Assembly (NCBI GenBank): GCA_964016885.1 | Contig: OZ024742.1 | Span: forward strand, 325,376,001 to 325,440,000 | DNA: 64,000 bases | Direction: 5' to 3' | Source of the DNA: Eledone cirrhosa | Taxonomy: Eukaryota | Program-made: the position numbers and the translations under genes | Shown: piece by piece, positions 1 to 64,000 of the stretch | Numbering within the stretch: position 1 is the stretch's first letter | Layout of the letters: each line of letters opens with the position of its first letter | Notes under the pieces: model-generated | The model's input: only the letters and a program-made list of their open reading frames with translations | What the model was told of the DNA's origin: nothing | Database searches by the model: none

Positions 1-2209
1 TATGAAAAAAGTTTGTCCTTCATCAGTGATCTTCCAATTATCATAGGCATTTCATCGCTTTAAAGACCATATACCTCTGGTTGGTGCGAGCAACGGCTAA
101 AAAAAGTCGTTGGGACACTAAATAAAGGGGACGCGAGGGTAAACAAACAAAATGCTGAGGCAACAGAAAGTGAGGAAGAAGGAGACAAGTCCCAGATCTC
201 TATGAATTTAAGTTCGGTGAAATCGTGAACGAGAGAATAAAGACCATCAAACCTGGTTGAAATGTGAGCAAGGAAGGAATTTCGCACAGGTCTAACGGGA
301 AGGAGAAGGGGTCTGGTCTGCGAATTCGGTAACATAAGTTCTGTGATATCGTAGACGAGAGAGAAAAAATTCCGACCAGCTTGGCCGAGAATGTGAGAGA
401 AAAGAGTTACTCACAGGTCAAACGGGAAGAAAGAGGAAGATATATATATATATATAAACATATATACATATATATATCTGTTTTCCTTTTATTTATATAT
501 GTATATATACATTGAATATAGTTCTGTCAACATTTACACAGAGATACGCATACAATGACTTTTTCAGGCTAGTACGTTTCTATATATCATGATTAACATA
601 ACCTAATTAAAAAAAGCTTCCTTGAAATTACCTTTATTAAAGCAATATTAATAACAGTTAGTATGACAAACATGGAATGGTCATTTGCAATTTCTTACAT
701 TTTTATAATACAAGGTTTGTTCGTGCAAACGTTAAATTTGTAAGTGATTTCACAGCATTAATTACCAGACAAATCAGTCTCATATATTTGTTTAAGAAGA
801 CAATCATATGAACAAGTTATATAATGTAGTTTTAGATACATTAACTCTAAGGAAAACAACAATGTGGAAACAAGTGGAATATCTCTCGTCATAGTAACAC
901 ACTAACAAATGTGACCGGTCCTTTATATAGTATATGGTTTGACTGTAATTTGGCTGCTATTTCTAGTAGTTCAATTCCCAAATCCTTATAAAGTCATGTA
1001 TACGTGCCATTAAAAGGATTTATATGGTTGCTTGATTTCCTAGATAACCGGCCGCATTGCTCTCGAAACATATTACCCTATTAAATATAGAAGAACGCAT
1101 TGCTTCACAGGGTCTTTGTTATATTGTCTGAAAATGCAATGGGAATATAATGGATAAATTATATTTTACATTGTTTCGTTTGATGAAACATGCTCTCGGA
1201 AGCTAAAAGAATTCCTACATCAAACATTATTGTATCCTCAGTTTTTCTCCCTCCAGCTCAGCACCACGTCTGTATGAAATTTCAAACGGTTTAACCATTA
1301 TATACAGTAACAACTAATGGATAGTAATAATCAATGCAATATATTTGATTATTGAAAACTTTCTTAATGCTCCAGTGTCAGAGTGATTATGGTATCATAA
1401 AATTTGTTGTCAATAATTCTCTTTCATTATTCCATTGGCAATATCCATATTTCAGATATATAAATAACAAAATAGTTAAATAATCTGGTTTACAAACACA
1501 TCAAAATCACAAAGTCTAGTGTCGATAGCTACGTCATAACAAAAGATATATAGAGTGAAGTATTCCCACTCGGTATAATTAATAAGTTTGCTTCTACCAC
1601 ACACAGACAAACAGGCGCGCGCGCACACGCATACACACATTAACACACACATACTCAGACAAACACTCATACACATACTCAGTATTGTTTATCTATATTA
1701 CTCTCACTAGAAATATATCCATGCATGATTTTTGCTAAGCATACTGCAGGATTACTAGGCAATTTCCCTAGGTGTGCGGTTTTGATTATCATGCAGCGAG
1801 CTCTTCTCAAGTAGATTCTTCCCAACTCTTATCTGTCTCTTGCAGACTTGCTCAATAGATGCGGTGTTGCGCTTAGTCGTTCGTAGATGTTGTCAGAGGG
1901 ATATGATGCGACACTTAAATGATATCTAGACTGATGTTAGGCCTCTGCCTCCTTGTTTACGCTTCAGGTAGAGTCGGTCTATGTTACTGATGATGTGGAC
2001 ATTTTCCGGTTTTAACATCGATAGCTCGGACTTCATCTATCGTCCAATCGATTATTCCGAATGTTGTGGTTAGAATCTATATATACAGAAAGGGAGAAAG
2101 AGAAATATGAAACTACTGTTGAAACGTATAATATAACCATACTCTACCTCAAATATCGAGTACTCTGTTGAGTGATGGCGTAACCAATTTCAAACTGAAT
2201 CAACCCTGA

Positions 2210-2269
<60 letters not shown>

Positions 2270-2437
2270 ATACTTGGGGAGGGTTGTATTGTTATATTAT
2301 TGCCAGAAATAACAGAACACACTCACTGTTTGGTCTGGGTTGGTTTTCGCTTCTGTATCTTTTATATCTCCATAGTTAATTTATCTGACAATGAATGTTT
2401 ATCATTGATTGACCAACGGTTAAAAATACAGATATAA

Positions 2438-2720
<283 letters not shown>

Positions 2721-4857
2721 TCTACCTGGAATTGTGACCGATAGATAGTATTAGCAATTGGAAAGACCAACGGAAACATTATTTCCTCGGTCCGATTTGA
2801 CGAAAGTCAATCGAAAAAAAAAGAATATATATATATAGTCTATCAATGTCCTTTCGTCACACATCTGTGACATCATCAGTGGTATTATTATGTTTCTTCC
2901 CGTTGTATTGAAATGCCTACGCCCTGTTTATTATTTTATTTATTTATTTATTCTTGTCTCTGTCTTTGTTAGCGCATGTACGTATAAACACGCACACATA
3001 TATTTTGCCAGTTTTCTGTGCATATAAAAAGAAGTAACACTTGTATGATTTAAATCTGAAGCATACGGTTAGAAAATTTCAAACTATCTGTTTATATCAA
3101 ACTGAAATGTTCCTGTCTACCATAACAAATAAATTGACAACGAAGTTTCAATTGAAATAGTTTTCTGGCACAAATGAAAGGAAAAATTCATTTTAATTCG
3201 AAAATAAATCTATATAATGAAACTTGTATAACGGAAACATGCATATTTATAGTGAAATTTGATGTGCTCTATTCAAATTCGTCATCTTCAAACAGAAAGA
3301 GAAAAAAGTCTCGTGATCGCGAAAGCAAAAACATGAGAAGAAAGATCATTGTGATATATTTCATATGACTTTCGAATAGAGATGCATAAGGAATTTGATG
3401 AGCTAGATCAAGCTATTGGCATAAAAAGAATATGTCAAATGTTGAAGCTGAACACACAGTTCTGATACTAAAATAGAATGATTAGAAATATCGTATACTG
3501 GTGAAAAACACAACGGAATACAACAGATGATGCGCTCCAAGAAGCAAATGCCAAGGAACAGCAGATAAAAAACAGAAGCAAAATAACTGTAATAACAATA
3601 ATTTCATTTACTCATAATTATAGTTTAAGGATATTATTTAAAATAATAATATTTCATTTTTCTCATAATTATAGTTTATATAAGGATAACAGTAAACGAG
3701 ATACATTTCTTATACATATACAGGTGTGTGTGTATGTTTGTGCATTGATTATGTACGTGTTTGTGTGTAAATATCAATATTCTATTGAGTTCTTTGATTG
3801 ATCTCTGTCTATTCAATTATTAGCTTTTTTTCATACAAAGCTCTAGAAACACTTTCCTACATGTCAACGTTTCGCCGTAAATTTTATTCACACATACACA
3901 CACACTCACTCACACGCAGACATATTCACACACATAAACACGCACACACACACACACACACTCACACACACATACATACACACACTCACACACACACGCA
4001 CACATATTTGTGTGCATATATATGTACATCTGATTTTGATAATATATATTTTATATATGCACGTATATGCATATATATATGTATGTAAATATGGCGTGTA
4101 TTATCGAATATTGGATAAAGATTATTGATTGCTCCTAAAAGTAAATTTTGCGCCTAAATTCATGCATGTAGTTATTCATTAGATATACATTTTAAAAACA
4201 TTGTTGTATCTATCATTGGTAGTTTGTTAAAGACAAGACTATATAATTCTATATGCATTAGGTTTACATACAATAGGCGCAGGTGGGATTCACTATCAGT
4301 CTTTATGTTTACGTCGAGTTAGATAGAAGTTCGACAATACGAGATCGATGAAAAATGTACCAGGCCGGAGAAAATAGGATGGAGAAGAAAGCCGTATACG
4401 AATCGATACACAAAATATTTCCATATAATAACCATTCCTTTAGTCTTGGGATTTTGGTAGCTTAGATACAACAGAACTTATATATATGGTTATTACATAT
4501 AAATGTGATCTATGTGGATTCGTACACAACTATATTGTTAATCAGGCTGTGTTATTGTTACCGTCAACTGTGTGTAGAAGTTTGTGTTTACCTACTACTT
4601 GTTCTTGAATATATGGAATACATGTACGCACACACACAATTACACCCCCTCGTATAAACACAACATTCTAAGCGGAATTGGCGGTATCAATAACACAGTC
4701 TAGTTATCAATAGGTAAATTCCTACATAAAAACACATAGAGAAAATCTACATATACATTAATTATAATAATTAGGTATATCAAACACAGAAGTGTTTGAC
4801 TTATCATTTCTTAAACTGTGTATATATGAATATGCATATAAATATATATATACATAA

Positions 4858-4932
<75 letters not shown>

Positions 4933-4954
4933 CACACACACATATATCTATCTA

Positions 4955-4992
<38 letters not shown>

Positions 4993-5453
4993 GAATATAA
5001 CGAAGGAAGTGTGGTAAGGAACCAGGTGGACCATAACGCACCAGAATACTCGATACTATGGGTAGTAGAGTGGGTAATAGGAAAAGAGTCAGGAACCCGA
5101 CAGCTGAGCTCCGACTGTTTCGAAAGTTATCTCTGAACTGAGTTCGTATCTAGCTCTCAAAACGGCCGGAGCTCAGCCGTCGGGGTTCTGAATCTTTTCA
5201 TATATATATAAGTATGTATATGCGTGTGAGTAAGTGTGCGTGTTTGTATATATATATATATATGTGTGTGTGTGCGTGTGTATAGAAAAGAAAATCTCGC
5301 TCTACATGGCTGAATACAATAAATGTAATCTGAGTTTTTCGAATATTAATAATAACATTCGATTCGTTTGCAATTTTGCAAACAAACCTCAATTTTATAG
5401 CCATGTCAGTAGAATGAACACTTCCTTCTTGCTCTTATGTTGGCATGGGAACA

Positions 5454-5502
5454 GAACTACAGACACTAATGTTTCTGGTATCACTTTTCATCAGTACAGC
5501 TC
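5454..5502 (-). ncRNA. Minimal type I hammerhead ribozyme candidate
   Basis: gagctgta CTGATGA aaagtgatacca GAAA cattagtg TC tgtagttc. 8-bp stem I with G-U pairs; stem II degenerate. Confidence 0.7.
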
Positions 5503-5820
5503 ACTGTTCACCTGGCAAACGAATCGAATGTTATTATTAATATTCGAAAAACTCAGATTACATTTATTGTATTCAGCCATGTAGAGCGAAATTTTCTTTT
5601 TTATTTGAATATGGCAAAGCCGGCCATTTATCTCTCGTATACAGGAAACTGACTGGCCAGTCTGCTGATATGCAAATCTGGCTGATCAGTGGATCTGCTA
5701 ATATGCAGATCTGACTGATCAGCCAGTCTGCTAATATGCTAATCAGGCTGATCAATCACTGTGTAATTTTGAAAATAGCATATATTTTCACTAGCTCTGA
5801 CAGTTTGGCAGGTGAACAGT

Positions 5821-5870
5821 GAGCTGTACTGATGAAGGGTGATACCTAGAAACATTAGTGTCTGTAGTTC
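5821..5870 (+). ncRNA. Minimal type I hammerhead ribozyme candidate
   Basis: gagctgta CTGATGA ag-ggt-gat-acc-ta GAAA ca-ttag-tg TC tgtagttc. GUC cleavage triplet. Confidence 0.78.
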
Positions 5871-6002
5871 TGTTCCCATTCCAACATAAGTACAACAATG
5901 AAGGGTTCATTCTCCTGACATGGCTCTAAAATTGAGGCTTGTTTGCAAAATTGCAAACGAATCGAATGTTATTATTAATATTCGAATAACTCAGATTACA
6001 TT

Positions 6003-6107
<105 letters not shown>

Positions 6108-6470
6108 GTATAGGATTATCCTAGATGTAGTAATGGTTAATTACTACACTGGATATGGGGATATGGTTGACGTACGGTGAGAGGTTACTCTACGAGTTAT
6201 GGAAGAATTGTTGAAGAAACTTAGTTCCTGATCCTTCTGTATACTGGAGTGTATATAAAGAATGTATAATAACAGGTAGACATCATAAAAAGGTAATTTA
6301 TTCCGTGTGCTTACAAATGTTTCCACGGTTGTACTACAGCCTATTTATGCTATGTGCAAATTTACAACTATTTGCAGAACTCAAATATCCATTACTACAT
6401 CTAGGATAATCCTATACCTAATAATCGCCTCCTACACAGTTGAGCAACCACACCGACATACGGCATTAAT

Positions 6471-8773
6471 ATGGAAAGGCATCATATAGGTATGTCACTT
6501 AAAAACATACCTATACCTAACAAAAGGGAATATATTCTTAATATGATTCAACTTAATAACGACTTCATTCGGCGTGTACGATGGAAGGCTTTCCATTTCG
6601 ATAAGGGACACGCCAGTCACTCGTCTGAATCATATGGTTTTAAATCATGTAAAATCCCACCCATAATCCTCCATATCGATGCTTTCGAACAAGATTTAAT
6701 GAAAACGACCATGAACATTAAGTTCAACAGACATAGAAATAATGAGCTGCAGAACAACATGAAAGCACTACTCCAAAGACTGCAAAATACCAATGGAATT
6801 GGTGAGAAAGCTGACAAGACCTCTAACGTGTATACCATGGATATCGATACGTACAATAACTTCATACGCAACGAACTACACAAAAAATATAGAAAAACAA
6901 ATGAAACTACGCTAGCAAATATTAACAACGAGGCATTCAAAGTGGTGAAGAATCTCAACATAGACGATAGAACCGAGCCAATTATACCCGCTACCCCCAC
7001 CTTTAACCCGAAGGACCATAAGGTAAATTTTGACTCTAACCCTAAGATTAGACTTATATGCCCTTCTAAATCAGGCATAGGAAAAATTAGCAAATATATA
7101 CTTGACTCAAGTGAAAAAGAAAATTGAAATTAAATTATGGGGCAACACTAGCGAAGCAATTCGCAGGTTTAATAACGTTAAGAATAACAATAAATCTAAG
7201 TTTATACAATTTGACATAGACGAATACTACTCTTCCATCTCACCAAGCACTTTACGTAAGGCCCTATCGTTTGCTAAGGTCAATTCCGACCTAACGGAGG
7301 ACGAAATTAATATTATTCTCGAGGCTAGAAAAACTATTATTAAGATTGATAACTGCTACTGGGAACGTAAGGACAGACCCACAAACTTCGACATTACCAT
7401 GGGTTCCAACGACTCAGCGGAGGTCACGGATCTTGTGGGAATTTACATAGCCCACATACTACATAGTAAATTTAGTAATTTACAGGGGGGATATACAGAG
7501 ATGACGGGCTCTTATTAGTTAATAATTTGAATAACCAAAATCTTGAAAGGCTACGGAAAAATATTAGAAAATCTTTTAGTGAACTGGGTCTAAAAATAAC
7601 ATACGAATACAATCTTAAAGTAGTAAACTTTCTGGACGTAACTCTTAATTTAAATACCGGACAGATACGACCCTTCCACAAGATGAATGAGAACCTTACG
7701 TATATTAACTTTAACTCAAACCACCCACTCTCCATGATCAAATCGGTTCCCCGGAGTATTTCTCTTAGAATCTCTCGCCTATCGTCTAACTCTGATATTT
7801 TTACTAAACACGCTGAATACTATAATAATGCATTAAGGAATGCCGACCACCGGGATACAATAGAATACATTGATAGGAATCTCCATAAGACACATAATTC
7901 TACACGAAATCAAGGAATACGTAACCGAGGGACTAAAATACAAGCGCACACACACAGTACCACCAGACATACTAATAATAGAAAATCACCACCAAATAAA
8001 TCACGTTGTAGAAAGTATATCTGGTATAATCCTATTTTGAATGCCTCGATTAGTACAAAACTATCTCTTTCATTCTTTAAGTTAATCAACAAACATTTCC
8101 CTAGTTCCCATAAATACAGCAACATTCTGAACTCTAAAGCTATTAGACTATCATACTCCACGACACCAAACCTTGAAGCATACATAAAAAAACTTAACTT
8201 AAAGCAATTAAATAACACTACAAAACAAAATATTTTAGTAACAGATGGGTAGAACGTAATATCTGCCTCCCAACCACTAAATGGGAGACGGGTATTACAC
8301 AATCCACCTGTACTGCTATCACAACCTATCCATGGTATACCCTCTACCCACAACAAAGAATGTAACTGCCATCTACCTGAAAGATGTCCATTGAAGAATG
8401 AATGCCTAAAGTCCAACATTGTTTACCAATGCACGGTTGAAACGAACGACCAGAAATGCTATTATATCGGATCTACCACCACCTCGTTTAAATCTCGCTG
8501 GTACCGTCATCGATTCTCAATCACCGTTTTGTGACCACGCTCGCCAACAAGACCTGGCAACTCCGTGAACGCAACCAAGAGTTCACCTTAAAATGGGATA
8601 TACTTTCCAGCGCAGGTGCATATCGGAGTGTATTGAAGTACTGTAGGTTATGTAACCTTGAACTATTTTACATATTAAAATCCAAAAACAAACTACTTAA
8701 CGATAGAATTGAACGATCATTATACTGCAACCACAAACTAAAAGCTAAATTATCTCACTATAAAATAACTTAA
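6471..8773 (+). pseudogene. Penelope-like RT + GIY-YIG endonuclease ORF, frameshifted
   Basis: Motifs NIPIP, ADKT, KDHKVNF..PKIRLICPSKS, FIQFDI.EYYSSI, FDITMGS.DSAE, G-YRDD (frameshifted near 7490), VNFLDVTLNL, CNC-x5-C, NIVY..YYIGST and CRLCNLE. Split over at least 4 frames, with a TAG at 8250. Confidence 0.92.
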
Positions 8774-9272
8774 CATTCGAACCCGTAACTATAACATCGC
8801 TTTCTAGCTAACCATCTTCTCTTCCCCCACATTACAAGACAATACACTGCTTATCACTATAAATGGTAACTCAGTGCAATTCGCAGATTACTACTACGAA
8901 CTCAAAGTTCACTCACCACATAGACTTCGTCTGTCCCCTCTCTATCTCTCTCTCTCTCTACATCCATTACACACTCTCTCTCTCGCCTTTGGCCTACCTC
9001 CCTCCCTCTCCACATCTATGAACCTGCCTTCTGGCGCAATAAATAATTCCGACCTTAACTATCAACGCATGTCTCCAAAAGTAACCAGTATAATAAAACC
9101 CCTACCATAACATTTTGATTAAGATATCTACAAACCACTCTCTCCTATTTCTCCAACCCCTGCATATATTTCTCTCTCTATCCCTCTCCCCTACTTTTCT
9201 CTCTTCCTTTTCTACTCTATCTTCTCCAACAACCCCACTTAAGGGTATTTACATTGTACATTTTAACCATTC

Positions 9273-9509
<237 letters not shown>

Positions 9510-9513
9510 ATAA

Positions 9514-9762
9514 TAATATATAGTAAGAAACACAGTAAACCGTGTGTCTAAAATTACAAGGGTTGAAAAACACACTCAGGGCGAAACAGATTAGGGATAA
9601 TCTGTCCGAGAGATATAATGGTTATTGAGGCGGTTTGTATAGCAATATATTTTTATTTTATCATTCTGTCTGCTTCTTGGTTAAATATTTCAAACAAATG
9701 TGATTGTTCAACCCTTGTAATTTTAGACACACGGTTTACTGTGTTTCTTACTATATATTATT
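9514..9762. repeat. Fold-back element E (HHR 3'-half)
   Basis: ~54-bp arms at 9514-9567 and 9708-9762. Inside: GAAA cagatta-ggga-taatctg TC (9583-9606). Confidence 0.7.
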
Positions 9763-9835
9763 AATCGGCTCAGTATTTTTATACTTGGAGCTTAATAGTT
9801 ACAGGGTTCCAATTGAGTTTTAACTCTAATTTTCA

Positions 9836-9872
<37 letters not shown>

Positions 9873-10190
9873 CTGTATGTATATATATATGTATGTATAA
9901 TTTATACATATTAAACATTTTTTCCGTTCCTTCCTCATCTCCCCTATACCTTTCTAATACTGCTTTTAGTCATCATTCTATCTTCTGGTGAATGACTTGT
10001 GTCCAAAACGGAAATATTCATTTCCTAATTTATTAAGCATCAAACTAATATACTATTTCTTAGCATTGTGTTGTTTGCTCTACTGATTCAGTTTCTTTTC
10101 ATACATATACCCCCTCTCTATCTCTCTCTATCTCTATCTCCCCCCCTCTCTCTCTATCTCTATCTCTCGATATATATATATATATCATTA

Positions 10191-11359
<1,169 letters not shown>

Positions 11360-11601
11360 GTGTGTGTCAGTCTATAAACATATGTATATATACGTACAAT
11401 ATATATAACGGGGAAGGCAACTAGCGAAGCTGGGGACAGAGTGCAGGAATAGGGCAAACACATATTTTCCGCTGTGGGAGCAGCAACATTTTAAGTTTTG
11501 CTAAGGGCCACTCTGATATACATATATCCGTATGTGGTTGACAGCTGAGAGAAATGAGTACTCGGTATATATATATGTATATATGTATATATATAAATAT
11601 A

Positions 11602-12925
<1,324 letters not shown>

Positions 12926-12932
12926 ATATATA

Positions 12933-12996
<64 letters not shown>

Positions 12997-13110
12997 AAGT
13001 ATATGGGAATATACCGTATGTTTAATTAAAAACATTTTGAAGACCAGACGCTATCGCTTTTAAAGTAGTGACTATGTCACTTACTTCTTTTCGGCGAAAG
13101 AAGGGAAAGA

Positions 13111-13151
13111 AACTAACAGTATGTTTCACGCTGTTGGCGACCATCAGAGCC
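13111..13151 (-). ncRNA. Hammerhead candidate, ~310-nt family (core mutated to CTGATGG)
   Basis: ggct CTGATGG tcgc-caaca-gcgt GAAA catactg TT agtt. Confidence 0.55.
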
Positions 13152-13417
13152 ACGCACTCCTTGCTTAAGCCGAAAATAATAGGAGCTGGATTCTTATAGA
13201 ATTCTAGTAACAATCAGGAGCTGATTATACAGAGCGATTTTCGGTCCAGCAAAAATCAGGTATTAGGATTGGTGCTCTGAAATAGCGATGTATACATGAA
13301 TGTATGTATAGTATATTTGGCCATATACTGTATGTTTAATTAAAAACATTTTCAAGACCATACGCTATCTGTTTTAACGTAGTGACTTACTTCTTTTCGA
13401 CGAAAGAAGCGAGAGAC

Positions 13418-13457
13418 GCTAACAGTCTGTTTCACGTTGTTGGCGATCATCAGAGCC
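13418..13457 (-). ncRNA. Hammerhead candidate, ~310-nt family
   Basis: ggct CTGATGA tcgccaacaacgt GAAA cagactg TT agc. Confidence 0.62.
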
Positions 13458-13837
13458 ACTCACTCCCCGCTTTCGCCGAACATTATAGAAGCTGGATTCT
13501 TATAGAATTCCAGTAATGATCAGGAGCTGATTATACAGAGCGATTGCCGGTCCAGAAAAAACTAGGTATTAGGATTGGGGCTCTGAAATAGCGAAAAGAA
13601 ATAAGTGACATAGTCACTACTTGAAACCGGATAGCGTTTGGTCTTCAAAATGTTCTTAATTAAACATACCGTATATTGCCAAATATTCTATAGATACATT
13701 CATGTATACATCGCTATTTCAGAGCACCAATCCTAATACCTAATTTTTGCTGGACCGGCAATCGCTCTGTATAATCAGCTCCTGGTTATTACTGGAATTC
13801 TATAAGAATCCAGTTTCTATAATTTTCGGCGAAAGCA

Positions 13838-13892
13838 GGGAGTGCGTGGCTCTGATTATAGCCAACAGCGTGAAACTGTTAGCTTCTCTCCC
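13838..13892 (+). ncRNA. Hammerhead candidate, ~310-nt family (core mutated to CTGATTA)
   Basis: gggag-tgcgt-ggct CTGATTA tagccaacagcgt GAAA ctg TT agct-tct-ctccc. Extended stem I with an internal loop. Confidence 0.55.
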
Positions 13893-14061
13893 TTCTTTTG
13901 ACGAAAAGAAGTAAGTGACAATGTCACTACTTTAAAACCGATAGCGTATGGTCTTCAACATTTTTTTAATTAAACATACGGCATATTGCCATACTATACA
14001 AACATTCAAGTATACATCGCAATTTCAGAGCACCAATCCTAATAAATATATATATATTTAG

Positions 14062-14147
<86 letters not shown>

Positions 14148-14149
14148 AG

Positions 14150-14846
14150 AAAGATTTAAATGGATACAGTTTAGTTGAAAGGAATTTATTGACACGTGTT
14201 TTTATAACAGTTACATAACCTGAAAACAGCTGCTATCCACAAAGTATTAGTTATGCAGACAATCAATATTTCAATGTTATTATTTACTGTCATTTCATCA
14301 GAATAATATTACTGGGGACCTGTTTGGTTTTTATAGAGAATATTAGGAGAGAGGGGTGAAGTTGTTAGAAGAATAGTTGAGGGAGTGGTTTTTTGATAGC
14401 AGTGAGAATGTTTGGTGGCAGTGAGTAATTAGATTCCCATCTGTTGTTTTGACATTTTTATAGAATATATTATTGGTTATTTTTCTAAATCTATAGAAGG
14501 ATTAGGGATAGTAAAGATATGCGTGGTTGGTTTTGTGTTTGCACTTAATTAACATTCAGACTTAATTTTTTTCTTTCCAGTGTACGTATCCTTTCACCCA
14601 CGCATTATCACACAAACATATTTGCACCCCTCTACAAAATACATATACTCACATTCATAGTAACATGTTCATACTTACATACATATACACATGCATACAT
14701 ATACATATACACACATGTATTCATGTACATACATACGCGTTGATGTGTGTACATTTTCATACTCAACTTATCTTTATATACACACGTATAGACACACACA
14801 TATATACATACATACTCTAGTCTATGTGTACATATATACATATACA

Positions 14847-14882
<36 letters not shown>

Positions 14883-15175
14883 CACTTTAATACATGAATA
14901 CACTTACATCTAACTATACACATCAAACATATATATATTTACTTATTTATATACATTTTCACATATATATACATACTTATGGTCGCTTTTAGACACATTC
15001 ATTATCGCATTTTTGCACCTATTCTCATCAGCATATCTTTCCATTATTAGTGTGGTAATTTGAGGTTATTAATGTACATATATATGTTGAGAAGAAATTG
15101 TTTTTATAGTTTACTAACTAGATTGAGGTTTATATAGTTGGGGGGATGTCCCTCTTTTATGTAATATTCGGCTTG

Positions 15176-15177
<2 letters not shown>
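14150..15177 (-). mobile_element. 3' end (last codons + pLTR) of the Penelope copy 2 family
   Basis: Reverse complement of ~47854-49012, including the ORF end TACAAGCCGAATATTACATAA, the internal microsatellite-rich segment and the HHR-like motif. Confidence 0.9.
14251..14307 (-). ncRNA. Hammerhead-like motif in Penelope family 2 pLTR
   Basis: CTGATGA aatg..catt GAAA tattgattg TC; stem I weak. Confidence 0.5.
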
Positions 15178-15263
<86 letters not shown>

Positions 15264-15265
15264 CA

Positions 15266-15353
<88 letters not shown>

Positions 15354-15355
15354 CA

Positions 15356-15450
<95 letters not shown>

Positions 15451-16051
15451 TCTCCTTAATATCCTTACTTTGTATATAAACAAGTACATAGATAACAGGT
15501 GAAAGGGAGATCAAGGAGCAAAGAAGAGCAAAGAGAGCAAGGATAAAAGGAGACCATTCAGAGCATTGGTAAAAGGTAAGCAGGGAGAGCAATAAGAAAA
15601 GGAGAGTAAAGATAGAAAAGAGGGGAATGAGAGGAAAAGTGGAGAGGGAAGGGAGGAGAGGGAGAGCAGCAATACTAATACTGGACCGCCAATCGCTCTG
15701 TATAATAAGCTCCTGATTATTACTGGAATTCTATAAGAATCCAATTTTTATAATTTTCGGCGGAGGCAAGGGAGTGTGTGGTTTTGCTAAACGCCAAACA
15801 GGGAAAAACAGACTGTCAATGACTCTCCCTTTGTTTTCGACGAAAATAAGTAAATTACATAGTCACTATTTTAAACCTAATAGTGAATGGTCTTCTAAAT
15901 ATTTTTAATTAAACATACAGTATATTGCCAAATATACTATACATACATTCATGTATGTATAGTATACTGGAGCATCGTGAAATGAAGTGATTTTGCTCAA
16001 GAACACAACACGCAACCCAGGAATCGAACCCACGACATGATGATCCAACCA

Positions 16052-16158
<107 letters not shown>

Positions 16159-16218
16159 AAGAGCGAGAGAGAAAGAGAGAGAGAGATACATATATCTATA
16201 TATCTTGATAATTATTTT

Positions 16219-16402
16219 AGGATTGGCAGTATCAGTAGAGGGTCGGTCGCCATGCTTTCCAGCATAGTTACGTCCCTTTACGATCCGAGTTCAAATCCCC
16301 CCGAGGTTGACTTTGCCTTTCATCCTTACGGGGTCGATAAAATAAAATACCAGTAATGCACTGGGTAATTGCTGGCCTTGTGCCTAAAGTAGAAACAATT
16401 AT
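16219..16402 (+). mobile_element. tRNA-derived SINE family A (Nin-domain-like core)
   Basis: A-box-like TGGCAGTATCAGTAGAG, B-box GAGTTCAAATCCC, core TTTGCCTTTCATCCTTACGGGGTCGATAAAATAAAATACCAG. Confidence 0.85.
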
Positions 16403-17614
16403 TTTATTCTTTTCAATAAGATTCTCTGTACGTATATCTCGTATATTAATTTGATCATGTTTTTAATTTCTCATATGTCATGCCTTTACCCAAGTAATGG
16501 AAATGCAGACAAATGATAGATACGCAGCAGAGTTTATTCAAATGTAGTTACAAATAACTGAAACTTTCTTTCAGAATTTAGTGAATGATTTCCATGACTT
16601 TTACACCCCAAGATGGCAAATTTTCATATGTTGAATAATTTTTACCATAACAATCTATTATCTTTTTTCTTGGTCTATTATGTATGAGGAATATCAAGCA
16701 TTCAGTATTTCCATTGCGATTTGCTCCATCATTTCATGTTGCTTTAAAAGGTTACGCTATATTTTCTCACGTGTTTCGTATTTGCTTTAAGCCACTCCAG
16801 TATATCTACACAGTGAGAGATATATTTATTTCATATACTTCATAATGCGGTAGTATATGTCATAAAAGTACATGATGTTGCTAACGTACCCTTTCGTACG
16901 TCAGTGTCAATTTTATATACGAACATGAGTGTGACTCATTGGTATAGTTAGAGCGTCGTATAAAATATGTGATGCGTTTGGCTATTACTCGTTATGCATT
17001 CTGAGTATAAATACCGTCGTGATCAAGTTTGTATTTTATCCTTCCGTTGATAAAATAAGAAAGAATCAAACATTGCTGCCGATTTCATCGGCATTCCACT
17101 CACTTCATAATGTTCTTCTGCCTAAATAAGAAACTATTATTGCCGATTAGTTTGTGTAGGCTCTGTTCCGGTCTCATCATGCAGATCAATGAGCAGAGTC
17201 ATTTTCAGAGAAGACCAAGTGTTTCTGCATTTTTCGAAGGAAATATTTACCAGTAAAACATAATCAAATGTTATCATGTACCACGTTCAGCACGCCACAG
17301 CTAGGGAGAGATTTTATATTGCATTAATTTCTATCAAGTGAAGTGCAAACACGTGCAATACCACGTTATTTCATTACTGTTTTAATTTGCCTGACCCCCT
17401 CTCTCTCCATTTCTTCATTGTACTTTTGCAAACATCGTATAAATATATGGTATTGTGTGGTCGCGTATCTCCTCCGAGAGTCGCAGGTGCATCGTCTTGA
17501 CTTACGCGTACTGCGTTTCTTGGGCAATTTAACCTAGGCGGAGCCAATCTTGCTCAAGGCCTGTGTACAACAGATATCTTCCAGAGAATGATAGAAAGTA
17601 AAAAAGAGGAAGCG

Positions 17615-17793
17615 AGAAAGTGATATACAGGAAGAATCGATTCCGGTACTTGACTGGTACTTTATGGTTGACCTCAAAATGATGAAAGACAAATATGATT
17701 TCAGTGGGATTTGAACTCAGAGTGCAGAGTGCCGGACCCAATTCAACCAAAGCATTCCATCTGACGTGCTAACTCCTCTGCGTATTCACCCCC
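17615..17793 (-). mobile_element. Diverged SINE-A-like copy
   Basis: GGGATTTGAACTCAGA (B box, minus strand) and GACTGGTACTTTA. Confidence 0.6.
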
Positions 17794-17799
17794 TTATAA

Positions 17800-17832
<33 letters not shown>

Positions 17833-17838
17833 TGTATG

Positions 17839-17867
<29 letters not shown>

Positions 17868-17869
<2 letters not shown>

Positions 17870-18180
17870 TCCGATGGCGCGGTTAAACCACTGGGAGTGA
17901 AGGACCCCTATCCTTTGTCAGGGCATTGTTCTAGGAGAAGGCAACTCAGGAATCTAGGATGACTCCGACATAAAACCTGCGGCTCAGTATTTACAGATAT
18001 GTTGATCTTTTCTTCATTTGGGGTTACAGCTACTGTCGCTCAGAGAGTGGGATTGGCTCAGTGCACAATCTTTACTCACTTAAAAAAAATGTGGCATTGT
18101 ACGATAGCATTAATTGATAATTATTAATCATTTTATATCATGCAATGGCCATACTCGATAACGAGGGGGCAGCCATCATC
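17868..18180 (+). mobile_element. Short non-autonomous RTE-derived (bipartite 5'+3') element
   Basis: Ends in the same ~35-nt 3' terminus as the adjacent RTE (18144-18179 matches 20444-20479). The 5' part has an RTE-5'UTR-like motif CTAGGAGAAGGCAACTC...AAACC. Flanked by (TATG)n on both sides. Confidence 0.65.
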
Positions 18181-18248
18181 TTGTATGTATGTATGTATGT
18201 ATGTATGTATGTATGTATGTATGTATGTATGTATGTATGTATGTATAT

Positions 18249-20133
18249 GGTGGTGAGAGACTCCTGCAACATCTTCACTCTTTGTTTGGCAGGATATGGG
18301 CTAATGAAACCGTACCTGAGGAGTGGAGAGATGCAGTAATGGTGGTCCTGTAGAAGGGAAAGGGTAACAGGAACGATTGTGGGAACTACAGATGTATATC
18401 ATTGCTTTCTGTCGTAGGGACAGTTTTATGTAGGGTGCTTCTGGACCGTCTGCTGACACACATTGCAGATTGTGTTCTTCCTGAAAGTCAATCTGGTTTT
18501 CGTGCTGAATGCGGCACTACTGATATGATCTCAGCTAGACAGCTCCAAGAGAAGTGCATGGAACAAGGCTTGGATCTGTATCAGGTTTTTGTCGATCTGA
18601 CAAAAGCTTTCGATACTGTTAACAGAGATGCATTATGGAAGGTTCTCCAGAAACTTGGTTGCCCTGATAAGTTCCTTGCTTTAGTTAGGTCTTTCCATGA
18701 CGACATGAAGGCTTGGGTTAATGTCGGGGGTAACATGTCGGAGCCTATCTCAGTAAAAAATGGAGTGAAACAGGGGGATATTCCAGCACCGACCCTGTTT
18801 GCCATATACTTCGCAATGGTTTTCTGTATTGTATTCAGGAATTGCGAGCATGGTGTTTACATCCGATATCGAACCTCAGGCAGCATATTTAACATCAGGC
18901 GCTTTGCTGCGAAGACAAAAGTATTTACATCAATCATAAGAGACCTTTTGTATGCAGATGATTGCGATCTTGTAGCGCACACAGAGAGTGATATGCAGCA
19001 CATTTTGAATGCATTTTCTGAAGCTTGCACTGCCCTAGGTCTGACAGTCTGTCTCAAGAAAACCGTCGTCATGTACCAACCTGCCCATGGTAAGCAGTAC
19101 ACTGAACCAAACAACTATGTGTATGGCAAACGACTTGGAGTGGTTGATCAGTTTGTCTACCTGGGAAGCACTGTCAATCGATACAGCAACCTTGACAGTG
19201 AAATCTCACTTAGGATTAGGAAAGCAAGTTATGCTTTCGGAAAGCTAGAAAGGCGACTCTGGGGTCGGCGAAACATATGCAGGAGGACAAAGGTAAAGGT
19301 GTACAGGGCATGTGTGCTCCCTTGTCTTCTTTATGCCTGCGAGACCTGGGTCACATATCGACACCACCTTAAGCAATTGGAGCGTTTCCATCAGATGTGT
19401 CTCAGACGGATCCATGGCGTTCACTGGAGCGACCACATCAGTGATGTCGAGATTTTGGAAAGATCTATGTGTGACAGTATAGAAGCTCTTGTGCTTAAGC
19501 AACGACTCCGTTGGAGTGGCCACCTTGCCAGGATGAAGGATTCTAGAATACCAAAACAACTCTTTTATGGAGAGTTGGTTAAAGGAAAACGACCGCCACA
19601 TAAACCAAAAATGAGGTATAAGGATTCCTTGAAAGCCTCTCTGAAAGACGCTAACATCTCTGCTGATACATGGGAGAATATTGCTGCTGATCGTAATACA
19701 TGGAGAAAGACTGTATATGAGGGAAAAGTTGCCTTTGAGGCATCTCGAATCGCATACGAGAAAGTAAAGCGGGTTGTCAGGAAGGGCATTGCTGTTGCAC
19801 TTCCAGACGGCGAGGGTCCTCCTATGGTGCTGACATGCAGCGTATGTGCGAGACTCTGCCTAAGCAAAGCTGGACTCGAAAGTCATCTTCGCAGTCATAA
19901 AGTAAGACCAGTGGTTGACTACCAGGCTGCTGTTGGAGATGCTACTCATCATGCTTGCCAAACATGTGGTAGAGAATGTAAATCAGCAGGAGGGCTCAAG
20001 CGACATGCAAAAGTACACGAACTTCAACCACAGCCGACTATTCCCAGTAAATGTTTTGGTTGCCGACTCTGTGCAAGACATTTTAGATCATTGGCTGGGC
20101 TAAAAAAGCCACATTCGATCGCATCGCTGTTAG
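18249..20133 (+). pseudogene. RTE ORF: RT plus three C-terminal C2H2 zinc fingers
   Basis: In frame from 18249 (GGERLLQHL...) with one TAG at ~18351. A +1 A at ~20102-20107 shifts the true end LKSHIRSHRC* (TAG 20131-20133). The listed 716-aa ORF tail is microsatellite read-through. Confidence 0.9.
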
Positions 20134-20281
20134 TTGCTATCGTGTGTGTGTGTAGATATGCTTATGTGTGTGCGTGTGTGTGTATATATATATGTATATT
20201 ATTATTGTTGTTGTCATTATTATTGTTGTTATTATTATTATTATTATTATTATTGTTATTATTATTATTGTTATTAATGTA

Positions 20282-20316
<35 letters not shown>

Positions 20317-20329
20317 TTGTGTATATGTG

Positions 20330-20360
<31 letters not shown>

Positions 20361-20480
20361 CTTTTATTTATTTATTTTTTATTTTTTATTTTTATTTTAT
20401 TTTTATTTATTTATTATTATTTTTTTTTTCTTTCTACTCGTGTAATGGCCATACTCGATAACGAGGGGGCAGCCATCATG
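18249..20480 (+). mobile_element. RTE-clade LINE, 5'-truncated
   Basis: RT motifs NYR.ISLL, PESQSGFR, FVDLTKAFD, GVKQG and LYADD, then YLGS, LYACETW, LRWSGH and RIPKQLFYGEL. The 3' end GTAATGGCCATACTCGATAACGAGGGGGCAGCCATCAT is followed by a TATG tail. Confidence 0.95.
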
Positions 20481-21395
20481 TATGTATATAGTGTGTGTCT
20501 GTATGTAAAGTTCAGACATTTCATATGTGTCAACGCTACGACAAGAATGTGAAGAGTAGGAATTGGAGAAAAAAGTATCGTTACGAAAAGAGAATGTTTG
20601 CATCTACGCCAAAAGTTGTTATGATGATATTAATAGTGAAGATGTAAGTATACATGAATAAAAGCTATATCTCTCCTATTGCTACTGTGTAATTTCACGT
20701 TGATATTTATTCAATATTTCATATGTATACATATAATTTGTATTTTACTATTTGAAACTTTAAATCATACAAGCTGTTAAGTTAACGCAAATCCTCTTTA
20801 TCCAAAAAACTGCACGTATTAATATTTACCGTGAACATATAACGATACTTTCACACAACCTGATATCCATACATAATTCAGAAACTTTATAAAGTAGCCA
20901 ATTTTTTGAAATATAATATACTGTTCCTCTTCCGTTTATATGCTAATTTGTCGATCAAATAAATGTGTACCGCGACTTGCATATCAATTGAGAGATGTAG
21001 AGAACATACACGAATTGGAAATGGAAATTTCTACTAAGTCGCTGTCTAGCACGAGATTAAATAACTTGTCTAATCCAATTGCTTATCACAGTAAATTATG
21101 AATCTAATGTATCAATTCATGTAAGAATTACTGAAGTCAATGTACGCATGAGGAGTACAGGCAGTATGAAGTAAGTATCTATACAGCTATACACTAATAC
21201 ACGACAACAGGCAACATAACCAGCAATTGTCTGTCCGTTTTCAATATAACTCATTCAAAATGAAGATTATATGAGATTAAATAAATGATTAAGAGGAATA
21301 GATGACGCTGTTATCGTAATAATTTGATAAAACCTTAGCAAAATATCTATATATAACGCAGTCTTTTTTTATGTTTGTGCAATGTTTGAATCATT

Positions 21396-21586
21396 AAATA
21401 ATTGTTTCTACTTTAGGCACAAGGCCAGCAATTACCCAGTACATTACTGGTACTTTATTTTATCGACCCCGAAAGGATGAAAGGCAAAGTTAACCTCAGC
21501 GGGATTTGAACTCAAACCATAAAGGGACGTAACTATGCTAGAAAGCATGGCGTCCAACCCTCTACCGATACTGCCAATTCACCGCC
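21396..21586 (-). mobile_element. SINE family A
   Basis: Reverse complement of the 16219 copy. Confidence 0.85.
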
Positions 21587-21701
21587 ATTAAATAATGCCA
21601 CTTCGTATTTAGCAGAAGCTCCGCTTGCTTCAAATGTTCTTGTCAACCTGGGCGTTTATTGTACCAGAGGTTGATTAAATGGTAATAAATAGCACAGTAT
21701 T

Positions 21702-21798
<97 letters not shown>

Positions 21799-21980
21799 AT
21801 ATAAAATCAAAGAGGGTTTGGTAAGATACCAGGTGGACCATACTTCGGGTAGTAGAGAGGGTATTATCAAAAGATTCAGGACTCCGACGGCTGAGCTCCG
21901 ACCATTTCGACAGTTCGGATCTAGCTGTCGAAACTGCCGGAGCTCAGCCGTCGGGGTCCTGAATATTTTCATACACACAC

Positions 21981-22057
<77 letters not shown>

Positions 22058-22061
<4 letters not shown>

Positions 22062-22440
22062 TTGCGAGCTTTTCTGATATGAAATCGTGTGTCGAAACAA
22101 ATATTGTTATACTTGGGGAGGGACATATTGTTGTAATAATATTGCCAGAATTAATAACAGAACACACTCACTGTTTGGTTGGTTTTCGCTTCTGTATCTT
22201 TTATATCAGTTAATTTATTCAGTCCGCAATGTTTACCGTTGACTGACCAACGGTCAAAAATATAGATATAATATAGACACAAACACATATATATAGTCTA
22301 ACAAAGTTCTTTCGTTGCACATCCGCAACATCATCAGAGGTGCTATTATGTTTCCTCCTGCTGTATTGTATGCCTATGCCAACTTTATTTAATCTGTTTA
22401 TTTATTTATTTATTTATTTATTTTTGTCTTCTTCTCTGCG
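22058..22440. repeat. Dispersed family G; also 2263-2990 (split by TA tract and SINE), 22921-23300, 30165-30306, 55600-55947
   Basis: Shared ATATTGTTATACTTGGGGAGGG..TTGCCA.. and a CTGA(T/A)GA-hairpin-GAAA motif on the opposite strand. Confidence 0.75.
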
Positions 22441-22647
22441 CATGCGTTTGCGTGTGTGTATAGTGTTTGATGTGTGTTCGCGTTTGGGTGACTGTGTTTT
22501 GGTTATTGTATTCTATCTTAGTTTACTAGTGTGTGTTTATATGTGTTTGTTGTTATTGTGCTTGTGTATATATTTATTTATTTATTTATTTATATTTCTC
22601 TTAGGTCAGTATTGTTTGTTTGGGTGTTGTTGTTATTCCATTCATTT

Positions 22648-22726
<79 letters not shown>

Positions 22727-23422
22727 TATTTAGAGTTTAAACTCAAACAGCCATTTACAATTAATTAGCTCAAAGAAAGAAGCATTTCTGAGCCGTGAAA
22801 TACAAGTTAATATAAAATAATATATGATAAACACGTAAGTGTTTGCATTGTAAAAGACGAAGTTAGCTAGAATGTACTGGGTAATTGTTGGCCTTGTGCC
22901 ATATATATATATATATATATATTTCGTTTCTGAATTTGTTTAGCAAGATTCTTTATCTGAAAACGTGTGTTGAAACCGATATTGTTATGCTTTGGGAGGG
23001 TCATGTTGCCAATAAGAAACACACGCACCAGATGTTTCACTTCAATTTATTATAAATTAAATTTATAAATTTAGGAATTTATAAATTTACGGTTGGTTGG
23101 TTGGTTCCACAACCAGGCGATTGTGCATATAGTGTCAAAGTTCTTTCGTCACACATTCTGTGACCTCTTCAGTGACTGGGGATTCTTTTCTTTGTTTTTG
23201 TGCTTCACCTTTGTTCTGTCCTACGCCATCTTGTTTTTGTGTTTGCTGTGTGCTTAGTTTGCACATGTGTTACATCCGGGTGTCTGTGTGTGTTTATATT
23301 AGTTTATTTATTTGTTTATTTACATGTTACCTGCTGGTTGTTTTTCTATGTGTGTGTGTGTTTTCATTTTGTCCTTAATTGTAAGTTGTAATGTTGATAT
23401 ATATATGTATAAACATATATAC

Positions 23423-23598
23423 ACTTGTTTCTACTTTTGGCACACGGCCAACAATTATCCAGTACATTACTGGTACTTTATTTTATCGATCCCCGTAAGG
23501 ATGAAAGGCAAAGTTAACCTCGGCGGGATTTGAACTCATACCATAAAGGGCCGTAACTCTATCCTGCAAAGCGTGGCGTCTGACCCTCTACCGATACT
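23423..23598 (-). mobile_element. SINE family A
   Basis: Reverse complement of the family consensus. Confidence 0.85.
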
Positions 23599-23899
23599 AA
23601 TGCAGCCTAGTAGTGCTTTTTATGTTAGGTATGGGACATTAAATATTTGTGAGACGTGACGTGATAATTGTTTATTAAATTCTGACCGAGCTTGCGTTGA
23701 CAAGATATAAACGAATGAGTATTCATTCGAATTTTGTATGAAGTTTCGCGGGAGAAATAGCTGGCATTCGGACTCTAAAACATCAGGAAATCAGTATATA
23801 GCTTAAGTTATTCCACCCAACATTTCGGAGATACCCATCCCCGCTCATACTTAATTGATACTGGCTATGCATAATTTCTTCCCAGCTTGATGAAAGGGA

Positions 23900-24070
23900 T
23901 TGTCGTATATAGTTCTACAGGGTATCAAGAAATGTTCTGTGCCTCTGACTAAACCACCGACGGCACCCTGCAACATTTATGCGTGCACTTTTGCTAATTT
24001 CTTTAACTTTTCTGTTGCACAAGGTTATCGAGCTGGAAATATCAGTTATGTCCCCCTTGTTATGTCAACT
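23900..24070 (+). mobile_element. Possible decayed LINE RT N-terminal fragment
   Basis: IKKCSVPLTKP...FFNFSVAQG..WK..PL resembles LK.CA..L..PL..IFN.S...G..P..WK.A.V.P. Confidence 0.35.
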
Positions 24071-25180
24071 AATGAGAAGACGAACAGAAACCAATAAAAC
24101 AATAGTGGGGCTTTCTAAATTAGGCAAAAGGCCAACAAATTTGAGGGGAGGTGAACATTGATTATACTCTAATAATACTGCAAATAATTACTAATTTCTA
24201 AATAAAGCCGGCAATAATGGGCGGAAGAAAAAGTAAGCTATATCGACCACCACAATTTTCTAGTCACTTAATTTTGCGACCAAAAGGGATAAAAAAGTTT
24301 GAACTTAAAGGAATTTTATGTAGAATATAACTCACGAAAATATTTCTGACTAAATTCCCGTTGGTGTTGATTTCTCAATCAGTTTACCAGTATTGTATTA
24401 AATATACATGATGATCTTTCCACTTATAGATATCTGTGTAAAGGAATGCCACCTTTTGCCTATAGTGATAACAACTGCCTCAACACATCTTTGAAAACCT
24501 CAGTTGAATATTCAATGTCAAAGGCTTACCACGACGTTATTAAAAATGTGAGTTATTGCTTACATTAGGTGACAGTTTCATGTGAAAGAGGTCATATAGT
24601 TTTAGGGCCATTTTGCTTCTACTTTATTAAAAATACATTTTCCGTTTATGTATTTTGAAAACAGCACTGATTAAAAGCGTGCAATACATTTATTTATTTG
24701 GGTCTAATAATTTATTTTCGTGTCTCAGATTAGAAAGCAAGTCAGATAGTCTACGATTAATCAGCAAATTACTAATCAATAAAAGAAAAAAAAAATCAAT
24801 GAATTTCGGTTAGGAGGAGAAGGAAAATTAGATTTCCTTAGAATATTGAGAAATTATTTAAGCATCAATATAGTTACGTATCATGTCTCATTCAAACTTC
24901 CTGACCATACTATCCGATTTCACTTGATTACTAGTACATTATTTACACAAACATGAATGGAAAAATAAGTATTGTTCTGTGTACCAAGAGAGAAAAAAAC
25001 CTAGAGAGAGACACAAAAACATTTGTATGTTGTAGTAGTGTGTAACTGCAAACGTGTATTTGCCGCAGACAGAAAGGACAGTAATTTATATATATATATG
25101 GGGATATGTTAATAAATGTGATATGATGCAACACTGATTCCTCGTTCTTCCTAAAAGAAATATATATATATATATACATT

Positions 25181-25259
<79 letters not shown>

Positions 25260-25262
<3 letters not shown>

Positions 25263-26571
25263 GTTTACCCTAATCATTTAGCTCCGATTAGTTGAGCGCT
25301 CTATGATGTAACCGATATGGTGGAGAAGAGAGGAACCAACCAAGAGCTACCCCGGAAATTCCCTTTACCATGGGGATGAAAACCCCTGACACTGGACGGG
25401 CGTAATAGTAACTTTCGGCAGGATAAATACGCGGAAACAAAAAATAAGATAAACCCCTATTTTCCTGCACCAAATCGCATTTGAACGGAAGCCCCCTCAA
25501 TTCAATCTATACATGGACAGATGGACAATCATGTGGATCATTTTGCATATATGTACTCTGTGTTTTTGCATTTATTCACTATTGGTTCTGTTCTTTTCTT
25601 TTCTTTTGTGTACTTTATGTCTGTTTTTCTTTGATTTTGTTCCATGTGATGGAAATTATAACCGTGTAACAGATTGACTAATGCCTTGAACCATGTAGTT
25701 TGCCCTCCGTTATAATGTACTTCACTGTCGTTCAATATGTGGATAGAGTAACTGTGACACTAGAATCGCTCTCAGAACCTATTACTTAAACATCTCTCTC
25801 CATATTATTTACTCACTTCAATCTATATTTTTACTCAATCCGAATTATCACTTGAAAAATGTTTGAATTTAGAATTTTTTAATTTTTAATTGTTTAATTT
25901 ATAATCTCTGATATTTGATCTAGGATTTTAATTTTTAATTTTTATTTCCAACTTTCACTCTTAACTTACAATGTAAAACCATAGTACCTAGAATTAAGTT
26001 TATTTTCCCTTATGAGTTGATGGTCAGTCTTACTGTCAACGCTTAGTGAAAGGTAGTATTATGACCTATACAAACTAACACCCTCCCATCCCCTATGGCT
26101 TTCGGCTGACTGCCACAGTAGTGATGGGTAGCAGTAGACTTTGGTAGGGCATAGGTGGGCCATTGTTTTGGCGGAGAGGGTGAACTGACAGCGAATTTCG
26201 TTGAAATCTGCGGTAACTAGTGGTCAACTTCCTTCGGACATGCGCTTGCGCAGACCGGTGGGGGTGAATTAGTACTCACAAGGGAACGGATGATAAACCC
26301 AAAAGCACGAACTACATCCGTTCCCATGTCGATTCAATTTGGATTGCCTCGGAAACAACCTTATTATGTAGCAAGCTGTCTCATGATGACACGACACTCG
26401 CACACAGAACAGTGTGGCCAGTGTCGTCATTGAAATATATATCACAGCATTATTATTAAAGGACTTGAACATCTGAAACTACTTCGCTTTTCCTTATTCG
26501 ATATTTACTCCGTCACTCCTATGTGGAAAAAGTACGTTGAGTGCTTGAATTGAATTGCATTAATGTTTACC

Positions 26572-26576
<5 letters not shown>
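25260..26576 (+). mobile_element. 1.3-kb non-coding element with 15-bp terminal direct repeat and HHR
   Basis: AATGTTTACCCTAAT at 25260 and 26562, HHR at 26375, flanked by (TA)n. Confidence 0.65.
26375..26448 (+). ncRNA. Hammerhead candidate with G5>C core mutation
   Basis: gctgt CTCATGA [long stem II acgacact..cacac/gtgtg..agtgtcgt] GAAA tatata TC acagc. Perfect 5-bp stem I and palindromic stem III. Confidence 0.7.
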
Positions 26577-26661
<85 letters not shown>

Positions 26662-26678
26662 TATAAATTTGTATATAT

Positions 26679-26838
26679 ACATGGACACACTAGAAGAGGA
26701 AGACCAAGGTTAACGTATGTTGATGCCCTAAGGACAGACACTGGTCTGTTGGAGACGCAGGACATGGCAGCGATAATGAGGGACAGAGACCGCTGGAGAG
26801 AACTCGTCCATGGATCTCGAGAATTTTACCCGCCTTAG
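26679..26838 (+). mobile_element. Extreme 3' fragment of the same RTE family as 12511-12925
   Basis: [41 protein letters not shown] is nearly identical to the 12.5 kb copy. Embedded in (TA)n. Confidence 0.88.
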
Positions 26839-26919
26839 ATAGATATATGTATATATATGTATATATTTGTATATATGTATATATCTGTATATATATATGT
26901 ATATATATAAATTTGTATG

Positions 26920-26962
<43 letters not shown>

Positions 26963-26990
26963 TTGGAAACTCTGCTTCGTAGAATCGAGA

Positions 26991-27081
26991 CGTATCTGAT
27001 GACCTTGCGATTTCAGAGTCAGGTTCGATCATTACATCGATCGGGCCTCCAGCTGGTCGCCAGAGAAACGATTGTAATATG
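26991..27081 (+). ncRNA. Hammerhead candidate with extended stem II
   Basis: cgtat CTGATGA [gcga..aggttcgatc/gatcgggcct..tcgc] GAAA cgattg TA atatg. Confidence 0.68.
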
Positions 27082-27126
27082 CCTAATACATTTTATTCGT
27101 CGCAACACTGATTCTCCGTTTCTTAT

Positions 27127-27177
<51 letters not shown>

Positions 27178-29387
27178 GCGTGCCGAAATGCAATATAAGT
27201 ATATATAGTCTACTGATTTGGGCGGAGATTCCGATTTATTATTCAGTTAAACCAACAGTAAAATTCTTATTCCCCTGATCAATATTACTGTTTCGTGTAA
27301 TGTGTATATATTTCTCCCAATTTACTCTGTAGTAATTGTGGAGTGAGACATTTTACTTTGAAGTATTTCTAAGTGTAGAATGGTGAATATTTTCTTCGGT
27401 TATCTTGAAATATACAATCAATAAATTTGATTTTGAAATTTGTACAACCCTGACAATTTTGTTGTTCGTTTAATGCTGGCATAAAAGACTAAATATTGGA
27501 ACGAAAGCTAAAGAATTGTCATTCGTGTGTTTCATTACACCAATATATTTGTCACAGATTAACATTATCTATGCAGAGTAGAAAACGGAGAAATATGATG
27601 GCGCGATGAGAAACGCTATAAGTGCTGTTTTGATCGTATTACACATGACAAATTCGTCCAAGCATACTCAAGGATGAATATTACTGTAAGATAGACGGTG
27701 ATGCAACGAGCGACACACACGGACACTTTTAAATAACAAAGGAAAAAACAGGAAATTATGCAAATGTTGTATAGCCCCGGTGGACAATATGGCGAATACC
27801 TTATCCCGGAGACTGGCGAAAAAGAAACGCTAAAAAAGCCAGTCCACTGTACGACACTTGCTCTTGCAGAAGTAATGGCTATCGTAGTGTAGCTATGTCT
27901 GATTTATGTGACACCAGTGGAATCTTTGAATATAGTTATGTGTTATTAATTATGATTAAGTCTGAAAAGATCATGTGCAACGTGTAAATGAATAGTTAAC
28001 AGTCGATTGCATGATTATTAGTTATTAGTGCAAACGGGTTTTCATCTGATAATTGAATTCAGGCGAGGGTCACAAATACATTATGCTACAAGTTTTTACT
28101 TACCTATTATTTGCCATTTCACTATAGAGAATTTCAGCAAACCTTTGCACAATCACAATGTTCTAATTCACCAATCCCTGTTGTAAGGTGATGACATTGA
28201 TATATAATGTTGGTTGAACAGGTATCAGTTCTTAATGCTACCATCAACACAATTCATTTCCCCTACTAGTCAGGTATATTACGCTTCTATCCCGTTAAAT
28301 GGCAAGTTATGATTTAATTATATATATATATATATATATATGCGTGTGTGTGATGTGTGTGTGTATGTATATAATAATTTTCCTATTCGTAATAATTCTG
28401 TTTTCTGCATCGTCAAACGTTAATCTATATAAATTAATGCGAAACCACAATACCCTTGAGAAACACGGAATCTCACACATATTCAACGTTAAATGTGAAT
28501 AGCTTTGTCTTTGAAAAACAATATACGACATAGTGTCACAACACCACAATGGCGAGGTGAATTAATAACTAGAGATGTATGAATGGCTAGAACGTTCTAG
28601 TGTGGGAAAATAATAAATTCTTATGAATACGTAATTACAACGTCAAAGATGAAATTGAGTGCGCCATTCAATATATCATATTGGATCAAAATTACTACAA
28701 TACTCCTCCGCACCAACGGACAGTACAAAAAAGAATTGTCCATTCATGTTATACAAATTGAAAATGAACAACGACCTTAATTTTTAAACCCCTGATTATT
28801 GTATGAAAAGAGAAACAAATGAGATGGCTTTCTCATTCAATAAAGTTTTCGAATTAACGCGAGGGGAAAATTAGGAGATATAATTTTCGCGATTTTATTT
28901 TGATCGTGAATCAACATTTTGTCTTGAAACGGTTGAATATCAAATGGCTAAAAAAATTCCACAGCAAAAAAAAGACAACAAAAATTGAGCAAAATCAATA
29001 GAAAAGACATACCTTTTATTTATTTGCTTTGCCGTTGTGCTTCATCATAAAATCTTATTTGACAAAACTGATTGGTACGGTGTCATTTATATTCGCACAG
29101 GAAATATTACTTCGTCCCGTACATTGAAAGAGGGCTAAACAAAATTGTGACAGACGTGTTAAAATGAACGTTGCCCAACATACTAATCTGTTCACGGATA
29201 AAATAGATGATATCGTATTAGGAAAAAATGTTCAGATTTGGTTAAGTCCTATATTTAGATATGAATACACATACACACACATATATATATATACACACAT
29301 ACATAAATGCAAGCATACAAACAATACGGAGTTTGGATAGTAGTCAGTAACATTGGAATCTCGTCCTCAATGACATTTTACTAAATT

Positions 29388-29465
<78 letters not shown>

Positions 29466-29583
29466 ATTCTAACATAATTACATATACGCATAAATACATA
29501 CACAAATACACAAACACAAGCACACGCATACATACACATAGACACACAGACACACAGACTCACATACACACAGACACACATCG

Positions 29584-29620
<37 letters not shown>

Positions 29621-30068
29621 ATACTATATTATATTATATTATATTATATTATATGCAGATATTTTAAAGTTTCTAACGTGAGTAGTAACTAGTTATCACC
29701 AAGAGATTATTCACCCCACACCTGGATTTCAACATGTCTAGGGGGTCCCACTAGAATGACCAATGCCACTGTGAGTGGACCTGACAGCACTGCCACCGAT
29801 GGATGGTGTTATGGGCGAGTAGCTGTTGGTAGTTTGGTGGTAAGGTAAGATACATTCATTACTATAAATAGCTATTGACTTGGACGCAAGCTTACAGGTT
29901 AGTTGATATATAGAGGACATAGAGAGAATGTTATCAGTGCCCCTATCCCTCTACAGCGAGTAAGATAGGGGAACTGATGAGGAGGAGCGGGGTGGATAAA
30001 AATAATAACCGGATTGATGCTATGGAACTGCATAGTTGTCAAATCCATATTGCATACTTATTCTTATG

Positions 30069-30108
<40 letters not shown>

Positions 30109-30299
30109 CATATATATATAGTTATGTATATATATATGTATATATATATAGCGGCGATGAATTAGTTTGGCAACATTGAGGACCGAGTAAGTTAGATTAC
30201 CGATATAAAAGACAGCGAGAAGCAAAAACCAACCAAACAGTGAGTGTGTTCTGTTATTAATTCTGGCAATATTACACAAATATGACCCTCCCCAAGTAT

Positions 30300-30350
<51 letters not shown>

Positions 30351-30440
30351 TAATATATATGAGTAATATATATGATGAAACAGATCCCAACACATCTGTA
30401 TTTATATTTAGAAGTGAAGCTTATCAATTGTATCTGGATG

Positions 30441-30508
30441 TTTACTGAGGAGAGCAGTGGCATGATATTCCTACACTTATACATTATTCATCTCGAAACA
30501 TGTTTGGA
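30441..30508 (+). ncRNA. Hammerhead candidate, monomer 1 of 524-nt tandem
   Basis: ttta CTGAGGA gag..ctc GAAA catg TT tgga. Palindromic stem III CATG. Confidence 0.7.
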
Positions 30509-30964
30509 TTTTAAGGTTTAAATTTATCTACGGAACAGGTTTGATTTTGAAATTTAAATATGTATAAACATCATAGCCATTTGGCAGCGCAGCTAGTTTT
30601 TGTCGATTTATTATTTTAAATCGATGTGGACGAACTGTGGTAAAATAATTAATATTCTTCATTCTGGCTAATTTTCTTTTGCAATATAAATACAGATGTG
30701 TTGGTATCTGTTTCATCATATATATTACTCATATATATTACTTTTATACACGGTTCAGGAATATTTCCTTTTGAGCTAATTCCATTGTAAAAGAATTCAT
30801 TACACTTAATATAACTGCTCCTGGTTGAGCTGAAATTCGCCTCATATATACGACTGTTATTTCTAGCAGTACGGTTATGAGACTAGCTTGAATCTGTGAA
30901 CCCATGTGCGTCACACAGTCTTTAAAATTATTTAGAAGTAAAGCTTATCAATTGTCTCTGGATG

Positions 30965-31032
30965 TTTACTGAGGAGAGCAGTGGCATGATATTCCTACAC
31001 TTATACATTATTCATCTCGAAACATGTTTGGA
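30965..31032 (+). ncRNA. Hammerhead candidate, monomer 2 of 524-nt tandem
   Basis: Same motif exactly 524 nt downstream. Confidence 0.7.
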
Positions 31033-31332
31033 TTTTAAGGTTTAAACTTATCTACGGAACAGGTTTGATTTTGAAATTTAAATATGTATAAACATCATAG
31101 CCATTTGGCAGCGCAGCTAGTTTTTGTCGATTTATTATTTTAAATCGATGTGGACGAACTGTGGTAAAATAATTAATATTCTTCATTCTGGCTAATTTTC
31201 TTTTGCAATATAAATACAGATGTGTTGGTATCTGTTTCATCATATATATTACTCATATATATTACTTTTATACACGGCTCAGGAATATTTCCTTTTGAGC
31301 TAATTCCATTGTAAAAGAATTCATTACACTTA

Positions 31333-31365
<33 letters not shown>

Positions 31366-31865
31366 CATATGTTTGTGTGTGTGCGTGCGTGTGTGTTTTC
31401 GTGCGTGTGTGCGTGTGTGTGTGTGTGTGAGTATTTATGTGGCTTCTATGCATTACCAAACAGATTCTAATACACAGCCTAAAAATCTATCAAAGAATTT
31501 AGCTACAGGGTGCAATTTGGAAATGTTATTTGACTTGTATATTTTGAAAATTGTGTCAGTAGAGATTTAATATAATAATATTTTACATAATCATAAGGCA
31601 AAATGCTAAATTTCAAACGAAATATATCCTTTAAATTTCAGTTAAAAATGTGCCCTTATTTATATGGTTTTATCGTATATCTTTTTCATTTTCTGTTTTA
31701 CATCAATAATTTGCGCAGAACATTCAGAATCTCGCAGTTATGAAAATTATTAATTAGAAACTAAAATGAACATGAAAATTGAAACGATGAAAAACGTTAT
31801 AAGCTTGCTTTGTAAAACGTGATGTTGGCTAGCAGCTATAGATGTTCCTAAATAGAATAGCATGG

Positions 31866-31985
<120 letters not shown>

Positions 31986-32389
31986 GTGTGTATATATATG
32001 TATGTGTGTGTATATATATGTGTGTGTGTATGTATATATGTGTGTGTGTGTGCGTGTCCATGCGTTGTGTGTGTGTGAGTGTTTAGTGAGTAAATGTATG
32101 TATAAGTATATATATATATATATATATATACTTATACATAGTTTTAATTCCTCACCCTTTCACTGATTCTCTCTCACTTTCCTGATAATGCTGATACTGA
32201 TCATAACAATGATGGTGACAACCACGATCATCATCCTATACATTATGACCAAAGATATAAAGAAGAGATGTTCAAGTTTCTTAAAATGCATCTTAGCATG
32301 ATGAGTGGTGAATCAAGGCAGGCGATAATTATTGCGGAGGAAAGGAAAGTAAAGTTACAGAACAGTTAAATCGTCGTATAAAATATGTT

Positions 32390-32905
32390 GTGGCCCTTCT
32401 TGCAGTGGTATGTTCTATTTTCAAATGTGACCGAGATCGATAATGTGCCGGTCCAAACCAAGGGTTGAATATTTTCTCTATATCACACTCTGACTCATTT
32501 CGATTTCATATTGGTAGAGGTAGAAGACGTCAGCTGGCTGTCGAGGTTTGAGGGATAGCTTCTGCCAGTTTTGTAGCCTTTATTGCAGTGATATGTGCTC
32601 TTTTCAAATGCAACTGAGGTCGATAATGTACCGGTCCAAACCTAGGGTTGAATATTTTCTCTATATCACACTCTCACTCATTTCGATTTCATATTGATAG
32701 AAGTAGACGATAGCTTCTGCCAGTTTTGTAGCCCTTATTGCATTGATATGCGACGTTTTCAAATGCGACCGAGAGATCGATAATGTACCGGTCGAAACCT
32801 AGGGTTGATTATTTTTCTATATATCACACTCTCTCATTTATTTCGCTTTCATATTTGTAGAAGAGACCAGCTGTCTGTTGAGGTTTGAGAGATAGCTTCT
32901 AGCAG
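32390..32905 (+). repeat. Three tandem ~155-180-bp units
   Basis: TTTTCAAATG..GATAATGT.CCGGTC.AAACC.AGGGTTGA.TATTTT.TCTATATCACACTCT recurs three times. Confidence 0.85.
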
Positions 32906-32992
32906 AATTCCATACCATGAGAACGTCGTTGTGAATCCGTCACGAGTTAAGCCCGACCAAGGATTGATGGCACATGGCTTAGTGGTGACCAT

Positions 32993-33145
32993 GGTGAAGG
33001 CGCATGGCTTAGTGGTTAGAGCTTGCAATCGAAAGGTTGGGCTTGTAATCGAAAGGTTGTGAGTTCAATTCTCGGACCGGGTGATGTGTTGTTTACTGGA
33101 GCAAGACACTTTATTTCACGTTGCTCCAGTTTACTCAGCTGGAGA
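32993..33145 (+). mobile_element. SINE family B
   Basis: GGCGCATGGCTTAGTGGTTAGAG, GAGTTCAATTCTC, GAGCAAGACACTTTATTTCACGTTGCTCCAG. A fragment also lies on the minus strand at 15967-16037. Confidence 0.75.
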
Positions 33146-33752
33146 AATCAGATAATAGGACTGGGTTTGCTATCATTAAATTACCCAAGACACCTCCAAC
33201 GAGATATACATTGGAGGAGGCCAGCTAAACCTGCATAGGTGTGAGCTGTCACATACATACACACATGGATTGACGTATTCAACGTTCTTAACGATCATTC
33301 CAATCACCGACACAGAGTCATATCGTTTAAAGTTTCTTAAAGCCAACACCACTTATAATCCTTCATCTTTTCAAGAGACTTATTCACGAAACCAGCATTA
33401 CGAACCTATGAAATTTGTGATAACAGACACTCCACTGAATAGAACCATAAAAAAGTACTCTTTTACATTGCAATATTTCTATATTTCTAGAGAGTTTTCT
33501 GTCAAAACTTATCTGCTATGGTGTGGAATGAATGTTGGTATTCAATTTAGATTTTCTATTTAATATAATGTTTAGATAACGAAAATCTAAATTTCTTTTG
33601 CTGGAATAAATAAATAAAAATTATGCCAGGGTGACATATGTGCCTTACATTTGAATAGATTTAGTGAAATAATGAAAGATTGGAAAATATACGAATATTA
33701 CGATATATTTTTGTGGTATATATATATAGGTGTACATATATATAAATATATA

Positions 33753-33884
<132 letters not shown>

Positions 33885-33973
33885 CATATATGTATGTATG
33901 TACACACACATATAAAACACACACACATATATTTATACATTTATACATATCTATATCTATCTATCTCTCTATC

Positions 33974-34061
<88 letters not shown>

Positions 34062-34126
34062 CATATATACTTATATGCACGAGGGATGATACAGAAAGAG
34101 AGAGAGAGAGAAAGAGAGAGAGAGAA

Positions 34127-34203
<77 letters not shown>

Positions 34204-35659
34204 ACGAGAGAAAGAGAGAGTAGCGTAGCAAAGTATTACGAGTGATGAAATTGAAGAAAGACGAAGAGGCCTAGATTTTAAAAGCTTAGAATGTGCCTTC
34301 TGCATTATTTCGCAAGTCAACATTATAAATACTTTGTTTAGCACATAGAATGCCCTTGGGTAATAAGGCCTGCAGTTAAAGGAAAGGTTGATGCAATGTC
34401 AAAGCACTCGTGAATATGTACAAGTAAAATTAATCAATGCTTACAATTTTGAACAAATGTCAACAGTAGATAAATAGGAAAGAAATCCCGAAACAAAACA
34501 AATTGAAGAAAAAGTAATAATAAAAATAATAATAATATTGATAACAACAACAACAACAACAACAACATTGATGATAATAAAGTTGTCATAAAATAATAAT
34601 ATATATGGTTATTCAATATTTGGTGCCACAATAAATTTAATTGAAAAAATTGAATTATTTTTATATATGTATACACACACACACACACATCCACACATAC
34701 ATAGATGCAAACATAAATACGTACACACATACATATATACATATATGCATCTGTATATACATACACATAAATATTAATGGGAAATAAACTGGAAAGCGTG
34801 TATAGATTTGCCACAAATTGTTTCCTCTTATCTTCCAGAAAAACTAAGTAAAAAATGAAAAGAAAAGAAAAAAAAATGCTTCCTTTTCGAATATCTGAAA
34901 CCAGGCATAAATTGTTCATGTATGATTTTAAAAACACGTGGGAAAGGTATTGTAATAAAAAAGTGAGATTCTATTTGACAGCTGTTACAAACAATAAACG
35001 ATATTTTTAAAACACAAGTATTTTTCTGCCGTTGTGCCATTCTAGTAATATAGTTGATTTTACCGTAAATAAACATATGAGAATGTTAGAAGCTTCGTGA
35101 ATATTTTTTTTTTATTGACGAAAAATTGTCTAAATAAAAGGGTATATATATATAATTTTAAAATTCCGATTATCGTTTCTTAGCTGGCGTTCCTTTGTGT
35201 ATCTCATACTATGTATACATTGCTTTAAATACAAAAGGAACATATGAATAACACGTTGGTGTATTGGTAACATTTCTGACCGGCAAGGGTGTAGATGTAG
35301 GTTCGAAAGTAATGTCCATATTTTCCATTAAGTGGGTTTAAATATTAGATATATCAATCAGTCAGGATTTGTTTCAAAATACGCATCTGGTTCAACGGTT
35401 CTAAATATAGAATATTTCTTTATCTGATTGATATAGCCTCATCGAACCGATTGTTATTGATTGATATAGCTTTGATTGAGCCGTTGTTATCGATTCATAT
35501 GGCTTTGATTGAACCGAATTTCTCGTAAAGGTCACTTATTTCAACTAAAGAAGTGATACCTGCAAAGTGAAACTCTTCACAACCACGCTATACATACATG
35601 CCTGATGCTATTTTATTGTTGCCCCTCTTAGGTTTTTCCTATTATTATATCTGTAACCA

Positions 35660-36170
35660 AGGCGATGAATTTGCAGTATCGGATAAAATTCTTTAACGTA
35701 TATAGTTACGTCCTTTAACGTCCTGTGTTCCAATACCACCGAAGTTAATTTTGCCTTTGAGTCGATAAAATAAAGTACCAGTAATGCACTGGGTAGAAAC
35801 CATTATATTTGTAAATAATGCGATGGATGTGCAGTATCGGTAGTGCAGTATCAGACGAACTGATTTGCGCTACATAGTTATGACCCTTTACCTTCTAAAT
35901 TCAAACCCACCAAGGCCAGCTATGCATTTTATCCGTACGAGATCGATAAAATATAATACCTGTAATATATTGGAATCGATTTAATCAACTTTCCCTTTCT
36001 GCTCAAAATGGTGATCTTGTGTTAGAAGTTTTAAACATTTTATCTGTGACCAAACCTAATGGATTTGCAAAATCGTTAAAGCATGTGTGTGTGGCATTTA
36101 TTTACGGCCTTTACGATCTAACTTCGGTGAAGTGAAGTTTGCCTTTTCCTTCTTTTGGTGTCGAAGTAAA
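35660..36170 (+). mobile_element. Three consecutive older SINE-A-like copies
   Basis: Degenerate units at about 35660, 35820 and 36050, each with GGCGATG..GCAGTATCG, TTC.AA.CC..CGA.G and TTTGCC/GTCGATAAAA remnants. Confidence 0.6.
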
Positions 36171-37048
36171 AGTTTTGCTATAAATTTCGAACAATGTATA
36201 TCTATGCCTGCCCACTGGAGTGGATAAACAATACATAATGATAAGTAAGTATAATAGATACATGTATATGACTTTATATATAGGAATATGACTTAATATA
36301 CATGCATTTGACTTTGCTGCACATAGCCGTCAAAGTAATTGCCACAGGCATGTTATACATTTCTGTGTGTATATATATAAAATGTATATATATATATATA
36401 AATATTTTGCTTGTTGTATCCCAACAAATTAAATATAACCTCTACATATATATATATATATATCTGAGTGTGTGTGTGTGTGTATGTGTGTGTGTGTCTG
36501 TGTGTATATATATATATAAATAATAAATATATATGTGTGTATGTATGCATGGGTGTATGTGTTTCTATGAACGTGTGTGTCCGTGTGTGTATATGTTTTA
36601 ATCTATATGTATGTCCGTTTTCATGAAAAAACTCCCATGTGCTATTTGAAATACACGCATAACATTTCTACACTATTATATTCCATCAATAACTTTGCTT
36701 CTTTCCTGTTGACTATTATATAAATATGTAAACGTATACATCACGCTATTATAATTCTCTGAAGACATTTATATCAACACACATCAGCGAACAATTTTAC
36801 AGTGCTTCAACACACAATAGAAATATTACACTCGAAAAATTACGACACTCGCCTGTCTACATTATTAACATATTTTACCCATTTTACACTTTCAGGGATA
36901 TGAACAGTTCTTTTTTTTTACAAAGTCTTTATTCATTATAATGTGCAATATTTCTATGTTCACCTATTCACAATATTTATTCTCATTTCTGAATATAAAT
37001 ATGAAAAGAATGGCAAAACGCCATGAAGTAACAAAGAACATTACACAC

Positions 37049-37400
37049 AGAGATTCCCTAATCTTCGGTTCCAACTTTATAGCTTAGCTCACAAAAACGC
37101 GCCGGTATCACCAAAGAGGAGATATCTAAATACCGGAACGTGATCGATCGCTTCCATCTTGTTCCGTATGCTATGGAGACCTCTGTGGTCCTTGTTCATC
37201 TGACTGTCGTCTACCCACCATCCACAACAATCAAAAGGCGTGCATACCGTAAGAGGAAGGAGCCTCATGGGGGAATTAACTGATGCAGCGGGTGCCCTTT
37301 CTGGCAGTACCTTCGTCAATTTTTTCTCAGTGGGTAGCTGATATATATCGTCTAACCAAGAGATTCCCTAATCTACGGTTCCAACCCTATAGCTTGGCCC
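37049..37400. mobile_element. Probable CRE-clade non-LTR fragment between 42-bp direct repeats
   Basis: Plus strand 37098-37199 reads ..ISKYRNVIDRFHLVPYAMETS.., like the RLE motif KY..F.P.A.ET.G. Minus strand reads LPLTVCTPFDCCGWWVDD, like the CRE pre-RLE Cys motif. Direct repeats at 37049-37090 and 37359-37400. Confidence 0.5.
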
Positions 37401-37420
37401 CTCTCTTTTTATCATTATTT

Positions 37421-37730
37421 GTGGATTGGCAGTATCGGTAGAGGGTCGGATGCCATGCTTTGAAGCATAGAGTTACCTCCCTGTATGATCTGAGTTCAAA
37501 TCCCGCCGAGGTTAACTTTGCCTTTCATCCTTCCGGGGTCGATAGAATAAAGTACCAGTAATGCACTGGGTAATTGCTGGCCTTGTGCCAAAGGTAGAAA
37601 CAATTATTTATTTTTTTCAAATCCCGCCGAGGTTTACTTTGCCTTTCATCCTTACGGGGTCGATAGAATAAAGTACCAGTAATACACTGGGGTAATTGGT
37701 GGCCTTGTGCCAAAAGTAGAAACAATTATT
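37421..37730 (+). mobile_element. SINE family A with tandem duplication of its 3' two-thirds
   Basis: Full copy at 37421-37607, then 37616-37730 repeats from TTCAAATCCCGCCGAGG to AGAAACAATTATT. Confidence 0.85.
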
Positions 37731-38893
37731 TATATTTTCCATAGCTTTTCCCCTAATTTTCTCTTTATTAATAATTGTTTATTAATATTTCAACATTGTA
37801 TACGTTTCTTCCACAATATAGTTCGTATATCTGAACAAATCTAGAAAATATTTTCCTATGATTATTATATCATCTTTGAAATTGGGTACAAATTTACGAT
37901 TATGTAGTCAAATCTGAAGTCAGAAAATCATGATGTATATGGATATATAATAGAGATCCAGAAAATAGAGAAAATATTTTGATAGAAGCCTCATAAATAG
38001 TTTTAGATATAGTAAATTGTTATAGAAATAAAATGTTTAGTCCCAATTTTGTAAACCATTTTCAATAGATGTGATTTTATGATAGAAATCACATTTACGT
38101 ATTTGCATATAATATAGATAGCCTTTGAACATAATATTTGATTTATCATTGTAATCAGATAGAATTTTCACAACTGGCGTCATTGCTGACATTATGAATG
38201 CTATCGTTATTGTCGTGTACAGGTATGAATAAGTGAACAAATTTTAAAAAGGAATAACGTATTAGTCTGTAATTCTACTTTCCTCCAACATAATTAACCT
38301 TCTTTATTAGAATGTTCATTCAGTCGACAGAAAAGTTAAATGCAAACACATAAATACCTCGATATCCACGACATAAATTCAATCATTTGCATTAAATGAT
38401 TTGCTTTGATGCACACGACCAGAAACCAATGCCGTTGTAGTATAACTAGAGTGCTCGGATCGGCTCTTCTTTGTCTGACCTGTATATACCGCCACAAGAA
38501 TAAAAAATATACTAAATACAGACACAATATAACGAGCTATGTGACTTGACACATACAATCCAACTAATATTATAAACAACAACATGGCAGATATCTACAC
38601 ATTATTTTCATCGATTGTATGAATGCACAATATAACCGAGGCAATGAGTTTAAGAATTATACCTAGTCATTTAAACAACAACAAGCAAGTTATACCTCAG
38701 ATCAACAGGTCCGAGAATATTACAAAAGCAGTAACACTTATTCCTTAAATGCCATGTCATATAAGGGCATGGGCTCATAACTACTGCTGGAGTCGTCGGG
38801 GATTAGATGTGGCATTTTAACCTGGTGAAGCCCACCTCTTTCATTGGCGGAACACAGAATTAGAGAGTGAGAGAGAGACAGAGACAGAGCAGA

Positions 38894-38966
<73 letters not shown>

Positions 38967-39520
38967 AGGGAGAGGTAAAAACAGAAGGATATATTAGAGG
39001 AAGAATTATTTATCGGCCTTGAAATGCAATTTTTTACATAGGCGGGATTTTAAATTAGAGCGCAGTAAATAAGAATAAATACTACAAAACATTCTATCCA
39101 AATATTCACAATTAAATATCGATTTAGTTTCAGTTATATTGTTATATTACACATTGGTTTGAATTTTTGAATAATTCCATGCAGAGAATTATTTCACTAG
39201 TGTTATGTGGTTGGATATGAATGTCAGTCCAGATGGGATATTAAGAGCCTTACTGTTTTCTAATCAACATAATGAATATAAAATATTAACTTATTACATT
39301 TGCACAGGGTTTCTTCGGGGAATGGAGGTTAGTTGCATATTTATAAATTGTGTCTTGTATATGTGGTTAAGACATTTGCTATGCAAATACTTAGTTGTAA
39401 GTTTGTTTCCATTGGACACGAAATTAGGCATGTAATTTATTGCTAAAGACTCAGTTTAACCAATACCTGGTAGGTGGCATTTACTAGATATAAACTGTGC
39501 GTTGGGCCGTCGAATATATA

Positions 39521-39594
39521 CAGGGTGTCCCGAAAAATGTATACATATATTTATAAGAAAGGTGTTGAAGTGTGTATACCTTTTTTGGGATAGA

Positions 39595-39597
<3 letters not shown>
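39521..39597. mobile_element. 77-bp Tc1/mariner mini-MITE
   Basis: Imperfect TIRs CAGGGTGTCCCGAAAAATGTATAC / GTATACCTTTTTTGGGATAGACTG, preceded by TA. Confidence 0.6.
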
Positions 39598-39692
<95 letters not shown>

Positions 39693-39989
39693 GATTCTTT
39701 GATTAGTCTGTTATTTTAATACATATTTGCTCTATGGTTTTATATATTTATATATATATTATACTAGTCGAGCCCTCTTCGGATTTTAGTCTTCACTTTT
39801 ATTATTATTATTATTGTTATTATTATTACTATATGTATATATATATAGTATCTTTAGAAAATGTATTGTGAAAATGAGAATAGAAGACTTCGTCGTAACA
39901 TTTTGAGTAAACAAAATAGTCTAGCCGGGTCATTTAATACCATTGAACGGAAAAAAATATGGGCACCAGTACACATAAGAGTCGAACCC

Positions 39990-40770
39990 ACACCTGTTGT
40001 TTGCCGAACTAATATTATATCATAACCATTGTTAAGATTGAAAGGCGTCATTTCAGTCTTCATGTCTTTTAAATGTAGGTACATGTTAGCTCCTTCTGTG
40101 TCCATGCGCTTCAACATTACCTTTCCCTGCTTAATACACACATTTTACATAAATATGTGCGTCGTTGTTTGGAATTTTTTAAACTGACGTTTAATTATTT
40201 CAAAAGGAAAATTCATAAATTTTCAATTCAAAATAATAATTCATATAAATATGAACACAAGTACATTATGTAAGAGATTTTAAAACTGTTTCCTAGGCAA
40301 TAGCAATTATCATTATTATTTTAAAAAGATGGGCGGTGGATTGGCAGTATCGGTAGAGGGTCGGACGCTATGCTTTGCAGCAAAGAGTTACGGCCCTTTA
40401 TGATCTGAGTTCAAATCCCGCCGAGGTTAACTTTGCTTTTCATCCTTACGGGGTCGATAAAATAAAGTACCAGTAATACACTGGAAATTGCTGGCCTTGT
40501 GCCTAACGTAGAAACAATTATTATTTTTAAAAAAATGTTTTTACGTCAGGACATACATTTATAAATACTGAAATTGATATTATCAAAATATTTGACCATG
40601 TATGCGTGCTGTAAAATTAGGCTATTGTTATTACTAAATATTATGACGAAAGTCTGAAGCGGTACCGCACTCAAAACAGCGCGTTGTATTACACACCGAC
40701 GAATCTTTATGTCCTGCGTTACACAACCCATCTCAGAACTCAAATCCTGACTTGCAACATTTCCTGGTGG
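39990..40770 (-). mobile_element. Highly decayed CR1/L2-group LINE remnant, interrupted by a SINE
   Basis: 40546-40743 reads RCVIQRAVLS..FVIIFSN..LQHAYMVKYFDNI (decayed GV.QG.VLSP / YADD). 40040-40120 reads MLKRM..ANMYLHLKDM..FNL (like LERVQRRATKM..L..L). Confidence 0.45.
40331..40524 (+). mobile_element. SINE family A
   Basis: Full-length match to the other copies. Confidence 0.85.
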
Positions 40771-41479
40771 ATAAAATAATTAATTGTCCTGTAACCGGAT
40801 GGAATTTACTGATTATATTTTTACTCTGTATTTCGCTTTATCTCCGTCCTGTGCTTTATTGCACGTTAGTCCTTCTTTGAAACTTTGAATAGCATGAGAT
40901 AAATATTTTTCTTTTACACGAGCAGATTTGGCTAGCGCCTTGCTCAATCATTTTGCATTTCAAGACAACGGGGCCCTGTGTGAGATTTTCCGTGTCATTT
41001 TTTCTCAACATATCCTATGTGGAGAGCGAGCAGGGGAGAAAAAAAGGGATTGAATAGAATCGATGCCAGTATTTCAGTGGTACATTGTTTCTCTACTATA
41101 GAAGGAAAAATAAAACCCTGGTCCAGACCAGATTTGAATTTAAACCGAAGATAATTTGAAGAAAGAGTACAAGGCGTTCTGTCATATGCTCTATCGATTA
41201 TGTTAATCTATCGTCATTTTCACAGCAACATTCAACGAAAATTTCCGGTTTGGTGCATAATTTGATAACCATTATTATCATAAAAATGCTGATAAATGCC
41301 AACATTTGTAAAGAACCAAATAAAATGACCTCATGTGTTCGTTTCGTAACATTATCGCGTGAGTTCAAATCTCGCTGAAGTTCTTTTGATCTTTTATTTT
41401 TCAGGAATTGATTAAATGAGTATCAGGTAAATATAGTGTTCATTGGGAAAATGATACAATAATTGCTAAAACTCCTTAG

Positions 41480-41685
41480 AGCCATGTATTGGCAGAATCG
41501 TTAGAGCATCTAAAAATTACTTTGTAATATTTGTTTCGGCTTTTTACATTCTGAGTTCAAATATCGCCGAGGAAATCTTTACCTTTCCTTATTCTGGGTT
41601 CGATACAATAAAGTACCATTTGGGTTTAAATAATCGACCCCCACTGCCTAAACTGCTTCTAACTTCGAAAGTTAGAAATAATTAT
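41480..41685 (+). mobile_element. Diverged SINE-A-like copy
   Basis: TGGCAGAATCGTTAGAGC, GAGTTCAAATATCGCCGAGG, TCGATACAATAAAGTACC. Confidence 0.65.
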
Positions 41686-41957
41686 TCTAACATCCCCACT
41701 ACAATATTTCCTGTTGCTACTACTGATATTAATAAGATATTATCTGATATTCTTGATACAACAGTGGCTTAGGAATTCGGTAGCTGTGTGTTGGTGTTGT
41801 TTATATTATTGTTACTGCAGTTCTTGTTGATGTTTTACAAATTGTTTGTGGACTACATTATTTATCCAGTATGGTATTTATCATAAATGTTTAGTATTAT
41901 CGTAGTGGCTATACAAAACAGATTTCCTTCTTCTGCAGCTCCTCCTACTCCTCCTCC

Positions 41958-42091
41958 TTCTTCTTCTTCTTCTTCTTCTTCTTCTTCTTCTTCTTCTTCT
42001 TCTTCTTCTTCTTCTTCTTCTTCTTCTTCTTCTTCTTCTTCTTCTTCTTCTTCTTCTTCTTCTTCTTCTTCTTCTTCTTCTTCTTCTTCTT
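41958..42091. repeat. (TTC)n microsatellite
   Basis: Pure TTC run; source of the poly-S and poly-K ORFs. Confidence 0.98.
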
Positions 42092-42579
42092 GTTATATCC
42101 TGTTGTTGTTATTGTATATTCATCATATTGATTCATTAGAGGGTAGCAAGCAATCAATACGAAATCTTTGCTATATTTTCAATGTCTTTTATGGCATATC
42201 ACATCGTAATTAACTACGTAGAATTAATGAGACACACATTTCCGTCACATTCACTGATTTGCATAATACAAAACACTGAAATCAATACAAACAATATCAA
42301 TGTAACAGTAGAATAATCCCTTCTAAATAACGAAAACAACATCATGAAATAGAAAGAGAACAACAACAGCAACAACAACAACTACAACAATAACAGCAAC
42401 AACAACAATTGGAATAAAAAAATAACGTCAACTGAAACAACAATAATAATCCTAAATAATTAATGCATCTAGCAGTCTTAACACCAGGAAAAGAAATAAA
42501 GAATGAAAATTAATAATAGAAAATGTAAAAATATATAAATAATTATTTGCCCTAAATTAATTACGATCGATTGTATGGC

Positions 42580-42620
<41 letters not shown>

Positions 42621-42662
42621 GACAGATACTTTCTCTATATATATATACACATATATATATAC

Positions 42663-42716
<54 letters not shown>

Positions 42717-42730
42717 TTATATATACATAG

Positions 42731-42763
<33 letters not shown>

Positions 42764-43676
42764 TCTATATATATAAAGCTGTGGTTGTCTGTCTGTCTAT
42801 CGGATTTTTGGCACACATCTCCTCTTAGAATCTCTGACGGAATTGCACCGAAATTGCTATACTTGTACATTGAGCCCTAGCGAAGACATCGGAAAAAAAT
42901 ATTTCAAATTGACCCACCCTATGTGACGAAATCGAATCTAATGTATCGATTTTTGAGCGTAAGTGACGAGTTATTTCCCTTTGTTCTATATATATAAAGC
43001 TGTGGTTGTCTGTCTGTCTATCGATTTTTGGCACACATCTCCTCTTAGAATCTCTGACGGAATTGCACCGAAATTGCTATACTTGTACATTGAGCCCTAG
43101 CGAAGACATCGGAATCAAAATATTTCAAATTGACACACCCTATGTGACGAAATCGAATCTAATGTATCGATTTTTGAGCGTAAGTGACGAGTTATTTCCC
43201 TTTGTTCTGTTTACATTGAGCGTCTTACGTTCTGTTTACATTTTCTGCGTGCAAAAATTAAAAAAATTACGCTGGCTTTCTCAGCGTTTAAAATGACATA
43301 AACACAATACACGAACAGTTGTCGAGCCAGCAAAATTTTGACCTGCAAAATTCATCAGTTCGAACACTAAGCTTCCGTTTTGCTTCATTTCCATTTAAAA
43401 GCCCTTTAAAAGAATATTTTTACTTGAAAACAAGTCTATTTAAAGACTACGTAAAACAAGCAAATATTTCGTAAAAAAAAGCAAAAATTATATAAGTTTA
43501 TTTAAAATATATGTATCTGTAAATTTCGTTAGGCGTGCAGACAGACAGTCGTGCAGACAGACAGTCGTGCAGACAGACAGTCGTGCAGACAGACTTTAAG
43601 CCAAAAAAGAAACTTAACATTGTAACTTTAAGACAGCTACTGAGCGACCCCGAGCAACGCCGGGCTTTACTGCTAG
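42764..43676 (+). mobile_element. Non-autonomous Helitron with tandemly duplicated 221-bp 5' end
   Basis: A|TCTATATATATAAAG start, 42764-42984 repeated from 42985, and 3' CCCGAGCAACGCCGGG...CTAG|T. This gives an A/T insertion site with no TSD. Confidence 0.85.
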
Positions 43677-43772
43677 TACATATATATATATAATACATAT
43701 CTATGTATGTGTGTGTGTGTGTCTTCATATGTGCGTCTGTGCATGTATATCTCTGCATGTATGTATGTTTAT

Positions 43773-43823
<51 letters not shown>

Positions 43824-44092
43824 TAAGTAAATAAACATATATAAATATATATTTATATATATATGAAGGATATTTTTATTATTTCTTTTACCATAAATTT
43901 TATAACCTCTCTACACGTGTATATACGACTTGAAATATATATAGAAAAATCCAGTCATCTTTTAAAAGAGGTGTCAACCTTATTATCTTCTCACTTCTAC
44001 TTGTTTTCCCCTTCACCCCCTGCCTCAAGAGCCTTCATTTCAAACTCTACTTTAATTTATTCCTTTTCGGTTATTATCGTTGTTTTAGTTAA

Positions 44093-44164
<72 letters not shown>

Positions 44165-44424
44165 AGAAAAACCACAGATGTGAGAAAAACCACAGACCCT
44201 CCATCTCAACTCTACTTTTGAAAAGCATAAGAACTGCGAAACCGGTAAAGGAACCAAATAAATATATTATTTATTTAAAAAATAAGATTCCAGTTGTATT
44301 TTCGATTTCATCTTTTTTTCTTTATACTTTCACTCGTGTAGGACACCTCGGTTATTTTTCATTCTGTAAAAAAAACAACAACTCACTTTCCAATATATAT
44401 ATATATATATATACTATATATATA

Positions 44425-44471
<47 letters not shown>

Positions 44472-44476
44472 TATAT

Positions 44477-44549
<73 letters not shown>

Positions 44550-44554
44550 TATAT

Positions 44555-44630
<76 letters not shown>

Positions 44631-44782
44631 GAAATATATATATAAATGAAATATATATATATGTATATATATATTGAATAGAATGAAACGAAATTTCATT
44701 TCTCACTCTTAGTACGGCACTTACTTAAATGTAAGTATGTATGTATACGTACATACATATATGTATACAGACGTACAATAGC

Positions 44783-44823
<41 letters not shown>

Positions 44824-44827
<4 letters not shown>

Positions 44828-45014
44828 AACAAATAAGACCCCGACGGCTGAGCTCAAGCCGTTTCGACGGCTAATTCCGTACAGAATTAGCCGTCGAAAC
44901 GGCTTGAGCTCAGCCGTCGGGGTCTTATTTGCTCCTATTACCCACTCTACTAACCTAAGTATTGAGTAATTTGGTGCGTTATGGTCCACCTGGTTCCTTA
45001 CCACATCTCCTTCG

Positions 45015-45016
<2 letters not shown>
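44824..45016. repeat. Fold-back family C (HHR 3'-half); also 4998-5199, 21805-21971, 55190-55253, 60021-60080
   Basis: ~54-bp near-perfect arms containing GAAA cggc-ttgagctca-gccg TC gggg. Shared tail ..TGGTCCACCTGGTTCCTTACCACA.. Confidence 0.8.
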
Positions 45017-45059
<43 letters not shown>

Positions 45060-45209
45060 CAGGCACACATATATATATGTACGTATCAGTTTACCGAACA
45101 TTTATTATAATGTTCGCTTTGTTCGTTTGTAAACAAACGGACAGCCTGATTTATGCCGTACAGTGTTCAGGCAACCACGTCACCTTTTTGTTCAACACTG
45201 ACACAGGAA

Positions 45210-45250
45210 CGATGTACTAGTTTCAAGCTTGTTAGCTATCGTCAGCACCG
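45210..45250 (-). ncRNA. Minimal type I hammerhead ribozyme candidate (cleanest in the window)
   Basis: cggtg CTGACGA t-agct-aaca-agct-t GAAA ctag TA catcg. 5-bp stem I, palindromic CTAG stem III, GUA triplet. Confidence 0.82.
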
Positions 45251-45484
45251 TATACCTTTCTGCCAGATGGTTGAAAATTCGAAAGTATATACTTTCCTTA
45301 TGAAAATTAACGGCTGAGCAGCCTAATTTGCATATCGAGTGAGTTCAGTCGGCCAGGCGCACCGAAAACGATAAATGGAATAGAATGAAACGAAATTTCA
45401 TTTCTCACTCTTAGTAGGGCACTTACTTAAATGTAAGTATGTATGTATACGTACATACATATATGTATACAGACGTACAATAAC

Positions 45485-45567
<83 letters not shown>

Positions 45568-45705
45568 TACATATATACATATATACATACAGGCACACGT
45601 ATATATATGTACGTATCAGTTTACCGAACATTTATTATAATGTTCACTTTGTTCGTTTGTAAACAAACGGACAGCCTGATACGTACATATATATATGTGT
45701 GCCTG

Positions 45706-45748
<43 letters not shown>

Positions 45749-45831
45749 TATTTTCCGTTGTGTTGTAATATAAATATTACACACAGTAGATTATCAGCTC
45801 ACGTAGAGTTTGCTCGACGGTTCCAGTTGTA

Positions 45832-47874
45832 GTTCCAAACAGCAAATTACAGAAAGATATAAAAAAACTACTGGACGACCTTAAAAACACCAAAGGAATT
45901 GTAGTAAAAGCGGACAAAACATCAAACCTGTACACTATGGATTGCACTACATACAACAACTTCATTCGAAAAGAATTACATAAAAAATATAGAAAAACGA
46001 GTGAAGTAACCCTTAAGCACATCAATGATGAGGCATGCGAAATAGTGAAAAATCTCGGAATCGAAGATAGGACAGGACCACTCTTACCGGCGGTACCCAC
46101 CTTCAATCTTAAGGACCACAAGGTAAACTTTGATAATGACCCTAAAATTAGATTAATCTGCCCCTCTAAATCAGATATAGGTAAAATAAGCAAATATATC
46201 TTAGATAGAATCATCCCCCAAATTAAGGCTAAGGTTAACATTAAACTCTGGGGGAAGACCCAGGAAGCAATAAGATGGTTTAATAGCATTAGCAATAAGA
46301 ATAAATCTAAGTTTATCCAGTTTGATATCGATGAATATTACTCATCGATATCACCTGAAACTTTGAATAGAGCCATTAAGTTTGCTAAGGATAACTCTGA
46401 CCTTACAAACGATGAAATTAAGATTATATTAGAAGCTAGGAAAACTATAGTCAAATTTGAGAACAGTTATTGGGTACGTAAAGATAGACCCTCTAACTTT
46501 GACATAACAATGGGCTCTAACGATTCGGCGGAAATAACTGATATTGTGGGGTTATTTATCGCCTTTAGACTCCAGGAAAAATTCAGCAATCTCCACGGCG
46601 GAATATACCGCGACGATGTTCTCCTCCTAGCTAAAAACCTTAATAACCAAAAACAAGAAAAACTACGCAAAGATATAAGAAAACTACTACTCGAAATAGG
46701 ACTAACTATAACATATGAATACAACCTTAAAGTAGTTAACTTCCTGGATGTCACACCCAATTTAAACTCTGGTTTGATTAAACCGTTTCATAAATTGAAT
46801 GAAAATCTCAAATACGTAAATGTTGGGTCTAACCACCCCTTCTCTATAATTAAATCTATCCCTAAAAATATTTCCCTTAGAATCTCGGGTCTATCTTCTA
46901 ACATACAAGTATTTAAGGAACACGCCGAGTACTACGATAACGCCCTTAGTAAAGCAGGCTACCTCAACAAAATAGAGTACATAGATGGGAACAATCAAAA
47001 CACCCAAAATAAATCCCACATAGGTAGATATAATAACACAACACCAAACCACACTTACTACCATAGTATGCACACCAGTAAACCAACAAACAAAACTAAT
47101 AGAAAGCGATGCAAAGAGTACTTATGGTATAACCCCGAATACAATAGCTCCATTAGTACAAATTTACCAGTACTCTTCTTTAAAATAATTAAAAGACATT
47201 TTCCCACATCACACAAATACCACAAAATCCTAAACCCTACCACTATAAGACTGTCATACTCTACAGCGTTAAACCTTGAACAACACATAAAAAAGATCAA
47301 TACTAGAAGGTTAAACGAAAACACTAAGAACTTAAGTACAAAGAACACAAAAAAAACAGTAGACAATACACTACAGAACATAAATAAACCACACCTAAGT
47401 TCGTCCGCAATACTACTCCAGAGAAAACCCAACGTACACAACTGTAACTGCACCTATCCTGACAACTGCCCCCTCGGCAATAACTGCCTGGAAAAAAATA
47501 TTATTTATAAGTGTACCATTAAATCCGGAGGCAACGAGTGGTATTACGTGGGATCAACGGCAACAACGTTTAAATCTCGATTGTATAGGCATTCTTACTC
47601 AATAAAACACCAGAGCCAAAGAAATGTAACAACTCTAGCAGAAAAAGCTTGGACGCTGAGGGATAGCGATCAAAAGTTTACCCTAAAAAGGGAAAAATTA
47701 GCTAAAACCCAAAGCTTTTCCAGGAGCCAAAATTTCTGCAAATTGTGTAATCTTGAGATTTATTACATAATCACACACAAGAAGAAACTGCTGAATAACA
47801 GAATTGAACGAACATTATTCTGCCGTCACAGAACTAAAACCCTTTTTTCCCACTACAAGCCGAATATTACATAA
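45832..47874 (+). CDS. Penelope-like RT/GIY-YIG polyprotein (uninterrupted, N-terminus missing)
   Basis: The 645-aa ORF at 45937-47874 is open upstream to ~45832 and colinear with copy 1. Motifs: GGIYRDD, VNFLDV, CNCTYPDNC, NIIYKC..WYYVGST, CKLCNLE, CRH. Confidence 0.9.
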   Translation, partial: VPNSKLQKDIKKLLDDLKNTKGIVVKADKTSNLYTMDCTTYNNFIRKELHKKYRKTSEVTLKHINDEACEIVKNLGIEDRTGPLLPAVPTFNLKDHKVNFDNDPKIRLICPSKSDIGKISKYILDRIIPQIKAKVNIKLWGKTQEAIRWFNSISNKNKSKFIQFDIDEYYSSISPETLNRAIKFAKDNSDLTNDEIKIILEARKTIVKFENSYWVRKDRPSNFDITMGSNDSAEITDIVGLFIAFRLQEKFSNLHGGIYRDDVLLLAKNLNNQKQEKLRKDIRKLLLEIGLTITYEYNLKVVNFLDVTPNLNSGLIKPFHKLNENLKYVNVGSNHPFSIIKSIPKNISLRISGLSSNIQVFKEHAEYYDNALSKAGYLNKIEYIDGNNQNTQNKSHIGRYNNTTPNHTYYHSMHTSKPTNKTNRKRCKEYLWYNPEYNSSISTNLPVLFFKIIKRHFPTSHKYHKILNPTTIRLSYSTALNLEQHIKKINTRRLNENTKNLSTKNTKKTVDNTLQNINKPHLSSSAILLQRKPNVHNCNCTYPDNCPLGNNCLEKNIIYKCTIKSGGNEWYYVGSTATTFKSRLYRHSYSIKHQSQRNVTTLAEKAWTLRDSDQKFTLKREKLAKTQSFSRSQNFCKLCNLEIYYIITHKKKLLNNRIERTLFCRHRTKTLFSHYKPNIT

Positions 47875-48190
47875 AAGAGGGACATCCCCCAACTATATAA
47901 ACCTTAATCTAGTTAGAAAAATATAAAAACAATCTCTTCTCAACATATATTAATAACCTTAAATTACCATACTAATAATGAAAAGATATGCTGATGAGAA
48001 TAGGTACCAAATATGCGATAATGAATGTGTCTAAAAACGTCCATAAGTATGTATATATATGTGAAAATGTATATAAATAAGTAAATATATATATATGTTT
48101 GATGTGTATAGTTAGATGTAAGTGTATTCATGTATTAAAGTGCTTATATATATATATATATGTATATGTGTGTATATGTATGTATGTGTA

Positions 48191-48307
<117 letters not shown>

Positions 48308-48856
48308 GTGTATATGGATGTGTATGTATGTGTATGTGTGTACACATGGACTAGAGTATGTATGTATATATGTGTGTGTCTATACGTGAGTATATAAAGA
48401 TAAGTTGAGTATGAAAATGTATACACATGAGCGCGTATGTATGTACATAAATACATGTGTGTATATATGTGTATGCATGTGTATATATATGTAAGTATGA
48501 ATATGTGAATTGTGTGTATATGTATTTTGTAGAGGTGTGCAAATATATTTGTGTGTGAATGCGTGGGTGAAAGGATATGTACACTTGAAAGAAAAATTTA
48601 AGTCTGAATGTTAATTAAGTGCAAACACAAAACCAACCACGCATATCTTCACTATCTCTAATCCTTCTATAGATTTAGAAAAATAACCAATAATATATTC
48701 TATAAAAAATGTCAAAACAACAGATGGGAATCTAATTACTCACTGCCACCAAGAATTCTCACTGCTATCGAAAAACCACTCCTTCAACTATTCTTCTAAC
48801 AACTTCACCCCTCCCTCCTAATATTCTCTATAAAAACTAAATAGGTCCTCAGTAAT

Positions 48857-48913
48857 ATTATTCTGATGAAATGACAGTAAATAATAACATTGAAATATTG
48901 AATGTCTGCATAA
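48857..48913 (+). ncRNA. Hammerhead-like motif in Penelope copy 2 pLTR
   Basis: attatt CTGATGA aatg-acagtaaataataa-catt GAAA tat-tga-atg TC tgcataa. Core, stem II and stem III are present; stem I is weak. Confidence 0.55.
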
Positions 48914-49008
48914 CTAAAAGTTTGTAGATAGCTGTTTTAGGTTATGTAACTGTTATAGAAACACGTGTCAATAAATTCCTTTCAACTAAACTGTATCCAT
49001 TCAAATCT

Positions 49009-49044
<36 letters not shown>

Positions 49045-49597
49045 TGTATATATATCTGCAGTCATATTTATAACCAAATTGTGTTTTCCATATATAGTGC
49101 CAAAGAGGAAGACTGAGATAAATTATATGCGTATTGCCGAGAAAGCATTTTAAATACGGTATAGCCAGACACAACAACTACTTAGAACAGTGAAAACATT
49201 GGTTCACATTTTTATCTGGATATATCCGTAAATTAAGTTACAGTGAAAGAAAAGACGTTTCAATACTCCGTATAAATATGAAAACAATGTTTCCCAAAAC
49301 GTATGGAACTATAATTCATACTCTATATTTACCCTATCGTTAGGCTGCTACAATGCGGTATCCTGTAATCATGCCTGTAAAAGTAAAATATTTAGTCATA
49401 TTTGTTCACATTCTGGACAGGCTTTTCTTCTCTTCAAAATATTCATTAGAGTTATAACTCCTGTGATATTCGACATGACAACACTTATTCTTTTAGTAGT
49501 AACTTGATAAGGCATAGGTAGACAAATCTACCCCCTAGTATACCCACGTCGTCTAGATTACGCTGTTACACATCATTTTGTCGTTGTTGCGTAGCGT

Positions 49598-49642
<45 letters not shown>

Positions 49643-49986
49643 AAAAAAGATGAAATTGAAAATGCAACTGGAGTCTTATTTAAAAAAAATATATATATAT
49701 TTATTTGGTTCCTTTACAGGTTTCGCAGTTCTTCTGCTTTTCAAAAGTAGAGTTGAGATGGATTGAAAAGCAGAAGAACTGCGAAACCGGTAAAGGAACC
49801 AAATAAATATATATATTTTTAAAAAAATAAGACTCCAGTTGCATTTTCGATTTCATCTTTTTTTCTTTATACTTTCACTGTTGTAGGACACCTCGGTTAT
49901 TTTTCATTTTGTAAAAAAACCTCACTTTCTAATATATATATATATTTTTTTAGTCTTTGGATTTTAGTCTTCAAATTTATTATTAT

Positions 49987-50037
<51 letters not shown>

Positions 50038-50582
50038 GGTTTATCCCGGGTTCAATCGGGGGTTACTACAGTAAGTGAGGTACTCAATACATAGCCGAGT
50101 ATAAATATTTAATACAGAAATGGCTTCTACAGGGGGCTAAACGGTTCTAGTCTTGTAGAAGCCATTTCTCTCTCTCTCTCTATGTCTATATACATATACT
50201 ATTAGATGGGTAACTTGTAGTTACTGGTTACGACGCTGGTCGAAGCACACGATGCTGTTACTGTGTCTTTCTCTCGTTAGTTTGTGTTCCAGGTTTAAGG
50301 AGTTTGTATATAATGTGAAAATAAGAAGTGCAGCTTTTTTAAAACTTTATTATATATTACATCTTGTTTATATATCGGACTCATTAATCAACACTTCTTC
50401 AGATATGAGAGTTTACATGGGTGTTCCTATACAAACTCCTGTAGTAAGTAAATGTTTGGTAGAAATATCTAAAGTGAAGCGCACTAATCCATAGGTCGGG
50501 TTGAATATAATTAGTTACCGTTGTAACTAATTATATATGCATATATGTGTGTGTGTCTGTCTGTGTTTGTGTATGTGTGTGC

Positions 50583-50623
<41 letters not shown>

Positions 50624-51080
50624 TATGTATGTGTGTCTATATTTATATATACACACATATATACACATGTATGCATAGATGTAACCCAACCCTGGTCACG
50701 AATGTCCACAGTTTTTGCACCTAGAAAGTTCCCCTCTATGGCACAGCTCCCATCAATTTGTTTTGTGGAAGATCAGTAATCACTCATGTATGTCAGTCTG
50801 CCTTTTTAGAAAGTTACTTTCTTATAATTAACTCTATATAAATTTACTGTTTCATTTTTGATATTTTGTTTTTTTAAATCACATTATTTTGTATATTTAA
50901 ATGGCTTTCATCTCATATCTCAAGGCTAATTGAACTGACGTCATCATATCGAAGTCAGAGTTAAACATGTATAAATGTATAAATGAATGTATGTATTTGG
51001 AAATATAGAAGACCATACGCTATCGGTTTTAAAGTAGTGATTATGTAACTTACTTCTTTTCGGCGAAAGTAGGGACAGAA

Positions 51081-51190
51081 ACGAACAGTCTGTTTTACGC
51101 TGGTAGGCGATCATCAGAGCCACGTACCCTCTCCTTCTGTCGTGCGTGGCTCTGATGATCGCCAACCAGCGTGAAATAGACAGTTCGATT
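51081..51190. ncRNA. Divergent (back-to-back) pair of ~310-nt-family hammerhead candidates
   Basis: Minus 51081-51122: ggct CTGATGA tcgc..gcgt AAAA cagactg TT. Plus 51148-51190: ggct CTGATGA tcgc-caacca-gcgt GAAA tagacag TT. Confidence 0.55.
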
Positions 51191-51353
51191 CTCTCCCTTC
51201 TTCCGATGAAAAGAAGTATGTGATAAAGTCACTACTTTAACATCAATAGCGCATAGTCTTCTAAATCTTGTTAATTAAACATACGGTATATTTCTTAATA
51301 TACTATACATACATTGATGTATACATCGCTAATTCAGAGCAGTAATCCTAATA

Positions 51354-51426
<73 letters not shown>

Positions 51427-51620
51427 CCAACAGTATGAAACAGATATCTGTCAGCTTATCTCCCTTTGTTTGTTGAAAAAGGAAGTAAGTGATATAGTCA
51501 CTACTTTAAAACAATAGCATAAGGTCTTCAAAATGTTTTAATTAACATACAGTATATTACCAAATACACGATATATACATTGATATATATGTTTATATAC
51601 AGTTCTACTTCTACATGCCT

Positions 51621-51691
<71 letters not shown>

Positions 51692-52531
51692 ATATATGTG
51701 TGTATATATATATATATATATACACAAATGTATATATATATATATATAACTTCAGCGAGAATCGCATTTCGGCGGATAGAAAAAGCTAAACGAAACGCGA
51801 AAATCAGAGTTTGCTGGCAAGCGCTCCATAGTTAAAAACCCAGAGCTAAACAATATGTTAAAGCGTCATACAAACTGAAAAAGTGGTCAAGAAAGCATTA
51901 ACCACCTAAGCCAAAAAGCAAATGAAGCTAAACAGGTCAAAACAAAATAAATGATAAAAAAAAAACAGACCTGGACCCATTGGTAAAATCCAATGACACT
52001 TAAATCAATAATACTGTCCGCTTTAGGTATAATGATCGAACAAGGAATATCACGTTATCAACAGGTATTTTGCTATGTACCAAGTTTGTGAATGACATAG
52101 AGCTTCGTAAAAGCATATGTGTAATTCACAAGAGGAAAATCCCCAGATTTGGCAAATGAATTCAGTATGTGTATATCATGCAAAAAATTGCATAAATAGC
52201 ACAAATCGAATAAGCACTCAACCGTGTAGTTTTTAAAATAAACTTATGCTATTAATCTGTCAACAGAATTATTAACAGGTTAATTGTAAACTCGGGAGAT
52301 TAATACAAATATAATTTCAGCGAGAATCGCATTTCGGCGGGTAGAAAAAGCGAAACGAAACGCAAAAATCAGAGTTATGCTGGCAAGCGGTCGATAGTAA
52401 AAAGAAACAGAGCTAAACAATATGTTAAAATGCCACACAAACTGAAAAAGTGGTCAAAAAAGCATTAACCACCTTAGCCAAAAAGCAAATGAATCTAAAC
52501 TGGTCAAAACAAAATAAATGATAAAAAACAG

Positions 52532-52573
<42 letters not shown>

Positions 52574-52578
<5 letters not shown>

Positions 52579-52968
52579 AAAAAAAGATGAAATCGAAAAT
52601 GCAACTGGAGTCTTATTTTTTTTTTAAATATATATATTTATTTGGTTCCTTTACCGGTTTCTGCTTTTCAAAAGTAGAGTTGAGATGGAGGGTCTGTGGT
52701 TTTTCTCACATGTGAGAAAAAACACAGACCCTCCATCTCTACTCTACTTTTGAAAAGCAGAAGAGCTGCGAAACCGGTGAAGGAACCAATTAAATATATA
52801 TATATTTTTTTAAATAAGTTTTTTGATTTCATCTTTTTTGATTTCATCTTTTTTGATTTCATCTTTTTTGACTTCATCTTTTTTGATTTCATTTGTTTTC
52901 TCTATACTTTCACTCGTGTAGGACACTTCGGTTATTTTTCATTTTGTAAAAAAACCTCACTTTCTAAT
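52574..52968. repeat. Fold-back family D (HHR 3'-half); also 44160-44394 and 49642-49932
   Basis: Arms meet at CTCACATGTGAG (~52710). The family has GC GAAA CCGG TA AAGGAACC AAATAAA (TG instead of TA in this copy). Internal 15-bp tandem (TTTTTGATTTCATCT)n. Confidence 0.8.
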
Positions 52969-52970
52969 AT

Positions 52971-53105
<135 letters not shown>

Positions 53106-53370
53106 TATACATACATACGTACATATATGTATTTTGAAGCCTTATAATGGAGAAGGATGTGTGATGTATTGGTGTAATGGTAGCACAGTGGTTTGGTTAA
53201 TCAAGATGTGGCTTTAACTCCTATGTACGTCAATACTCAGCCTCCTCCATTCAGAAGTTTAAAAAAAAAAACCTATCAGGCTAATTTCTTTAGTCCAAAC
53301 ACGGCATAAGCTTATATTTGTACATTATTCCAAATTTCGCTCGCTGTCTTCAAAACAAACCTTCTTTGTC

Positions 53371-53437
<67 letters not shown>

Positions 53438-53547
53438 TGTGTGTGTGTGTGTGTGTGTGTCTGTGTGTGTGTCGGATGGTAGCTAAGATTCTTCCATAGG
53501 TGGTATGCCGGTTGAGCACTCTATGCTCTTACAGAGCAGACTATGAT

Positions 53548-53839
53548 ATAATATAAAACGAAAAATGAGTGATGCATCTGAACTCAATTTATTGTGTATT
53601 ACAATTGTTTCGCCGGCGTAGACCTCTAGATGCGATCACTGTGTGGATCTATCTGATTCTGGACCCGTAGGTTCCACGGACACGTCTAATGATTTTGGAA
53701 CATATTCTCTCACGTGTCCGTCGAACCTGCGGGTCCAGAACCAGACAGATCCAGACAACGCTCGCATCTCGAACTGTCCTCCGGCGAAACAATTGTAACA
53801 CACAATAAATTGAGTTCAGAACATCTGATTTTTCGTTTC

Positions 53840-53842
<3 letters not shown>
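53548..53842. repeat. Fold-back element F (HHR 3'-half), nested inside a larger inverted repeat
   Basis: Arms at 53548-53684 and 53711-53842, with GAAA caattg TA acacac AATAAA. Outer inverted pair at 53134-53265 and 53885-54016. Confidence 0.75.
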
Positions 53843-53878
<36 letters not shown>

Positions 53879-54306
53879 GGGTTTTAAAAACCCTCTGAAT
53901 GGAGAAGGATGAGTATAGACTTACATGGGAGTCAAAGCCAAGATTTTGATTAACCTAACCACTCTGCTACCATTGCACCAATACATCACACATCCCTCTC
54001 CAATATAATGCTTCAATGACAATCCTATAGCAACGTTATTAATACAATTCACCACAACGTTTGTATCTTTATATAGTAGTATCATTTATAAGGAATCAAT
54101 AAATCAATATAATAGAGATTTATTATACATCTATATAACTATCGGACGTACATTGTCTATTTTGTTCATGATCAATTTTCAATTTACTATGTTTATTATA
54201 TTTGTATATGATATCGTGATTTATATAATATCTAGGTTACTTTACTGGTCTGGTCATTATATAGCCAACTTCATGTGCCATGTTTGCAACAAATTACACA
54301 CACTCA

Positions 54307-54403
<97 letters not shown>

Positions 54404-54479
54404 TGTGCAATGTGAGCATAACATCTCTCACTGATTTAAAAACTTTATTCAACCAAACATCAATAAGGTAGAAAAACAA

Positions 54480-54984
54480 TTTTGGCACAGTTATAGCATA
54501 TGTCTAGAAGTTGTTTTCATTCACACGTAGTATTCCAAGTTCTCTTGAAGCTCAGCGGTTTGCATTCCTAGGACTTCGTTGAAAAGCAGAACGCTCAACA
54601 TCAAAATTGTCTGCAATTAATCTTGGCTTGCCATGTCTTTTTATGTCGCCAAAGCTTCCAGTCTCCTTAACATTGTCATACCAGTTCTTGGTGTTTCTAA
54701 CATCTGCTGGACTCTGTCCGTATTCTCTGCTAAAGATTCGTTGAAACTTAATTGATAATATTGTTTCGTGAAAACACAAAAGACGTCCAGCCTTTTATTT
54801 CATAGATGTCTATTTACAGAAAATTCGAAAGTTGCAACTACGTCCTATAGTAAGGAAAATATAAAACATGTTCAGGCAAACTCTAAACTTGAAATTTATA
54901 AATCAAAACAATGAAAAGGGAATATCCCATTAGTATCCGCAGTATGGTATTTTATAATCAGGAAAGGACTTTATGTTCACCCTG
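54480..54984 (-). mobile_element. Tc1/mariner transposon 5' remnant (N-terminal HTH region)
   Basis: TA|CAGGGTGAACATAAAGTC TIR. Translation FQRIFSREYG..P..NWY..KETGS..D.KR.GKPR..FQRSPR....ASRELGI resembles the N-termini of mariner-like transposases. Confidence 0.8.
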
Positions 54985-55039
54985 TATATATATATGTCAA
55001 CACCATAAACGCAGAGCTGGCATATCTAAGAACTGACTA

Positions 55040-55095
55040 ACTGCCTGATGAGGTCATAGCCATTCAATGGCTATCATCGAAATACATATAGTAGT
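55040..55095 (+). ncRNA. Minimal type I hammerhead ribozyme candidate
   Basis: actgc CTGATGA ggtc-atagccat-tca-atggctat-catc GAAA tacata TA gtagt, then AATAAA at 55097. Confidence 0.8.
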
Positions 55096-55251
55096 AAATA
55101 AAGGATTATGAGTTCATGCAATTGACTTATGTTTCGTCACTATATATATATATGTATATATATATTATTATATATATATATATATATATAACGGAGGAAA
55201 TGTGGTAAGGAACCAGGTGGACCATAACGCACCAAAGTACTCAATACTTAG

Positions 55252-55295
<44 letters not shown>

Positions 55296-55351
55296 AATAC
55301 ATATATGTGTGTATATATATACACATACATATACATATGTATATATATATT

Positions 55352-55416
<65 letters not shown>

Positions 55417-57590
55417 TTGTATACATATATATGTTAATATATAACCCAATATTAATATGGTTCATTGATTACTCAATGAATATAGTTTTACAATAGATTA
55501 AAAGCACTCTACAGCAAAGTTATCAGGAGTTATTATTATTCAGAATAATAATAAATGAAGACATTCTCATAATCAAAATATGTTTTATTATATATATTTC
55601 GAAGGTACTGTGCTGTTTTGTGACACACACAAAAACAAGATGGCGTAGGACAGAACAAAGGAGAGGCACAAAAACAAAGAAAATAATCCCCAGTTACTGA
55701 AGAGGTCACAGAATGTGTGACGAAAGAACTTTGACAATATATAAACAACCATCTGGTTGTGGAACCAACCAACCAACCGGAAATTTATAAATTCCTAAAT
55801 TTATAAATTTATTATAATAAATTGAAGTGAAGGCAACTGGTGCGTGTGTTTCTTATTGGCAACATGACCCTCCCAAAGTATAACAATATCGGTTTCAACA
55901 CACGTTTTCAGATAAAGAATCTTGCTAAACAAATTCAGAAACGAAATATATATATATATATATATATATGTAGAGAGAGGGAGATAAAAGTATATAGATA
56001 AAATCAGAGGGAAGGTGATAGATTTGAAAAGGGGAATCAAACTATGTTATTGAAGTGATACCATTTATGTGTCAATACTTTGCCATATTACTCGTTTCAT
56101 TGATGGAAAAACGCCTACCTCTTTGAGAATCATTACATTTACATAGGTGTCAATATATATGTTTTCTCCTGCGTTACCTAAGCTGTGGGACAGACAGCGA
56201 TTCATAGATAAATGGGGACTGAAATAAATAATGTTATCGATATCATCGACTCAGTAATTGTTGGCACATGACATTATCTTCATCTTGCTTCTTTTCATGT
56301 TAGAACATTTCAAAGAGTTTTACGTCCATCACAGAGGTAATGCAGAGATAAATAAAATACAAATGAGGCCACATTCACAAATGCACATATATATGAATAT
56401 GTGTGTATTATTTCATGTTGGCGACCATAATTACTTCATCAACAATAAAGAATTCTCGGGTTTTTACGTTATTTAAGATCAAAAGGCTTAGGTGGTTAAT
56501 GCTTTCTTGACCACTTAAATAGCTCCTGTCATTCTCCAGATCGTATGTAGGTTTGGTTCACTGAGCCATCCAAAACTCAACTTAATTTTGATATGCTAGA
56601 TACCAAATAAACTTCCTAACTTACGCCATAACACAAGCGGAAAAAATTCATTCGGAAAAAAGTCACATTCACCAAGCTGCTATATATGAATCCCAAGAGT
56701 TGTAACGGAGTCACAACCACGGGAAAATCAATTATTCAACGGCGAGACAGATTATTTGCTTCAATAGTCCAAGGTAAAGTATCCATCTATGATATAGCCA
56801 CAACATACAAATCTGCAAAAACAGATCTGGTAAACCTTCCTACTAATATATCATCAGATTTCTTCAAAACTGTGCTTCAGTTGTATAATGAACATAGACA
56901 CTATTATAATAAACCACAATACATGTATCTGTATAAACGAAGATATAAACGCTATATAAACGAAGAAATATGGCAAAATACTGGCCTATCACAGATTGTC
57001 GAAATGTTACCAATAAGCCTCATATGTATTGTCATTGTATAGTCGAATAGCATTCCTATATCCAGTGCAAAAACATTGATTGCACCAATATATTAAACTA
57101 CAGGCTCCAGAATAGAAACACAACACCATCCAAAAATATTTGGAAATCAAACGATGCAGGAATATGTATATAATTTCTCAATCATTCTGTCCTTTATTCA
57201 CGAAGAGTGTAATAAATATCCCACATATCAACACTTGAAATTAATGAACAAATATTTATCAGAAAGAAATATATTATGTAATAAATCCAATTTATATCTA
57301 AACTGTTTTCCTGAGTGTTCGCATTTACGGAAACCTGTTATGATAACGTAATTATTTCATATAAAGCATGAATGTACTTCAAGCTAAAGTCTGATCAATG
57401 TTATGTACATAAAGTATAATACATTTATGAATAAATACATCATTCTGTTTCTCCAGACAATCGTATGCATCGCATATTTCCATTATTTCGATTAAATTAA
57501 TAAATTAAACTAAATCTGACGCAAATAACATTTACAGAGTTGATGAATACTAGTACCATATTAAGACTGAAACGAAGTTTAAAACAATTG

Positions 57591-57669
<79 letters not shown>

Positions 57670-57698
57670 TATATGCGTATAAATGTATATATATATTA

Positions 57699-57735
57699 CG
57701 AGCTGAGGATCCGTAATGTGAAACAAATGTTCTCG
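57699..57735 (+). ncRNA. Hammerhead candidate with degenerate stem II
   Basis: cgag CTGAGGA tccgtaatgt GAAA ca-aa-tg TT ctcg. Confidence 0.55.
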
Positions 57736-57988
57736 GTATGGTGAACTAACTGTTGTGTAACCACTTCTATATATATATACTATAATGTTAAGGAACAAGG
57801 ATTGAGTGTTGCATCATAACATATTTAATAACATAATACATACGTTTCACTATCGATCAGCTTGAGGCAAAACCTATTATAGATCGAACCTCACTCTGTA
57901 ATCGAAAGGTCAACAGATATGCTTAGTATATGATTTCCTCTTCGATTCTGTGTCATACAACTATATATATATATATATATATGTGTGT

Positions 57989-58038
<50 letters not shown>

Positions 58039-59761
58039 ATATATGATATATATATGGGTATGTCCGTGTGTGTATGTGTGTGTGTATGCGTGTGCGCGCA
58101 CGTGCGCGCGTGTGTGTTGACATATAACAACGCCTATGTGGCTGCCCTCTGCTTGGTTTTTAGTACAAGTTTTACCGAGGAACTGGTCATTGGTCAACAA
58201 GGTTCTGTCTACTCAGTTCCTCCAATTCCAACTCGGTTAATTTTCTCCCTCTTTTTTTCTGGCACTATTAAGCAGAAGCCTAATAACTTGTGGGGAGGTG
58301 AAAGCCGAATTAAGTAATTTACTGGTACATTAGCTTTCGACCCTGGAATGTTGAAAGCAATATTAACCTTGGCAGGAGTTTTACCTTCTGAATCCAAATC
58401 CCACCGAGATCACCTATAATCTTCATATTTTCAAGGTAGATAAAATAAAATAACAGTCATGTACTGGGGTTAATGTAATTGATATAGGACCACCCGCCAC
58501 CAAAAATCATTGATATTGTGCGTAAAATAGGGAACTATTATTTCTCTTGTTTATATTCACTTGCTCTCAACATATATATTTCTTGTAAGATTCATTTAAT
58601 TAACATTCACCCTCTATATTGTGCCTAGAGGAAAATCTCACCGTTCAGTCCTTCGCGAAAATAAGGGAAACAAAATGAAAGAGCTGCTATAATTCTTTAC
58701 TCTGAGAAAAGTCCGCCAAAAAGCCATTTCTCACGGACAGTTGTAAATCTGAAATATGATTTTATTATTTTTTTTTAATGGGATGTGTATCGTCATCTCA
58801 GAAAATTATGAATATATTTGATATGAAAGTCAATAAACTGTTTTATCTTTGTCCCTCTTGCTTCTCCCAAACATCGCTTCGTGGCGTTGGTTGCCAGTGT
58901 TATTCATAGCTATGGTTCTCTAAATGTTTAATTTTAAACAAACCGTATTTCTTTAGAAATTCGAAATTCCAATATATATATATATATGACGCTCTATCTA
59001 TAGACTTTGATCGAGATTGAAGCCCAGGCTAGGTTCAACACCGTCTCTAATATCTACCTATGTCCATGCTAAGTACATTACTGTTGTGATCTACCCATAT
59101 CTCACTCCGTATTTGTATATATAACTCGTATATAAAGAAAGAAAAACAGATAAGGAATTCAATGAAATAACTGAGGTCTGTGTTTGTATTGGGAAATACT
59201 TAAAGTGTTTTTTGTTTGAGATTTAGCATAATGGCGTCGAAACAAATCCGTTTGGGAAATATGACCGAATCTCTGTTATGTAACCAACTGTCACTCAGTA
59301 AAAGACTTCTGAACTAGAAGAACGTCAGATGTGAGTCTCTGATCAAGTTTTGTCATATGCTGCATTTGTTTATTTCAATCTCTGTAATTGAATTAAATTT
59401 CTGAGCTTGATATTTACATATGTCAGGACATGAAAGATCACTTCACCCGAGCTTCCAATGGCATCAAGGAAGTTAAAGTATATGATAAATATAATTGTTC
59501 ATTGCTATAGAACAAGTCTTTGCCCGCGCACGCACACACATACACACATTCTCCCACATTTATATAGTTATATATGTATGTATGCGCGCGTGTGTGTGTG
59601 TGTGTGTGTGTATGTGTTGCAGAGAGAGAGAAAGAGAGATATTGATTGATTGATGGATAGTTTGATAGCTTGTTACACATACGAAAACACACACACATAC
59701 GCACACACACACACACACATACACACACACACACACACACACGCACATACACACACACACC

Positions 59762-59793
<32 letters not shown>

Positions 59794-59831
59794 GGTGTGT
59801 GTGTGTAATATAATAATGATTTCTCATATAT

Positions 59832-60016
59832 GCACAAGGCCAGCAATTTGGGGGTAAGGGAAAGTCGATTAAATCGGCACCAGTGCGTGACTGGTACTTT
59901 ATTTTATTGACCCCGTAAGGATAAAAGGTGGGATTTGAACTCAGATCATAAATAGGCGTATCGCTATGCTGCAAGCATTTTGTCCAACGTTCTACCGATA
60001 CTGCCAATCCTCCACC
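59832..60016 (-). mobile_element. SINE family A variant
   Basis: Reverse complement with A/B boxes and a partly deleted core. Confidence 0.8.
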
Positions 60017-60206
60017 ACTAGAATTAGTCCAGAATTAGCCGTCGAAACGGTTTGAGCTCAGCCGTCAGGGCCCTACTCGTATATATATATGTATATATAT
60101 ATATACATATATTCATTAGTTAAGCAAAACAAGACCACAAATTTCACAAGGCAGACATTATTAAAAGATTATCAACATAGTTTTAGTTTAATCTAAGGAT
60201 TGTAGA

Positions 60207-60208
<2 letters not shown>

Positions 60209-60251
<43 letters not shown>

Positions 60252-63200
60252 TTTCTTTATTAACCACAAGTGTTTACATAAAGTAGACATTAAGGACAGT
60301 ACAGGACAATACAGGGCGGTACAAATGGGCATTTCTGCGTGTAAAAAAACAAGAAACAGAGGATGTAATAATAGAACAATGAAAATATTCCCCAATGGGG
60401 GGAGACTTCCGAGGGACATTCGTGGAGAAAGACCATTAAAAAGCCACAGTGACCCTGACCACCAGTCAAGTGCCCTCTCCCAGTGTTCCACCTTTAATTT
60501 ACAGACACATACTCAGAGTAGGCCCATTCACTCGGGCCATTCTTGCATCTCTCACCCATCTTTCAACAAAATGCTGGGAAGAGAGCACTTCCCTCTCTAC
60601 TCTGATTTTCCTTTTCAAATGAAATTTGAAAAAGTCAATCAGGGCATCACCGAAGAGGTAAGTGCTCGTATTCAGCCCTTTCAAACGTTTCCACCATACT
60701 ATCTCTTTCGCCATGTCCACCAGACAGATAAAAAGTGCCTGCCCTTCCCGGCTAAAGGAAGATTGCGGGGCAATCTTCACGATGGACTCAGATGATAGCC
60801 GGATCCGTCCTACACGCGACAGCAGGTGTTCAACATAAACCCACAAGTCAGCAATTTTCGGACACTGGACGACTGCGTGCAGGACGGTTTCGTCGCCCTG
60901 CGCGCATCTCGGACATGCCCGGCTTACGGCACCTCCATGCCTGTAGAGTTTATCCCGAACTAGCAAAGCTCCTCGGTAGCACTGCCAGGCCAGAGATTTC
61001 TGGAAGTTGTCCATAGGCCCCGGCCCGAAAGTTCTTCCGTAGAGATTGGCTAGTTGATTTTCGTCAACGCCTAGAGTTTCCCCAAGTACGTCGTCGCTCT
61101 TCCCCTCCACTAATCCTCTATAGAACGTTGAGGTGGAGTTTCCACCGATCACATTGCCCGATTGGTCGAGGGCTGTGGGCGCCTGAAGACATTCCAGTCT
61201 CCAGGCGCTCAGTCTCGGTCTTCGCTTGACCCAGTATTGCAGCTCCGTCAAGGAAACGAGCTGGGGAAATATGTGTCTAACAAACGGCGACCACACCTGA
61301 TTACAGTCGAGGAAGAAGTTGAGATGTCGTAGCCTGAGAGCGTATCTGGGCATCATCAGCCACGGCATGCCCAGCCCTCCACGTAGCGGGTGTTGACAAC
61401 AGATAGACCGCCTGACCATCGGGCGCGTCCCTTCCACAAAAAGCGAAAGAGCAAACGCTCCAGAGCAGTCAGGCGGGGCTTAGGACAAGGTACGATTATC
61501 AGACGGTAGCAGATGACAGACGCGATGTACGCGTTAGCCACCTCCGCTCGACCTTTCAGGGATAGATTCCTCTCCGCCCATTTCTGGGTAAGAGAAGCCA
61601 CCCTGCTCGTCACCTCGTCCCAGTTTTTGTCCGTCTGGAGGTCCGGACCGAACCAGACCCCTAGCAATTTTACTGGTCCGTCCGTCCAGCGTCCGACGAC
61701 GCTGTTGGACGGCATGGACCTGCCTCTACAGGTGCCGAGCTGCAGGCCCACTGACTTTTCCTGGTTGATCATTGCTACTGTCACCGCTTCGTATTCTCTT
61801 AGTGTAGTGCCGATCGCCTCGATGTGTCTGGCGTTCGACACCACTACGGTGACATCGTCCGCATATGCTGACACGGATCTTCCGCATCCTAGTTCGCGCG
61901 GGACGCCCCTCAATGTCTCCAGTTTGTGCAGTAATGGCTCGAGAGTCAATACGTACAAAGGGACGAGAGGGGACATCCTTGGCGGCCCGAGCGCTTGATG
62001 TTGAACGGTTGTGAAAGGTGACCGTTCACTCTCACTACAGAGCAGATGTCGCTGTTCATGGCAGCAATCCAGCGTCTGTAGACGGGCCCAAAGCCAGCCA
62101 CCCTCAGGACTGCCGCTAGGTAACGATGGTCGAACCTATCGAAGGCTTTCGACTGATCTAAATTGATCAAGGACCCACCCGTGCCAGGTTCCCTAGCTAC
62201 CCTCTCTACGATGTATCGCATGAGGTGGAGGTTGTCGTGGATGGATCTGTCGAGAATGGCGCATGTCTGCGCCTCTCCCACCAAACCATCAACGACAAGT
62301 GCCAACCTCTTTGCTAGTACCTTTGCCAAAATCTTGAACTCTGTGTTTAGCAGAGTTATGGGCCTGAAATTATCTATGTTATCCCCCTTGTTCGGATCCT
62401 TTCTCAGCAGTGCCGGCGCTCCTCGGCTCACAGAGCTGGGAATTCTCCCGTTCTGTTGCCAGTTGTAGTAGACGTCCGCCAAGAGGCCTCCGAACAAGTA
62501 TGGCATCTGTACGTAAAGTTCATAGGGCAGACCATCCAAACCAGGCGAGTTACCCCTTGTGCAGCCAGTCATTGCCTCCCGTATTTCAGCGGCTGTTATC
62601 GGCTTTTCGCAACTCCTCGCCTCAGTGGCCGAGAGCCGCGGCAGTCCGTCGAGGTAGACACTAAAGTCCATCCCTCGACCCGGCCCGCCGCTGCCCCCGA
62701 ACAGCTGAGCGAAGTGTCGCTGAAAAGCTTCACACATTTGCCCGGGATCGAGTAGCATGCGCCCGTCGTGTTCCACCATAGACCGGATCGTGGCTTTGTT
62801 GCCACGACGCACCTCCGCCACTCGGGCCCATTGAACGGCTTTCGTCCCCTCGTGTCTGAGAGCATGCACCCTAGTTCTGACAACGCAGCCTTCATGCTTT
62901 GCATTGAAGAATTGGTCAAGGGCCAATTTCGCCGCAAGCACGTCGGTCGCGATGCCTCTGCTAAGCGCCTCGTTCGTCTTATTTTCTAACTAGTTCCCCT
63001 CTGCTCTATTTTTCTCTATTGCTAAAGCCTTACTAAACCTAATGGACTCTATTCTAATCGCTCTTTTCGGAACAAACCACCACTTGTTGTTGACGATGGC
63101 CCCCATCAACGCCCGCTTAACTAGTTCGCTAATCCGGTCTCTGTAGGCCTTGGGCGCTGGTAAGGATGCGTTTAGCTTCCAGTAGCCGAGTCCTCGTCTA

Positions 63201-64000
63201 TGAAGCCTATCTAAGTCAAGCACACAGATCACGAATTTGTGGTCCGTGTAGCTGACTATCTTGAATTGTGGACAGCCTATGCTAGACCTATCTATTTCCT
63301 TACAACTCTACTTAGATATGATCTGGATGACCCAATGCGATTTGTCCAAGTCCACAATGGCACATTCGGGAAATCCAATCGGTACCTGCCAGACAGTTCA
63401 AAACGCCTGAGCAGGATGGTGAGGCTCTTGCACCCTCCTCCCCTATCCGTTAATCCCACACAGTCCCAGCGTGCCTCTAAGATCCCGTTCCAGTCGCCCA
63501 CTAACACTAAAGAGCGGGAGTTCCAAGAAAGGTCTCCAGACGCCGGAAGAAATCAGGCCGCCCTGCTCCTGTCGGGGCATAGACGGCCACTAGCCTGAAA
63601 GCTTTCCCGTCTCCTCTGGGTACGTCCAGCACCACCAACTTACCCTCTGGGTCCAGGAAGATGGCCCGTATGGCGAGATCCTCTCCGAAAAAGCACAGCA
63701 ACTCCTCCCTCCCCGATGCTTCGGAGATTCTGGTCTCGCTGATGGCCACTACATCTATGTTTAGTGACCTGAGGTCGTTGAGTAGGTGGCCCTGCTTCCA
63801 TGACGACCCCAAGCCACGCGCATTTATGCTGCCTATTCTGAGTGAGGTCATGTTGAAAAGGAGTGGAAAAGATGGGAAAGACCACTTACCTTACTTCTCG
63901 TAGGGGAAGGACGGCTTTTCCATCCTTTTCACTGCTTGTGGCCTCCTCAGGAAGGATGTCCTTATGAATCCTCCTGGAGAGTGCTTGTCGGAAGTCTCCG
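60209..64000 (-). mobile_element. Tx1/L1-clade LINE, continues past the window end
   Basis: Minus-strand frameshifted ORF2: APE start (LRIGSINARGL, VAVYAP, GDWN), GYWKLN, SPGLDGLPYE, FRPITLLN, LDQSKAFD, RQGCPLS, AYADDV, GGLGMP, CPRC..ETVLHA..QC. AATAAA and a (TTA)n tail at 60209-60262. Confidence 0.95.
60499..63851 (-). pseudogene. Tx1/L1 ORF2 (APE endonuclease-RT-zinc knuckle), multiple frameshifts
   Basis: ORF-track pieces 63507-63851, 63292-63507, 62990-63232, 61946-62941, 61356-61976 and 60499-61437 are colinear domains. Confidence 0.92.

Follow-up and report, generated by a model that had tools for sequence, protein, structure and literature searches.

The closest described animal non-LTR retrozymes are Rtz_353 of the axolotl (HHR_Amex2) and the 350-390-bp repeats of mussels (PMC7229834). 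These protein-free elements carry a type I hammerhead in a 150-450-bp tandem unit with GC <50% and a self-paired predicted circle, RNA circles are known for them, and the same 2020 paper names Penelope-like elements (PLEs) as candidate mobilisers of animal retrozymes. A preprint (bioRxiv 10.64898/2026.07.22.740005) adds co-occurrence and sequence kinship of PLEs and retrozymes, and calls the mechanism unresolved. PLE insertions themselves are partial tandems truncated at the 5' end, with a 5' copy in inverted orientation and, at one end, a tail of 30-40 bp (PMC8557442; PMC3846280), and Hydra-clade PLEs, with one Octopus family among them, target (TA)n (Craig et al. 2021, PMC8557442). In vitro, PLE protein cleaves and extends both strands, uses a mainly uncleaved RNA template and begins reverse transcription at two internal sites bounding the tail (PMC11167929). 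We found no description of cephalopod retrozymes in the literature covered, with most subscription journals, Repbase and the supplements of PMC7229834 and of the preprint outside its scope; the main text of the 2026 Octopus vulgaris repeat annotation does not contain 'hammerhead', 'ribozyme' or 'retrozyme', and the text of the preprint does not contain 'tail', 'initiation', 'mollus' or 'octopus'. A PLE origin of such retrozymes has already been proposed; the locus described here adds an insertion footprint and a likely Hydra-clade link, in a host group that is probably new.

The window, i.e. the whole stretch of Eledone cirrhosa DNA that was analysed (64,000 nucleotides), is AT-rich, microsatellite-dense animal DNA with LINE-type RT frames and two Penelope-like frames. 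Using BLAST, alignment and a profile search, we delimited a repeat family of six arms at three places, with no further arms in the window. The search profile, built from the family copies themselves, recovered eight pieces at E<=1e-38 and nothing else below E 0.009. With a unit period of 306-314 nt, these pieces bear out the ~310-nt hammerhead repeat family described in the initial annotation. The eight pieces, each >100 nt, yield a 314-nt consensus of 38% GC. Their pairwise divergence of 9-30% (9-16% between units of the first locus, 16-30% for all other pairs) rules out an assembly duplicate. The family is real and its copies are decayed. The whole picture consists of six arms and four insertion events in one 64-kb window, as follows.

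12924..12993: left (TA)n target tract
12988..13594, minus strand: arm A, ribozyme-sense, 2.0 tandem units, 3' end facing the left (TA)n tract, tail absent
13592..13594: inversion junction of arms A and B, a 3-nt microhomology (CGA) common to the 5' ends of both arms
13592..14044, plus strand: arm B, 1.47 units, head-to-head with arm A, 3' end facing the right (TA)n tract
14006..14044, plus strand: 39-nt tail at the outer end of arm B, absent from arm A (optional tail of PLE type)
14042..14144: right (TA)n target tract
15663..15966 (unit part to 15956), plus strand: copy C, 0.96 unit, dead ribozyme core
50975..51136, minus strand: arm D1 of a second fold-back, 0.61 unit, short 3' end, G12 changed to A
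51142..51353, plus strand: arm D2 of the second fold-back, 0.68 unit, same terminal base as arm B, then (CT)n(TA)n
51424..51589, plus strand: copy E, a separate 5'-truncated insertion, 0.51 unit, without the CTGATGA box

The pairs A/B and D1/D2 are head-to-head fold-backs, and C and E are single insertions. At the first locus, the earlier description of two tandem units facing about 1.5 inverted ones agrees with the 2.0 units from 13594 to 12988 and the 1.47 units from 13592 to 14044, and the single unit placed at ~15675-15960 is a near-complete copy at 15663-15956. Fold-backs had been claimed at all three loci; two stand, whereas the third locus holds only the single copy C, and the fold-back given as 50985-51590 shrinks to 50975-51353, with 51424-51589 a separate insertion of 0.5 unit. 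Copy C has an 11-nt deletion at its unit junction and a 34-nt palindrome (15933-15966) at its end, and copy E sits behind the (CT)n(TA)n tract in the orientation of arm D2 (51142-51353). The three ribozymes of A/B have a 5-nt loop II, D1 and D2 have a 6-nt loop and a post-triplet change, and copies C and E have the GTC cleavage triplet in common. As these diagnostic states sort the arms by insertion, each fold-back seems to record a single event with a single source.

A complete type I hammerhead can be read in the consensus, with CTGATGA, GAAA, GGCT/AGCT and GGGAG/CTCCC. The order is GGCT, CTGATGA, T, helix II (3 bp, loop CAACA), T, GAAA, helix III (9 nt), T and AGCT. It has the core CUGANGA / GAAA / UH and three helices, helix I being open, and helix I runs past an internal loop into GGGAG/CTCCC and then through 12 more pairs. 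The bipartite stem I proposed earlier (GGGAG/CTCCC plus GGCT/AGCT) is therefore present in the consensus. The full set of type I features is found in none of the seven single copies, three of which are listed here.

13409..13467, minus strand: hammerhead A1, best preserved, both boxes intact, helix II and proximal helix I with a single mismatch apiece
13103..13161, minus strand: hammerhead A2, core A9 changed to G
13838..13892, plus strand: hammerhead B1, core G8 changed to T, 4-nt deletion in helix III

The ribozyme of arm D2 has both core boxes intact and damaged helices. The initial annotation had made its reading depend on conservation of the two boxes; both are in the consensus, but individually CTGATGA is intact in three of the six copies covering that box and GAAA in five of seven, and only two of six have both. 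The cleavage triplet is GUU in five copies and GUC in two. A strict hammerhead descriptor passed none of the seven family copies, seven other sites in the window and no site in 30 shuffles. Searched with Rfam at the gathering score, the whole window gave no hammerhead match, the other descriptor-passing sites being likewise missed; at E<=10, the two fold-back loci gave 21 and 21 weak matches with no hammerhead family among them. Sub-threshold matches to miRNA families were dismissed, their sources being fold-backs and microsatellites. Across the seven copies, 87.5% of 144 cells are paired, versus 43-58% in slid controls. Covariation among these decayed copies is marginal, with 42 of 500 shuffles reaching the paired-cell count and 38 of 500 the compensatory count. 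The active-like fold of the consensus lies 6 kcal/mol above the minimum-energy fold. Helix III alone forms no hairpin and has a predicted self-duplex of -8.7 kcal/mol; self-duplexing of helix III is expected of hammerheads acting as dimers (PMC4209133). Reading helix I as six positions, one of them a U-U mismatch, gives UC:GUGC as the internal loop; with loop 2 as CAACA or a 6-nt form, this compares with a UCCA:GUAC internal loop and a CAAAUA loop in the Schistosoma tertiary motif (PMC2632901). The registers were compared by eye, and the motif sought was a 5' U in loop 1, a 3' A in loop 2 and an extrahelical pyrimidine. Because the loop bases stand in the register of that motif, a putative tertiary contact between loop I and loop II is plausible. 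A donor-like hexamer, GTAAGT, lies 30 nt past the cleavage site and could be chance in 314 nt.

Apart from the ribozyme, the unit has the properties expected of an animal non-LTR retrozyme. The initial annotation had called it retrozyme-type, and this is upheld by the ~310-nt unit itself, which holds a type I hammerhead, stands in tandem (2.0 and 1.47 units), has no protein (longest stop-free frame 63 codons) and no evident LTR structure, is 38% GC and has a self-paired predicted circle. The predicted unit circle is strongly folded (-84.6 kcal/mol, z -6.25, 0 of 200 shuffles as stable) and its antisense strand folds about as well (z -5.73), whereas single copies have z from +1.65 to -3.35 and only copy C is clearly below its shuffles. 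By the sequence-level definition of PMC7229834, the unit fits an animal non-LTR retrozyme. The U-U mismatch at the helix II base recurs in HHR_Amex2 (PMC7229834). Unlike the retrozymes of that study, the copies here have at most two tandem units, are decayed, stand head-to-head with a one-sided tail and have a helix III of 9 nt; the word 'inverted' is absent from its main text. RNA circles are part of its evidence, and the circle of the family here is a predicted one. The preprint 10.64898/2026.07.22.740005 takes two consecutive units with complete ribozymes as its criterion for an 'active' retrozyme, and here the sole tandem pair has a core change in A2. These genomic copies are dead as retrozymes. 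A simple pattern scan of the unit found no Pol III A/B boxes, and a tRNA-type SINE and a coding gene were rejected as identities of the unit. A 20-nt scan matched three loci in prokaryotic genomes (63-72% GC), where only the probe matches and the family profile scores 4.6-7.1 bits; we take these matches as chance.

We examined where the arms begin and end on the unit. The 3' ends lie at consensus ~275, 283, 284, 287, 314 and 314, all six in 39 of 314 nt (275 and the second 314 were set by eye, the aligner having run on into microsatellite). Against a uniform expectation this clustering has P 1.6e-4 for six arms and 0.008 for four insertion events; if ends must follow a TA-like word, P is 0.026 and 0.10, respectively. 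The weaker clustering under the latter null means that part of the 3'-end signal could be pairing with the target, and fixed internal initiation is not separated by it from priming by target-template microhomology. Under either null, the insertion ends are not free permutations. The 5' ends, by contrast, lie at consensus 287, 168, 297, 95, 104 and 124, spanning 195 nt (P 0.55); the nearest is 21 nt from the cleavage site and none is at it. Two of the six 5' ends (13594 and 15663) fall inside the 3'-end zone, by chance or possibly from a preference for whole laps, which gives arm A ~2.0 units and copy C ~1.0. The different breakpoints noted initially are thus a property of the 5' ends only. The circular template read from variable start points does not follow, as the starts of reverse transcription, at the 3' ends, form a cluster, and what varies is ordinary truncation at the 5' end. 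Invariant endpoints had been named as the observation that would count against that reading, and half of this is seen, in the clustered 3' ends, while the 5' ends vary.

The arrangement of the arms resembles that of PLE insertions. In both fold-backs the arms stand head-to-head, and the outer end of one arm extends further than that of the other (by 39 nt and 27 nt); arms B and D2, at two independent loci, have the identical terminal base. The tract at the end of arms A and B is (TA)n, and that at the end of D2 is (CT)n(TA)n; three of the six 3' ends (C, D1 and E) do not adjoin (TA)n. No target-site duplication could be called, the microsatellite flanks hiding any. The tail of arm B was typed as PLE-type by comparison with PMC8557442 and PMC11167929. 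The insertions combine 5' truncation and fixed 3' ends, the latter weaker under the TA-word null, with an inverted 5'-truncated copy and a tail at one end. The unequal head-to-head arms and (TA)n flanks therefore match the published insertion signature of PLEs, which the initial annotation missed in the fold-backs. With Hydra-clade PLEs (Craig et al. 2021, PMC8557442) the family has in common (TA)n targeting, inverted 5'-truncated arms, the tail and the ribozyme style, and differs in having no RT-EN frame, a self-contained repeat and a much longer helix I. Similarly, the Poseidon PLE of Anolis (PAc; Frangieh et al. 2024, PMC11167929) has two adjacent RT starts, a 30-40-nt tail, AT-rich targets and extension of both strands, and ribozyme cleavage is dispensable for its insertion. 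PAc is likened to the family by these insertion features alone and not by sequence; unlike the unit, it is autonomous, belongs to another clade and starts RT inside its reading frame, in an AC-rich stem-loop (PMC11167929).

On this evidence, we consider it probable that the family is a ~310-nt non-autonomous hammerhead retrozyme, which probably arose from the pseudo-LTR of a Hydra-clade PLE and was mobilised in trans by PLE RT/GIY-YIG endonuclease. Tandem copies would be transcribed, and an intact ancestral hammerhead could cut the RNA to unit lengths, probably best as a dimer via the palindromic helix III; the units may then circularise. Judging by PLE biochemistry, the PLE protein would cut both strands of an AT-rich or (TA)n target and prime cDNA from each side, with synthesis starting internally at one of two sites 27-39 nt apart, in an AT-rich block 130-170 nt downstream of the cleavage site. 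Copying, as seen in the sequence, crosses the cleavage site without a scar for 0.5-2 units before a variable stop. The two cDNA ends would be joined by microhomology, giving the observed product of head-to-head arms with a tail on one side only, after which the copies decay, as is also seen. Self-priming on an antisense template, the other proposed route to head-to-head junctions (PMC3846280), is a possible alternative for the junctions.

To relate the unit to a particular PLE clade, we compared three unusual traits of its hammerhead: T faces T at the helix II base, helix III is near-palindromic over 9 nt, and the cleavage site has a T. Of the 25 Hydra-clade families in File S2 of PMC8557442, 14, 19 and 10, respectively, have these traits, and 8 of 25 have all three, as does none of the six other families of that table; the counts were made by eye, and many of the 25 are related Hydra families. 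Two PLEs of the Hydra type lie in the window.

6102..9387, plus strand: PLE1, Hydra-type, near full-length, RT-EN frame frameshifted (~6444-8770)
45790..49012, plus strand: PLE2, Hydra-type, 5'-truncated 694-codon frame and 3' region

The Hydra-clade diagnostics DKT, CxCx5C, CxxC and CxH are found in both frames and RWK in one; the PLE2 frame has 12 homologues at 32-38% identity, all 12 with the YRDD motif, and Pfam gave no family for four PLE frames. The clade assignment of the frames is one by motifs and by-eye comparison with the published alignment, with no tree. PLE1, a candidate relative of the driver, likewise bears an inverted 5' arm, which spans 6102-6391 and stops at (TA)n. The end of this arm lies ~16 nt before an acceptor-like CACAG that itself precedes the first ATG, and a branch-point-like CTAAT is close by; to connect the RT start of PLE1 with an intron would be speculation. 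The minus-strand segment 14148-15177 is a 5'-truncated copy of the PLE2 3' region (47854-49012, plus strand), 84-94% identical. It shares the (TA)n tract of arm B and holds an internal microsatellite and two CTGATGA boxes. Compared with the flanks of both PLEs, the unit gave five segments without significant similarity (2-99 of 100 shuffles score as high), and with the window's other ribozyme families included, none of 11 segments was clearly significant, the best being equalled by 2 of 100 shuffles and lying in AT-rich sequence. A 15/16 match at the PLE1 3' terminus is equalled at six unrelated places in the window, so that it is only a lead towards the driver PLE. Two 12-nt probes from the unit had no match among the Hydra sequences in the supplement of PMC8557442, and by eye the unit does not match the 3' end of Hydra-1_Obim (Octopus bimaculoides) given there. 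A frame with RT plus C-terminal GIY-YIG was looked for in the unit and not found, which makes the unit at most a non-autonomous derivative of a PLE. The same parent-parasite relation has been proposed for Xenopus retrozymes, which are related to PLE pseudo-LTRs (bioRxiv 10.64898/2026.07.22.740005); the Xenopus case rests on co-occurrence and sequence similarity among vertebrates, whereas the link here is insertion geometry and homology to a parent was not found.

The arms could instead be remnants of pseudo-LTRs, truncated and belonging to an autonomous Hydra-clade PLE family of which the window contains no full copy. In favour of this, the family is PLE-like in its arrangement, its tail, its target and the style of its ribozyme; the majority of PLE copies are truncated at the 5' end, and pairs of ribozymes on opposite strands, 100-700 bp apart, are described for PLEs (PMC4209133). 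However, the tail runs directly into the next unit at three junctions of the first locus, and in copy C with its 11-nt deletion, and none of the six arms has reading-frame sequence attached. The long distal helix I is also typical of retrozymes, most Hydra PLEs being listed with a helix I of 3-7 bp (PMC8557442). We therefore regard this explanation as improbable.

The preferred reading, a retrozyme mobilised by a PLE, leaves a choice of template. The cleavage site is crossed scarlessly by all six arms, twice by arm A, and the template must therefore have been longer than one unit. It would be an uncleaved tandem transcript or a circle, with a bare preference for the transcript. The circle stays in play because all six arms cross the cleavage site, and an uncleaved tandem transcript explains this crossing equally well. 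The four units at 12988-14044 diverge almost star-like (4.6-7.3% from the consensus), five of the six pairs sharing no variant, and such divergence fits a circle or a homogeneous array. The sole variant-sharing pair is formed by the outermost units of arms A and B, which have one CpG substitution and overlapping small deletions in common. These shared variants lean slightly towards a tandem transcript, but amount to a single CpG position and a single deletion of a slippage-prone kind.

A circle with fixed entry stays within our explanation; a separate one holds that a circular monomer RNA was entered at random, rolling-circle reverse transcription yielding circularly permuted copies. The crossing of the cleavage site by six arms (twice in arm A), the near star-like units, the well-folded predicted circle and the circularity of related retrozymes in vivo (PMC7229834) all speak for it. 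Yet the entry points are not random, the head-to-head arms and one-sided tail are left unexplained, and the variants shared by the outermost A/B units hint weakly at a template with two different units, and we think random entry unlikely, a shade more so than the pseudo-LTR pieces. An origin at the DNA level, by satellite-type tandem duplication and fold-back rearrangement or as a MITE-like element with the ribozyme a passenger, is very improbable, since outward fixed 3' ends, variable 5' ends and a one-sided tail recur across independent loci and other families and the inverted arms are unequal in length and overlapping in content, unlike terminal inverted repeats, even though unequal crossover has been proposed for local retrozyme expansion (preprint 10.64898/2026.07.22.740005) and the terminal palindrome of copy C could be a DNA template-switch product.

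As an object, the ~310-nt repeat is an expected kind of repeat, and its PLE footprint is the useful part. The family puts that footprint on a protein-free unit, and so bears on the enzyme and the template of animal retrozymes. Two-armed insertions, moreover, offer an internal template test in private variants common to in-register units of opposite arms. The layout of inverted arms, unequal ends and (TA)n is also seen in two other hammerhead families of the window. We tentatively raise the possibility, short of preferring it, of a guild of retrozymes (at least three families of such layout in 64 kb) that would record the PLE reaction, with two fixed internal RT starts, two-sided priming at (TA)n and uncleaved tandem templates. 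If this were true, animal retrozymes would be tied by mechanism to Hydra-clade PLEs as driver, and abundant circles would be a by-product, not the transposition intermediate assumed by the current retrozyme model.

The second hammerhead family (5282-6010) is a complex fold-back, in which the ribozyme at 5829 (plus strand) satisfies the strict descriptor, its triplet being GUC and its helix I having 8 pairs. The partner lies at 5494 (minus strand), and the outer 3' ends are ~32 nt apart, one of them at (TA)n. The third (30343-31337) is young: its two tandem units, of 524-nt period, agree at 99% of positions over 409 nt. Hammerheads at 30445 and 30969 pass the descriptor, an inverted 5' arm measures 66 nt, and (TA)n flanks the locus on either side. 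This third family is a better candidate for an active retrozyme than the ~310-nt family. A dispersed hammerhead family with a 6-bp helix II is found at 55697 (plus) and 23172 (minus), with related motifs at 22337 (minus) and 2879 (minus); two copies match at 94% identity across ~340 nt and stop at (TA)n. Further hammerhead-like motifs lie at 45245 (minus), 55045 (plus) and 57703 (plus), the last failing the descriptor; the one at 45245, just upstream of PLE2, likewise has two T's facing each other at the helix II base, and its 6-nt helix III is palindromic. Another (TA)n-flanked fold-back family (44175-44367, 49635-49931 and 52572-52966) has no descriptor-passing hammerhead, and a short family with a long internal palindrome has a fixed end at (TA)n (4995-5203, 21840-21973, 44826-45015 and 55191-55255). 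An abundant SINE-like family of ~190 nt (16205-16416, 21393-21590, 23425-23598, 37408-37741, 40332-40528 and others) is of a kind that we take to be typical of octopus genomes. Lastly, 18354-20100 (plus) is an RTE-like LINE frame with C-terminal zinc fingers, whose best match is at 58% with no close named relative, and 60499-63890 (minus) is a broken L1/Tx1-like element, for which the only named one of two matches is from Argonauta hians, at 58%.

Follow-up and report, generated by a model that had tools for sequence, protein, structure and literature searches.

A dispersed family of non-coding hammerhead repeats with Penelope-type insertion ends in the genome of Eledone cirrhosa

A tandem repeat with two hammerhead motifs lies in the window, i.e., the whole 64,000-nt stretch of Eledone cirrhosa DNA analyzed here, and raises the question of what kind of mobile element left it there and from which form of RNA it was copied. 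A first-pass annotation had described two identical hammerhead motifs 524 nt apart in a near-identical direct repeat of about 1.8 units, an inverted copy of about 65 bp on the 5' side, (TA)n flanks and a lack of coding capacity, and had read the more-than-unit insertion as the trace of rolling-circle reverse transcription.

Structure of the window copy

The structural part of this description held throughout. The main arm consists of a direct repeat (30405-30813 vs. 30929-31337, offset 524) of 409 nt with four mismatches (30416, 30432, 30523 and 30754) and totals 933 nt, i.e., 1.78 head-to-tail units of 524 nt, while the inverted cap (30343-30408) matches 30683-30748 in reverse complement, with a single mismatch in 66 nt. 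The hammerhead cores, CUGAGGA...GAAAC at 30445-30504 and 30969-31028, are identical, and (TA)n is present on both sides. The unit has a GC content of 31.7% and its longest stop-free frame comprises 77 codons (63 when counted from ATG); a frame for reverse transcriptase plus GIY-YIG domain, as in an autonomous Penelope-like element (PLE), is absent. The right boundary, originally placed at 31333, needed correction to 31337, where the arm stops within the TA run. The features are given below, with q denoting the unit coordinate and q1 corresponding to 30505.

30304..30342, unstranded: left (TA)n target, from the sequence
30343..30408, minus strand: inverted second arm, q179-244, ending at the short 3' site q244, from the alignment
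30405..31337, plus strand: main arm, 1.78 units, q425-524 + q1-524 + q1-309, ending at the long 3' site q309
30440..30523, plus strand: hammerhead motif 1, type I, core 30445-30451 + 30495-30499, stem II GAG/CUC, predicted cut after 30504 (register A) or 30518 (register B)
30964..31047, plus strand: hammerhead motif 2, predicted cut after 31028 or 31042
30505..31028, plus strand: full 524-nt unit, the predicted monomer under register A
30507..30554, plus strand: predicted long hairpin directly 3' of the core, q3-q50
31273..31337, plus strand: 65-nt 'tail' between the two fixed 3' ends found here, putative reverse-transcription starts by comparison with PMC11167929
31338..31358, unstranded: right (TA)n target, from the sequence

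Other repeats surround this copy. The left flank (30200-30305) represents the 3' end of a relative of a very abundant coding PLE family with an end spacing of 60 nt, and it is the (TA)n end of this relative into which the window copy is inserted; further 3' ends of the 60-nt-spacing type, with tail, are found in the window at 55864 (plus strand) and 23004 (minus strand). A lone CUGAUGAGGAG stretch at 29973-29990, upstream of the window copy, lies within another repeat. By reading of the translations, frames at 18354-20552 (plus strand) and 60499-63890 were assigned to LINE-type reverse transcriptases of two other families. PLE-type reverse-transcriptase frames are located at 6444-8252 and 45790-47874 (both plus strand); the latter, which comprises 694 codons and gave no match in Pfam, is a member of a young family in which frames of 785 codons are followed, behind the stop, by a hammerhead-like motif whose core reads AAAA.

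Dispersal and insertion ends

A DNA search of the 3.0-Gb assembly returned at least 158 matches (39 of 1320 candidates scored), and an exact hammerhead 21-mer occurs 137 times in the genome, compared to 0 for the reversed control. The analysis was based on 73 non-redundant insertions with 125 arms, 52 of the insertions being two-armed. Overlapping fetches of the same locus, second copies from segmental duplications (L031, L032/L033) and the sister loci L091-L098 were left out before ends were counted; L068 (86-87% identity) was kept in the end counts and excluded from the private-variant count, and L055/L056 and L089 were excluded from the junction counts. The copies are spread over many contigs, their units measure about 520-535 nt, and 20 of the 73 insertions were flagged as having an arm with at least two motifs. 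Flanks were examined over 1.5 kb at many loci and up to about 7 kb at others, and at the loci read a full unit is preceded 5' by another unit, an inverted arm or flanking DNA, with no common coding body. The proposal of a young retroelement that is present in many copies, lacks coding capacity, bears a hammerhead and is inserted as more than one unit was borne out, and neither of the outcomes that the first-pass annotation had set against it, a single-copy local duplication or a unit always attached to a coding Penelope body, was seen at the loci read.

A search for hammerheads sharing GAG/CUC-GAAACA yielded 65 matches. Among 20 loci read plus L071, eight belong to a sister family 78-87% identical to the unit, while the remaining ones are without similarity to it. 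A third related non-coding family (L225-L249) has a unit of about 557 nt that is 69-72% identical, its copies being 96-98% alike. Contigs from three runs of one sample cover the unit, with variants, and are of a kind that cannot show RNA, ends or circles.

Read on the hammerhead strand and within (TA)n, the 3' ends of 63 of the 125 arms fall at q305-311 and those of 48 at q241-247, with 14 elsewhere, so that two sites separated by 65 nt account for 111 arms; the 5' ends show a uniform distribution over the unit (KS p=0.12, 125 arms). Wherever both ends of a two-armed insertion lie at fixed sites, in 41 cases, one is long and one is short, and the same site is never used twice (p ~5e-13 at 0.5); at least one irregular end is present in the remaining 11 of 52. 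The window copy, with its main arm ending at q309 and its inverted cap at q244, fits this pattern, and a like one was recognized by eye in the sister family, where one subfamily has a longer tail of about 80-86 nt. Copies starting at circularly permuted positions, as anticipated earlier, were thus not encountered in the form expected, the positions of the 3' ends being restricted to two sites and those of the 5' ends alone being random. Fixed ends had also been listed, together with a coding body, as counterevidence; the fixed 3' ends do exist and represent the Penelope insertion pattern, and no common coding body was seen at the loci read.

PLE insertions have been described as comprising a partial tandem, an inverted 5'-truncated copy and a one-sided tail (Craig et al., 2021, 10.1101/2021.04.23.441226), and in vitro the tail corresponds to the stretch between two reverse-transcription start sites of Poseidon_Ac, whose enzyme cleaves both strands of AT-rich DNA and extends them (Frangieh et al., 2024, PMC11167929). 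Fixed 3' ends, an optional tail, variable 5' truncation, an inverted 5'-truncated arm and a one-sided tail are all seen in the family studied here; a target duplication is unreadable within (TA)n. The tail can form a hairpin of five pairs (no two-sided change, z -1.0), which was not used as evidence.

Two 3' ends are also a property of coding PLE families of the same genome. In a family encoding 784 aa with a GIY-YIG domain they are 39 nt apart, and all 3 two-armed loci, out of eight read, show one end of either kind. This family (L141-L148) is very young, with many near-identical copies, and a simple pattern search did not find the CUGANGA...GAAA motif inside the element. In a second family, which has its own hammerhead and open frames reaching about 1280-1300 codons, the two ends are separated by 60 nt, and a third has a spacing of about 59 nt, a value resting on 1 of 30 loci. 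Owing to the Penelope 'tail' signature and the occurrence of two 3' ends in these coding families as well, the window copy is very probably a non-autonomous PLE, i.e., a non-LTR retrozyme. With regard to an autonomous partner, three protein queries with the best 150 matches each led to 88 loci of the three coding families, in which neither similarity to the unit nor a pLTR homologue of it was found and the unit is present only as a neighbouring insertion; the spacings of 39, 60 and about 59 nt differ from the 65 nt of the unit.

Could the copies simply be 5'-truncated pLTRs of a coding Penelope element yet to be seen? We consider this highly improbable. Their ends are PLE ends and truncation is common in PLEs (Craig et al., 2021), the DNA searches scored 23-40 candidates each, so that a rare long copy could be missed, and the one-armed copies L035 and L047 adjoin reverse-transcriptase fragments. 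These fragments, however, read as LINE-type by their translations and are joined at different unit positions (q409 and q143), what lies upstream of a full unit is always a further unit, with up to 23 in succession, and 0 of the 88 coding-PLE loci share the unit other than by adjacency. The same-strand copies 6.5 kb apart at L031, considered as a pLTR-ORF-pLTR arrangement, turned out to result from segmental duplication, and the PLE frame there lies on the opposite strand.

Spreading at the DNA level alone, as a local tandem duplication or satellite, is hardly credible. It would be in line with the higher-order variant blocks, typical of unequal crossing-over, in a 23-unit array at C4:230.48 Mb (L055:4593 to L056:6880) that is bounded by one long and one short end, and long arrays do also grow at the DNA level, as seen from these blocks. 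On the other hand, it leaves the location on many contigs, the strand-specific fixed ends, the random opposite ends and the inverted arms unexplained, and a 0.78-unit precursor lacks the redundancy for recombination. DNA-level spread is therefore refuted for dispersal and holds only for the later growth of long arrays.

The hammerhead motif and the RNA template

When the unit was shuffled 2000 times with its dinucleotides preserved, the combination of CUGANGA, 3-bp stem II and GAAA appeared in 5 of the shuffled sequences. Both consecutive units contain the type I hammerhead core with stems II and I, as retrozymes do, in an atypical form (3-bp stem II, loop II of about 37 nt), as is evident from 0 matches in Rfam at gathering score for the whole window. 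Two registers can be drawn. Register A has a one-pair helix III, a palindromic loop CAUG and a wobble-rich stem I, and its C15.2-N16.2 pair is lost in 30 of 31 distinct sister motifs. In register B the cut lies 14 nt further 3' and stem I consists almost entirely of Watson-Crick pairs, at the cost of a 16-nt loop; the pair C15.2-G16.2 is kept in 65 of 65 distinct motifs vs. 35 of 65 in register A, and Watson-Crick pairs account for about 4.8 of the five stem I pairs vs. 2. Register B was nevertheless rejected as decisive and is not counted as settled because the same bases pair in the downstream hairpin q3-q50, which is kept in all three related families by one-sided changes only and which, in the predicted fold, would hide the register-B cut site. 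Of the cut pair 30504/31028 predicted initially, the 524-nt monomer stands, being obtained with both registers, while the exact position is one of two that are possible, the other being that of register B (30518/31042).

Constrained hammerhead folds lie 11-15 kcal/mol above the minimum in both registers, the hammerhead is never part of the minimum-energy fold, and the circular fold of the monomer reaches a weak z of -2.1 (60 shuffles). Core position 7 varies between G, U and A among subfamilies, a free variation that constraint on the motif would predict. A9 is a conserved hammerhead core base, and an A9-to-U lineage of the sister family comprises seven separate insertions, five of them with at least two motifs; no paper on the effect of A9U was found among those listed. 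In the third family the hammerhead is degraded (2-bp stem II, mismatched stem I) while the downstream hairpin is perfect. Because the modelled folds lie above the minimum, the A9U lineage has inserted repeatedly and the third family has spread with a degraded motif, hammerhead activity is doubtful. Among established systems, a one-pair helix III with palindromic tetraloop is reported for axolotl HHR_Amex1, and axolotl motifs of this design depend on dimers (Cervera, 2014; Cervera and de la Pena, 2020, PMC7229834), while 8 of 9 Xenopus retrozyme dimers did not cleave (Li, Clavereau and Pollet, 2026, 10.64898/2026.07.22.740005).

A cut linear monomer is disfavoured as the usual template. The first junction is passed by 80 of the 83 arms reaching it and the second by 20 of 25, and no accumulation of 5' ends is seen at the cuts, with 4 and 3 of 125 lying within 6 nt of the candidate positions at an expectation of 3.1. 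The more-than-unit length of the insertions is not in itself proof of a rolling circle, as an uncut multi-unit transcript yields the same product (Frangieh et al., 2024).

At 56 diagnostic columns, 2291 of 2340 cells are homogeneous, about 577 mixed ones being expected at random; to judge from these columns, all units and both arms of one insertion are one lineage. Eight insertions carry a private variant in every unit covering it, three of these on both arms, and 166 private variants are confined to one unit. The assembly contains the private 1-nt deletion of the window copy exactly twice, once in each of the two units of this copy. On the basis of the homogeneous lineage, the private variants in all units and the restriction of the window deletion to its two units, repeated reading of one unit-length RNA, likely a circle, is favoured, as proposed earlier for PLEs (Cervera, 2014), and a circle would lead to such a reading without further steps; for circularity of the template itself we regard the chances as even. 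Alternatively, the shared private variants could derive from source loci missing from the single assembly or from gene conversion.

A realistic though less favoured explanation is a non-autonomous PLE copied from an uncut linear multi-unit transcript, or by template jump, in which the hammerhead would be a decaying pLTR relic and a circle would be unneeded. Cleavage is dispensable for Poseidon_Ac, whose main substrate is uncut RNA (Frangieh et al., 2024), the A9U lineage and the degraded third family still spread, the missing 5'-end pile-up at the cut sites fits equally well, and possible multi-unit sources exist in the 20 of 73 insertions with an arm of two or more motifs, up to 23 units. A linear source, however, would be unable to raise the unit number or to place a new variant in all units; furthermore, the subfamilies are internally uniform at the 56 columns, just one long array was seen, and the window deletion is without a source locus in the assembly.

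Mode of movement and relation to known elements

We slightly favor the view that the window copy is an insertion of a dispersed non-coding hammerhead family with PLE-type ends that was likely moved by PLE reverse transcriptase and endonuclease and likely copied from a unit-length RNA read repeatedly, probably a circle. A copy would be transcribed on the hammerhead strand, as suggested by the fixed ends being 3' ends of that strand, and there is about an even chance that the two hammerheads would then cut out a monomer that is subsequently ligated. A PLE enzyme would nick both strands of a (TA)n run, and each strand would start reverse transcription at its own fixed site, the two sites being separated by 65 nt; the enzyme in this step is modelled on Poseidon_Ac, while the fixed ends and the use of one of each are observed. 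Each cDNA would cross the hammerhead junction and halt at random, and the two would be joined head to head, yielding the arm structure observed.

The element type is already known, and the family is a further member. Judged by sequence features, it falls under the definition of animal non-LTR retrozymes (Cervera and de la Pena, 2020), which have been argued to be non-autonomous PLEs (Li, Clavereau and Pollet, 2026). It shares with described metazoan retrozymes non-coding tandem units of a few hundred bases with a GC content below 50%, one type I hammerhead per unit and an organization as dimers to multimers (Cervera and de la Pena, 2020; Li, Clavereau and Pollet, 2026), and register A shares with HHR_Amex1 the one-pair helix III and palindromic tetraloop, here CAUG. 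With 524 nt the unit exceeds the reported circles of 170-400 nt (Cervera and de la Pena, 2020) and falls within the range of 51-972 bp given by Li, Clavereau and Pollet (2026); loop II is very long and stem II short in comparison, and the family is known from DNA, not from RNA circles. Li, Clavereau and Pollet (2026) linked retrozymes to PLEs via co-occurrence and pLTR homology, with neither 'tail' nor 'junction' appearing in their main text, whereas the link drawn here rests on insertion ends, without a pLTR homologue in the three coding families compared.

In common with PLE insertions (Craig et al., 2021; Frangieh et al., 2024) are the partial tandem, the inverted arm, the one-sided tail, the AT-rich or microsatellite target and the two fixed 3' ends, while an ORF is absent and the tail, which measures 65 nt in the present family and about 80-86 nt in a subfamily of its sister, is longer than the 30-40 nt reported in these studies. 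Chlamys non-autonomous PLEs, e.g., MRC1, share 3'-end similarity with their autonomous partner, and hammerheads are reported to be lacking from their clade (Craig et al., 2021); the present family, in contrast, has a hammerhead motif and no partner matched. The open literature, taken as articles rather than supplements, yielded no report of it.

The family contributes insertion-end evidence for an animal retrozyme moved by Penelope machinery. Tentatively, and with less confidence than for the reading above, each insertion may go back to one circular RNA. Two Penelope reverse transcriptases would begin on it at two set positions, with strictly one for each strand of the target, and would run on in rolling fashion across the ribozyme junction; the three related families, all of them young, whose hammerheads are strong, mutated and decayed, respectively, would then provide a natural series for testing whether ribozyme-made circles are required for Penelope partial tandems. 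The one-per-arm use of two reverse-transcription start sites in 41 of 41 cases constrains the still unresolved mechanism of PLE integration, and the element, which is small, young and non-coding and of which natural ribozyme mutants exist, could serve as a substrate for deciding whether PLEs are copied from circles or from uncut multimers.
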